NCBI GenBank assembly: GCA_002269645.1
Contig: NIVC01000625.1
Location: forward strand, 62,001 to 126,000
Reading direction: 5' to 3'
Origin: Macrostomum lignano
Taxonomy: Eukaryota
Length of the DNA: 64,000 nt
Each line of letters opens with the position of its first letter. The first letter of the stretch is position 1. A program made the translations under genes and the position numbers. This document shows, one piece after another, positions 1 to 64,000 of the stretch. A model generated the notes under the pieces. That model searched no databases and was not told the DNA's origin. It worked only from the letters and a program-made list of their open reading frames with translations.

Positions 1-2
1 AC

Positions 3-1563
3 GTGCCCGAGGAACTGTCGGCGCCGGCGGAGGAGTTTCGGGAGACGTTCCGACCGGAGACCGGGAGCTTCGTGCAGCTGTGGCTCCGGGTGCGCCGGAT
101 GAACTACGAGCAGCTGCTGTGGCAGCTGATCAGCACGGGCCGGTTCCAGAGGGAGCAGACCTACGACCCGGAGAACCTGCCCTTCTGGACCATCGGCATG
201 CGGGTGAAGGTCAGGTCCCAGTTGACCATGGGCCGCGTGATGGCCGCCATCCGCTGCCGTCTGGGCACCAACTGTCCCGGCCTGCGCTTCTGCCTGGACG
301 GCTTCTTTGGAATGCGAGGCTACTCAGACATCTTCAACAGCGCTGGTGAGCTGAGTAGGAGGGAGCAATAAGGAAATGCAGGAGGGCGCAATGAGGTACT
401 GCAGGAGGGCGCAATGAGGTACTGCAGGAGGGCGCAATGAGGTACTGCAGGAGGGCGCAATGAGGTACTGCAGGAGGGCGCAATGAGGTACTGCAGGAGG
501 GCGCAATGAGGTACTGCAGGAGGGGCGCAATGAGGTACTGCAGGAGGGCGCAATGAGGTACTGCAGGGGGGCGCAATGAGGTACTGCAGGAGGGGCGCAA
601 TGAGGTACTGCAGGAGGGCGCAATGAGGTACTGCAGGGGGGCGCAATGAGGTACTGCAGGAGGGCGCAATGAGGTACTGCAGGAGGGCGCAATGAGGTAC
701 TGCAGGAGGGCGCAATGAGGTACTGCAGGGGGCGCAATGAGGTACTGCAGGAGGGCGCAATGAGGTACTGCAGGAGGGTGCAATGAGGTACTGCAGGGGG
801 GCGCAATGAGGTACTGCAGGAGGGCGCAATGAGGTACTGCAGGAGGGCGCAATGAGGTACTGCAGGAGGGCGCAATGAGGTACTGCAGGAGGGCGCAATG
901 AGGTACTGCAGGAGGGCGCAATGAGGTACTGCAGGAGGGCGCAATGAGGTACTGCAGGAGGGGCGCAATGAGGTACTGCAGGAGGGCGCAATGAGGTACT
1001 GCAGGGGGGCGCAATGAGGTACTGCAGGAGGGGCGCAATGAGGTACTGCAGGGCGCAATGAGGTACTGCAGGAGGGCGCAATGAGGTACTGCAGGAGGGC
1101 GCAATGAGGTACTGCAGGGGGGCGCAATGAGGTACTGCAGGGGGCGCAATGAGGTACTGCAGGAGGGCGCAATGAGGTACTGCAGGAGGGCGCAATGAGG
1201 TACTGCAGGGGGGCGCAATGAGGTACTGCAGGAGGGCGCAATGAGTGCCGTAGGAGGCCGCGCAGTTCGAGTCAGTAAACCCAAAATAACGAATCACCAA
1301 CGCCCCCACGCTCAGACGCGTGCCCCTGGATGGAGATCTCAAACTTCTCCACGGCCATCAGCCTGCGGCTCCAGCATGGCGACAACGTGTTCATCAGCAT
1401 CGCCACGCCAGCGCAAATCGCTGACGTGATTGCCTGGCGCAGGACGCTGGCCATGTCGATGTCGAAGCCGAAGGAGAGGCAGATGTCCGTGAAGGAGGAC
1501 GACAGCTCAATCATTGGCAAGATCGCCTACGACAGTCAGGTGATGCACGAGCTGCTGCTGTGA
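3..1563 (+). CDS. 3' part of an uncharacterised protein-coding gene (exons <1-345 and 1316-1563; 5' end lies outside the window)
   Basis: GC-rich open frame to donor G|GTGAGC at 345/346. Acceptor ctcag|AC at 1315/1316 restores the frame (G+AC=Asp), giving ...DIFNSA-D-ACPWMEISNF...HELLL* (TGA 1561-1563). No family recognised. Confidence 0.75.
377..1245 (+). repeat. 23-bp minisatellite (GGAGGGCGCAATGAGGTACTGCA)n, ~37 copies, intronic
   Basis: Tandem unit directly visible; fills most of intron 346-1315. Confidence 0.97.
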
Positions 1564-1819
1564 GCCGCCTGTGCGGTTCTCGCTGCGCCGCTGGTCCATC
1601 TGCACACACGAAGCCTTGGACCGCATTCTCAGTGCATTAATTTTACTCATATACTCGTACCATAATCCGCAGCCACGTCTCTATTGCTTTAACACGCAGT
1701 AAATGAAGCTGATGTCACACTTTAAAGTTTAGCTGTAACATTTACACTAAATGAACGTGCGCTGTGTCTCACTGGCTCGTTTACTCTCATGGAATGATGG
1801 ACAGCTGAAGTAGGGCGCA

Positions 1820-2001
1820 GCACTTTCTTAGAAATGAGCCGGATGCTGCTAAGGGGAACGCGCATACGTATTTTCCGTATTTGCCTGCGCACTTAGTAGA
1901 TGCTATCGAGAAATCGTATTTTTCTTACGAATCGAATTTCTGCATGAAAACCCCATTCAGCTGACAGAACGAAAGCTCACAGCTCATTTCTAAAAAAATG
2001 C
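1820..2001. mobile_element. Small inverted-repeat (MITE-like) element
   Basis: GCACTTTCTTAGAAATGAGC (~1820) is the near reverse complement of GCTCATTTCTAAAAAAATGC (~1982-2001). Confidence 0.35.
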
Positions 2002-2257
2002 AGACTGTCACGTGGCAGCTGGCTCTCATGACAATTTTAAGCGCTTATGAAAATTGATTTTATGCGCCTATGGGTTGGGAAAGGGCCAGTCGGTTGTTGC
2101 TGAATAGTTGATTATTCAGAAGAGCTTCGAAACGGCAAAATACATGTTGTTTGGGCCTACCAAATTTGCCAGCCATGACAGACGTTTGCCAGCCATACAT
2201 TTGCCAGCCCATACGGCATACTGGTACATGTACGTACATTTGCTAGTCAGGCAAAAA

Positions 2258-3638
2258 TTAACAGTAGAACGACCAAGAGGGGGGAAATTCCCTCCCCCTC
2301 CCCCCGACAATTTTTTTGCTGCGCCGGAACGGAGCAACAATGCAGGCACACGAAACTCAAGAACACCGGCTAACTTTCTGTTGCGCCCCTTCTCAAACAA
2401 AAGGATCAAGTCGTCAGCCCTCCGGACCGTCAAGATATTCGACGATTCTGCCAGAAGGTCGGATTTTTCCCATAAGCGCCAGTGTATTCAGTACACCCCT
2501 GTGCGCCAATCAACACTGCGCCTCAGTGCAGCCTTGCCAAGCCTCCAAAGTGCATCAGCACGTCGACCACGTGTGCCTGCATCAGCTCTGACTTCGTTTG
2601 TTAATGGGAAGGTGGAGCTTCTGGACATTCAACAGGTGGCACAATGTGACGATATGAACACCCTGATGCAAATTTCTCGAGTTTCGCCAATCAAGCCTCG
2701 ACAGTGGGCAAACCTCAGCTGCCGGACATCCTCAGCCAGTCTCTCAGACATATAGCTCGAAATCTGACATAGTTGCAACAGGATCTCCATAGTCACCTGG
2801 TGCCACCTGTTGAAGGTGGCGACGGCGTCCGGGTGATGACTGAATGCTTGCAAGACTCTGAGGATGTCCCGCGGCAGTTGAAGTTTGCCCATTATTGAAG
2901 CTTGATAAGAAAAATCTGACATATAATTGCACAGCAGGATGTCCATATAACCATGGTGAAATTTCGAGGCTTGGCAAGGCTGCACTGAGGCGCGGTGTTG
3001 GTTGGCGCACCTGAATACACTAGCGCTTATGGGAAAAATCTAACCTTCTGGCATAATCATCGAATATCTCGACGGTCCAGAGAGGTTTGGCCACGATTCT
3101 TGTTTGAGGTCGCAAAACAAAAAGTTTGCCGGTGTTCTTGAATTTCGTGTGCCTGCTGCGTTGCTCCGTTCCGGCGCAGCAAAAAAATCCCCCCTTCTTG
3201 GTATAGTATTTGTCATGCTATCTCAGCCTAGAGACATCCAAACTCAGCCAGCCCATCTCAACAGTGCGATTTTTTACGTAAGCCAGTCAAGTTTTACCAT
3301 AGACATGCTTCTTAAGGCCATGCTATCTCAGCCTGGGACATGCAATCTCAGCCACTTTTCAGATTCTTACTGACTTTTCTTGCTGCGTTCATTCATTGCT
3401 GTTTGTTGCCATTTCATGTCACGTTACAGAAATGATAGCATTGAGATCTGTTTGCAATTGAAATCTATATTGGCTGAGATTGCATGTCCCAGGCTGAGAT
3501 AGCATGGCCTTAAGAAGCATGTCTATGGTAAAACTCGACTAGCTCGAGCCAAAAAACGCATTGCGGAATGGGGCTGGCTGAGTTTGGATGTCCCTAGGCT
3601 GAGATAGCATGACAAAAGCTATAGTTCTATACTGTTAA
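2258..3638. mobile_element. Foldback/MITE element A with long inverted arms and TTAA-flanked ends
   Basis: Left end TTAA-CAGTAGAAC, right end GTTCTATACTG-TTAA. Segment 2320-2550 is mirrored at 2970-3180. A further partial copy lies at 52283-52749. Confidence 0.8.
3204..3621. mobile_element. MITE B (~420 bp, ~150-bp inverted arms, TA target duplication) nested in the right end of element A
   Basis: Ends TAGTATTTGTCATGCTATCTCAGCC / GGCTGAGATAGCATGACAAAAGCTA, flanked by TA at 3202-3203 and 3622-3623. The empty site GGTAGTTCTAC is seen in the copy at ~52733-52743. Confidence 0.85.
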
Positions 3639-4918
3639 TCAGCCCTAGTTTTACAATTCAATAGTATACGAGTACGAACATGTACAAGGGCAGCGTATTA
3701 TGCACAAATACGGTGCAAATCATGTAAAAGCGTAAAGGCTCTTTTTCACATATCACATCGCTATAAAACTAGACTGAAATTCGTTTGCTGACACGTACAA
3801 TTCAACATAAAATTCATTCCTTACATTGCTGTTTGGGAAGTTGATGCATATGGCTCATCGATAATAGCGAAATGGCTCTGACGTAAAGCGATCGCGCGCG
3901 CAAATGCTAAGTGTGTGATAAAAATAGGTCGCGGTGCATGTAATAACATTTGTGTAAAGATTTTTAAAATAGTTTTTTTTAATTTATTGACTAAGCAATA
4001 AACCAATTCGATCCATTTATGGCTGTGGTTTTTCTGTGGGGCCATGTGTGCATGTGGGCAGCAAGGGCCACTATCTAGGAACACTAGTAGTCCTTTGGCG
4101 CGGGCAGCATGGTGTCAAGATGTTAAGGCCGATCATATTAGACTATATGTAAAGGCAAAGCAAAAAAGTGATGATATATACCCATTGTGTAGCGGGATCG
4201 AACTGTTTGAAGGGCGTAAATGTGCTGACTGGCAACTTTGGATGGCAGTAGCAGGCTGGCTACCGCGGGGGGGGGGTATCTGAATATATTGTATATATAA
4301 ACTTGCGATCCATTTTTGCTGAATAGATTTCCACACGTTTTTGGCATTATTTGACAAAAAAAAACGAAGAAAAGAAAAAGATATCAACGATTATTAACTG
4401 TAATTTACTCATCAGTCAGAAATTGAAGTAACATATAGCTGGACCAATAAAGTATTATCACTATGAAAAAACGGAATGCAAAAGTTACCTATAAAATCAT
4501 GAATTGGCAGTTAATTCCTTCTCTTGTCTCTTATTCGAATGCGTATGCGCAAATCCCTTGGACATAGCTACAGTTGAATTTCATTTAATATGCATCATCA
4601 TTAGTTTGTCGTAAGTAACGTTAACGACATGCGAAAACTATCCCAACAATTACGAGTGCTTTATTTTCAAAGAAAACCGATGTTTCACTCAACTCAACAC
4701 TGTTTCACAAAATTGTTAATTAATTTGTTGATAAATTGTGGTTTGATTTGCGTTTCCTAGTAGATTAAAGAGTAAAGCCGCTGTGCGAAAACCCTATTAA
4801 ACAGTTAATAAACGTCATATCAACCGAGGGAAGTGCGTAGGCCTATCATAAGTTACAGTTATTTAACTTGAATTATCATCATGGATTCAACTCATCTTCT
4901 GGCACTTAAAGGTGAGCG

Positions 4919-7472
4919 TTCTTAACTAGTATTGAATGAAATGAAAATATTTTTAAAATTTTCCTTTTTTGTTTTGATGTTAATAAGTCTTCTTTTATAT
5001 TTTACCAAGTAAATTTATTAGACACAAAATATGTGGTAAACCACATCAGGGCATTCAAAAAAACTTATGTTCATTCTAAATTTATAATATATCTACTATG
5101 GATTAGTTTTTTTTCAAAAAGTTAGATTTAATATTTATTTTACCCTTATATATAATATGTTTCTTAATACATGGTAATTTTGGAAAGTTTAAAAATATGT
5201 TGAGTCTATAACATCTAACATTAAATATCTAATATCTAAGACTTAAAAGAATGCTATGCCACTGAAACTTTATCTTCTTGCCAACTCTACAAAATATTTT
5301 TGAGTAAAAACTCAGAAGTTATTTATATAGTATTTAATGAATTATTATAATTAGTATAATTATAAAGACCTTTACCTTTGGTATATCATGATTCATGTAT
5401 TACCATTGTATATCATGTTATGCTCTGCTTAGTTTTTAGTGTTCTACCAAAAAATCAAAAAATGCACAAAATGATTGGTTATCATTTTCAATTTATTCCA
5501 ATATGCAAGTAAGCTATTATATTATAAGTTTATAGGGTTACTAGAAAATAAAAAAATAATTTTAATTAACTTAAAAACTTTGTCTTCCACCAGGAAGGCA
5601 ACAAAGAAAAGAATATTTTTTGAATAAAATATATGTTTCAACAGTTTATAGGTACTAGACATATTATTAATTTATTAAGTAAAATGATATTTACAACAAA
5701 AATATCTAGGCTAAAAGCAAATTATCTAGCCTAAGATATTGGCACCTCCTTTTCTTAGTCAAGATCATGGCATACCTATGTCAGAACAAATCCTATCAAA
5801 AAAGTTTGCTTGCACTGTGCCTAAACTTTAGTAAAAACATAAGAATAAAAAAGTACTGGTAAAACTTGTATATAAATCTATTTCATAGTCATAGAAATTA
5901 GAAAGTGGAATATTAACATATTTTAATTGAAAAAGCCCTCAACATACCAACAAACAAAAAAGTGCTACTTTTCTATTTGCAAAATATTGTCTTATAGAAA
6001 GTTTTTATTTTGTACCAAATTGTTTTCCTTGATTGGCTTTGAACACCAATTTAATATTTATTTGAAGGCTTAGCCTATCTTTTTTAATCTGGATTAAGTT
6101 GTATCCAGCAAAATGATGATTGCTTTGATCCTGGAAAAGTTTGCATCTATGTTCATATTTACAAGTAAACTGTCTCATAAACTATTTTGGGCTTGTTTTA
6201 CAATCAAAAAGATTATTTGTTATTATAAAAATAATATAAACTTTAACAAAGTATTTATTATAGGTTATCTGCAAATATGAGTTGTACAAAATATAAAATT
6301 ATTAGTTATAGAACAGAAGACCTTTTATAATTCTAGTATAATTACAAATATATATATAAACTAAAATGTCTTTTTGGCATAATAATATATTAACTCTTTA
6401 ATTTAAAAATATTCCAGTGTTATTTTGTTTTTAGGATTTTTGTTATTATCTTGTCAAGGCTAAATAGGGCTTAACAATAAGACATATATTAGTGCATTTT
6501 TTAAATGCAATAGAATAGTATTTGTATAAAATATGCTTCTAGATATACCCTCTTAAGGTATTGTAATATTGTACCTTTTCTACCAACTGATATATTAATC
6601 TTAGGGTTGGCAAACTCTGGCCTGTAGGCTGCATAAAGCATCTATCCAGCCCTAGGCTCTTTTTAAATTTCACAATGGCAATCTGGCCTGCTCAAGTTTT
6701 GTCTCTTCTTAGCTGTCTTTTTTCTCTATTCTTCCCTCTCCACTCCCTTCCTCTCTCTTCCCTCCTTTCCCTTCTCCTTTCTCCCATCCCCTCTCCTCTC
6801 CTTTTCTCCTCCCCTTCTCCTCTCTCCCCTCCTTTCACCTCTATCTTCCTTTTTTCTAGGCTGCAGTTATGTGGTAGATTCTATATCTGGACCCTGTAGT
6901 AATAAGTTAAGAACCAAAAATAAACATTAGTATACAATATCTCTTGTTTTAACAATTGTTCCAAGTTGTCTAACTGTGTTTCTATCTAATATTTGTAGAT
7001 TACACTTATAACTAAAACAAGACAACCACTAAGACAAGACAAGATATGCTAATTTAGAAGCTGAGAAAATGTTTTTGAGAAGTTGATGGTCATTCTATTG
7101 AATATTACAGTATTACAAATTTAATTTCATACTTATAAGCAAATCTTTAGTCTAATGATATCATAGTACCCATTAAAGTAGATACTTAAAGCTAAAGAGT
7201 GAGTAGTAGTATACAGAAAGTATTTTTGACAATTTTTAGATTTGTAGACAGACTAATTATATTCTCAAGAGGCAATCTAGTCTTGATTCACTGATGTATG
7301 CATAATAGATTTTTTACTTAGCTAATTATAATTTCCTATTTTATGTATTACTCTTCAAATTAATTATTTATCAAATTTATCTGAGTTGGCAAATTTCACA
7401 GGTTGCTACTGCATTCCTTACTGCTAAAAGCTTTTAGTAATACCTGAAATTTCAGTCAGAAAAAAATGAGCT
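4919..7472. other. AT-rich intergenic domain containing no CpG dinucleotide
   Basis: Manual scan found no CG between 4917-4918 and 7473-7474; flanking DNA is CG-rich. Confidence 0.8.
6602..6930. mobile_element. Degenerate hAT-type MITE remnant with CpG decay and an internal CT-rich tract
   Basis: TAGGGTTGGCAAACTCTGGCCTGTAGGCTGCAT resembles the common hAT-MITE start CAGGGTTGGCAAAC..CCGGCCCGCGGGCCGCAT with CG changed to TG/TA. No right terminus identified. Confidence 0.45.
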
Positions 7473-7639
7473 CGACTGTGAACTGTGTGTATTTGTTGTG
7501 TTAAGGACAGTTATCAGTGTTTAATAAATTTATGCAATAATTAAGCAGCAAAAATTAATCTTTGATATGCCATAACTTTTGATTGTTCAGGATTCACAAA
7601 ATTTTACTTGAATTAGGCTTGAATATAATGACAAGAATG

Positions 7640-8160
7640 CGATGAGCTGACACTCAATGAGCTGACATTCAATGAGCTGACATTTGATGAGCTGACACTC
7701 AATCAGCTGACATTCAATCAGCTGACATTCAATCAGCTGACATTCAATCAGCTGACATTCAATCAGCTGACATTCAATCAGCTGACATTCAATCAGCTGA
7801 CATTTGATGAGCTGACACTCAATCAGCTGACATTCAATCAGCTGACATTCAATCAGCTGACATTCAATCAGCTGACATTTGATGAGCTGACACTCAATCA
7901 GCTGACATTCAATCAGCTGACATTCAATCAGCTGACATTCAATCAGCTGACATTTAATCAGCTGACATTCAATCAGCTGACATTCAATCAGCTGACATTC
8001 AATCAGCTGACATTCAATCAGCTGACATTCAATCAGCTGACATTTGATGAGCTGACACTCAATCAGCTGTCATTCAATCAGCTGACATTCAATCAGCTGA
8101 CATTTAATCAGCTGACATTCGATAAGCTGACATTCAATCAGCTGACATTCGATAAGCTGA
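7640..8160 (+). repeat. 15-bp minisatellite (ATCAGCTGACATTCA)n, ~34 copies, immediately 3' of the SLC10 stop codon
   Basis: Tandem unit directly visible; each unit carries CAGCTG. Confidence 0.97.
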
Positions 8161-8164
8161 GCAG

Positions 8165-11100
8165 TCAGAGAGTCGTGACTTTCTGTTTTTCCGTGGCCAC
8201 CGCCGCCTTGGCCTCCTCCTTGGCGGCGTCCTCGATGGCCAGCGGCGCGGACACCGCAGTGACGTCCTCGGCCATGCGGGCCAGGCTGCTCACTATGCTG
8301 AACTGCCTGCTCTGCTTCTCCTTGCGCCTGTCGATGAAGCCGGCCAGCCAGCCTTTGACTCGGTGTGCCACCACGTAGATCACAATGGGCGCCGGGGTGA
8401 GGATGGCGGCGGCCAGCGGCAGCACCGTGGCCAAGTCGGCAGTCGGCGGGTCGCAGGCCGAGCGAATGGCCGGGATGGCGATGAGGCTGGCGGAGGCGGC
8501 GGTCTCAGCGGCCATGGCTTTCCGACCGGGCTTGGCCTGCTTGGCCAGGGCGCCCGCCAGGCCGCCGGCGCTGAACGCCGCCCCGATGAAGGCCAGCACG
8601 CAGCAGAGGGCGCGCGCGTCCAGGTGGTCGATGGCGTAGTGGTTGATGTAGATGCCCAGCGTCACCAGCAGGATGGCCGCCAGCAGCAGCAGCGGCCTGC
8701 CTGCCCAGTTCAGCGCGGCCTGGGCCAGGCTTGGCCGGCAGGTGGCCAGCAGGGCGCCGATCAGCTGGGCGCCGAGCGGCGGCAGCAGCCACAGAGCGGC
8801 CAGGTGCAGCCGCACCCGGAAGCCGAGCCACCGGGACAGCAGGGCCAGCCAGGCCGGTGACATGCCTTGAATTGCATGACAAGAATTAAATTAACATTGA
8901 GTACTGACTACTTGTTTGCCTCGGCCTGGTCAGTAGGCATTTCAGCGAACCAGTGTGCAATTCATCATGAATCGCGGGACTTGGGTGCTTTTTTATTATG
9001 TCAGTTATTGCTGGAGTTCAGCCTGAATGCGCCAGATGCAATATCCTTATGGACCTTCTGGCACACCTGGACAGCCAGGCGCTGCTCACTGTGTTTGCCA
9101 TCATGCGAGGCCAGGAAGCTGGCTGTCAGGCCGTTGCCACCCCCCCCCCGCACAGACTCACCCGGATTGAGCAGCGCGTTCATCAGCGACACGGCCGCTG
9201 ACAGATTCCTGTCCCCCTCCATCAGGTAGACGGTGAGGTGGGCCAGGCCGCCTCCGGGCATTGCCGCTATGGCAACGAGGCCCAGGCCCGTGTCCTCCTC
9301 CAGGCCGAACGCTTTGTGCAGGCCGAGCGCCATCTGAATAATTCGAATTGGCAGGTGAAAAAAGTGCTCAAACTTCAGCTTTTGTCGTGCGTGTTTTTGC
9401 AAGGCAAAAACTCCGGATTCGCGCTGCTTGGCTTCCGAATCCGGGCATCTGCCTTGCGCATCCGCTGTCTGAAATCCGCTGAAGTTTGTTGTTTATATAA
9501 AAGTGCAGACAGGCCGTCTGTTGATCCCTTGAATGGGGGGGGTTTAGGCCGCCGAAGCCCCGGTGAGCGGGACTTCTTTCTTGTGAGAGGCTTTTTTTAC
9601 TCCTCCGTTCCGACCAGCAAATCTCTGGCGGCAGCTTCTGAACCGGACGGGCGTGCGTGGTGTGTCGGCTTTGAAAATGGGAGACGGTTCTGGCCAGGCT
9701 AATGGATTGGTTTTGGGCGTGACTTTTCCTCTCTCGCTCACTCCTGCCCTCTGGTCGGAGTTTGGGCTTGCCAAAATAACTGCCCCGTTCCATTCCGGAT
9801 CTCATTGTGCCTCTCAGCTAACCGCAGAGCCTCTCTCAGTGTCTGTCTGATCTTCAGCAGAGCTCCGCATGCCATTTGGCCGCCCATTTGCTAATCTGAT
9901 TCTGCTGCTGCCGTCCCACCCCTCTTCTCGTCCATTAAACCTCAAGTCGGAAACTTCTCATCTCAATCTCGGTCGCTTCGCGATCCCATTGATAATCAGG
10001 GGATGAAGAGGGGATGCTGAGTCGGTATTGTTCGACTCCTATAAGAACCTGAATTTACAGAAAGTTAAGAGGGCGGCTTGGCTGCCACTTGAGAGTTCAG
10101 CAGTCAGCCTGAGGCGCAGCACCATGAGAGGGGATGCTCAGCTTGCCAGGCATTTCTTTGCTCCCGAGTCCGTCGGGAGATGCGGGACTTCCTTCCCTGG
10201 GCCCCGAAGGAAATCAGCATCGGTCGTGTGTGAAAGCTTTGGGGGGGGGGGGCTGCCGGCCTCGGTGCTCCGTGCTGCTGGATGGCGATCCGGCGGGATC
10301 CTGACGCTGCAAATCCCCGCCGCACGGAAGAAGGGATTTTGCTGCAACATTTCTGACGGCTCCCTGCTAGCCCCACCGAGCTGGGGGCGCCGTCTGTCAG
10401 ATCCCACGCCGAGCTTGGAAACATCTGAGAGTGATGGAGAGAGCTTGGATTACGACTAGGGTTGAGGGCTATTTGTGTGGAGGATCGAGGCGAATCTGCT
10501 TGAGATTTCCTCAATAGGAAGGCCTGATCCGGGTGAACTACAAGGGCTGGGCTGGCGTCCTGCAAACGAGGAGCTCAATGGCTTTGAGGATGAAAAAGCC
10601 CTATCCCGGTCCGTATTGATTTCTGAGCTGCCTGCGCCGAACCTTTGGTCTGCCGAGTCCCAGACTCGGGGTGCCCGGCAATAGGAGTCCCCGCCTCCTG
10701 GGCTAATTTCTTAATCCCACTCTGTTCGCTCAGTGCAGTGTGCTCAGTTTGACTCTATTTTCAATGCTGGAAATCCGAAAGGGGCCTTGAGTCTCCCGGC
10801 CTCATCGTGGGCCTATTCTCCTCAGTTAAGTCATTTTCTCCATCGCTACGAGGCGCAGTCTCCTCCCCCCCCCTGGCCGCTCACTCGATCACTTCCCTCC
10901 GTTCGCTACTTCATCCCGGACTCGCCTCCGCCCCAGCGATTCGCCGTGCCATTAGCGCCGCTCTAGGGGGTGGCTAATTAGATTTCCTGGCGCCGAAGCC
11001 CGCCTGCATGTCGCGAGACTGCCAGTCCCAGCCTGTCCACCCTCAATGGATGGCGCCCCGATAAAGAAGCAGGACACTTCTTTAATTCATCTCTGCCCAT

Positions 11101-12529
11101 TCATACCCCGGTGCCTGCAATAACAGTGCTATCTGCTGCTACTCCAGTGCGCAGAGGATACTCACTAAAGTACTTGAAGCATTCGAGAGTGAGCAAACAC
11201 TTGTCTGCCCCGGACACTTGGCTCTGCATCCATTATCAAAAAATGAGTTCATACTTCTAAACCAGTTGGTTACTTTTGCTGAAGTTTACATTGTGCCCTA
11301 CATTTAGTCTCAATTACTATAGATAGTAGTCTTTTGCGGCCATAGCTGGTAGAAAGAATATAAAACATTTTTGCTTCCAGCTCAGCCAGAGCTGCTGGGG
11401 CCTGTGAGAACTGACTGTCAAACAATGGGCATCGCTGATTCCAGCTCAGCCAGAGCTGCTGGGGCCTGTGAGAACTGACTGTCAAACAATGGGCATCGCT
11501 GATTCCAGCTCAGCCAGAGCTGCTGGGGCCTGTGAGAACTGGCTGTCAAACAATGGGCATCGCTGATTCCAGCTAAGCCAGAGCTGCTGGGGCCTGTGAG
11601 AACTGACTGTCAAACAATGGGCATCGCTGATTCCAGCTAAGCCAGAGCTGCTGGGGCCTGTGAGAACTGACTGTCAAACAATGGGCATCGCTGATTCCAG
11701 CTCAGCCAGAGCTGCTGGGGCCTGTGAGAACTGGCTGTCAAACAATGGGCATCGCTGATTCCAGCTCAGCCAGAGACGCAAGGGCCTGTGAGATAAGCAG
11801 TGATGAATGCCAAGCAGTACGCACCGGCGGCAGCAGGAGGTGCTGAACCAGCAGGCAGCTGACGAGGCCCAGAGGGCTGGCAAAGTACGGCCGGACCTGC
11901 CTCAGGTCGGTCATGCAGCCCATGCACAGGGCCAGGGTGCAGGCCACCAGGCCGACCGCCCAATTGAATGCCGCGTCGATCAGCCGAGGCTTCCGCACCG
12001 TCACCACCGGCACGTGGCGCTGCGCCACCTCGGTCATCGAGTGCCGCCCCCCGTCCAGGACGATTTCTTCATCGGCAACCGGGCTGGCAAAGCCCTCGGC
12101 CGCGCCGCTGGCATTCCAGGCCAGCAGTCGGAGCAGCGCGGAGGTTCGGCCCACGTTGTTAGCCTCGATGTAGATTGGCGAGCCGTAGGCCAGGTCCTTG
12201 GCTGTGCACAGGTCGCCGCCGAACTCGCCGCCGCAGTTCCGCTTCGGCGTCGGGTGCTGCTGGCGCTCGCGCCGTCCGCTGGCGGTTATGGCCACGAGCT
12301 GCGCATTGGCCACCAGGGTGCGCGTGCCCAGGCTGAAGCCGCGCCGGATCAGCTCCGCGCAGCAGGTGCAGTTCAGGTGCAGTCGCTGGTAGCGGCCAAC
12401 CGTGAGGCCGCTCACCGATGCAGGACTGATGCTGAGTTTGCAGGTGTCGCCAGACTCTGTGCCGATTGCAGTTGTTGTCCATTGCACACAGCAGAGGCAC
12501 AGCAGCCTCAGCAGCAGAGTGGCTTGCAT
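8165..12529 (-). CDS. SLC10-family (sodium/bile acid symporter, SLC10A3/A5-like with long N-terminal ectodomain); exons 12529-11825, 9333-9162, 8865-8165
   Basis: Signal peptide MQATLLLRLLCLCC. Motifs CMGC.TD..Q..P....Q..LLP and PGGG...TVYLMEGD.NLSAA..L..LLNPGMSP.W match the SBF fold. GT-AG junctions are in compatible phases (0, 1). Confidence 0.88.
11377..11774 (+). repeat. 64-bp tandem repeat, ~6.2 copies, in SLC10 intron 1 next to the donor
   Basis: CCAGCTCAGCCAGAG recurs at 11377, 11441 ... 11761. Confidence 0.95.
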
Positions 12530-14030
12530 GGCCGACCGGATTTTCCAATCTGGTGATTTTGTCAAAATGGGACAAATTTGTCTCTGTTAAAGTTGCGTTC
12601 AGAAAGTTCCGGAACTGACCTGCTTTCTTTGAGCTTTGCTTCAGGCTCTCCGGCTGCAGGCGTTTTCTTGCGCTCAAATTCGCGGTAGGAGGACTCTTTC
12701 GGCTGGCAGGACGGCTGCCCCGATTTTTCCCACACTTGCACGCCGTGCAAACCCTCGGTGTTCAGTTTTCTTTCTTCTCCTAGGCCGCTCTCCATCAATC
12801 CTCCAGCCTCCTCCTGCTATTGGAGGCGGTCGGATTTCCCCAGCGCCCAGTCACTGTCTGGCTGTACGGCCCGCCTCCCCTCGCCGGGGCTCCTCAGTCC
12901 GACTGCGCTGCGGAATATCCTGCGTCTGTGCGTCTGCCTGACATCATAAACAAGCCTGTCCAAGATTGTCATTCGGCAAATAGCAGATTAGCTTCTGCAG
13001 AAACTGTACAAGCCTGTGCCCAGCATTGGCACATCCATCCTCTTCAATCATCTTCCTGTGTCTGAGACCGGCAAACAGTCCAATTTCCTTGGCTAAGGAA
13101 TGCTGCGACACAAGATTAAACAGACACAACCACTGCTAGTGCCGGTCTCCGGGGCCAGGCAGAGCGAGCGCAGGGCCTTGAGGGAAATGCAAAGACTCTT
13201 TTTCTTCTTTCATTCCTTTGAGCAGTCGGGAATTTTCAGGCTCTTTCTCGATTCAACCCGCCTAAAGTCGCCCTGGCCCGCGTCTTCCTCTGTCTAATCT
13301 CTCGCTTCTCTGTTCCCACTGGGTCTCTCCGTGTTCCCGGGTTTGCTAAAAGGAACTTCAGGGCAGAGGAGACGCTGGCAGGCGAGTCGTGTCTCTGGTT
13401 CGATTTCGATCTGCCGGGTGTCCAGCAATTAGGCCCTCACTTCACCATTCCGCAATCTTCAACTCTGAATAATAAAGCGGCCTCATTAAAATAGATCGAA
13501 AAGGGACGGCTCAGGGAGGCCTTGTGCTCCCCCCCCCCCCCCCCGGCATCCCAGCGGCGGTGACAGCCGGCCCTCTGCTGATAAGTGCGCGTCTATTTCG
13601 GGCGTGTCAGCGTCGCAACAGGCGGAGCGCCACTCTGTCTGAGCGCGTGAATTTGCATGCAACCCGCGCTCACGCCCGAGATCGCGCTAATCACATTCGG
13701 CAGCTTCCATCCCTCTGTCTCTTTCTTTCCCTACCCGCTCCGCTTTACTTCAAGGGAAAGATGGGGAGTCGAGAAGCAAGGGAAGGCGCATCGGCACAGC
13801 GGGGCTGTAAACTGTCGGATTAGGGCTGCCGATCCCGCTGCGGCAACAGCGCGGGGTGCGGAGTCAAAGAGAAGGCGCCTCCTCTGGCTCGCACCCTCCC
13901 CCAGCCCCCCTTGCATGTCGATGAGAGCTCAGCGAGTCGCGCCGACTTCGTGGGTACAAAAAGTGGAATAAATGGAGACGTGGGGGGGGGAGTGAGAAAC
14001 ACGAGAGAAGGCGGCAGTGCAGCTACAGTC

Positions 14031-17000
14031 ATGGAACGCCTCTACCTTGTAGTGATGCGCCTGACCCGGCCCTCCTTTGTCACCGAGACGCCGCTGGTGA
14101 CTTTCGACCCGCGCGACCTGTTCGCCCAGTCGGCTCCAGCGCTGTCCCCGCAGAAGTGCGCCGCCAATCAGCGCGACATCGCCGAAGGCGCCGGCCACCA
14201 GAAGATCAACCTGACCGACATGCTGAGCCTGCCGCAGAACTTTGGCAACATCTACCTGGGCGAGACTTTCTCAGCCTACGTGTCCGTGCACAACGACTGC
14301 AACTTCCTCTGCCGGGACATCATCGTGAAGGCCGACCTGCAGACCAACTCCAGCAAGGTGGCCATGACGGCCGGCAGTGCCGAGCCCGTCTCCGAGCTGC
14401 CGCCCGACCGCTCCATTGACGAGGTGCTGACCCACGAGGTCAAGGAGCTGGGGCCGCACATCCTGGTCTGCACCGTGTCCTACACTTCGCACTCGTCTGA
14501 GAAGCTCTACTTCAAGAAGTACTTCAAGTTTCAGGTTGGCCTCTGCCTTATTCTGCCCCGGGTATTGCTCACTCAGCTCGCATGGGGGAGGAGGCCAGCA
14601 GTCATGCCCGTTCTCTTGAGCTTCTCTGAGGTGCCATCTGCTTTATTAGTGAGTAATTTCAGGTATTTAAATTAATTTTACAGGTGCAGCGGCCTCTGGA
14701 CGTTAAGACAGACTTTCGCACCACGGAGAATGACGAGGTTTTTCTTGAGGCCAAAATTCAGAACATCACCTCCGGGCCGATCTTCTTGGAGCGCGTCTTC
14801 CTGGAGCCGTCGCCCAACTTCCAGCTGCTCGACACGCCTTCTACCGACAGAGAGGAGTGAGTGGCGTGGGTGACTGGGGAGTGACTGGCGTGGGTGACTT
14901 GGGAGTAAGTGGCGTGGGTGACTGGGGAGTGAGTGGCGTGGGTGACTGAGGAGTGAGTGGCGTGGGTGACTGGGGAGTGAGTGGCGTGGGTGACTGGGGA
15001 GTGACTGGCGTGGGTGACTTGGGAGTAAGTGGCGTGGGTGACTGGGGAGTAAGTGGCGTGGGTGACTGAGGAGTGAGTGGCGTGGGTGACTGGGGAGTGA
15101 GTGGCGTGGGTGACTGGGGAGTGACTGGCGTGGGTGACTTGGGAGTAAGTGGCGTGGGTGACTGGGGAGTGAGTGGCGTGGGTGACTGGGGAGTGACTGG
15201 CGTGGGTGACTGGGGAGTGACTGGCGTGGGTGACTTGGGAGTAAGTGGCGTGGGTGACTTGGGAGTGAGTGGCGTGGGTGACTTGGGAGTGAGTGGCGTG
15301 GGTGACTGGGGAGTGGCGTGGGTGACTGGGGAGTGGCATGGGTGACTGAGGAGTGGCGTGAGTGACTGAGGAGTGGCGTGGGTGACTGGGGAGTGGCGTG
15401 GGTGACTGGGGAGTGGCGTGGGTGACTGGGGAGTGGCGTGGGTGACTGGGGAGTGGCGTGGGTGACTGGGGAGTGGCGTGGGTGACTGGGGAGTGAGTAG
15501 CGAGCGTCGTGGATGCTGGAGATGAAGTCTCAAACGCTTCCATTCATCCCCTCGTCTCCCCTCCGCCAGCGACAGCGGAGTCCGGGTGCCCGAGTGCCTG
15601 CGGGAGCAGGAGACCCGCCAGTTCCTGTACCGCCTCCGCCCCGCCGCTTCTGGCGACACGCAGCCGCAGCAACCGTCAGTTGGCGGCGCCTCCGTGACGG
15701 TGGGCAAGCTGGACATCACGTGGCGCAGCCAGATGGGGCAGCGGGCCCGACTGCAGACCAGCCCTCTGTGCACTGCCGTGAGTTCCTCTGTCTGCTCATC
15801 TCATCTGGCTGGCTGCTGACTGCGTGGCATTTGAGTTCAATGTAGCTGTAGTGCTGGCTCTGGTTGCTGGCCTCGTCTGGAGTAAGATTTTAGTAGTTAG
15901 GGATTGGGAGTTTAGTAGTTTGGGATTGGGAGTTTAGTAGTTTGGGATTGGGAGTTTAGTAGTTTGGGATTGGGAGTTTAGTAGTTTGGGATTGGGAGTT
16001 TAGTAGTTTGGGATTGGGAGTTTAGTAGTTTAGGATTTGGAGTTTAGTAGTTTAGGATTGGGAGTTTAGTAGTTTGGGATTGGGATTTTAGTAGTTTGGG
16101 ATTGGGAGTTTAGTAGTTTGGGATTGGGAGTTTAGTAGTTTGGGATTGGGAGTTTAGTAGTTTGGGATTTGGAGTTTAGTAGTTTGGGATTGGGATTTTA
16201 GTAGTTTGGGATTGGGATTTTAGTAGTTTGGGATTGGGAGTTTAGTAGTTTGGGATTGGGAGTTTAGTAGTTTGGGATTGGGAGTTTAGTAGTTTGGGAT
16301 TTGGAGTTTAGTAGTTTGGGATTGGGATTTTAGTAGTTTGGGATTGGGATTTTAGTAGTTTGGGATTGGGATTTTAGTAGTTTGGGATTGGGAGTTTAGT
16401 AGTTTGGGATTGGGAGTTTAGTAGTTCGGGATTGGGAGTTTAGTAGTTTGGGATTTTTATATCATTGTACTTTGTCTCTTTACTAGCAAATAAACTGGCA
16501 ATTGTTAAGTAGAAGTCCACCCGAGTACTGCATAAAACTGACTCAGCGCAGTCAGCGCCGCAAGTTCCACATTGTTCAATGCAATCCGCACGCTACGCCC
16601 CCACTTTGCATACCCGAACCTGCAGGCATTCGTGAGTCTGTTGCGAGATATTTCACATGCTTATTGCTTTTTCTTGATGTGCTGTGGTGTCCTGCTTGCA
16701 GTCGTCAACTGGGATTTTTGCCAATTTTTATCACCAGAATCGCGGGAGCAGAGACCGCCCAATGCCTGTCATTTTCGCTCTTCATTTTAGGCCGACACAA
16801 GCAAATTGGTCTGCCCTTGCTTTGACAGCAGATTCTGTTCCTCATTTTTAATTTTCTGATTTTTCACTCGCTCTTCTTCATTCACTTTTTTCATATTTTT
16901 CTTTACGGGCAAAGCCCGGTCTGACAGGGTTTTTTCTGTCGCCGTTTAATAAAATTGTGCGACCGCCGTTTACTCTACTGACAGTAGGCTGGTCGCGAAA

Positions 17001-18311
17001 CTTGCCTCGATTTTATTGCTCTTTTTCTGCTGATTCGGCCGGTGTCGGTGGGTTCGGCTTTGCCTTCTTGCCTCTTTGTTCAGCGTTCTTTCCAGTCACA
17101 GTCGGTTCTCAAACCTCACTGCTCAGGCTGCCTTAATTGTCTCTGTCTGTGTTTTGCCACCTGTCACTCCAACTCGCTGGATCGGTCACCAACTTACTCA
17201 TGTCGTGTGCTTCCTCTGTAGAAACTCTATCTATATTTCTTATAGCACTCTTCAGATTGTCTTCTTTCAAAAGCAGCAGCATATTTTTACTGCCTTATTT
17301 TTGCTCTATTTTGCAACATTTAACAGCTGCCCCCGGCCGAGGACATCCGCGTGACGGTGGAGGAGGCGCCCGCGGTGGTCCGCCTCGACTCCTTGTTCCG
17401 TATCGTCTGTCGCGTCACCAACAACAGGTTCGTTTTGGTTCGCCTCATCGACCTCCTTTCTCTCCGACCTCTCCCTCACCGACCTGTCTCACCGACCTCC
17501 GCCTCCCCGACCTATGCCTCCCCGACCTATGCCTCCCCGACCTCTGCCTCCCCGACCTCTGCCTCCCCGACCTCTGCCTCCCCGACCTCTGCCTCCCCGA
17601 CCTATGCCTCCCCGACCTCTGCCTCCCCGACCTCTGCCTCCCCGACCTCTGCCTCCCCGACCTCTGCCTCCCCGACCTCTGCCTCCCCGACCTCTGCCTC
17701 CCCGACCTCTCCCTCACCGACCTGTCTCACCGACCTCCGCCTCCCCGACCTATGCCTCCCCGACCTCTGCCTCCCCGACCTCTGCCTCCCCGACCTATGC
17801 CTCCCCGACCTCTGCCTCCCCGACCTCTGCCTCCCCGACCTCTCCCTCACCGACCTGTCTCACCGACCTCCGCCTCCCCGACCTATGCCTCCCCGACCTC
17901 TGCCTCCCCGACCTCTGCCTCCCCGACCTCTGCCTCCCCGACCTCTCCCTCACCGACCTGTCTCACCGACCTCCGCCTCCCCGACCTATGCCTCCCCGAC
18001 CTCTGCCTCCCCGACCTCTGCCTCACCGACCTCTGCCTCCCCGCCATCGCAGCACCCGGTCGGTGAACCTTCGCCTGAGCACCAGCAGCCGGCAGCAGTC
18101 GCTGGAGCAGTCTCAGGCTGCCATGCAGTTCTGCGGCAAGGTGGCCCGCAGCCTACAAGAGCTGCGCTGCGGCGAGAGCGCCAGCCTGAGCCTGGAGCTG
18201 CTGCCCCTGGTGCCGGGCCTGCAGTCGGTGAGCGGCCTGGTTCTCACCGACACGCTGCTCAACAGGTCCTACGAGTTTGATGAGCTGACCCAGGTGCTGG
18301 TGCATCCGTGA
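14031..18311 (+). CDS. TRAPPC13: Trafficking protein particle complex subunit 13; exons 14031-14534, 14684-14856, 15576-15777, 17327-17427, 18053-18311 (412 aa)
   Basis: Hallmark motifs VMRLTRP, LPQNFGNIYLGETF, HEVKELGPHILVCTVSY, FKKYFKFQV.RPLDVKT, GKLDITWR..MG.RARLQTS, SVSGL.LTD. All junctions are GT-AG and in phase. Confidence 0.95.
14855..15497 (+). repeat. 24/20-bp G-rich minisatellite (GAGTGAGTGGCGTGGGTGACTGGG)n beginning at the TRAPPC13 exon 2 donor
   Basis: About 19 24-mers followed by ~10 20-mers; the first unit overlaps the donor. Confidence 0.95.
15888..16455 (+). repeat. 22-bp minisatellite (TTTAGTAGTTTGGGATTGGGAG)n, ~26 copies, TRAPPC13 intron 3
   Basis: Tandem unit directly visible. 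Confidence 0.97.
17463..18043 (+). repeat. 15-bp C-rich minisatellite (CCCCGACCTCTGCCT)n, TRAPPC13 intron 4, running up to the acceptor
   Basis: Tandem unit visible; the AG-free unit ends ~8 nt before CAG at 18050-18052. Confidence 0.95.
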
Positions 18312-18574
18312 GCATTGCGTCATGGCATCAGACTTGAAGCGACTCTGCACCCGCCTGTCTTTCATTAGGCTTCTGGGCAAAGCTAGTTTTCTGTTAGTCT
18401 GTCGACTTGCTTGTTTGCCTCTAAATCATTTCTCTTTACCATATTTGAATGTGCACGAGGGCTCAATATTTGAAGGGTAGCCGCGTTATAAAATCGCTTA
18501 AGTTTGTGTCATAAGAATTGCCATATAATAATCCTAAGTGTATTCCCACAAAATTCCCCAATGTACATGCTTAA

Positions 18575-19090
18575 GATTCCCCAGTGTACACACAAAGGAA
18601 TTTCACAGTGTACACACTGAGATTCCTCAGTGTACACACAAGAGATTCCTCAGTGTACACACAAGAGATTCCTCAGTGTACGCACTGAGATTCCCCCGTG
18701 TACATGCATGGATTCCCAAGTGTACACGCATGAGATTCCCCAATGTACACACTGAGATTCCCCAGTGTACACACAAGAGAGTCCCCAGTGTACACGCATG
18801 AGATTCTCCAGTATACACGCATGGAATTCCCCAGTGTACATACATGGGATTCCCCAGTGTAGACGCGTGGGTTCCCCAGTGTACACGCATGGGATTCCCC
18901 AATGTACACACTGAGATTCCCCAGTGTACACACAAGAGAGTCCCCAGCGTACACGCATGAGATTCTCAAGTATACACGCATGGGATTCCCAGTGTACATA
19001 CATGGGATTCCCCAGTGTACACGCGTGGGTTCCCCAGTGTACACGCATGGGATTCCCAAGTGTACACGCATGGGATTCCCAGTGTACGCG
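18575..19090 (+). repeat. Diverged 23-25-bp minisatellite with GTGTACAC core
   Basis: CCCAGTGTACAC(A/G)CA(A/T)GAGATTC units downstream of TRAPPC13. Confidence 0.9.
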
Positions 19091-19477
19091 CAAGCAACTG
19101 CTTGAGATTACTACTGTTGAATAATTGCGAAGAGAGTTATTAACTCAATGCTATTAAATACCTGATTTACTCTCTGTTAATTGTGACTTGTTTAAATTTC
19201 TGCGTATATCTTTGTCTGTTGTCTGTTTTCTGAGCCATAATATTACTAGTAACCGTAGCTCGTATATTAGCTGCTTCTTAAATAAAAGAGTACTCTATGA
19301 ATTAAAAAATTTCCACTGCATTCTGCTTTTCTGTGTATTGCACCAATTTTTATCAACCTTCTTTTCTTCGTCGATATTTTAACTGCATGCATGGGCAGAG
19401 GGAACAGGGTAGCCCGGTGATGTGGGAAATTTTTAACCAACTATCGGAGATTGACCCAGTCAGTGGGTCACTTCATA

Positions 19478-22400
19478 AACTGGACACTTCACAGACTGGA
19501 CCCACTTCACAAACTGGACACTTCACAGACTGGACCCACTTCACAAACTGGACACTTCACAGACTGGACCCACTTCACAAACTGGACACTTCACAGACTG
19601 CATGGACACTTCACAAACTGCATGGACACTTCACAGACTGGACACTTCACAAACTGCATGGACACTTCACAAACTGCATGGACACTTCACAAACTGCATG
19701 GACACTTCACAAACTGCATGGTCACTTCACAAACTGCATGGTCACTTCACAAACTGCATGGACACTTCACAAACTGTATGGACAATTCACAAACTGGACA
19801 ATTCACAAACTGCATGGACACTTCACAAACTGCATGGACACTTCACAAACTGCATGGACACTTCACAAACTGCATGGACACTTCACAAACTGCATGGACA
19901 CTTCACAAACTGCATGGACACTTCACAAACTGGACAATTCACAAACTGCATGGACAATTCACAAACTGCATGGACACTTCACAGACTGGACACTTCACAA
20001 ACTGCATGGACACTTCACAAACTGCATGGACACTTCACAAACTGCATGGACAATTCACAAACTGCATGGACACTTCACAAACTGCATGTACACTTCACAA
20101 ACTGCATGGACACTTCACAAACTGGACAATTCACAAACTGCATGGACACTTCACAGACTGGACACTTCACAAACTGCATGGACACTTCACAAACTGCATG
20201 GACACTTCACAAACTGCATGGACATTTCACAAACTGCATGGACACTTCACAAACTGTATGGACAATTCACAAACTGGACAATTCACAAACTGCATGGACA
20301 ATTCACAAACTGCATGGACACTTCACAAACTGCATGGACACTTCACAAACTGTATGGACAATTCACAAACTGGACAATTCACAAACTGCATGGACAATTC
20401 ACAAACTGCATGGACACTTCACAGACTGGACACTTCACAAACTGCATGGACACTTCACAAACTGCATGGACACTTCACAAACTGCATGGACACTTCACAA
20501 ACTGGACAATTCACAAACTGCATGGACACTTCACAGACTGGACACTTCACAAACTGCATGGACACTTCACAAACTGCATGGACACTTCACAAACTGCATG
20601 GACACTTCACAAACTGCATGGACACTTCACAAACTGTATGGACAATTCACAAACTGGACACTTCACAAACTGCATGGACAATTCACAAACTGCATGGACA
20701 CTTCACAAACTGCATGGACACTTCACAAACTGTATGGACAATTCACAAACTGGACAATTCACAAACTGGACAATTCACAAACTGCATGGACACTTCACAG
20801 ACTGGACACTTCACAAACTGCATGGACACTTCACAAACTGCATGGACACTTCACAAACTGGACACTTCACAAATTGCATGGACACTTCACAAACTGTATG
20901 GACAATTCACAAACTGGACAATTCACAAACTGCATGGACACTTCACAAACTGCATGGACACTTCACAAACTGGACAATTCACAAACTGCATGGACACTTC
21001 ACAAACTGCATGGACACTTCACAAACTGCATGGTCACTTCACAAACTGCATGGTCACTTCACAAACTGCATGGACACTTCACAAACTGTATGGACAATTC
21101 ACAAACTGGACAATTCACAAACTGCATGGACACTTCACAAACTGCATGGACACTTCACAAACTGCATGGACACTTCACAAACTGCATGGACACTTCACAA
21201 ACTGGACACTTCACAAACTGCATGGACACTTCACAAACTGCATGGACACTTCGCAAACTGGACACTTCACAAACTGCATGGACACTTCACAAACTGCATG
21301 GACACTTCACAAACTGCATGGAAACTTCACAAACTGCATGGACACTTCACAGACTGGACACTTCACAAACTGCATGGACACTTCACAAACTGCATGGACA
21401 CTTCACAAACTGCATGGACACTTCACAAACTGCATGGACACTTCACAAACTGCATGGACACTTCACAAACTGCATGGACACTTCACAAACTGGACACTTC
21501 ACAAACTGCATGGACACTTCACAAACTGCATGGACACTTTACAAACTGCATGGACACTTCACAAACTGGACAATTCACAAACTGGACAATTCACAAACTG
21601 CATGGACACTTCACAAACTGCATGGACACTTCACAGACTGGACACTTCACAAACTGCATGGACACTTCACAGACTGGACAATTCACAAACTGCATGGACA
21701 CTTCACAAACTGCATAGACACTTCACAAACTGGACACTTCACAAACTGCATGGACACTTCACAGACTGGACACTTCACAAACTGTATGGACAATTCACAA
21801 ACTGGACACTTCACAAACTGCATGGACACTTCACAAACTGCATGGACACTTCACAAACTGCATGGACAATTCACAAACTGCATGGACACTTCACAAACTG
21901 CATGGACACTTCACAAACTGTATGGACACTTCACAAACTGCATGGACAATTCACAAACTGGATAATTCACAAACTGCATGGACACTTCACAAACTGCATG
22001 GACAATTCACAAACTGCATGGACACTTCACAAACTGCATGGACACTTCACAAACTGCATGGACACTTCACAAACTGCATGGACAATTCACAAACTGCATG
22101 GACACTTCACAAACTGCATGGACAATTCACAAACTGGATAATTCACAAACTGCATGGACAATTCACAAACTGCATGGACACTTCACAAACTGCATGGACA
22201 CTTCACAAACTGTATGGACAATTCACAAACTGGACAATTCACAAACTGCATGGACAATTCACAAACTGGACACTTCACAAACTGCATGGACAATTCACAA
22301 ACTGCATGGACACTTCACAAACTGCATGGACACTTCACAAACTGCATGGACACTTCACAAACTGCATGGACACTTCACAAACTGGACACTTCACAAACTG

Positions 22401-24543
22401 CATGGACACTTCACAAACTGCATGGACACTTCACAAACTGCATGGACACTTCACAAACTGTATGGACACTTGACAAACTGTATGGACAATTCACAAACTG
22501 GACAATTCACAAACTGCATGGACAATTCACAAACTGCATGGACACTTCACAAACTGCATGGACAATTCACAAACTGCATGGACACTTCACAAACTGCATG
22601 GACACTTCACAAACTGGACACTTCACAAACTGGACACTTCACAAACTGTATGGACACTTCACAAACTGTATGGACAATTCACAAACTGGACAATTCACAA
22701 ACTGCATGGACAATTCACAAACTGCATGGACACTTCACAAACTGTATGGACAATTCACAAACTGGACAATTCACAAACTGCATGGACACTTCACAAACTG
22801 CATGGACACTTCACAAACTGCATGGACACTTCACAAACTGGACAATTCACAAACTGCATGGACAATTCACAAACTGCATGGACACTTCACAGACTGGACA
22901 CTTCACAAACTGCATGGACACTTCACAAACTGGACAATTCACAAACTGCATGGACACTTCACAAACTGCATGGACACTTCACAAACTGTATGGACAATTC
23001 ACAAACTGGACAATTCACAAACTGCATGGACACTTCACAAACTGCATGGACACTTCACAAACTGGACAATTCACAAACTGCATGGACACTTCACAGACTG
23101 GACACTTCACAAACTGCATGGACACTTCACAAACTGCATGGACACTTCACAAACTGCATGGACACTTCACAAACTGTATGGACACTTCACAAACTGTATG
23201 GACAATTCACAAACTGGACAATTCACAAACTGCATGGACAATTCACAAACTGCATGGACACTTCACAAACTGCATGGACAATTCACAAACTGCATGGACA
23301 CTTCACAAACTGCATGGACACTTCACAAACTGGACAATTCACAAACTGCATGGACAATTCACAAACTGCATGGACACTTCACAGACTGGACACTTCACAA
23401 ATTGCATGGACACTTCACAAACTGTATGGACAATTCACAAACTGGACAATTCACAAACTGCATGGACACTTCACAAACTGCATGGACACTTCACAAACTG
23501 GACAATTCACAAACTGCATGGACACTTCACAGACTGGACACTTCACAAACTGCATGGACACTTCACAAACTGCATGGACACTTCACAAACTGCATGGACA
23601 CTTCACAAACTGTATGGACAATTCACAAACTGGACAATTCACAAACTGCATGGACACTTCACAAACTGCATGGACACTTCACAAACTGCATAGACACTTC
23701 ACAAACTGCATAGACACTTCACAAACTGGACACTTCACAAACTGCATGGACAATTCACAGACTGGACACTTCACAAACTGTATGGACAATTCACAAACTG
23801 GACAATTCACAAACTGCATGGACACTTCACAAACTGCATGGACACTTCACAAACTGCATGGACACTTCACAAACTGCATGGACACTTCACAAACTGGACA
23901 CTTCACAAACTGGACACTTCACAAATTGGACACTTCACAAGCTGGACACTTCACTAACTGCATGGACACTTTAAAAACAGCATGGACACTTCACACACCG
24001 GACACTTCACAAACTGGACACTTCACAAATTGGACACTTCACAAGCTGGACAATTCACAAACTGCATGGACAATTCACAAACTGTATGGACACTTCACAA
24101 ACTGCATGGACACTTCACAAACTGCATGGACACTTCACAAACTGCATGGACACTTCACAAACTGGACACTTCACAAATTGGACACTTCACAAGCTGGACA
24201 CTTCACAAACTGGACACTTCACAAACTGGACACTTCACAAACTGGACACTTCACAAACTGCATGGACACTTCACAAACTGGACACTTCACAAACTGGACA
24301 CTTCACAAATTGGACACTTCACAAGCTGGACACTTCACAAACTGGACACTTCACAAACTGGACACTTCACAAACTGGACACTTCACAAACTGCATGGACA
24401 CTTCACAAACTGCATGGACACTTCACAAACTGGACACTTCACAAACTGGACACTTCACAAATTGGACACTTCACAAGCTGGACACTTCACTAACTGCATG
24501 GACACTTTAAAAACAGCATGGACACTTCACACACCGGACACTA
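19478..24543 (+). repeat. ~5-kb satellite of interspersed 20-bp (GGACACTTCACAAACTGCAT) and 16-bp (GGACACTTCACAAACT) units
   Basis: Continuous tandem array; explains the 500-900-aa pseudo-ORFs in all three + frames. Confidence 0.98.
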
Positions 24544-24769
24544 CATAAAATGGACACATTTTCAAAACAAGAAACTTCCGTTTTCAGGCTTTTCAACTGC
24601 AGCACCCAAAAAATGAAGATACGAGCTGTAATCCGTGGCTCCGATTCAGTGCTCTTCCTCTCCTTACTCAAGAAATCAATAGATCAGCAGATCTCTGAGG
24701 AGTGTCGCGCTCTTTATTATTGCGAGCTCATCAGGCACGCTGAGGTCGGGGGTTCAATTTGCAGCGAAC

Positions 24770-27334
24770 TCAGCCGTCAGCCTCGAGCAGCGCAGCCAGC
24801 TCCGGCTGCCCCAGCCGGCGCAGCAGCCGCCACAGCACCAGGCGGGCGGCGCCGCAGCACCGGTCCAGGCCGGACAGCCAGTCTTCCAGCGGCTCCGTCG
24901 GCTCCGGCAGCGGCTTGCCAAGGCCGCCGGTCAGCAGCAAGCCGCCGTCCTCAAGGCCGTCGCGTAGTCGCTGCGCCAGCTCGACTGCCAAGCGGCGCAG
25001 AACGTTGCGCGGCGTGTCGGCCAGCGGCTTCAGAAGGCGCCGGCTGTGGCGGCCGAGAAGGCTCCGGACTGAGGCGTCTGGTGACGTCCGGAGCCACTGG
25101 TCGTCTTCCAGATCCACCTGGAGTGATTCGTTTAATGTTCGGCTTTATTTAGTGGCTGACATGGTCAGCTGGCTCATGGATTGCTAGTCTAGCTGATGGA
25201 TTACTAGTCTGGCTCATGGATTGCTAGTCTAGCTGATGGATTACTAGTCTGGCTCATGGATTGCTAGTCTAGCTCATGGATTACTAGTCTGGCTCATGGA
25301 TTGCTAGTCTAGCTCATGGATTGCTAGTCTAGCTCATGGATTACTAGTCTGGCTCATGGATTGCTAGTCTAGCTCATGGATTGCTAGTCTGGCTCATGGA
25401 TTGCTAGTCTAGCTGATGGATTGCTAGTCTGGCTCATGGATTGCTAGTCTAGCTCATGGATTGCTAGTCTAGCTGATGGATTGCTAGTCTGGCTCATGGA
25501 TTGCTAGTCTAGCTCATGGATTGCTAGTCTGGCTCATGGATTGCTAGTCTAGCTCATGGATTGCTAGTCTAGCTCATGGATTGCTAGTCCATGGACTAAT
25601 CCAGCATCCAAAGGTGCTCAAAACTCACCTGCGCCAGGCCGCCAGTCAGCAGCAGTTCGCAGGATTCCACCGCGCCAGCCTCCGCAGCCGCAGCCAACGG
25701 GCTGAGGCCGCGCCCGCTGGCTTGCCGGGCCTCCCAGTCGGGCAGCAGGCGCTGCCTCTCAGCGAAGTCGCGCAGTTCGCGCAGGCCGCAGTCGGAGTCG
25801 GGTCGGCGCGCCAGCCAGTGCACCGGCGTCCAGCCCTCTGCGTCTGGCGAGTTCAGCGCCTCCGTCAGGCTCTCCCGGAGCCACCGCAGCTGCGCCCCAG
25901 CCTCGTCGGCTGTCGGCTCCGCCTTTGCTGCCTGATTTGCCTGAGCAGCTCCACTGCAAAGTTGAGCGCGATTTGCTGCTTCATTTTAATAATAATAATA
26001 TAATTATGAAACATTATTAATACAGTTGCGAAAAAGGCTGCGGGCATCCTCGCGCACAAATTCTGCCCATTCCGCCATTCCGCTGACTTCTGACCTGACC
26101 TGAGCTGGGTGTACAGCGGCACTGAAGTTCCAATCGTCAGGCATGCTCTCGGTGCCTGGGGGCTGGCCCTCATGGCTGTGGATCGCACTCTCGGTGCCTT
26201 GGGGGCTGGCCCTCATGGCTGTGGATCGCACTCTCGGTGCCTTGGGGCTGGCCCTCATGGCTGTGGATCGCACTCTCGGTGCCTTGGGGGCTGGCCCTCA
26301 TGGCTGTGGATCGCACTCTCGGTGCCTTGGGGGCTGGCCCTCATGGCTGTGGATCGCACTCTCGGTGCCTTGGGGGCTGGCCCTCATGGCTGTGGATCGC
26401 ACGGCAAGCCCGACGGCCACTTTCTCGTGCACACATGCCCCAAACAGCCAGTCAGCCAGTGCGGCCACCTGGCCTGCATGTGTACCTGTCGGCATCCACT
26501 GGCGCCTGCGACTGCCCTTGCTCCGCCAGGTGGCGCCGCTGCTCCAGCAGTTCCAGGGTGGCCTCCAGCTCCTCCAGCACGACGCTGAACACTCTAGGAC
26601 GTCCAGCTGCTGCCGCTGCGGCTGCCAAGTGCAGGGTGTTCCTGCCGCGTCTGTCCACTCCCAGCCGGCAGCAGTCCCTGGCGGAGGAGGCGTCGCCATG
26701 CCGGGCGCAGCGGCAGCAGCAGCGGCAGCCGCAGTGCAGGAGCCGCTGCCGCAGCAGGCGCCGAAGGACGGCCTCGTCTGCCGGCTGCTCGGCATTGATC
26801 GCCAGCGCCAGGGCGTCCTCGCCGGTGTCCGGCGCCCGGCACCCGATGCCGCGCAGATTCTGGGCCGCCTCGGCCATGGCCAGCAGCCTGCTGGCGGCCG
26901 TCCAGCTGCGGGCGGCCACCGCGGCGCCGACGGGCGCTCGGCCGGAGCAATCGGCAGCGCCGAGGACCTCCGGCGTGAGGCTGAACAGGCGCTCCAGACT
27001 TTGCTCGGCGTCGCCGTCGGAGTCGCAGAACAGAAAGCAGGCATCCGCCACGGCCTGCCGGTACTTCTGCATGGCGGCCAGGTGCTCTGCTGTCAGCTGG
27101 ACCGCCCCCGCGGACGGCGGCTCCAGCTTGACTCCGGTGTCTGCTGGGCGGGAATATGATGGCTTTTGCTGTCACGAATTTGGGTCGAATTCACAAGCTC
27201 GAAGCTTCACGATTTCGACGACGTGAAATCGTTGAAAGGCTCTTGACGACGGGAAATTTTAAGCTTCTTACCCTAAAAGTGCGTTTTTTCAGGCCCAGGT
27301 GGGGAATAAAAACATGAACCGACTCACCGCTCAT
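24770..27334 (-). CDS. Ankyrin-repeat + C-terminal death-domain protein, resembling the IkB-like C-terminal half of NF-kB p105/p100; preferred exons 27334-27328, 27143-26486, 25953-25629, 25117-24770 (~445 aa)
   Basis: Micro-exon ATGAGCG|GTGAGT. Ankyrin-like repeats (DCSGRAPVGAAV, DRRGRNTLHLAA, DAEGWTPVHWLA, GLSPLAAAAEAGAVESCELLLTGG). Last exon has a death-fold pattern (LEDWLSG...LWRLLRRLGQPELAALLE). Phases are compatible; junction 2/3 has an alternative. Confidence 0.72.
25186..25590 (+). repeat. 20-bp minisatellite (GCTCATGGATTGCTAGTCTA)n, ~20 copies, intronic
   Basis: Tandem unit directly visible. Confidence 0.96.
26145..26402 (+). repeat. 43-bp tandem repeat, ~6 copies, intronic
   Basis: CTCTCGGTGCCTTGGGGGCTGGCCCTCATGGCTGTGGATCGCA units. 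Confidence 0.95.
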
Positions 27335-28130
27335 CTTTGTCAGTCGCAGCGGAGGAGGCTGTGAAGTCAGCAGAAAATTATTCGGCATTCATTCCATTGC
27401 TAGCTTGCGTGCGTCTGCGCTTTATCAGGGCGCTGGGACCAAAAACTCAACAACCCCACCCCCGCCTCCTTGCGGATGGGTGTCGCGCCTCAGCCAATCA
27501 GAAACCGGCTTGTGCAGCGAGAGAAAAGCCACGGACTTCTAAATTTGGGAATCTGGATTGGAAATTGGCTGGCCCAAGAAACACTGGACTGCAGTGGAGT
27601 CTAAAAATTCTCAGATACTGCAAATTTGTTTGAACCATGCGCTGAGTCGGCAGCGGAGTTCCCGCACTCCAGACGCTAGATCTAGAACTCCTTGGCAAGG
27701 CCGGGTATGTGTGCACCAGCTTGTGCGCAGCTAGTTCGCTGCCCTTTCTTGAACAGATGCCTCCCTCTCCGTGCAGCAAGGCAGAATGATTGGCATGCGA
27801 GCTACCTGGGGTGTCTTGCCTTGCCTTATCTGCAGCAGCAGGAGCAGATGCACAAGAAACAATTAAGGTCTTGCAGCCCTGTAGTATCTATCCATTATGT
27901 GACTGCGTGTATCAAAGTTGGATTCAGGTCATCGCTGCACGATTTCAGTGCTGATACAGGAGTCACCGTGTAAACAGCTGGTGCTAGAAATCGCTAGGCT
28001 GCCAGAAATTCAAGTTCAAATCTTTATTAAAACAAATTTGGTGCAAAACTTGGACCAGGTTTCGCTTGGCTTATTTGATAGGGCCAGCTTCGAAAACACT
28101 GCAGTCAGTGTCACCAGGTGCTGAATTGCC

Positions 28131-28565
28131 CTCCTCTAGCACCCTGTCTGCACCCTCTAGCGCCCTGTCTGCACCCTCTAGCACCCTGTCTGTCCCCTCT
28201 AGTACCCTGTCTGTTCCCTCTAGCACCCTGTCTGCACCCTCTAGCACCCTGCTCTAGCACCCTGTCTGTCCCCTCTAGTACCCTGTCTGTTCCCTCTAGC
28301 ACCCTGTCTGCACCCTCTAGCACCCTGCTCTAGCACCCTGTCTGCACCCTCTAGCACCCTGTCTGCACCCTCTAGCGCCCTGTCTCCTCTGTCCCCTCTA
28401 GAACCCTGTATGTTCCCTCTAGCACCGTCTGTCCCCTCTAGCACCGTCTGTCCCCTCTAGCACCGTCTAGTCCCCTCTAGCATCTGTCCCCTCTAGAACC
28501 CTGTATGTTCCCTCTAGCACCGTCTGTCCCCTCTAGCACCGTCTGTCCCCTCTAGCACCCTGTCT
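28131..28565 (+). repeat. ~21-bp minisatellite (CTAGCACCCTGTCTGCACCCT)n downstream of the calpain stop codon
   Basis: Tandem unit visible; a related array lies at 58681-58855. Confidence 0.93.
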
Positions 28566-28832
28566 GTTCCCATCAAGCAGTTCTTTTCCATTGCCAGTGA
28601 AAGAAAAAATCTCAATACACAAAACACTTAAGGTTTTAACATAGGGATTCTAGTGCAGCTTGATGGGAGTTGATGTTAAATTAAAAAAATGATGTAATTG
28701 TTCAATAACCAACATGAGACAGTACTCCAGAGGGCGTGTTTTGAAGCAAATATTAGTTAAAGGGCGCTATGGAGAGTTTTTGTTATTCCAAGCCATTTTG
28801 CGGCGGATGAAGCAGAGGCGAATCCATGCAAG

Positions 28833-31800
28833 CTAAGAGTAGAGCGCCAGCTGAAGAAGCTGAAAGTGAAATTCAAATCAGGCATGAGTTTTTAAATCGT
28901 ATTTAACTGAATATTCGTTCGTAAAATACAAAATCGCAACCGACAAATTTGCACAATTGTAACAACTTGCCTCATCCAAGCCGAATGAGGTCTGGGCCTT
29001 CCCATCGCTGTTCTGGGCCCTGAAACTCTCCAGAATGGTCCTCATGCGGACGCACAGAATCACAAAATCGTCGAACTTGATGGACCCGGACTTGCCAGCG
29101 TACCGCATCACCAGGGACTGGTAGATCTTGTTTGGCACTCGGTAGCCTGAAGTTTGGAAGGCCGATATGGTTTTATTGAGCTGATAGGGAACCTTCGGTT
29201 TGTAAACTCTTAGCTTTACTGAACCGAAGTTTTTAGTTTGTTGCTGGGGGCTTTCGGCACCCCCGCCAATCAAGGCAGCAGGCGACTCTACTAGTAGGTC
29301 ACAAGTACGGCTCGTAGTGATGCCGGTTTCGCTCATCCAGAGTAAGCACAGGCCCACACTCACGCAGGATGTACAGCGGCCCCGAATTTCATCGTCAGGC
29401 ATGAACAGTCTGCACCCAAAGACTACTCAAAGTAGAAGGACGGGAAACTACGTTTCTTGGACATTTTAGTAGGCAGGTTTTACCGAAAGACTACATTACG
29501 GTGATAGCAGCCCAAAAAATGTTATTACTTTTGATCGGAGGCAGACTCAGTGTTCATCTTTTGATATAACTTGCCTTTCTTATAGCTCTATTGATAAGGC
29601 AAGATATATCAAAATATGAACACTCTCTTCCTATCAAAAGCAATGTAATAATATAGCATGGTTTCCGAGGTCTTTAATGATATGGCCGAGGGGAACGAAG
29701 CTCTCGATGCTCTATGGTTATTGCTACACGATGATAGTTTTCATAGCTATTTTTAAAATAGACCTAAAAACGGATCGGTCCGAGGACGCGAAAGACCGCT
29801 TAACTGGGAATCACGCATTAATGACCGATGTCGATTTTTCTTATGTCTGTGGCCAAAACCCACAGAATTGGAAAGAGAGGGACGCGAGAGCCAGAGCCAT
29901 CAGAGAGCGCTAATAGACATTCACTGGCGACAAAATGGAGGACGATTCATCATATCCCACCGGTCTACTGCACATTGAATACGGTGACATCGTCGGACTG
30001 ACAAAGGCCGAAATAGCAGCACGAATGGAAGCCGACAACATTCTATTCGCCATGGAATGGACGTGAACAGTCTGGAAGACATGGCTTCCGGATTCGCCTC
30101 GAGGATTGAGGATTCGACGATCTCCGAACTGCTGGACTCTAGAGCTACGACCAACGAAGACATCGAGATTATTATGCGTGACCTGGATCTGGTAGAGGTG
30201 TGCTGGACATGAGCCGCCGGTAAATGGCCCTCAAGATGCCAGTCTGTCTATTGCTGAAACCACATGTACAGCTACAGTTACCACGGCTTCATCTGCTTCC
30301 AGTGGTGGATTCCATGGAACCTTCAGCGGCTGTACGTTCAATGTCTATTACAAGTGAGAATTCTAATTTGAAACATGGTGACAATCTGTTGCGTTGAACA
30401 ACAGTAGTGCATTATTAGTGACCTATAAAGTTTCATTGTTATTGGCTGCATTGTATTTTTTCTCTCGGCTTGTTCTATCGTTGTTTATGTTAATCGTTGG
30501 ATTTTAAAAAGTCATATACAACAAATATATGTCTTGCTTCTTGTTGAGCTTCAAAGCGACCATAGACAATATAAATCGCAGTGTAATTCCGGGATTCCCT
30601 AGGGAAATCCCAGGGACGCGAAAGACCGCTTTCATGGTGTAGCAATAGCATTTTTTGTGCTGAAAAGATTAAAACCTATCTCCGAAATGTAGTCTTTAGG
30701 TAAAACCTATCTCCGAAATGTAGTCTTTAGGTAAAACCTATCTCCGAAATGTAGTCTTTAGGTAAAACCTGTCTCCTAAATGTAGTCTTTAGGTAAAACC
30801 TGTCTCCGAAATGTAGTCTTTAGGTAAAACCTATCTCCGAAATGTAGTCTTTAGGTAAAACCTATCTGCGAAATGTAGTCTTTAGGTAAAACCTATCTCC
30901 GAAATGTAGTCTTTAGGTAAAACCTGTCTCCTAAAAATTTCCTAGAAACGTAGTTGTCACTAGTTGAGTAGTCCTTGTCTGTGCCTTTGGAGTTGGTCTT
31001 CGTGGTGTGAATCGCACGACGCACCAGCTCAGGGGAAATTTTAGTACGCGATTCCCAAATTAATCCGGCTGAGCACAGAAGGGAACCCAGGTTACTTTGA
31101 TTCTTGTACAAGAGAATCAGGCGAGTTACCACCGCTGAGCTACTCTGTGCCATCCCAACCCCCAACCACAGCTCAGAAACAGCGCAATCCCCAGTGGAGC
31201 ACGGACCCATGCATCCCAGAGCGGCGCGCAGCTCAAAGCTGTTGAAGTCGCCCGAGCTGTCAGCGTCGAAGGCCTTGAACACGACACTCCAGAGCCGGAG
31301 GCACTTCCAGAGCGCTTTGAACTCATCGAATTGCAAATAGCCACTCTGGTCAACGTCAACGAATGCAAGAAGCGATCGGCAAGCCTCCTTGGAGAAGCCG
31401 GTGAAGCCCGAAGGACCTGTAGGAAAAGTTCGTTGTTCGTTTTATTTTATTTTGAAAGTGACTTGTGAATGCTGAACAAGTAACAAGTGCGTAAAAAACT
31501 ACCTGATTTGGTGAACGCCATGTTCAGGATCTCCATCAGGTCCTCCACAACGAAGCCGGGCCGATCGCCCATCAGAATGCTGAAAGCTTTGCACGCGGCG
31601 GCCTCCATCAGCTTCTCCCTCTCGGTTGGTTCCACGTTCTTTTCTGAGTCAGTCCCGCCACCGACGGTGCCGAGTTCCTGCTCAGAAGAAGTTGGTGGCT
31701 GTTGAGAATTTAGCGTTCCAACGTTTTCGAAGTTTGGTTACCTTCCAGCTGCTTTAGATGCGGCTGCAAATATTAGTTCAGTTTTTCACCTTCCTATAGA

Positions 31801-33772
31801 AACCTGCGCACCATCCATTTTTAAAGAAGTTTCCCTCACTCACCTCGACTTCGGGCACATTCACGGTGTCGTCCATCTCGTCGGATTCGTTCGGCTGCTC
31901 AGAGTAGATCCGGAGCAGGAACTCCGCCTCCATGTTCGGATCGAAGGTGCTGGGCACAATAATGTAGGTGCCAGGAGCCAATTTGTGCCGGCCGGTGATC
32001 TCGCGGGTATCGCCGAATGTCGGCGACCTGGCGGCACTGGCCTTGTACTTGAAGAAGTTCATTTCCTTCGGGCCCGGCGGATCCGACTCGCCAACTTGGT
32101 AGAGGATGTAGCCGATGAAATGATTTGCTGCCCCCTGCTTTCGCATGTTCTTCTGCATGAGCCCGATGATCACTGAGCCCAGGTCCTCATCATCGCCCTC
32201 ATCGGGGTCCACAATTTTCACTTGGAATTGCGGATTCAGCCAAAAGGAGTCCAGGTACTTGCGGCAGCCTCCGGCGTTCACGTTGCGAACCCAGCTGCCG
32301 TGGTGGGTGATGGCTTCCCAGCGCGTCTTTCCCGCGGTGCTGTCCTGTCCGAGGGAGTCGGGACCCAGGTGGCAGATCTCAACCTTGTGGAAGTTCTGCG
32401 CAAAGTCGTCGAAACTCATCCAGAATTCGCCGTCGTCGGCATTCGACAGGCCGATGCGCTGCTTTTCTTCGACACTTAGCTGGTCCCATTCGCTGGAGTC
32501 GTCTCCCCAGCTGCCCTTCCACTCCTCCTCGTTACCCCAAGGATTTCTGATTCTCACAAGACACTCCTCGTCACCAGACAGCAGTTTTACCTGAGGATTG
32601 TTTTACATTTTCAACAGTTACGATACGAGCTCCTTATATATATTTGAGTTTAAGAGAATAATTACCTACCTTTTCTACAGCCGTAATGGAGTAGGCATGC
32701 CCCATGATCAACCCATTTTCCAACCTGGCCTCAATTTGATTGGCATCTGCATTGATTCCGCAGCCCATCAGCGAGCACCTCTTTGTCGCCTTATGCATAG
32801 TCTCAAACAACTCAGCCGAAGGCCCGTTAACAAGATCGAAGAATTCGGTTATTCCTCCAGTAAAGTCCTCCATGGCCTCGGAGCTGGAGCCACCGACAAG
32901 AGCTCGGTAGCTGCCCATTGTTTTGGCATATGCTTTTTCCAGGAGAGCAGACCAGAACTCATCCGAGTCCGCTGAGTGCATGAAGATCAGCTGGTTAGCA
33001 TAGGTAGGCAGACGGTCGTCAATCCAGATGTCTTTCCACTCGCCAAACATCCAGAAACGAAACTTGAACATTCCGCAGTATTTTTTATCGAAAAACTCCT
33101 GGTCAGTTGGCACTACTTGGTCGAAGAGGTCCTGGTACATCGACAATGAGGCCACGGCTGCCAACAACCAACAGTCTCCTAGAACAGGGATTAACTAGCT
33201 TTAATTTATTTGAAACTTGAGCATCTGCCGATCTCAGCACCACCCTGACTCGAAGTCCTGGACTCACCGATCGCTCCTTGACGAACATCAAATCGGCTTG
33301 TGCCATCGCTGACAAACTTTGCCGTGTCGCAAAACTCCTGAAATTTATGGAATTAGCCGTGATTATGAGTGTACTTTTAACAGTGCTATCGTTCTGTGAA
33401 TAAATGGTTTCATTCTACGGATCGTCTTACTGGAGGTCGCTTCCAGACAATCTCAGCTCCCGGAGGGAGGGCTTCATACAGGTCATCAGGCAGCACAGAA
33501 TCGTCGGCCGGAAACTCCAGGTCCTCGAACAGCTCACCCTTGGACCTCAGCTCGTCCTGCTGAGCCAGCAAGCTTTGCTGGCTTCGCCGCAGCTCCTCCG
33601 ATACTTTGACAGCCAGTCGATTTGAGCCTTCAAAGAACGCCATGGCTGGTGAGTGTTGAGAGAGAGAACAGCAGCGACTCAAGCCTGCACTTCGATCTAC
33701 CTTACCTGGCGCGAACAATTTAGAGGGCTCGTAGGGGTGCACAGAGGGTGGCTGCCATTCAGCCGATTCCAT
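28833..33772 (-). CDS. Classical calpain (CysPc + C2-like domain III + penta-EF-hand); exons 33772-33706, 33645-33431, 33337-33268, 33178-32670, 32590-31844, 31698-31503, 31416-31207, 29146-28971, 28859-28833
   Basis: FEDLEFPA and WKRP motifs; catalytic QGAIGDCWLLAA (Cys), GHAYSIT (His), RIRNPWG (Asn); domain III AGGCR...NPQF and PSTFDP; EF-hands DVDQSGYLQFDEF and DADSSGDFNSFEL; C-terminus LLQLALYS*. All junctions are in phase. Confidence 0.96.
29549..30660 (+). mobile_element. Probable internally deleted Crypton-like (tyrosine-recombinase transposon) relic
   Basis: Broken ORF pieces SGFASRIEDSTISELLDSRATTN (~30057-30210) and GTFSGCTFNVYYK* (30316-30357) resemble N- and C-terminal motifs of animal Crypton proteins. 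A 29-bp hairpin (29549-29624) and a 17-bp direct repeat GGACGCGAAAGACCGCT (~29783, ~30613) are present. No recombinase core remains. Confidence 0.45.
30671..30932 (+). repeat. 31-bp tandem repeat (AAAACCTATCTCCGAAATGTAGTCTTTAGGT)n, ~8.5 copies; an amplified subterminal segment of the right inverted arm
   Basis: Period 31 (30671, 30702 ...); a single inverted counterpart lies at ~29474-29501. Confidence 0.95.
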
Positions 33773-34780
33773 TATTCCCGCCAGTTTTCTTGAGCGCGCG
33801 GTATCTCAACCAGACACAGTTGAGAGCCGGGGTTCGCTGGGGACATGCAGGGTCCGCAGAGGGGGGCACATTGTCTGCCTGCAGCTGCTGCAATAGAAAC
33901 TGCACTGGGGTGCTATAGCAAGACTCAAGACTAGGGCGCCAATGAAGCTCTCTGTTACTCAGCGAATGCAGAAGCTCGAGCTTTCTCTCGAGAAGGGGTC
34001 TGCCTACAATGAATGGTTCGGGTTGGAAATGAATAAGCATTACAAATTAAAAAGAGGAGCGTGCAGAAAGACAAGCGTAGCACGCAGCACAGCAGCACAC
34101 TACCAGGCCAGGGCATTATAAAACGAGATATGGCTCGTAAGAATAGCAAAGGAATCATGAATTGCTATTTGCTGGCAGCCGAATTTTTTTATTAAAGTTC
34201 ATTTATGTAATATAAAAATGTACAATCACGGTATATGCCTCACAAAATCAATGGATTTAAAGCTTTCTAATTTACATAATGTATAATAATAATATATACA
34301 ACCTTAGTTCATAATGTATGAAAGCTATGAAAAAACTGTCAATATTTCAAAGCTGTAGTCTTCGTACGAGTAAATCGCCGTAAGTAAATTGCAGGAAATC
34401 TGACATTTAATTGTCGAATTATGCTGCTCTGTTATGTTTTTCTAGCTTTGCATAGCTTTTTACTATGTCTACTTCACGTTTAACAATCCGTCAAAAAAAC
34501 TGCGGAAAAATGGTTATGCGTAGCCGACTTTACTCTGCAATCGATTTCAGGATTTGTTCGCTACTTACTACTGTAAGTAGATATATAAGTTCAGTAGTAG
34601 TGTAGCAAGATAGTGCAAAATAAATGTTGCATACTAACTTGTCAGCGGCATGACATCTATATTTAGGGACATTTCATTTCCTTGTTGATACAGAAATGGG
34701 ACATAGCTCGTAGAATAGAAGCGAAATTTGTAAAATAAGACTTAGAATTTCGACGTAGATTCGAATCAAATGATGTGAAG

Positions 34781-35440
34781 CAGGGGTGTCGATTCCCCGG
34801 GGAATTTTCTCATCGGGGACCCCGGGGAAAAAAATAAGTAAAAAACGGCGGTTAATTTAAATCAAAGTGAAAAAATGCCACTTAAGAAAAGATCTAAGCC
34901 TTGGACTACATGTTCAAGGCGCAAGGGTAAAAACTTTAAACAATGTTTATTTAAAACTGTATATTGACAACGTGGCACGTGCATGCATCACCAAATCGTG
35001 CGCGCACCTTTGTCAGAAAGAGCCCAGACTCCGGAGGCGGAAAATGCATGATAAGCAAGCTATAATTAATTAATGAATGAGACGACTGTTTTTTTATAAT
35101 CGGAATTTTTATTTCTTGCAGATAAATCACCGTTTTGTCCTTGTCTAATAAGGACTAAGGAGTATTTTGACAAAGGTGCGCGCACGATTTGATGATGCTA
35201 CGCTGTCAAATACAGTTTTAAATAAACATTGTTTAAAGTTTTTACCCTTGCGCGTTGAACATGTAGTCCAAGGCTTAAATCAATCAAAGTAAAAAAATGC
35301 CACTTAAGATGTGGCATTAATGCCACTTAATTCTCCGCCGTTTTTTACTTATTTTTTCTTTTCCCCGGGGTCGCGGGGGAATGACAGTAAATTCTCCGGG
35401 GTCCCCGATAAGAAAATTCCCCGGGGAATCGATATCCCTG
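34781..35440. mobile_element. Foldback MITE (CAGGG termini, hAT-like), ~240-bp inverted arms
   Basis: CAGGGGTGTCGATTCCCCGGGGAATTTTC ... GAAAATTCCCCGGGGAATCGATATCCCTG; internal arms mirror each other. No clean 8-bp TSD seen. Confidence 0.85.
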
Positions 35441-37133
35441 CATGACACTATGTCCTATAGACTATAGTCCCAAGCTAAGCCCAAGCTGTAATTTAATCGA
35501 AGCTACAATACCAGCATGAACTTAAATCAAATTCGCTATTCCGTTTAGAATTCAGACCAGACTCAGACTGGGTTCGACTTTCGATTTTCGAACTTTCTAA
35601 AATAGAAAATGGCGCCACTTTGATATTAGATGTAAGAAAAATAGAATGACTGAAGTAAACAGCTATTAATCTAATCTCGTTTTTATAGAACCAGTTCGCT
35701 CTAACTGCGTCATTTGCCTTTGGAATTTTTAAAGCAGCATTAGCAATAACATTTTCAGACAGAAGGTACGAGGGCAAAAGACAAGAGACAAAAAACAGAT
35801 AGTTAACCAGTACCATAACCATACCAACGGAAAAACACAAGCTTTCCGTTCTACTTCGCCTTTCCGTCCATTTTGCATAGCTTTGCTTTTGAGCCTTTAT
35901 TCTAGAGAGGTCTAGTACGAAAGAACTAAAAAAGAGAGGCTAACAGCTGTTTCCAGTGTACAGCTTGTGTTTTCTGTACACTGTATGGCAAGGCAAAACC
36001 TCAGCTGGACCTAATCGATATTTCTCGTCTTTCCAACTGTCTCCCTTCTCTTTCCAACCCACAACACACTGGCTAAGCGCTGACTAAGAAAATAGCTATC
36101 GTCCAAGGCCCAAGCCAAACTCTGGGTATGAAAACTCTTTCCGAAAAGGCTGATATAGAGTGTACATTTGTTAGTGTACACTCTTATCTTCTGTAGGGAA
36201 TGCTGAGGCCACTGGTTTATCGATTTTCCGTCTCTCCCTTCCCTCATTCACCCTGTCCCTAGCTGCTGGCTCTTGTAGATAGAATAGGCAGGGGAAGTCG
36301 TTTGTGGAGCATCCAGTAATTAGAGCACGGAGAGGAGCGGGCCGGGGTAGAGTGTAGACTCCTCTTCGTCTTCGCCTCGTCCGCTGTTCTGTTGCCTGTG
36401 CATGCGATTTGAGTCATACCATGGCAATCGGCAAGCAAGCAGGCCAGGCAGAGACGGTACACTGCATTTGGCGCAAACATTTTTTATCACAACTGGTTTT
36501 AGACTGTCGACGAGAATATAGCCTATAGGTGAACTGCGCGAAGCATACAGATTGAACCGGATATGTGCAATAAAGCAATATTGATTTTGAAAATTAAATT
36601 CTTCACTAAGTTACGTAGGGCTATATCTATTAAATGTAATAACAGCAAGGATAAGAGTTTGTGCTTGCGAAGATAATGCTAATTTGATGGGATGTTAATT
36701 GGGAAACAAATGCAAACCGCGTCGCTGTCATGACGCCGATGAAACGGTTCAAACGAACTTAAAATTATATATATTGACCGAGGGCAACAACTAAAGTTCC
36801 ACATGACAAGAATGGGTGCGAATCAAGGGCAAGAAAATCATGTGACTCTCAGGGGTAGGTGGGGTGGGGGTTGGTTGGATGGGGGGTTGGTTTGTGGGGT
36901 TGACGTGGCGTCTTGGAAACCCTTTCCAGTGCCAGTCCAAACCTGCCACGCGGAAAGCGCATGACTGATAAGAGCCGAGTAAGTACACTCTACGAGCGCG
37001 TATTGGCCCACTATTGGTTAAAGTGAAGGCCAAACCACGTACAAGATTCAACGTCAGCTGCGCGTAGTCAAAACGACGACAGTAAAAATAGTCTTTGAAT
37101 CATAGACTACGACAACCCCCCCAAACGCCTCTC

Positions 37134-37140
37134 TATAAAA
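37134..37140 (+). promoter_or_regulatory. Candidate TATA box of the polyubiquitin gene
   Basis: TATAAAA 111 nt upstream of the ATG. Confidence 0.6.
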
Positions 37141-37232
37141 CAAAGCTGCGGAGCGGGCTTTCTTGTCAAGCCATCGTTTTCAAAGCGAAACGTCTCGAAG
37201 TTACAAGCTTCTTACAAACCATTCAATTCTAA

Positions 37233-38162
<930 letters not shown>

Positions 38163-38924
38163 ACTTGTGAACGGAATATTCTGAGCGCGTGTGACGCTAT
38201 TTGACATTATCAAGAGAAATTAACCTAGTATAACAGTTTAGTTTCAACTTTCCTCTTATTAATATAAAAGATTAAACAAAACAAGCAATCTCTTGTCAAA
38301 ACCAGTCAAACCGCTTTTAATGGTTCAGTTTGATACCAAAATCTGTATCAATAACCCGAATGTCCTTTTCAATACTAGCTTTCGAATAGCAACAAGAAAA
38401 TAAACCGAGTTTTACCACCAGCAGAAATAATAGTTCTCGAAATCGAACTTGCATTACTAAGTTTTCTGTTTTGTTCTTAATTATTTGCTGTTAGTGTTGT
38501 ACGAAAGCATAGATTTGTTTAAATACGGTGATACTCTGCAGAAGCAAATGACTGCTGATCTTCGGTTTTTTCCTTGATCTCGATCGCATTGTCTTCAGTC
38601 TAGGCTGGCCTCTCCTGACCCAACCCCATCTCTTGATATTTCACCCAGATTTTTTATTTTACTTTTACTGTAAAATCAGGTGATCCGTGTCATCTTAAAA
38701 GGAAGGCGATTTATCTGGGGAAGCAATCCAGATTGTTCAACGGATCAGGACCAGGCTATTATAAAGTGACCCGCGGCATTCACTTGTTTGCCGCTGTGAA
38801 TAGTGATGGGATGATTTAGTCAGGTATTTGTTATCAGATCTACAAGGCGTAGTTCCTGTTGTACTACATGTATAATGTCAATATTTGTCAATGTCAATAT
38901 AATATCAAAGAGTGCAGTAGTGTT

Positions 38925-39790
38925 GACCACTCTCACCATCGCGATCTTCCCACCACTCACCGGCACTCCTACCACCACTCACCGTCACTCTTCCCACCAC
39001 TCACCGACACTCTTACCACGACTCACCGTCACTCTTACCACCACACCGTCACTCTTGCCACCACTCACCGTCACTCTTCCCACCACTCACCGTCACTCTT
39101 ACCACCACTCACTGCCACTCTTCCCACCACTCACCGTCACTCTTACCACCACTCACCGCCACTCTTACCACCACTCACCGTCACTCTTACCACCACTCAC
39201 CGTCACTCTTACCACCACTCACCGCCACTCTTACCACCACTCACCGCCACTCTTACCACCACTCACCGTCACTCTTACCACCACTCACCGCCACTCTTAC
39301 CACCACTCACCGCCACTCTTACCACCACTCACCGTCACTCTTACCACCACTCACCGCCACTCTTACCACCACTCACCGCCACTCTTACCACCACTCACCG
39401 TCTGCACTCTTCCCACCACTCACCGGCACTCTTCCCACCACTCACCGGCACTCTTCCCCCCTGCTTGCCCAACCATGGTCAAATCATGCATGAACCGGGG
39501 GACAACAACCATGGAGGGCAACCACTTCCCACCACTCACCGTCTGCACTCGATCTCACCACTCACCGGCACTCTTCCCACCACTCACGGCACTCTTCCCA
39601 CCACTCACCGTCTGCACTCGATCCCACCACTCACCGTCACTCTTCCCACGCCACTCACCGTCACTCTTCCCACACCACTCACCGGCACTCTTCCCACCAC
39701 TCCCCGGCACTCTTCCCACCACTCACGTCGCTCTTCCCACCACTCCCCGGCAGTCTTCCCACCACTCTCAGTATTATACTTCCACCACTC
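38925..39790 (+). repeat. 22-bp minisatellite (CTCACCGTCACTCTTACCACCA)n with diverged flanks
   Basis: Tandem unit directly visible. Confidence 0.95.
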
Positions 39791-40304
39791 AGAGTCCCTT
39801 TTGGACTCTCCGTTACAGTAGTTTTTCACACCCTTGTTTAAAGTAGCCACTACATGTACTTTACTGATCAAACTTTGTCAAATAGATGAGTCAAACTAGA
39901 AAGCCTTAGTAGAAAGTCTGTCTTGTACCTTTCACACCCACTGCGCAGTCTACCGGTACTAGCAACAAACTGCTCATAAAATATTAAATCTAGAACTTTA
40001 AACCACCTAGGAATGTATATACCCATAAATCCCTTGCCGTCTCACACATCTACCAACGGCATCTACTCGTATGTACACACCTTGACATCTACACAGCCTC
40101 AAAAAGTTCTGGATACCCTTGGTATGCTGATAGTAGCTAGGCGCGTGAAACGTTGCCGTTTTTGAGGGCTTAACATCAGTAGTAGCTCGTATTCAGTTAA
40201 TAGTTAATAACGCATCTACTGGCTGCAGTAGGTGTTACATTTCTGCGAAACCTTTTTGCAGACTAACATTGCTCGCAGAATCTCTAAATCTGTCTGCTGT
40301 AACT

Positions 40305-40450
40305 GGGTGAAAGACTTGCTCACATATGTCACTGGATTAAAGACTTGCTCACAGATGTCACTGGATGAAAGACTTGCTCACAGATGGCACTGGAATGATG
40401 AAAGACTTGCTTACAGATGTCACTGGATGAAAGACTTGCTCACAGATATC
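40305..40450 (+). repeat. ~29-bp tandem repeat (GAAAGACTTGCTCACAGATGTCACTGGAT), ~5 copies
   Basis: Tandem unit directly visible. Confidence 0.9.
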
Positions 40451-41257
40451 TCGGATGTACCAGCTGGAGCAGTCGCTCACCTATTCGTCAAAAGTCAGTG
40501 AAAATTCTATATCAGACACTTAATTACATAAATCAAAGACGTTGATGGTCAGAGTTATCGGTATAATTTATCGGGTTAAAATATTGATTATAATTATATT
40601 GATTGAACTACCGATGCACTCAGATCAGGTCTTAGTGATGGACAGAGCGACCCTATCTATTCTGAACACCATGGGGCAGCGAGTTTTCGTTGGGCTGTAA
40701 AACAAACATTCTGCCGCAAACTGGAATCCTAAGCCAGAGAATGTGGCTTCCGGTCAGGAGCTCCCGCTGGGAGTCGAGCCAAGCCAGGCGAGGTGCTCAC
40801 AAATAATTGGCGCCAGGATATTCGGCAAACCGACTTGTTGAGAGGAGGTTTTGAAGTCCGTGCTTCTGTTGTGCACCATACACGCCCCGGATGTCGGCAG
40901 AGTCCCAAGCTAACGGGTTTGCACTTTAACCCAGGCTGCCTAACAGCATTCAGATGCGAGCTAGATTGGTATCCTGCTCAAAAACCGGCATGTCATGTCT
41001 GCCCGATGGCCCACACGAACTGCGCGAGTTTATGCAAATTGAGCCGCCAAGGGGCAGGCAGAAAGCGGCTTTCAAAGCGGGCTGCCTTGGCGAGGCGCTG
41101 ACTTAATTGACCAATGCACAGAATATTTATGGGAAATAAGGCGAGTGGGAAGCTATTAAACAAAATCAACCCGATTCCCAACTGAAAAGGCCTCAGATGG
41201 ACAAGGGTGAGCTTGGCCGCCCGCGATTTCAGTTGGTCACTACATTTTCAAGTATCT

Positions 41258-43270
41258 TTCAGTGGGTTGCCACAAACCTCCAATCATTCATGGGTTGCCA
41301 CAAACCCCAAATCATTCATGGGTTGCCACAAACCCCAAATCATTCATGGGTTGCCACAAACCCCAAATCATCCAGTGGGTTGCCACAAACCCCAAATCAT
41401 TCTGGGTTGCCACAAACCCCAAATCATCCAGTGGGTTGCGACAAACCCCAAATCATTCAGTGGGTTGCCACAAACCCCAAATCATTCAGTGGGTTGCCAC
41501 AAACCCCAAATCATCCAGTGGGTTGCGACAAACCCCAAATCATTCAGTGGGTTGCCACAAACCCCAAATCATTCAGTGGGTTGCCACAAACCCCAAATCA
41601 TTCAGCGGGTTGCCACAAACCCCAAATCATTCAGCGGGTTGCCACAAACCCCAAATCATCCAGTGGGTTGCGACAAACCCCAAATCATCCAGTGGGTTGC
41701 CACAAACCCCAAATCATTCAGCGGGTTGCCACAAACCCCAAATCATGCAGTGGGTTGCCACAAACCCCAAATCATTCAGTGGGTTGCCACAAACCCCAAA
41801 TCATTCAGTGGGTTGCCACAAACCCCAAATCATTCAGTAGGTTGCGACAAACCCCAAATCATTCAGTAGGTTGCGACAAACCCCAAATCATTCAGTAGGT
41901 TGCCACAAACCCCAAATCATTCAGTAGGTTGCCACAAACCCCAAATCATTCAGTGGGTTGCCACAAACCCCAAATCATTCTGGGTTGCCACAAACCCCAA
42001 ATCATTCAGTAGGTTGCCACAAACCCCAAATCATTCAGTGGGTTGCCACAAACCCCAAATCATCCGGTGGGTTGCCACAAACCCCAAATCATCCAGTGGG
42101 TTGCCACAAACCCCAAATCATCCAGTGGGTTGCCACAAACCCCAATCCACTCAGTGGGTTGCCACAAACCCCAAATCATCCAGTGGGTTGCCACAAACCC
42201 CAAATCATCCAGTGGGTTGCGACAAACCCCAAATCATTCAGTGGGTTGCCAAAACCCCAAATCATTCAGCGGGTTGCCACAAACCCCAAATCATTCAGCG
42301 GGTTGCCACAAACCCCAAATCATCCAGTGGGTTGCGACAAACCCCAAATCATCCAGTGGGTTGCCACAAACCCCAAATCATTCAGCGGGTTGCCACAAAC
42401 CCCAAATCATGCAGTGGGTTGCCACAAACCCCAAATCATTCAGTGGGTTGCCACAAACCCCAAATCATTCAGTGGGTTGCCACAAACCCCAAATCATTCA
42501 GTAGGTTGCGACAAACCCCAAATCATTCAGTAGGTTGCGACAAACCCCAAATCATTCAGTAGGTTGCCACAAACCCCAAATCATTCAGTAGGTTGCCACA
42601 AACCCCAAATCATTCAGTGGGTTGCCACAAACCCCAAATCATCCGGTGGGTTGCCACAAACCCCAAATCATCCAGTGGGTTGCCACAAACCCCAAATCAT
42701 CCAGTGGGTTGCCACAAACCCCAAATCATTCAGTGGGTTGCCACAAACCCCAAATCATTCAGTAGGTTGCGACAAACCCCAAATCATTCAGTAGGTTGCC
42801 ACAAACCCCAAATCATTCAGTAGGTTGCCACAAACCCCAAATCATTCAGTGGGTTGCCACAAACCCCAAATCATCCGGTGGGTTGCCACAAACCCCAAAT
42901 CATCCAGTGGGTTGCCACAAACCCCAAATCATCCAGTGGGTTGCCACAAACCCAATCCACTCAGTGGGTTGCCACAAACCCCAAATCATCCAGTGGGTTG
43001 CCACAAACCCCAAATCATCCAGTGGGTTGCCACAAACCCCAAATCATCCAGTGGGTTGCCACAAACCCCAAATCATTCAGTAGGTTGCGACAAACCCCAA
43101 ATCATTCAGCGGGTTGCCACAAACCCCAAATCATTCAGTGGGTTGCGACAAACCCCAAATCATTCAGCGGGTTGCCAAAAACCCCAAATCATCCAGTGGG
43201 TTGCGACAAACCCCAAATCATTCATAGGGTTGCCACAAACCCCAATCCACTCAGTGGGTTGCCCCAAACC
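41258..43270 (+). repeat. 29-bp satellite (CAGTGGGTTGCCACAAACCCCAAATCATT)n, ~68 copies
   Basis: Tandem unit visible; higher-order duplications present. Confidence 0.98.
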
Positions 43271-43513
43271 CTAATCCACTGCCCATTTTCCATTCCGTTT
43301 CAGTTTAGCAAGAGGCCAAAACCATAATTTCACTTCAAGTCCTTTTTTCTTAGAAGCAGACGGCACGTTGGCGTCGATAACCAGCATCAGAGCCAGTATA
43401 TTTGGTTAATAAAGACAAAAATGGTTCCAATCGGAAAGAGAAATGTTTCAAAATTTGAATTATAAACAAAATTTAATGATGAAATATTAAAATGAAGAAG
43501 TCTTCCACGGGGC

Positions 43514-46500
43514 TCAGGGCTTCGCTTCTTGGGGCGCCTCCTGCTTGAAGTCTGAGCGCATGATGTACAGTAGGAAGGCGAGGAACTGCAGCACGGCGGC
43601 GGCCACGGCCACCCAGTAGGACCAGCGCAGCGAGTTGCGGTGCGCCCGGTTCGCGTCCCCGTGGCTCACGAAGTCGCCCCAGACGGCCACGGCCACCAGG
43701 AGGCACAGAACTGCGCGAGCGAGGATGAGGGCGACAAGAAGGTTTGGGACTAGGTGTACATTATGACTAGGTGTACACGGTGCGTGAGAGGGCCAGGGGT
43801 TTGAGTTATGTCATAAATAGTGCAAAGCAATTTCCGATACAGAAGTCACACTACAGAATACAGAAATACAGAATACAGAATACAGCACACTACAGACTCT
43901 CAAAGTACAGCACACTGCGGACTCTCAAATACAGCACACTACAGACTCTCAAAGTACAGCACACTGCGGACTCTCAAATACAGCACACTACAGACTCTCA
44001 AAGTACAGCACACTATTGCAGACTCTCAAAGTACAGCACACTGCGGACTCTCAAATACAGCACACTACAGACTCTCAAAGTACAGCACACTATTGCAGAC
44101 TCTCAAAGTACAGCACACTGCGGACTCTCAAAGTACAGCACACTATTGCAGACTCTCAAAGTACAGCACACTGCGGACTCTCAAATACAGCACACTACAG
44201 ACTCTCAAAGTACAGCACACTGCGGACTCTCAAATACAGCACACTACAGACTCTCAAAGTACAGCACACTGCGGACTCTCAAATACAGCACACTACAGAC
44301 TCTCAAAGTACAGCACACTATTGCAGACTCTCAAAGTACAGCACACTGCGGACTCTCAAATACAGCACACTACAGACTCTCAAAGTACAGCACACTGCGG
44401 ACTCTCAAAGTACAGCACACTGCGGACTCTCAAATACAGCACACTACTGCAGACTCTCAAAGTACAGCACACTGCAGACTCTAAAATACAGCACACTACT
44501 GCAGACTCTCAAAGTACAGCACACTGCAGACTCTCAAAGTACAGCACATTACTGCAGACTCTCAAAGTACAGCACACTGCAGACTCTCAAATACAGCACA
44601 CTACTGCAGACTCTCAAAGTACAGCACACTGCAGACTCTCAAAGTACAGCACATTACTGCAGACTCTCAAAGTACAGCACACTGCAGACTCTCAAATACA
44701 GCACACTACTGCAGACTCTCAAAGTACAGCACATTACTGCAGACTCTCAAAGTACAGCACACTGCGCACTCTCAAATACAGCACACTGCAGACTCTCAAA
44801 GTACAGCACACTGTAGACTCTCAAAGTACAGGACACTGCAGACTCTCAAAGTACAGCACACTGCAGACTCTCAAAGTACAGCACACTGCAGACTCTCAAA
44901 GTACAGCACACTGCAGACTCTCAAAGTACAGGACACTGCAGACTCTCAAAGTACAGCACACTGCGGACTCTCAAATACAGCACACTGCAGACTCTCAAAG
45001 TACAGCACATGCAGACTCTCAAAGTACAGCACACTACAGACTCTCAAAGTACAGCACACTACAGACTCTCAAAGTACAGCACACTGCAGACTCTCAAAGT
45101 ACAGCACACTACTGCAGACTCTCAAAGTACAGCACACTACTGCAGACTCTCAAAGTACAGCACACTGCGCACTCTCAAAGTACAGCACACTACTGCAGAC
45201 TCTCAAAGTACAGCACATTACTGCAGACTCTCAAAGTACAGCACACTGCGCACTCTCAAATACAGCACACTGCAGACTCTCAAAGTACAGCACACTGTAG
45301 ACTCTCAAAGTACAGGACACTGCAGACTCTCAAAGTACAGCACACTGCAGACTCTCAAAGTACAGCACACTGCAGACTCTCAAAGTACAGCACACTGCAG
45401 ACTCTCAAAGTACAGGACACTGCAGACTCTCAAAGTACAGCACACTGCGGACTCTCAAATACAGCACACTGCAGACTCTCAAAGTACAGCACATGCAGAC
45501 TCTCAAAGTACAGCACACTACAGACTCTCAAAGTACAGCACACTACAGACTCTCAAAGTACAGCACACTACAGACTCTCAAAGTACAGCACACTACTGCA
45601 GACTCTCAAAGTACAGCACACTACTGCAGACTCTCAAAGTACAGCACACTGCGCACTCTCAAAGTACAGCACACTACTGCAGACTCTCAAAGTACAGCAC
45701 ACTGCAGACTCTCAAAGTACAGCACACTGCAGACTCTCAAAGTACAGCACACTGCAGACTCTCAAAGTACAGCACACTATTGCAGACTCTCAAAGTACAG
45801 CACACTGCGACTCTCAAATACAGCACACTACAGACTCTCAAAGTACAGCACACTGCGGACTCTCAAAGTACAGCACACTGCGACTCTCAAATACAGCACA
45901 CTACTGCAGACTCTCAAAGTACAGCACACTGCAGACTCTCAAAGTACAGCACACTACTGCAGACTCTCAAAGTACAGCACACTGCAGACTCTCAAAGTAC
46001 AGCACACTGCAGACTCTCAAAGTACAGCACACTGCAGACTCTCAAAGTACAGCACACTGCAGACTCTCAAAGTACAGCACACTACTGCAGACTCTCAAAG
46101 TACAGCACACTGCGGACTCTCAAAGTACAGCACACTGCAGACTCTCAAAGTACAGCACACTGCAGACTCTCAAAGTACAGCACACTGCGGACTCTCAAAG
46201 TACAGCACACTGCAGACTCTCAAAGTACAGCACACTGCGCACTCTCAAATACAGCACACTGCAGACTCTCAAAGTACAGCACACTGCAGACTCTTAAAGT
46301 ACAGCACACTGCAGACTCTCAAAGTACAGCACACTGCAGACTCTCAAAGTACAGCACACTGCGGACTCTCAAAGTACAGCACACTGCAGACTCTCAAAGT
46401 ACAGCACACTACTGCAGACTCTCAAAGTACAGCACACTGCAGACTCTCAAAGTACAGCACACTGCGCACTCTCAAATACAGCACACTGCAGACTCTCAAA

Positions 46501-49500
46501 GTACAGCACACTGCAGACTCTCAAAGTACAGGACACTGCAGACTCTCAAAGTACAGCACACTGCGGACTCTCAAATACAGCACACTGCAGACTCTCAAAG
46601 TACAGCACATGCAGACTCTCAAAGTACAGCACACTACAGACTCTCAAAGTACAGCACACTACAGACTCTCAAAGTACAGCACACTGCAGACTCTCAAAGT
46701 ACAGCACACTACTGCAGACTCTCAAAGTACAGCACACTACTGCAGACTCTCAAAGTACAGCACACTGCGCACTCTCAAAGTACAGCACACTACTGCAGAC
46801 TCTCAAAGTACAGCACATTACTGCAGACTCTCAAAGTACAGCACACTGCGCACTCTCAAATACAGCACACTGCAGACTCTCAAAGTACAGCACACTGTAG
46901 ACTCTCAAAGTACAGGACACTGCAGACTCTCAAAGTACAGCACACTGCAGACTCTCAAAGTACAGCACACTGCAGACTCTCAAAGTACAGCACACTGCAG
47001 ACTCTCAAAGTACAGGACACTGCAGACTCTCAAAGTACAGCACACTGCGACTCTCAAATACAGCACACTGCAGACTCTCAAAGTACAGCACATGCAGACT
47101 CTCAAAGTACAGCACACTACAGACTCTCAAAGTACAGCACACTACAGACTCTCAAAGTACAGCACACTACAGACTCTCAAAGTACAGCACACTACTGCAG
47201 ACTCTCAAAGTACAGCACACTACTGCAGACTCTCAAAGTACAGCACACTGCGCACTCTCAAAGTACAGCACACTACTGCAGACTCTCAAAGTACAGCACA
47301 CTGCAGACTCTCAAAGTACAGCACACTGCAGACTCTCAAAGTACAGCACACTGCAGACTCTCAAAGTACAGCACACTATTGCAGACTCTCAAAGTACAGC
47401 ACACTGCGGACTCTCAAATACAGCACACTACAGACTCTCAAAGTACAGCACACTGCGGACTCTCAAAGTACAGCACACTGCGGACTCTCAAATACAGCAC
47501 ACTACTGCAGACTCTCAAAGTACAGCACACTGCAGACTCTCAAAGTACAGCACACTACTGCAGACTCTCAAAGTACAGCACACTGCAGACTCTCAAAGTA
47601 CAGCACACTGCAGACTCTCAAAGTACAGCACACTGCAGACTCTCAAAGTACAGCACACTGCAGACTCTCAAAGTACAGCACACTACTGCAGACTCTCAAA
47701 GTACAGCACACTGCGGACTCTCAAAGTACAGCACACTGCAGACTCTCAAAGTACAGCACACTGCAGACTCTCAAAGTACAGCACACTGCGGACTCTCAAA
47801 GTACAGCACACTGCAGACTCTCAAAGTACAGCACACTGCGCACTCTCAAATACAGCACACTGCAGACTCTCAAAGTACAGCACACTGCAGACTCTTAAAG
47901 TACAGCACACTGCAGACTCTCAAAGTACAGCACACTGCAGACTCTCAAAGTACAGCACACTGCGGACTCTCAAAGTACAGCACACTGCAGACTCTCAAAG
48001 TACAGCACACTACTGCAGACTCTCAAAGTACAGCACACTGCAGACTCTCAAAGTACAGCACACTGCGCACTCTCAAATACAGCACACTGCAGACTCTCAA
48101 AGTACAGCACACTGCAGACTCTTAAAGTACAGCACACTGCAGACTCTCAAAGTACAGCACACTGCAGACTCTCAAAGTACAGCACACTGCAGACTCTCAA
48201 AGTACAGCACACTACTGCAGACTCTCAAAGTACAGCACACTGCAGACTCTCAAAGTACAGCACACTGCAGACTCTCAAAGTACAGCACACTGCAGACTCT
48301 CAAAGTACAGCACACTGCAGACTCTCAAAGTACAGCACACTGCAGACTCTCAAAGTACAGCACACTGCAGACTCTCAAAGTAAAGCACACTGCAGACTCT
48401 CAAAGTACAGCACACTGCAGACTCTCAAAGTAAAGCACACTGCAGACTCTCAAAGTACAGCACACTGCAGACTCTCAAAGTACAGCACACTGCAGACTCT
48501 CAAAGTACAGCACACTGCAGACTCTCAAAGTACAGCACACTGCAGACTCTCAAAGTACAGCACACTGCAGACTCTCAAAGTACAGCACACTGCAGACTCT
48601 CAAAGTACAGCACACTGCAGACTTGCACAAAACGGCGCATTCTCTCGCAGCTTTCCAGGCTACACCAGCTGCGCCGCACTCACACGATGCCAGCAGGCAG
48701 CTGACGAACATCAGCCTGACTGTCTTGCTGTGCTGCGCGCTGCCCAGCCGAAGCCGCACCAGGCCGACCACCAGAGACGCCGCTGACGCTGCCAGGCCCA
48801 GAATGAAGGCGGCTTTTGTTTTTACAAAGTCGGCTGAGGCGGGAGCGAAGGGAGGCGGGAGGGTAGGAGGAGATTAAGATGAGGCACAAATTTGACAAGG
48901 TTTATTGATCCTCTCAGCTGAGAATCTCCGCAGCCTCCCCGATATAAAAACTGGTTACCGCCCTGCCGCAGCTCCCAAAGCTTCAGCATTTTCTGGCCAA
49001 GTCTGTAAGTGGCCGGCGGCCAATTCAATTTCGCTAATCGGTTACGAAACCTGTTGCAGTGCGCGGGGCTTGCGCTCGGATTTCATCTGGATGGCTGCGC
49101 GAGCGCTAAGAGGAGACCCACCTGTAGATATCGGCGCTAAGAGGAGACCCGCCTGTAGATATTGGCGCTAAGAGGAGACGCGCCTGTAGATATCGGCGCT
49201 AAGAGGAGACCCGCCTGTAGATATCGGCGCTAAGAGGAGACCCGCCTGTAGATATTGGCGCTAAGAGGAGACCCGCCTGTAGATATTAGCGCTAAGAGGA
49301 GACCCGCCTGTAGATATTAGCGCTAAGAGGAGACGCATCTGTAGATATTGGTGCTAAGAGGAGACCCGCCTGTAGATATTGGCGCTAAGAGGAGACCCGC
49401 CTGTAGATATCGGCGCTAAGAGGAGACCCGCCTGTAGATATTGGCGCTAAGAGGAGACGCGCCTGTAGATATTAGCGCTAAGAGGAGACGCGCCTGTAGA

Positions 49501-51717
49501 TATTAGCGCTAAGAGGAGACGCATCTGTAGATATTGGTGCTAAGAGGAGACCCGCCTGTAGATATCGGCGCTAAAAGGAGACGCGCCAGTAGATATCGGC
49601 GCTAAGAGGAGACGCGCCTGTAGATATTAGCGCTAAGAGGAGACCCGCCTGTAGATATTAGCGCTAAGAGGAGACGCAGCTGTAGATATTGGCGCTAAGA
49701 GGAGACGCGCCTGTAGATATTAGCGCTAAGAGGAGACGCGCCTGTAGATATTAGCGCTAAGAGGAGACGCATCTGTAGATATTGGTGCTAAGAGGAGACC
49801 CGCCTGTAGATATCGGCGCTAAAAGGAGACGCGCCAGTAGATATCGGCGCTAAGAGGAGACGCGCCTGTAGATATTGGCGCTAAGAGGAGACGCGCCTGT
49901 AGATATTGGCGCTAAGAGGAGACGCGCCTCTATTATGATATGTGCAATCCCACAGGTCCCAGAGTTTAGCATCTTAGTCATTGAATTTTGAGCTAAAAAG
50001 CCAGCAATTAAGAATCGTCCCCCAATCTCCCAGAAAGCCCCCACCCGGAATGAGAAGCGTCCAATTAGTCGGGCCGCCGCGGCGAAATTTTCCGATTCTG
50101 CCGCAGGCTGTTTCGATCACGTGACCTAGCAGCCTAGCGGCCGGACGGAGCCGAACGAGGAGGATTCGAAGAAAAAAAGGCGAGTTACTTTTTAAACCCG
50201 ATTGACAGCGCGCGGTGAGAGGGGGTTGGGGCGAAGCGTCTGCGACTTGAAAATTGGATGGCGAGCAGCAGGGGGGATTTGCAAGTCAAATGCCGCCGCG
50301 AGGAGGCTGCCGCGGCAAGCCGGAGCGGCACTTCAGCGGAGGCTTTAAAATTCCTGACTGGAGGGCTGGGGAGGCCGCGGCAGCAGATATCACAGCGCAC
50401 TCGCGCTTCCCGCGAGACCCGGGCCGACCCCCCCTCCACCTCGGAGCGGCAATTCCGCAGAATCGGGCATTCTCACCGCCATTAATTTTTATTTTTACCC
50501 CACCCGAGCACTGCTCAGTTGCTCAGCCCAGCCTCCCGGATGCGGTGGCTGTGGGGAAAGGAAGAAGTTTCGGTGGAAGTGGCTTTATACCTTATCGCCC
50601 AGTAGTTTTTTTCAGTTGAGCAAAGTCTGGAATCGAGATTCCCATCCTCGTAAATTCCGCTCACTGAGGAGGCTGCTGAGACTCGAGCAGATGGTGCTGT
50701 TTGCATTCTGGAGATGCTAAAATCCCTATGGGTCAGGATAACTCCCTCAGGACTTGGCGGCTTGAACTGGGGAGGCTATCGCCTGGCTGACAGGCTGGCC
50801 GAGTGTCTGTCTACCCTGGTGACCAGGATGTCTATTTAGACATCTTAAAATATAAACACCCTGTCTAGCAGGTGACTGTCTAGCAGGTGACTGTCTAACA
50901 GGTGACTGTCTAACAGGTGAATGTCTAACAGGTGACTGTCTAACAGGTGAATGGCCAGCAGGTGACTGTCTAACAGGTGACTGTCTAACAGGTGAATGTC
51001 TAACAGGTGACTGTCTAACAGGTGACTGTCTAACAGTTGACTGTCTAACAGGTGACTGTCTAACAGGTGACTGTCTAACAGGTGACTGTCTAACAGGTGA
51101 CTGTCTAACAGGTGACTGTCTAACAGGTGACTGTCTAACAGGTGACTGTCTAACAGGTGACTGTCTAACAGGTGACTGTCTAACAGGTGACTGTCTAACA
51201 GGTGACTGTCTAACAGGTGACTGTCTAACAGGTGACTGTCTAACAGGTGACTGTCTAACAGGTGACTGTCTAACAGGTGACTGTCTAACAGGTGACTGTC
51301 TAACAGGTGACTGTCTAACAGGTGACTGTCTAACAGGTGACTGTCTAACAGGTGACTGTCTAACAGATGACTGTCTAACAGGTGACTGTCTAACAGGTGA
51401 CTGTCTAACAGGTGACTGTCTAACAGGTGACTGTCTAACAGGTGACTGTCTAACAGGTGACTGTATAAGGCCCCCCTCCGAGCCGGAATCCCGCGCCGCT
51501 CACGCTCAGCAGAATGGTCCTCCTGCAGCACCACGGGCCAGCGGGCCAGCTGCGAGATGGACACGACTGCAGCAGCGAAGCCGGCGGCGCACATCGCCAA
51601 GATGGTCCGGTCTGCCGCAGTCACGGTCAGGCACATCACCCGCGCTCTGAGTGGAGGCTGCGGAGCTGCGTCGGAGTCGGGCTGGGGCAGCTCGATCAGC
51701 GGCGACCGGCTGATCAT
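43514..51717 (-). CDS. Claudin/PMP22-like tetraspan membrane protein; proposed exons 51717-51504, 50716-50665, 49002-48959, 48812-48684, 43710-43514 (~211 aa)
   Basis: Four hydrophobic segments (TILAMCAAGFAAAVVSI; AFILGLAASAASLVVGL; LMFVSCLLASFLCLLVAVAVW; SYWVAVAAAVLQFLAFLLY) and the typical L.WSYW..V motif before TM4. All five exons chain in phase. The two small middle exons are less certain and the canonical GLW-C-C motif is not seen. Confidence 0.62.
43875..48622 (+). repeat. ~4.75-kb 25-bp satellite (CAGCACACTGCAGACTCTCAAAGTA)n filling one intron
   Basis: Continuous array; explains the 800-1000-aa pseudo-ORFs. Confidence 0.98.
49102..49930 (+). repeat. 31-bp minisatellite (GCGCTAAGAGGAGACCCGCCTGTAGATATCG)n, ~26 copies
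   Basis: Period 31 (49141, 49172 ...). Confidence 0.97.
50863..51463 (+). repeat. 15-bp minisatellite (CTGTCTAACAGGTGA)n, ~40 copies
   Basis: Tandem unit visible; gives the (HLLDS)n pseudo-translation on the - strand. Confidence 0.97.
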
Positions 51718-51874
51718 GCTCGGTTAAGTAGATCCGCCCAGGCCGTGATAGGCTGCGGGCCCTTCACTCCGGGCCAGGGAGCTCTGGAGCCAGCATCTGG
51801 TGAGGAAAAGTGGTGAAAATCAATTCTTGAAGGACCACAATGCCAGGCGGGAAGTTAGAGGAAGGAGTCAAGGG

Positions 51875-52280
51875 GGTGCTGGCGCCCCTTGGTGCTGGCG
51901 CCCCTTGGTGCTGGCGCCCCTTGGTGCTGGCGCCCCTTGGTGCTGGCGCCCCTTGGTGCTGGCGCCCCTTGGTGCTGGCGCCCCTTGGTGCTGGCGCCCC
52001 TTGGTGCTGGCGCCCCTTGGTGCTGGCGCCCCTTGGTGCTGGCGCCCCTTGGTGCTGGCGCCCCTTGGTGCTGGCGCCCCTTGGTGCTGGCGCCCCTTGG
52101 TGCTGGCGCCCCTTGGTGCTGGCGCCCCTTGGTGCTGGCGCCCCTTGGTGCTGGCGCCCCTTGGTGCTGGCGCCCCTTGGTGCTGGCGCCCCTTGGTGCT
52201 GGCGCCCCTTGGTGCTGGCGCCCCTTGGTGCTGGCGCCCCTTGGTGCTGGCGCCCCTTGGTGCTGGCGCCCCTTGGTGCT
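51875..52280 (+). repeat. Near-perfect 16-bp minisatellite (GGTGCTGGCGCCCCTT)n, ~25 copies
   Basis: Near-identical units directly visible. Confidence 0.98.
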
Positions 52281-52282
52281 GT

Positions 52283-52749
52283 ACCGACGGCGTCAGGTTG
52301 ATGACGAAATGCTTGAGAGACTAGCTGAGCATGTCCAGCAGTTGAGGCTTGATCAGCGAAACTAGAAAATTTTGCAACAGCGTGTCCATAGTCAGCTGGT
52401 GCCACCTGTTGAAGGTCCAGAAGCTCCGCTTCGACCAACAAAGTCAGAGCTGATGCAGACACATGTGGTCCACGTGCTGTTGAAATTTGGAGGCTTGGCA
52501 AGGCTGCACTGAGGCGCAGTGCTGATTGGCGCACAGGGGTGTACTGAATACACTGGCGCTTATGGGAAAAATCCGACCTTCTGGCAGAATCGTCGAATAT
52601 CTTGACGGTCCGGAGGGCTGGCGACTTGATTTTTGTTTGAGAAGGTGCGCAACAAAAAGTTAGCCGGTGTTCTTGAATTTCGTGTGGCTGCTTTGCTCTG
52701 TTCCGGCGCAGCAAAAAGTGTCAGGGGGGGGTGGTAGTTCTACTATTAA
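52283..52749 (-). mobile_element. Truncated copy of foldback element A (one arm plus terminus)
   Basis: High similarity to the reverse complement of ~2262-2740; ends GGTAGTTCTACTA-TTAA. Confidence 0.85.
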
Positions 52750-53191
52750 TACATTTAACATATTACATTAACTGAGTTGACGACGTTTGCAAAAAAAGCT
52801 TATTTAAAAAAATATCCACAGAAACAAAAAATCCGCAGTGCAATCCAGATGCTATCTCCAGAGCTCCTTGGCTGCGGCCGTTTGATCTGGTGGCTTTGCG
52901 GACACAGATAGCGCATTAATTAGACCCGGACAATCAGCGGCAATTGAGTCTCTGTCTCAATAATTAATTTAGCTGCAATATTTGCTCTAAGCTGGTCAAC
53001 TAAAAAGCAAAGCTTGGTTCGCGGCATCTCAGAGAGAGTTGACTCAGCGGCGAGCTGGGGTCGAGATGAGGATTGGCCTAATCTGCCTAATTAACTCGTT
53101 TAATCCACTGTTTGCTTCCGATTCTGTTGAGCGAACGAAGTTGCTGATAAATCTTCGGAGTTGTTGAATATTGATTCGTATTGGCGTTGGA

Positions 53192-53643
53192 ATATTTGCC
53201 AGCCTGGATATTTGCCAGCCTGGATATTTGCCAGCCTGGATATTTGCCAGCTGGATATTCGCCAGCCTGGATATTTGCCAGCTGGATATTTGCCAGCTGG
53301 ATATTCGCCAGCTGGATATTTGCCAGCTGGATATTTGCCAGCCTGGATATTTGCCAGCTGGATATTCGCCAGCCTGGATATTTGCCAGCTGGATATTTGC
53401 CAGCTGGATATTCGCCAGCTGGATATTTGCCAGCTGGATATTTGCCAGCCTGGATATTTGCCTGCTGGATATTCGCCAGCTGGATATTCGCCAGCTGGAT
53501 ATTTGCCAGCCTGGATATTTGCCAGCTGGATATTCGCCAGGTGGATATTCGCCAGCTGGATATTTGCCAGCTGGATATTTGCCAGCTAGATATTTGCCAG
53601 CTGGATATTTGCCAGCCTGGATATTTGCCTGCTGGATATTTGC
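53192..53643 (+). repeat. 15/16-bp minisatellite (GCCAGC(C)TGGATATTT)n, ~29 copies
   Basis: Tandem unit directly visible. Confidence 0.96.
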
Positions 53644-53934
53644 TATTCCAATATTTTAGTAAGAATTAGAATTATAATAAAATAGCTTAAATTAGCAACG
53701 GCAAAATTTACGCAACACTCAAAATTAAATCAGAACTTGAATGAATTTCACAAGCCACTCTACTGCGAGTAGCAGTTTCGGAATAACACCGGAGTTACAA
53801 AGTGAGTTCACGAATACTTCTCAGTTAATATTTTTATATTTATATCGAATTTGTTCAAATTCACTGAAATATGCTGGGCAGGCATCGGCGGTCAAAGGCA
53901 ATTATTCATGAAAAGTTCATCGAGGACTCTGCAG

Positions 53935-56438
53935 TCACGGCACCACTTCATATTCGTTTTCGTCAGCGGCATTCAGGTAGTCGGCCGGCCGCTCCGAGGC
54001 GCACATCTCGCAGCCCGGCCGCTCCGGCGGGTTCCGGTAGGTGCATATGGGACAGCTCCAGCCGGGCTGCGGGCGGGGGCGGCACCGCGAGTGAGGCGTC
54101 CGTCTGGGGAATCTAGCTGGGGAATCTAGCTGGGGAATCTAGCTGGGGAATCTAGCTGGGGAATCTAGCTGGGGAATCTAGCTGGGGAATCTAGCTGGGG
54201 AATCTAGCTGGAGAATCTAGCTGGGAAATCTAGCTGGGGAATCTAGCTGGGGAATGTAGCTGGGGAATAATTTAGCTGGGGAATAATTTAGCTGGGGAAT
54301 ATAGCTGGGGAATAATTTAGCTGGGAAATATAGCTGGGGAATAATTTAGCTGGGGAATATAGCTGGGGAATCTAGCTGGGAAATCTAGCTGGGGAATCTA
54401 GCTGGTGAATGTAGCTGGGGAATCTAGCTGGGGAATCTAGCTGGGGAATAATTTAGCTGGGGAATCTAGCAGGGGAATCTAGCTGGGAAATCTAGCTGGG
54501 AATCTAGCTGGGGAATAATTTAGCTGGGGAATATAGCTGGGGAATAATTTAGCTGGGGAATCTAGCTGGGGAATCTAGCTGGGGAATCTAGCTGGGAATC
54601 TAGCTGGGGAATCTAGCTGGGGAATAATTTAGCTGGGGAATCTAGCTGGGGAATCTAGCTGGGGAATAATTTAGCTGGGGAATCTAGCTGGGGAATCTAG
54701 CTGGGGAATAATTTAGCTGGGGAATCTAGCTGGGGAATCTAGCTGGGGAATAATTTAGCTGGGGAATCTAGCTGGGGAATCTAGCTGGGGAATAATTTAG
54801 CTGGGGAATCTAGCTGGGGAATCTAGCTGGGGAATAATTTAGCTGGGGAATAATTTAGCTGGGGAATCTAGCTGGGGAATCTAGCTGGGAAATCTAGCTG
54901 GGAATCTAGCTGGGGAATAATTTAGCTGGTAATATAGCTGGGGAATAATTTAGCTGGGGAATCTAGCTGGGGAATCTAGCTGGGGAATCTAGCTGGGGAA
55001 TCTAGCTGGGGAATCTAGCTGGGGAATAATTTAGCTGGGGAATCTAGCTGGGGAATCTAGCTGGGGAATCTAGCTGGGGAATAATTTAGCTGGGGAATCT
55101 AGCTGGGGAATCTAGCTGGGGAATAATTTAGCTGGGGAATAATTTAGCTGGGGAATCTAGCTGGGGAATCTAGCTGGGAAATCTAGCTGGGAATCTAGCT
55201 GGGGAATAATTTAGCTGGGGAATCTAGCTGGGGAATCTAGCTGGGGAATCTAGCTGGGGAATCTAGCTGGGGAATAATTTAGCTGGGGAATCTAGCTGGG
55301 GAATCTAGCTGGGGAATCTAGCTGGGGAATCTAGCTGGGGAATAATTTAGCTGGGGAATCTAGCTGGGGAATCTAGCTGGGGAATCTAGCTGGGGAATCT
55401 AGCTGGGGAATAATTTAGCTGGGGAATCTAGCTGGGGAATAATTTAGCTGGGGAATAATTTAGCTGGGGAATCTAGCTGGGGAATCTAGCTGGGGAATCT
55501 AGCTGGGGAATCTAGCTGGGGAATCTAGCTGGGGAATCTAGCTGGGGAATAATTTAGCTGGGGAATCTAGCTGGGGAATCTAGCTGGGGAATCTAGCTGG
55601 GGAATAATTTAGCTGGGGAATCTAGCTGGGGAATCTAGCTGGGGAATCTAGCTGGGGAATCTAGCTGGGGAATAATTTAGCTGGGGAATCTAGCTGGGGA
55701 ATCTAGCTGGGGAATCTAGCTGGGGAATCTAGCTGGGGAATAATTTAGCTGGGGAATCTAGCTGGGGAATATAGCTGGGGAATCTAGCTGGGGAATCTAG
55801 CTGGGGAATCTAGCTGGGGAATCTAGCTACCAATATGATAAGCAACTGCTGAGGTGTTTTACCTCGATATTTTCTGGAACTGGCGGCTGCGGCTGCATCG
55901 GCGGCTCAGGCAGCTGAGGCCGCAACGCTGGCGGCTGCGGCAGCGGCTCCGCCCACATTTTCTGTGCAGGGGCGGCGGCGGCGACTGGGGCGGGGGCGGC
56001 AGGCTGTCCGGGAGCTGGTGGCGGTCGCTGCTGTCCCCACCTGTGCTTGAACAGGTCCTTGCTCAGCAGGTAAAGATGCACAACCACCTCGTGCTTGTGC
56101 TCCAGCTCGCCCAGCGGGGTGCTGTCCGGCGGGATTCGGCCGCAGGCGACGCAGCACTGCGCCTGGCGGGGAATCTCCAGCTCGGAGGCCACGCGCATCT
56201 TCAGCTCCGCCACGGTGCTGGCCGTGCTGAACTTGAACAGCCGCGGCTTGGGCAGCTCTTTGTCGCGGTCGCGGAAGAACACCTTGACTAGGAGACCCTC
56301 GCTGGACTGCGGGAACACCCGGATGGAGCCGCCCGACTGGCACAGCTGCACCACCGCTTGCCTGGCAGCCTCCGCTTTCTGACTGCAGATGGCGTCCTGC
56401 AGCCGGTTGGCAAGGTCGGCAGGAGTCTGGTGGCCCAT
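53935..56438 (-). CDS. SHARPIN/HOIL-1L(RBCK1)-family LUBAC accessory subunit-like protein: LTM + UBL + Pro-rich linker + NZF; exons 56438-55863 and 54066-53935 (~235 aa; upstream exon possible)
   Basis: LTM-like [56 protein letters not shown]...[36 protein letters not shown] followed by a stop after 16 more residues. Phase-0 junction GAG|GTAAAA ... cgcag|CCC. Confidence 0.85.
54105..55828 (+). repeat. 13-bp minisatellite (CTAGCTGGGGAAT)n with 16-bp variants, ~125 copies, filling the SHARPIN-like intron
   Basis: Tandem unit directly visible. Confidence 0.98.
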
Positions 56439-57494
56439 TGCTAAAGCCAGAAGATGGCGATGAAGGGGGTGAGTCTCTAAAGAAAATCTTAAAGAATAAT
56501 TTAAGCATTTGTGATCAAGACATCAACATTAACATAAACGAAATTTGTGCCTTAGATAGAGTATTGACCTAAAAATTTTTAAATATATTTTAAGATAGTA
56601 AGTTGGCTAACCAAAATAGTTAACAATTATTGCTTTTCCACATCTTCTAATATCTTGTTACTATTACAAATGAAATTTAGAAATATCAATGATAATATTT
56701 TATTGCATAACATTTTAAATAGTTAACCAAATAAATATATTATCCTACTTTTATTCTAAGGATATAAATGGTTATTTATTTAGAAAACTTTGCAATCTTT
56801 TTACGCTAATGAAGCAGAAGAGCTTTGATCTAGAACTGGTCAACTGGAAGTATGCTATAGCTATACTAACATTTTCAAAGGACAAAACAAATATTTCAGC
56901 AAAATCTAATTTATAGTTAAAGTATTCCATCTAAAAAGATTATCTAAAATTTATTTTAAAGGGCCAAATGAAAAATCAGTAAAATTTCAAATGATAAAAT
57001 ATCAATATATTTATATTTTCGACTTTTAAAAATTAGTTTACTTGGATTAAAAGCAAAAACTGAAACGTTTTGAGCACCACCATTATGTCTCACTCCTCAG
57101 TAGTACTAACTACTATGGAATAAATATTTTTCCATTAAATATCACAGCTTCATCGTTTATGTCGTGATAAAAGTCATTAAATTTCGTGAAATCAAAAAAT
57201 AAAATCACAAAATCTGGTCTAGAGGTGCTACTAGCCATAATAAAAAACATGATAACGAAAACTTCAAGGTACTAAATCAAATGCAACAGTACCTCATTCT
57301 TTAACATTTTTGTTTCCCATTTAAAATCATTTTTAAAAGTAATATGTTACAAAAATTAAATTTATTCATTCAAAACATTTTTTGACAGCCTCTTTTGCTT
57401 TTATACTACTTTATTTGTTTAATCCTGTAAAAAATTTAAATCAAGTTTACTTCTTTCAAGAATTTCTTTCAAGATTAATTTTGGGTCCATCGTC

Positions 57495-57879
57495 CATGAG
57501 AATTGCCCGCAGACGAAATGCCCGCCGAGATTTGCCCGCAGTGCATTTTGCCCGCGAGTGGATTGCCCGCGAGCGAGTTGCCCGTGGAGTTTTTTCCCGC
57601 CGAGGTTTGCCCACAATGCTTTTTTACTGCAGATTTTGTCTGCACCTTCCCAATGCTTATTACATTTAATAAATCTTAGTAAAGAGATTTACACGATCAA
57701 AATAGTAACTGCATATCAAATGCGTATTTTTTGGGGGGCCGAGCAATACAGACAGAATCTAGCTGCCAAATGCGCTGCAATAAAAAAGCATTGCGGGCAA
57801 ACCTCGGCGCGCAAATCTCCACGGGCAAATCTCCTGCAGGCAAATCTCGGCGGGCAATTCGTCTGCTGGCATTCTCATG
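57495..57879. mobile_element. MITE with subterminal TTGCCCGC / GCGGGCAA motif arrays
   Basis: TIR CATGAGAATTGCCCGCAGACGAAATGCCC ... GGGCAATTCGTCTGCTGGCATTCTCATG; oriented motif repeats inside each end. Confidence 0.8.
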
Positions 57880-58680
57880 CTCTCATTAATTTTTTGAATG
57901 ATTTCAGAAGAACACACGTACGCTTACATTTGATGCGCATTTCCAATCATTAGTGTTGGATGTATGTACATGCGCTTTTTGACAGCAACCCAGCCTTGGC
58001 TGCTGTCAGGCTGATGCCGCGTTTGTGTTGGTTGTTATACAGCTTCAAAGCATACAAGGCCATGCTAATTGTTTGCTATAATGGGTGAAAAGGGGTTCTC
58101 AGCATATTACTGTTGCGCTATGTACATGTAGTAATTTGTCTTGCGGATCGTGCGCTCATATTGCACAGCTTTGCACAGCTTGAGCAGAACCAATCCTAAT
58201 TCTAAAACTATAATTTCGCACAAATTCAAACACCTAAAGCTTATATGAACAGCGCATCCATGAAACAGTTCTTGGGATTTGGGAATCAGGGACGTCGTAC
58301 GTACAGTAGTTATACCATAAGAAAATAAATTCTCATCTTCAGCTTTCTCAAAATGGTCCAGCCTCGCCTCAGTTGCTGAACAATTAGGATTTTACGTCAC
58401 CTGCTTACCTAGGATTTTGACTTTAGATTTTACATTAGATGTACATTTGCTTTGTGCTTTGTACATCACATAATTAACAAAATAGTAAAACAGAAATGAA
58501 CAGATATGTATAGCCTTATAGCAGTTATATTTACGCAATTGACTATCGATGTGAAGAATGTATAATATCAATCAAAATATATCTAATAAAAAATAGATAG
58601 AAAATCGATAGCAGCTGCCTGGCTGGTCATTCGGCCAATGCTTGTAAAAAAATTTTGCACATACAATTCAGGGACTATCT

Positions 58681-58855
58681 ATAGTACCCTGTGTCCCCTC
58701 TAGTACCCTGTATATCCCCTCTAGCTAGTACCCTGTATATCCCCTCTAGCTAGTACCCTGTATATCCCCTCTAGCTAGTACCCTGTATATCCCCTCTAGC
58801 TAGTACCCTGTATATCCCCTCTAGCTAGTACCCTGTATATCCCCTCTAGCTAGCA
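58681..58855 (+). repeat. 25-bp minisatellite (CTAGTACCCTGTATATCCCCTCTAG)n
   Basis: Tandem unit visible; related to the array at 28131-28565. Confidence 0.93.
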
Positions 58856-59271
58856 CAAGAGAATTACAATATTCTAACAAAATTAGCATACATACCTATC
58901 AGCATACATATCATTAGCAATTAACTATAAGTTGAGGGTGACTGCGTCAATCGAGTAGAACTACATGTATGCTAAAGCTAGTAGTATGGCATAACAAATT
59001 GGTCGATTTAACATGGATGAAAAAACAGAAACGTCGGATTGGATTTTTACTTTTCGGTAGCCTAGTCAAAATTATTTGAATGATACTCAGTAGTATAACT
59101 GTATATTCACCAAAAATGTACATATGCTGTTTTCTATACTGAACATGCAATGCACATGAATTGTTGAATGCATCGATACGAGCACCGCAACATCGGAAGA
59201 AAATCAAAATTAATCGAGGGATGTATAACTCTTCAGCGTCACGTGTACAAATTATTGACTAATTTCCTCAC

Positions 59272-59703
59272 AGATACACTGTACAAGCACACACAGATAC
59301 ATTGTACAAGCACACACAGATACACTGTACAAGCACACACAGATACACTGTACAAGCACACACAGATACACTGTACAAGCACACACAGATACACTGTACA
59401 AGCACACACAGATACATTGTACAAGCACACACAGATACACTGTACAAGCACACACAGATACACTGTACAAGCACACACAGATACACTGTACAAGCACACA
59501 CAGATACACTGTACAAGCACACACAGATACACTGTACAAGCACACACAGATACACTGTACAAGCACACACAGATACACTGTACAAGCACACACAGATACA
59601 CTGTACAAGCACACACAGATACACTGTACAAGCACACACAGATACACTGTACAAGCACACACAGATATACTGTACAAACACACGGATCCACTGTACAAGC
59701 ACT
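59272..59703 (+). repeat. 23-bp minisatellite (TACAAGCACACACAGATACACTG)n, ~19 copies
   Basis: Tandem unit directly visible. Confidence 0.97.
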
Positions 59704-60147
59704 AAAACTTTCCTATTGAAATTGGATTTTGGTAAATTAGTTAACTGTTCTATTCTTAAAATATCTGAGCTGAGCATTGCAGTCGGATCATTGTGCATGG
59801 CCTTCGAGTAGTTATAAAAACTGGCATTCTGTTTCATACACCTTCATTCGTCAGGCTCAACAAAACTCGCGTGACTGACAGGCCACCGGCAGCCAATGCA
59901 GGTGAGTCTCTGCTGCAGAAGCCGCCCCCCCCCCAGTGCTTTCCTCTGGGTCGGATGTTGACTGTCGGCAAATTTGCTCTGGGAGTGAGGCGGGAGCTGG
60001 CTAGCAAACAGAGCGGCGGAGCTGGGGACTCAGGGCTGCTCGCCTTCTGACTGGCCTGACTTGTTGAGTCCCGCTAGCTATACAAAAACTTGAGAAAGCG
60101 ATCCAGCCGAGCCTTGAGCTGCGTGACCAGCGCAGAGCTGCAGCGGG

Positions 60148-61236
60148 ATGATTCAGGCCAAGCTAAAGAGCTTCCGCGAGCTCAAGGCGGAGAAGGCCAA
60201 CCGGTTGGAGACCTGGCGGCTGCAGCTGCGGCTCCGCCTCATGGACAAGGAGAGCGGGCACCGGAGCCACCTCAGCTACTTGGAGCGGAAGAAAATCGTC
60301 AGGCAGATGGACTCGGTGCGCAGCACCACCGGCTACAGTCCTTTGAGCGTGCCGCCGCTGCCCGCCGACCGCGCGCTCAAGGACAGTCAGTACTTCACAT
60401 CTAGCCAGCGCGTCAGCGAACGCGCATTGAGAAAATGGCGCGTCCAGGAGGCGCTGCTGGAGAGGGACCTGCGACTCACGGATCTTGAGGTGCGCAAACG
60501 AGAAGAGCAGCAGGCGGCGCTGGTGAGACTGCTTGTCGATCTCGGTGTCATCGAGGAGAGCTCCCAGATTGATAGCCTGCCCAAGGACTCGCCGCGTCAG
60601 CAGCAGCAGCAGAGGTCACCGAATCAGCCGCCGCAGCAGCTGGCCCATCAACAGAAGCGCCAGCAGGTTCAGCGCCCGCTCACCGCGGCTGCCAGTTCCG
60701 GCCCGCTGCCTCCAGTCGCTGAGGAGAAGCGAACTGCCTCTGCCTCCACCGGGCAGAAGCCGCTTGATCAGCAGCAGTCGGGACCGCCGCAGCGCCGGGG
60801 CGTCACCTTCAGCGCCGACTCGAAGGCGAGTGAGGACTTGCCAGATGGCGCAGCGCCGGCGGCTCCGCTGTCCTCCATGCCACAATGGAAGCGGCAGCTC
60901 CGCTACGAGGCGCCACCGGCGCTGGGGGCGCAGCGCGAGTCGGCCCGCGTCCGCCTGGCCGTGTCGAAATCCGCTCTGCGCCGCGAGCTGCAGCAGATGG
61001 TGGACGCGCACGAGAAGGACCCGGCCAAGATCGCCCAGGCGGAGGCGGCGCGCCGCGAGCAGAGCCGCCTGGCCATGCAGCAGACGGTGAGCCACATGCG
61101 CCGGATGAGCATGCTGCCGCCAGAAGACCACGACCCCAGTCGGAGGAGCTCCGTGTCGGCGCTGCTGCTGCTGGACCGGGACAGCAGCGGCGACGAGAGC
61201 GACGGAGCTGACTCGGCCGCTGACAAGGAGGCCTGA
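60148..61236 (+). CDS. Uncharacterised 362-aa protein with an N-terminal coiled coil (weakly CCDC190-like), Gln/Pro-rich middle and acidic tail
   Basis: Uninterrupted GC-rich ORF with strong C/G-ending codon bias. An upstream donor CAG|GTGAGT at 59901/59902 suggests a 5' exon (possibly adding MQSCSG). Confidence 0.8.
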   Translation: MIQAKLKSFRELKAEKANRLETWRLQLRLRLMDKESGHRSHLSYLERKKIVRQMDSVRSTTGYSPLSVPPLPADRALKDSQYFTSSQRVSERALRKWRVQEALLERDLRLTDLEVRKREEQQAALVRLLVDLGVIEESSQIDSLPKDSPRQQQQQRSPNQPPQQLAHQQKRQQVQRPLTAAASSGPLPPVAEEKRTASASTGQKPLDQQQSGPPQRRGVTFSADSKASEDLPDGAAPAAPLSSMPQWKRQLRYEAPPALGAQRESARVRLAVSKSALRRELQQMVDAHEKDPAKIAQAEAARREQSRLAMQQTVSHMRRMSMLPPEDHDPSRRSSVSALLLLDRDSSGDESDGADSAADKEA

Positions 61237-61336
61237 GAAGAGTCGAAATTTGCAGAATGTACACAAAAACAGTCTCGGCCGCTGACAAGGAGGCCTGAGA
61301 AGAGTCGCAATTTGCAGAATGTACACAAAAACAGTC
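61212..61336 (+). repeat. 62-bp tandem duplication spanning the stop codon and proximal 3' UTR
   Basis: CTCGGCCGCTGACAAGGAGGCCTGAGAAGAGTCG... at 61212 and 61274. Confidence 0.95.
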
Positions 61337-63373
61337 TTTGAATTTTTTGCTTTACTTACTATGTTCTACTTTCTCACAACTAAAGTACCATATAGCTGGA
61401 CCATGCAACATGTAACCTGTACCTGAAGCGCTGGGCCCCCGGCCCGCTGACAATGCTTCTTCAGTACGTATTTCACTATAAAACAAGGCAGTATGTTTAC
61501 AATCTTTTGTACATGAACACAATTGTCCGCTATCTTTACTTCAATTCGCAACGCGAGACCAGGATAATCAGTCCTGTGCTATGGCAACTTTAAGTTCTTT
61601 TCCTGAATAGGAAATTTTCCTGTAGCACTCGCCTGTTAGAGAAAATTTGTAGTTTTTTTGGACACTAGTACTCATAAATGCCATGAATATACTTTTTAGT
61701 ATCCTTTTAAAACTAACTACATGTACAATTTATGCGGTTGGTAACTGCAGAAAAAGTAACCAATGAATATATTTTTTAAAATTTTATAGTTGCTTTTGAG
61801 AATACTTGCTATCATGGATAAATTTGGATAGACATACCAGCTCGCAGGAACGTATCCATGGATTTTATGGTAGGGGGAACAAAGCCAAGAAGTCAACATG
61901 TACATGACTAAATTCCTACAATTCCATTATTTTAAGAATCGTGTTGTCAGCGCTCATTTTGGCGCCGCAGGCACTCATTATTTTAGCGCCGCAGGCACTC
62001 ATTTTGGCGCCTAAAAAAGGCGCTATATTTTGGCGCCCTGAAGAAAAATTATTCATTAACACAACGAGTCACAAGGTGGGGTTGGGGGGGACAAAGCATT
62101 GGCATATCCCCCCATTGCTTTTACTGGGGGGGGACATGTCCCCCTTGTCCCCCCCCCGGTTGGCGACGCGCCTGCCAGCTCGTATCTATAGTATTTGAAC
62201 CTTTAGCGAGCGATGGTTAGTTGAATGATCGATGTGATTCTACAAGTGCTCGGTGCAGTGAAATTTTTTTTTCATTTCTATTTGCCAATTTATCTGCTTA
62301 GCTCGTAGCCTTCAGAAAAATGACTCTTTTTGAAAAACGATACAAAACAAGGATGGCTTAATTCGATCTGGTTATGTCGATTATGCATTTTTTGATTATA
62401 AAAACTGGCCTTACAAAAATCACAGAAAATTCGCGTCCCCGTACCTCTATACATTAGTTTCCGAATTTTCGATTTCACCATAAATTTTCAATAAAGAACA
62501 ATGTTTCTGCAGAACAAAATCATTTATAAAATTTACAGCAAAACATTTACATTCATAATACGGACTATGACCTTAGGACGAACTGACAGTTATAAGCCAA
62601 ATTTTATTTGTATTTTCTGTTGCTGTACATAGTTTCTTTTAAAAAGTTTCCTTGAGATTTTGTTCAATGCAATGCATTCTAAATAATAAGTATTCAATAA
62701 CTTATTTATAGTCCGTTTGTTTTTTTACGTTGCACGTGGATGTGCTCCATTTGAGATATCAATGTTCCAAGAAACGAGCCATCACATTCATAGGGGCGAT
62801 AATTTTACACACCCTCCACTGGCTGCTGTTTAAGAACCTGTTTCAGTTGTTGTCCAATATAATGCAAAAAGATGAGCAGTCTGATTAGTCATAATTAGTC
62901 GCAAACGCGTATTATGTATAGTTTCATCTAAGTTACATGAATTGAATTGGATAGAATAAAAGATGCTGTGAATTAACCATTAAATTGAATCTTATCATAC
63001 TAAATCTACCATTCAGGAAAGGAATATGATATTAAGGATGTAGTAAGAAAATACGGATTTCAGACCATTATGATATATAGTGTTTTAGAATAGTAATATT
63101 TAGTTAGTATTTTAGATTTTTTTAAACTTTTTATATACATATTTTTAAGCTTCCAATTTTGTTTGTTAATTAAGAACTTTGTTTGATTTATTTTACCTAT
63201 TATTTCTAAACAAATATTATATTACAGTATTTTACTGTTGTCTCAAATGAAAAAACCCAATGTCAAGTTTTCTTATTAGACTTAGGTTCAAGCCTATATG
63301 AGACTTCAGATTTTTATATTTAAGCAAGGCAGGATTATAGTTCCATTTTTTTGTTTTGAAAATGAGTTGAAAG

Positions 63374-63560
63374 CAGTAGCACAACCTGAAATTTGTTAAG
63401 GGGCAGCTTCTGGAGGGTAAAGACCCAAGAGGGAGAGTAGAGGGGATGGCTCTGTATTTTGATAAAAATTTGCTTGGCCTGTTCCTTTAAATTCCCTCTG
63501 TTTTTCTAGTCTCTACCTGAGAGGGGCTGCCTTTCTCCCTGCCCCCTGGTTGTGCCATTG
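63374..63560. mobile_element. Old hAT MITE with CpG-decayed TIRs and an 8-bp TSD
   Basis: TIRs CAGTAGCACAACC / GGTTGTGCCATTG; flanks GTTGAAAG (63366-63373) and GTTGAAAA (63561-63568). Confidence 0.8.
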
Positions 63561-64000
63561 GTTGAAAATATACATAAGTTAGAGCCAATTTAAAGCTTGA
63601 GAAATGGATATTAAAAACCTATAGCATTGGCACAAATAAGAGATGTAGCAGGGTATAGAAAATAGAAAGTATAAAAGTATAGGCTAGAGTCAACACACTT
63701 TATACCAAGGCTTATAGGCTATTACAAACATAAGTTTATGTATACGTGGATAATATGGTAAATTCAGCTTTTTATTGCCTTATACATAGCTTTAGCATAT
63801 TAATTTTATATTGGCACTTGATACAATGTGTGTTAACTGAGCAAAAGCCAATATAGCCATAAAGCCTATATTGTAGAGTATCTAGCAATTATTAAATTAC
63901 TAATTGACTCATGCCCCATTGTGCTTAGAAATTTTAATTAATTAGGGTGAATTTCGTTTATGCCTATTATTATTTGGGGATCACTATAGAAAATTCATTT

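Follow-up and report, generated by a model that had tools for sequence, protein, structure and literature searches.

The two LUBAC accessory subunits, SHARPIN and HOIL-1L (RBCK1), share a module in which a LUBAC-tethering motif (LTM), a ubiquitin-like domain (UBL), and an NZF zinc finger follow one another. SHARPIN has in addition an N-terminal PH domain, ends ~20 residues past its NZF, and has no catalytic domain. In HOIL-1L the LTM lies at the extreme N-terminus, and a helix at the tail of the NZF and a C-terminal RBR are present. Products with a UBL and an NZF and no RBR (TRIAD) are known as well; mammalian RBCK2 is an RBR-less splice form of RBCK1. The LTM is a helix-helix-strand element N-terminal to the UBL, and mutation of SHARPIN L176/I180 abolishes LTM pairing (PMC6044281). 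The Met1 specificity of HOIL-1L comes from the tail helix of its NZF (E232–Q247), which grasps the proximal ubiquitin, and two residues of the NZF core, equivalent to R208 and P209 of the protein described here, also contact the proximal ubiquitin (PMC10511788). Among the Spiralia, an isoform of HOIL1 from the mollusc Aplysia californica (XP_035825204.1) has a UBL and an NZF without an RBR, and was proposed to be a functional analogue of SHARPIN (PMC9334734). RNF31 (HOIP) is widely conserved in Metazoa, Spiralia included (PMC12778051), and is listed among the human homologues of Macrostomum lignano transcripts (PMC5173321, supplement file 3). It was the only one to appear in the supplements of M. 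lignano papers, where Mlig027610, RBCK1, SHARPIN, and OTULIN were not found; searches of the literature on HOIP/LUBAC in flatworms and on evolution of the RBR family gave nothing useful.

The window analyzed here is a 64-kb stretch of M. lignano DNA. An open reading frame combined with splice reconstruction defined in it a two-exon gene on the minus strand, whose exons 1 and 2 together give a 235-aa product. The 54 kb downstream of this gene contain unrelated polyubiquitin, calpain, and TRAPPC13 genes. The features of the gene, with positions in the window, are as follows:

56439 to 56442, minus strand: candidate acceptor ttAG/CA of the initial annotation, 2 nt upstream of the ATG (ggctttag/CAATG)
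56438 to 55863, minus strand: exon 1, 576 nt long, with the ATG at 56438–56436 as the first of its 192 codons; it encodes the LTM-like helices and the UBL, followed by a linker rich in Pro and Ala
56426 to 56429, minus strand: probable spliced-leader trans-splice junction CAG/ACT, with the AG at 56428–56427 and 56426 as the predicted first base of the mRNA
56316 to 56423, minus strand: LTM-like region, residues 6–41, two helices and a short strand-prone segment
56067 to 56294, minus strand: UBL (beta-grasp), residues ~49–124
55863 to 56036, minus strand: Pro/Ala-rich linker, residues 135–192, predicted to be disordered (AF2 pLDDT 45–63)
54067 to 55862, minus strand: intron of 1,796 nt with GT..AG ends
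53935 to 54066, minus strand: exon 2, 43 codons (residues 193–235) and the TGA stop at 53937–53935
53986 to 54060, minus strand: NZF (RanBP2-type C4 zinc finger), residues 195–219, with ligands C197, C200, C211, and C214

Exon 1 ends in ...GAA AAT ATC GAG, followed by the donor gtaaaa, and the acceptor of exon 2 reads ...gccgcccccgcccgcag and then CCCGGC; the splice is in phase 0 and in frame. Nearly all of the length of the intron is a minisatellite with a 13-bp unit (CTGGGGAATCTAG on the plus strand), for which Tandem Repeats Finder gave 126 copies with 86% matches at 54104–55828. Splicing across this minisatellite to the acceptor at 54066 had been proposed in the initial annotation, and the same junction (PENIE/PGWSCP) is found in NCBI protein P0001 (232 aa; 100% identity, from codon 4 on), which belongs to a gene set built with RNA-seq-guided transcripts (PMC5730564). 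The further proposal, that exon 2 adds an NZF and then stops, agrees with a Pfam match above the cut-off and with the in-frame TGA. The two-exon gene is real. Its proposed 235-aa product stands in part: the reconstruction gives 235 aa, but the annotated CDS opens at CAG (56429, codon 4) and not at the ATG, and the 235-aa start is therefore uncertain. The NCBI record, BOX15_Mlig027610g1, carries the name "hypothetical protein, partial" and is flagged as partial at the 5' end. Three genomic copies are present in the Mlig_3_7 assembly, with introns of 1796, 1725, and 1695 nt; their exons are 100% identical, and the copies thus provide no dN/dS evidence of selection between them.

Use of another acceptor, ccccag/ACGG in the final repeat of the minisatellite (~54104), was rejected because the 37 nt it adds (manual count) break the frame of the NZF. 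An older gene model, P0003, in which exon 1 is joined to ~51.7 kb, was rejected too: it is frameshifted, and what it takes for an exon at ~51.7 kb is a minisatellite with a 15-bp unit, translated as a repeated pentapeptide.

In each of the three genomic copies, the annotated CDS opens with CAG. ATG is the last triplet of the M. lignano spliced leader, and CAG closes the acceptor motif (PMC8629364); joining a leader AUG to ACU CCU... keeps the reading frame and would give M-TPADL. The 5' end as annotated is suggestive of trans-splicing of the spliced leader at CAG/ACT, a boundary that would account for the 5'-partial flag of the NCBI record. With the leader AUG as the start codon, there would be no PH exon or other upstream coding exon. 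The sequence ggctttag/CAATG is present upstream of the ATG as the initial annotation had noted, but use of this site is less likely, because a transcript spliced there would include the ATG and would have been called complete, unlike the public model.

The 5'-partial flag, the AG acceptor 2 nt upstream of the ATG, and the existence of P0003 would each fit a different reading, in which the two exons are part of a conventional full-length HOIL-1 or SHARPIN gene that has been modeled incompletely, its PH or RBR exons being located elsewhere. We consider this very unlikely. In addition to the frameshift in P0003 and the trans-splice boundary described above, the in-frame TGA lies within the NZF exon, 21 codons past the last zinc ligand. 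Upstream of the ORF there are in-frame stops and 3.7 kb of AT-rich, repeat-rich DNA, and then a divergently transcribed gene. Inspection of this DNA revealed no plausible upstream coding exon, the minus-strand ORFs being repeats or antisense to the neighboring gene. The ORF and the public CDS both start 3–6 residues before the LTM-like helix, and Pfam scans of the protein itself gave no match to the PH family, in line with the earlier observation that no PH domain is encoded in the exons found. In a six-frame translation of the whole 64 kb, nothing matched a vertebrate RBR profile better than E = 0.6, and tblastn of seven vertebrate HOIL-1 proteins against the window gave significant matches to exon 2 only (E = 1e-7 to 3e-12). 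No RBR signal was found in the 54 kb downstream, which hold the three unrelated genes named above. The claim that the gene has no RBR is borne out to the extent that none is coded in the 64-kb window. Transcripts with extra PH or RBR exons had been named as the observation that would make this an ordinary SHARPIN or HOIL-1; the transcript-based public model has exactly two exons.

The NZF contains the ubiquitin-binding motif T201-Y202...M213, plus R208 and P209. Pfam Zn_ribbon_RanBP (PF00641) matched residues 195–219 with E = 3.3e-7 and 29.9 bits (cut-off 27 bits). The best PDB match, and thus the closest solved structure, was the HOIL-1L NZF (3b08_B; E = 4.4e-8, 36 bits), in which R208 and P209 are conserved; the next PDB family was Nup153 with 24.5 bits, ~12 bits under HOIL-1L. 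Scored against a profile of vertebrate HOIL-1 NZFs, the flatworm finger gave 57.8 bits, compared to 13 for the best of 20,000 decoys, and the conserved stretch extends past the finger, with an RPGCEMC signature followed by ERPaDY. By these comparisons the NZF is clearly of the HOIL-1/SHARPIN type. TAB2/3, NPL4, and TRABID share with it the RanBP2-type C4 finger and the T-aromatic...Met motif; however, their NZFs score 15–20 bits versus 36 for HOIL-1L, and their partner domains are CUE, MPN, and OTU, none of them with an N-terminal UBL and LTM-like helices. In the flatworm protein, 13 residues follow the conserved RPxDY, the last of them being residue 235, and no helix is predicted after the NZF (AF2; pLDDT <50). 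Because the tail helix is absent, the strict Met1-chain selectivity of HOIL-1L would not be expected of this NZF.

The relationship extends over the whole protein. BLASTP against P0129, a bird protein labeled SHARPIN, aligned residues 6–223 with 8–216 (E = 9e-16). This protein came from a search of a database of 5.8 billion proteins with a linker-deleted query (E ≤ 10), and was the sole non-Macrostomum match among the 89 word-sharing candidates scored. By hmmsearch, residues 7–222 aligned with profile positions 9–229 (62.6 bits), collinear with 14 vertebrate HOIL-1 N-termini. With hhalign the whole protein gave a probability of 99.3%, and the LTM and UBL without the NZF aligned in the expected register (P = 2.9e-5); the templates left out the query, and one that contained it was discarded as circular. 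A full-length human HOIL-1L bait was used solely to fetch database sequences, and the best 120 of its 901 matches were all vertebrate. In the AF2 model, two helices at the N-terminus precede a beta-grasp and the NZF, and the top two Foldseek matches of this model in the PDB were chains of the LUBAC core 5y3t, SHARPIN and HOIL-1L (127–129 columns). Because a vertebrate HOIL-1 alignment went into it, this confident model is biased toward the HOIL-1 fold; the single-sequence control had a pLDDT of 42, too low for a fold search. The HMM and structure searches against RBCK1 and SHARPIN that had been recommended as a check thus returned a collinear alignment and those two chains. The best matches were the SHARPIN-labeled bird protein and the HOIL-1L NZF, and not the unrelated UBL-NZF proteins that had been put forward as counterevidence. 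Together these sequence comparisons support a core-only SHARPIN/HOIL-1 protein.

It might be argued that the likeness to LUBAC subunits arose by convergence or chance in an unrelated protein with a UBL and a RanBP2-type finger, since both domains are common and short and the similarity of the UBL to the family is weak. We give this very little credence: the similarity of the NZF is not confined to the zinc-knuckle consensus (RPGCEMC..ERP.DY) and favors HOIL-1L by ~12 bits over any other NZF family in the PDB, the domain order, the spacing, and the N-terminal helices align in one register, and the sole significant match outside Macrostomum among the 89 candidates is labeled SHARPIN.

The UBL is a genuine, though divergent, beta-grasp. 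Pfam ubiquitin gave 19.5–21.2 bits (E = 2.5e-4 to 8e-4), under the cut-off of 25.4, and the order of secondary-structure elements in the AF2 model is that of a beta-grasp. Foldseek superimposed the modeled UBL on the SHARPIN UBL 5x0w_B with a TM score of 0.84 and an rmsd of 1.9 Å, but SUMO and ISG15 score similarly, so the fold does not discriminate the UBL subtype. Against the HOIL-1 profile the UBL score was top among 20,000 shuffles, although ubiquitin itself gives ~20 bits with this profile versus ~11 for the flatworm UBL. A phmmer search with residues 1–135 against 1.8 billion representative proteins returned no HOIL-1 or SHARPIN protein; its matches were Macrostomum models, polyubiquitins, and one unrelated UBL-membrane protein. 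The UBL and LTM are too diverged for a single-sequence search.

The LTM is the weakest-supported element of the protein. AF2 with an MSA predicted helices at 6–18 and 22–34 (pLDDT 84–92), and single-sequence AF2 gave the same two helices and a strand at low confidence. Pfam LTM (PF25393) matched neither the protein nor its isolated N-terminus, even at E ≤ 10, and a profile of vertebrate HOIL-1 LTMs scored −0.7 bits against the N-terminus. In Smith-Waterman comparisons with the LTMs of mouse SHARPIN and P0129, Z was 5.7–5.9 (5.7 for mouse SHARPIN) and none of 5,000 shuffles reached the score; reversed-target controls were not significant, nor was the pairwise similarity to human and shark HOIL-1. 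The LTM alone aligned in register by hhalign (P = 7e-4). The SHARPIN LTM is the most similar to the flatworm segment, with 13 of 36 positions identical by manual count, and its L176/I180 are conserved as L13/I17. The near-invariant GD turn (GGD in SHARPIN) has been lost, and the contact Ala (A31 in HOIL-1L, A192 in SHARPIN) is Val29.

This divergence bears on whether a SHARPIN/HOIL-1 descendant of this kind still works with HOIP. If it does not, the protein could act on its own as a UBL-NZF receptor or shuttle for ubiquitin, with its UBL directed to the proteasome or another partner and its NZF to ubiquitinated cargo. The strong divergence of the LTM and UBL would fit such a role, as would the changes in the GD turn and contact Ala and the results of the Pfam LTM and phmmer searches. 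Furthermore, LUBEL of Drosophila produces Met1 chains with no accessory subunit at all (PMC12778051), and an invertebrate HOIP therefore does not necessarily need one. However, L176/I180 are kept, the similarity of the LTM to SHARPIN is significant, and the whole architecture is still collinear with the LUBAC subunits. We consider a free-standing receptor unlikely.

The explanation we favor, and judge to be probable, is that this expressed gene encodes a stand-alone protein of 232–235 aa from the SHARPIN/HOIL-1 lineage, consisting of the module common to both LUBAC accessory subunits: two LTM-like helices at the N-terminus, then a UBL and, past a disordered linker rich in Pro, an NZF, with no PH domain, RBR, or HOIL-1L-type NZF tail helix. 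The mature mRNA would probably start at CAG/ACT and translation at the leader AUG, giving a protein that begins MTPADL. By homology, the protein is probably a ubiquitin-binding partner of HOIP/RNF31. Its UBL would dock on the UBA of the flatworm HOIP/RNF31 orthologue, its LTM-like helices would associate with another LTM, from a second molecule of the protein or from a different partner, and the NZF core would bind ubiquitin on substrates or chains through T201-Y202/M213. Like SHARPIN, it would act as a non-catalytic ubiquitin-binding adaptor and stabilizer. From this analogy we infer the label "LUBAC subunit."

The flatworm protein resembles SHARPIN in its LTM-UBL-NZF order, in its end soon after the NZF, and in its lack of a catalytic domain; it differs in opening directly at the LTM-like helix, as HOIL-1L does, and in its very diverged UBL. 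With the Aplysia isoform and RBCK2 it shares a UBL and an NZF without an RBR. Those forms are alternative isoforms of genes that also make the full RBR ligase, and in this the flatworm gene differs: the short form is apparently its sole product, because the stop is in the constitutive NZF exon and there is no RBR exon within 54 kb.

If the protein is the partner of a flatworm HOIP, it would show how little a working LUBAC accessory subunit needs at its core: helices for tethering, a UBL, and an NZF. M. lignano would then be a tractable system for the roles of accessory subunits before vertebrate immune signaling, since it supports RNAi and transgenesis. A bolder proposal, which we regard as quite unlikely, is that Macrostomum, and perhaps flatworms generally, need just one core-only accessory subunit for linear ubiquitination, a SHARPIN-like LTM homodimer replacing the HOIL-1L/SHARPIN heterodimer, as a pre-duplication state or a streamlined derivative. 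If this were so, the HOIL-1 RBR and the SHARPIN PH domain would be dispensable add-ons to a minimal tethering and ubiquitin-binding module. The initial annotation overstated the novelty: this gene model was already in public records, and a molluscan form of HOIL1 that lacks the RBR has been described (PMC9334734). The significance of the gene is limited, because such products are already known and its function is predicted, and we regard it as a modest evolutionary curiosity. It bears on the origin of HOIL-1 and SHARPIN from a common ancestor, and it allows annotation of a "hypothetical protein" of which the Mlig_3_7 assembly contains three copies.

The gene studied here, which we refer to as the UBL-NZF gene, lies in a part of the window (43935-64000) that is 100% identical to a stretch of contig NIVC01000625.1 in assembly GCA_002269645.1 (Mlig_3_7) of the free-living flatworm M. 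lignano. It consists of the following features (a slash marks a splice boundary):

56438-55863, minus strand: exon 1, from the ATG at 56438 to the donor GAG/gtaaaa at 55863; 192 codons
54067-55862, minus strand: intron of 1,796 nt, nearly all 13-bp minisatellite
54104-55828: the 13-bp intronic minisatellite, 126 copies
54066-53935, minus strand: exon 2 (NZF exon), 132 nt; in phase, 43 residues and then a stop

The acceptor of exon 2 is pyrimidine/C-rich (...cccgcag/CCCGGC), and the spliced product is 235 aa long, the length given in the initial annotation. The same exon junction is present in the NCBI protein "hypothetical protein BOX15_Mlig027610g1, partial" (232 aa, 100% identical), which belongs to a genome-guided annotation set made from RNA-seq (PMC5730564). 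Because this RNA-seq-guided model has the same junction, the splice over the minisatellite to a C-rich acceptor at 54066, proposed in the initial annotation, is more than a construction of that annotation; both the exon reading and the public junction bear it out. The gene model is already public, but without a name. Two earlier UniRef/WormBase-type models of the locus are frameshifted in exon 1, one of them being fused to a downstream minisatellite "exon", and their cluster names (protein kinase, diaphanous) are misleading.

The gene was found on three Mlig_3_7 contigs, with identical exon DNA in all and intron lengths of 1796, 1725 or 1695 nt. This three-copy state fits the chromosome duplications known in DV1, the line that was sequenced (PMC8629364). 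Because intron lengths differ and exons do not, copy number in the minisatellite shifts faster than point substitutions accumulate.

The first codon of the public CDS is, in each of the three copies, CAG (56429, codon 4) rather than the ATG; since a transcript with the ATG would have counted as complete, the mRNA boundary in the annotation falls within codons 3-4. A 35-nt spliced leader ending ...TTGCATG is added to ~30-39% of M. lignano genes, the trans-splice acceptors have the motif [T/C]TNCAG, and trans-splice sites serve as cut points for transcripts in the annotation pipeline (PMC8629364; PMC5730564). The sequence at the start of the gene is ATGGGCCACCAG/ACTCCT. Trans-splicing after this CAG would put the leader AUG directly in frame (AUG ACU CCU GCC..., giving MTPADL...), and the leader ATG would overlie precisely the 3 nt with which the annotated CDS begins. 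Because the CAG fits a spliced-leader acceptor and the CDS starts there, the coordinates indicate that the mature protein probably starts MTPADL and has 232 aa, and that upstream exons are probably not joined through the ttag/CA acceptor flagged in the initial annotation. Upstream of the ATG its frame contains stops, and in the 3.7 kb between the ATG and the divergent neighbor the minus-strand ORFs were only repeat-derived or AT-rich. The product starts at its LTM-like region, with no PH domain in the exons found, as had been claimed. The divergent neighbor adjoins the gene in all three copies:

60148-61236, plus strand: 362-aa Gln/Ser/Arg-rich protein, no Pfam match

At the 3' end, the TGA stop codon lies inside the NZF exon. 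A vertebrate HOIL-1 RBR profile, searched without any filter against all six-frame stop-to-stop segments of the window, gave a best E of 0.6. When seven full-length vertebrate HOIL-1 proteins were the tblastn queries, the NZF exon was the sole match besides weak UBL matches on a polyubiquitin gene. Downstream on the strand of the UBL-NZF gene are ~10 kb of minisatellites and then unrelated genes:

37245-38162, plus strand: polyubiquitin gene, four head-to-tail ubiquitin units, 228-nt period, 97% matches, extra terminal Gln
28878-33167, minus strand: classical calpain exons, strong Peptidase_C2 and Calpain_III matches
13911-14675, plus strand: TRAPPC13 exon, N-terminal domain, Pfam E=4e-47

Given the stop codon, the null searches and these neighbors, an RBR exon belonging to the gene is very unlikely, in agreement with the original reading.

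The NZF matched Pfam Zn_ribbon_RanBP above its gathering score. Against all PDB sequences its four best matches were HOIL-1L NZF entries (36 bits, E=4.4e-8), followed by Nup153 (24.5 bits) and then TRABID, NPL4 and TAB2, and it scored 57.8 bits against a profile of 14 vertebrate HOIL-1 NZFs, which makes it clearly of HOIL-1/SHARPIN type. The zinc ligands and the ubiquitin-binding motif T201-Y202...M213 are present (several vertebrate HOIL-1s also have CTY), and so are R208 and P209, two contacts to the proximal ubiquitin. Since it stops at residue 235, the protein lacks the tail helix specific to HOIL-1L (E232-Q247 there; PMC10511788).

The UBL is genuine but very diverged. It scored 19.5-21.2 bits with Pfam "ubiquitin", under the cut-off, and a weak 11.7 bits with a HOIL-1 UBL profile, although it ranked top among 20,000 composition-matched decoys; AF2 predicted a beta-grasp. 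Judged by sequence, it is not nearer to HOIL-1 than ubiquitin is.

The LTM is both the critical and the weakest claim. The Pfam model PF25393 (42 positions), with which vertebrate HOIL-1 and a SHARPIN-labelled bird protein (P0129) score 56-70 bits, gave no match at E<=10 to the protein or to its N-terminus in isolation, and a HOIL-1-only LTM profile was also negative. Residues 6-41 were nevertheless put on the LTM in one register by MAFFT, hmmsearch, BLASTP and hhalign (P=2.9e-5 for LTM plus UBL alone). Ungapped local alignment with the mouse SHARPIN LTM, taken from the 5y3t_C alignment, gave Z=5.7, a score reached by 0 of 5,000 shuffles; Z was 5.9 with P0129 and 4.3 with one teleost HOIL-1, whereas reversed-sequence controls were flat and human and shark HOIL-1 were not significant in these pairwise tests. 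With SHARPIN L176/I180 (HOIL-1L L15/V19) mutated, the LTMs no longer pair and LUBAC stability is lost (PMC6044281). The corresponding residues here are L13/I17, and HOIL-1L A18 corresponds to A16; the contact Ala (A31/A192) is replaced by Val29 and the conserved GGD turn by SQK. AF2 with an MSA placed helices at 6-18 and 22-34 (pLDDT 84-92), and single-sequence AF2, free of vertebrate bias, gave the same two helices and then a strand at low confidence. Helix-helix-strand is the defining LTM order. On sequence and models, we call residues 6-41 an LTM-like, SHARPIN-leaning, divergent motif: the pairwise scores, L13/I17 and the helices favor the LTM proposed initially, and the two profiles, Val29 and SQK speak against it.

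Across the whole protein, the proposed kinship with RBCK1/SHARPIN was supported. Among the candidates that an index of shared words drew from 5.8 billion proteins, P0129 was the only non-Macrostomum match (E=8e-8); BLASTP aligned residues 6-223 with P0129 8-216 over all three modules (E=9e-16), and hhalign against a vertebrate HOIL-1 N-terminal alignment, query excluded, gave 99.3% probability across 6-222. In a Foldseek search of the PDB with an AF2 model built on a vertebrate HOIL-1 MSA, the top two matches were, in this order, the SHARPIN chain and the HOIL-1L chain of the LUBAC core structure 5y3t (127-129 columns, E=6e-7 and 1e-6), with generic UBLs next, from 2e-5. P0129 (Buteo japonicus, UniRef A0A8C0B7S5) scores 124.6 bits with mouse SHARPIN and 110.7 with HOIL-1L over LTM-UBL, and begins at the LTM without a PH domain. 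Beyond the NZF it has a tail like that of HOIL-1 and then the first part of a RING. A wrong label, a chimera or an intermediate bird paralogue may explain this mixture.

The protein resembles SHARPIN in ending just past the NZF, without tail helix or RBR, and in its LTM sequence, and resembles HOIL-1L in beginning at the LTM without a PH domain. It may be a pre-duplication form, SHARPIN-like, or a truncated HOIL-1; the best 120 matches listed in a HOIL-1-family database search were all vertebrate. RBCK2 is a short RBR-less splice form of mammalian RBCK1. With an Aplysia HOIL1 isoform without TRIAD/RBR, a proposed SHARPIN analogue (PMC9334734), it means that the RBR-less architecture is not unprecedented; unlike in those cases, the short form here appears constitutive, the only product of a stand-alone gene, and it has the family-specific domains of neither paralogue.

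By homology, the UBL would dock on a UBA of HOIP/RNF31, the LTM-like helices would associate with a further LTM, perhaps by homodimerization, as M. lignano has no known second subunit, and the NZF core would bind ubiquitin, making the protein a non-catalytic stabilizer and ubiquitin-binding adaptor like SHARPIN. With the tail helix absent, strict Met1 selectivity of the HOIL-1L kind would not be expected. Wide conservation of RNF31 in Spiralia has been reported (PMC12778051), and a list of human homologues for M. lignano transcripts includes RNF31 (PMC5173321 supplement). Because Drosophila LUBEL functions without accessory subunits (PMC12778051), a role independent of HOIP is a serious alternative.

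Elsewhere in the window, the polyubiquitin gene lies ~16 kb from the UBL-NZF gene, with no reason seen for a link, and the calpain ORFs 28878-29402 and 30893-31336 look like a penta-EF-hand tail, with no Pfam match. Minisatellites occupy ~22.6 kb of the 64 kb (~35%), spread over about 20 distinct high-scoring arrays whose periods range from 13 to 97 bp, for example:

357-1245, 19469-24531, 41254-43271, 43881-48623, 49103-49929
50861-51468, 51875-52281, 53192-43, 54104-55828, 59269-59702

Many of them give rise to long spurious ORFs, and the 16-bp array at 51875-52281 has 25 copies that are 100% perfect.
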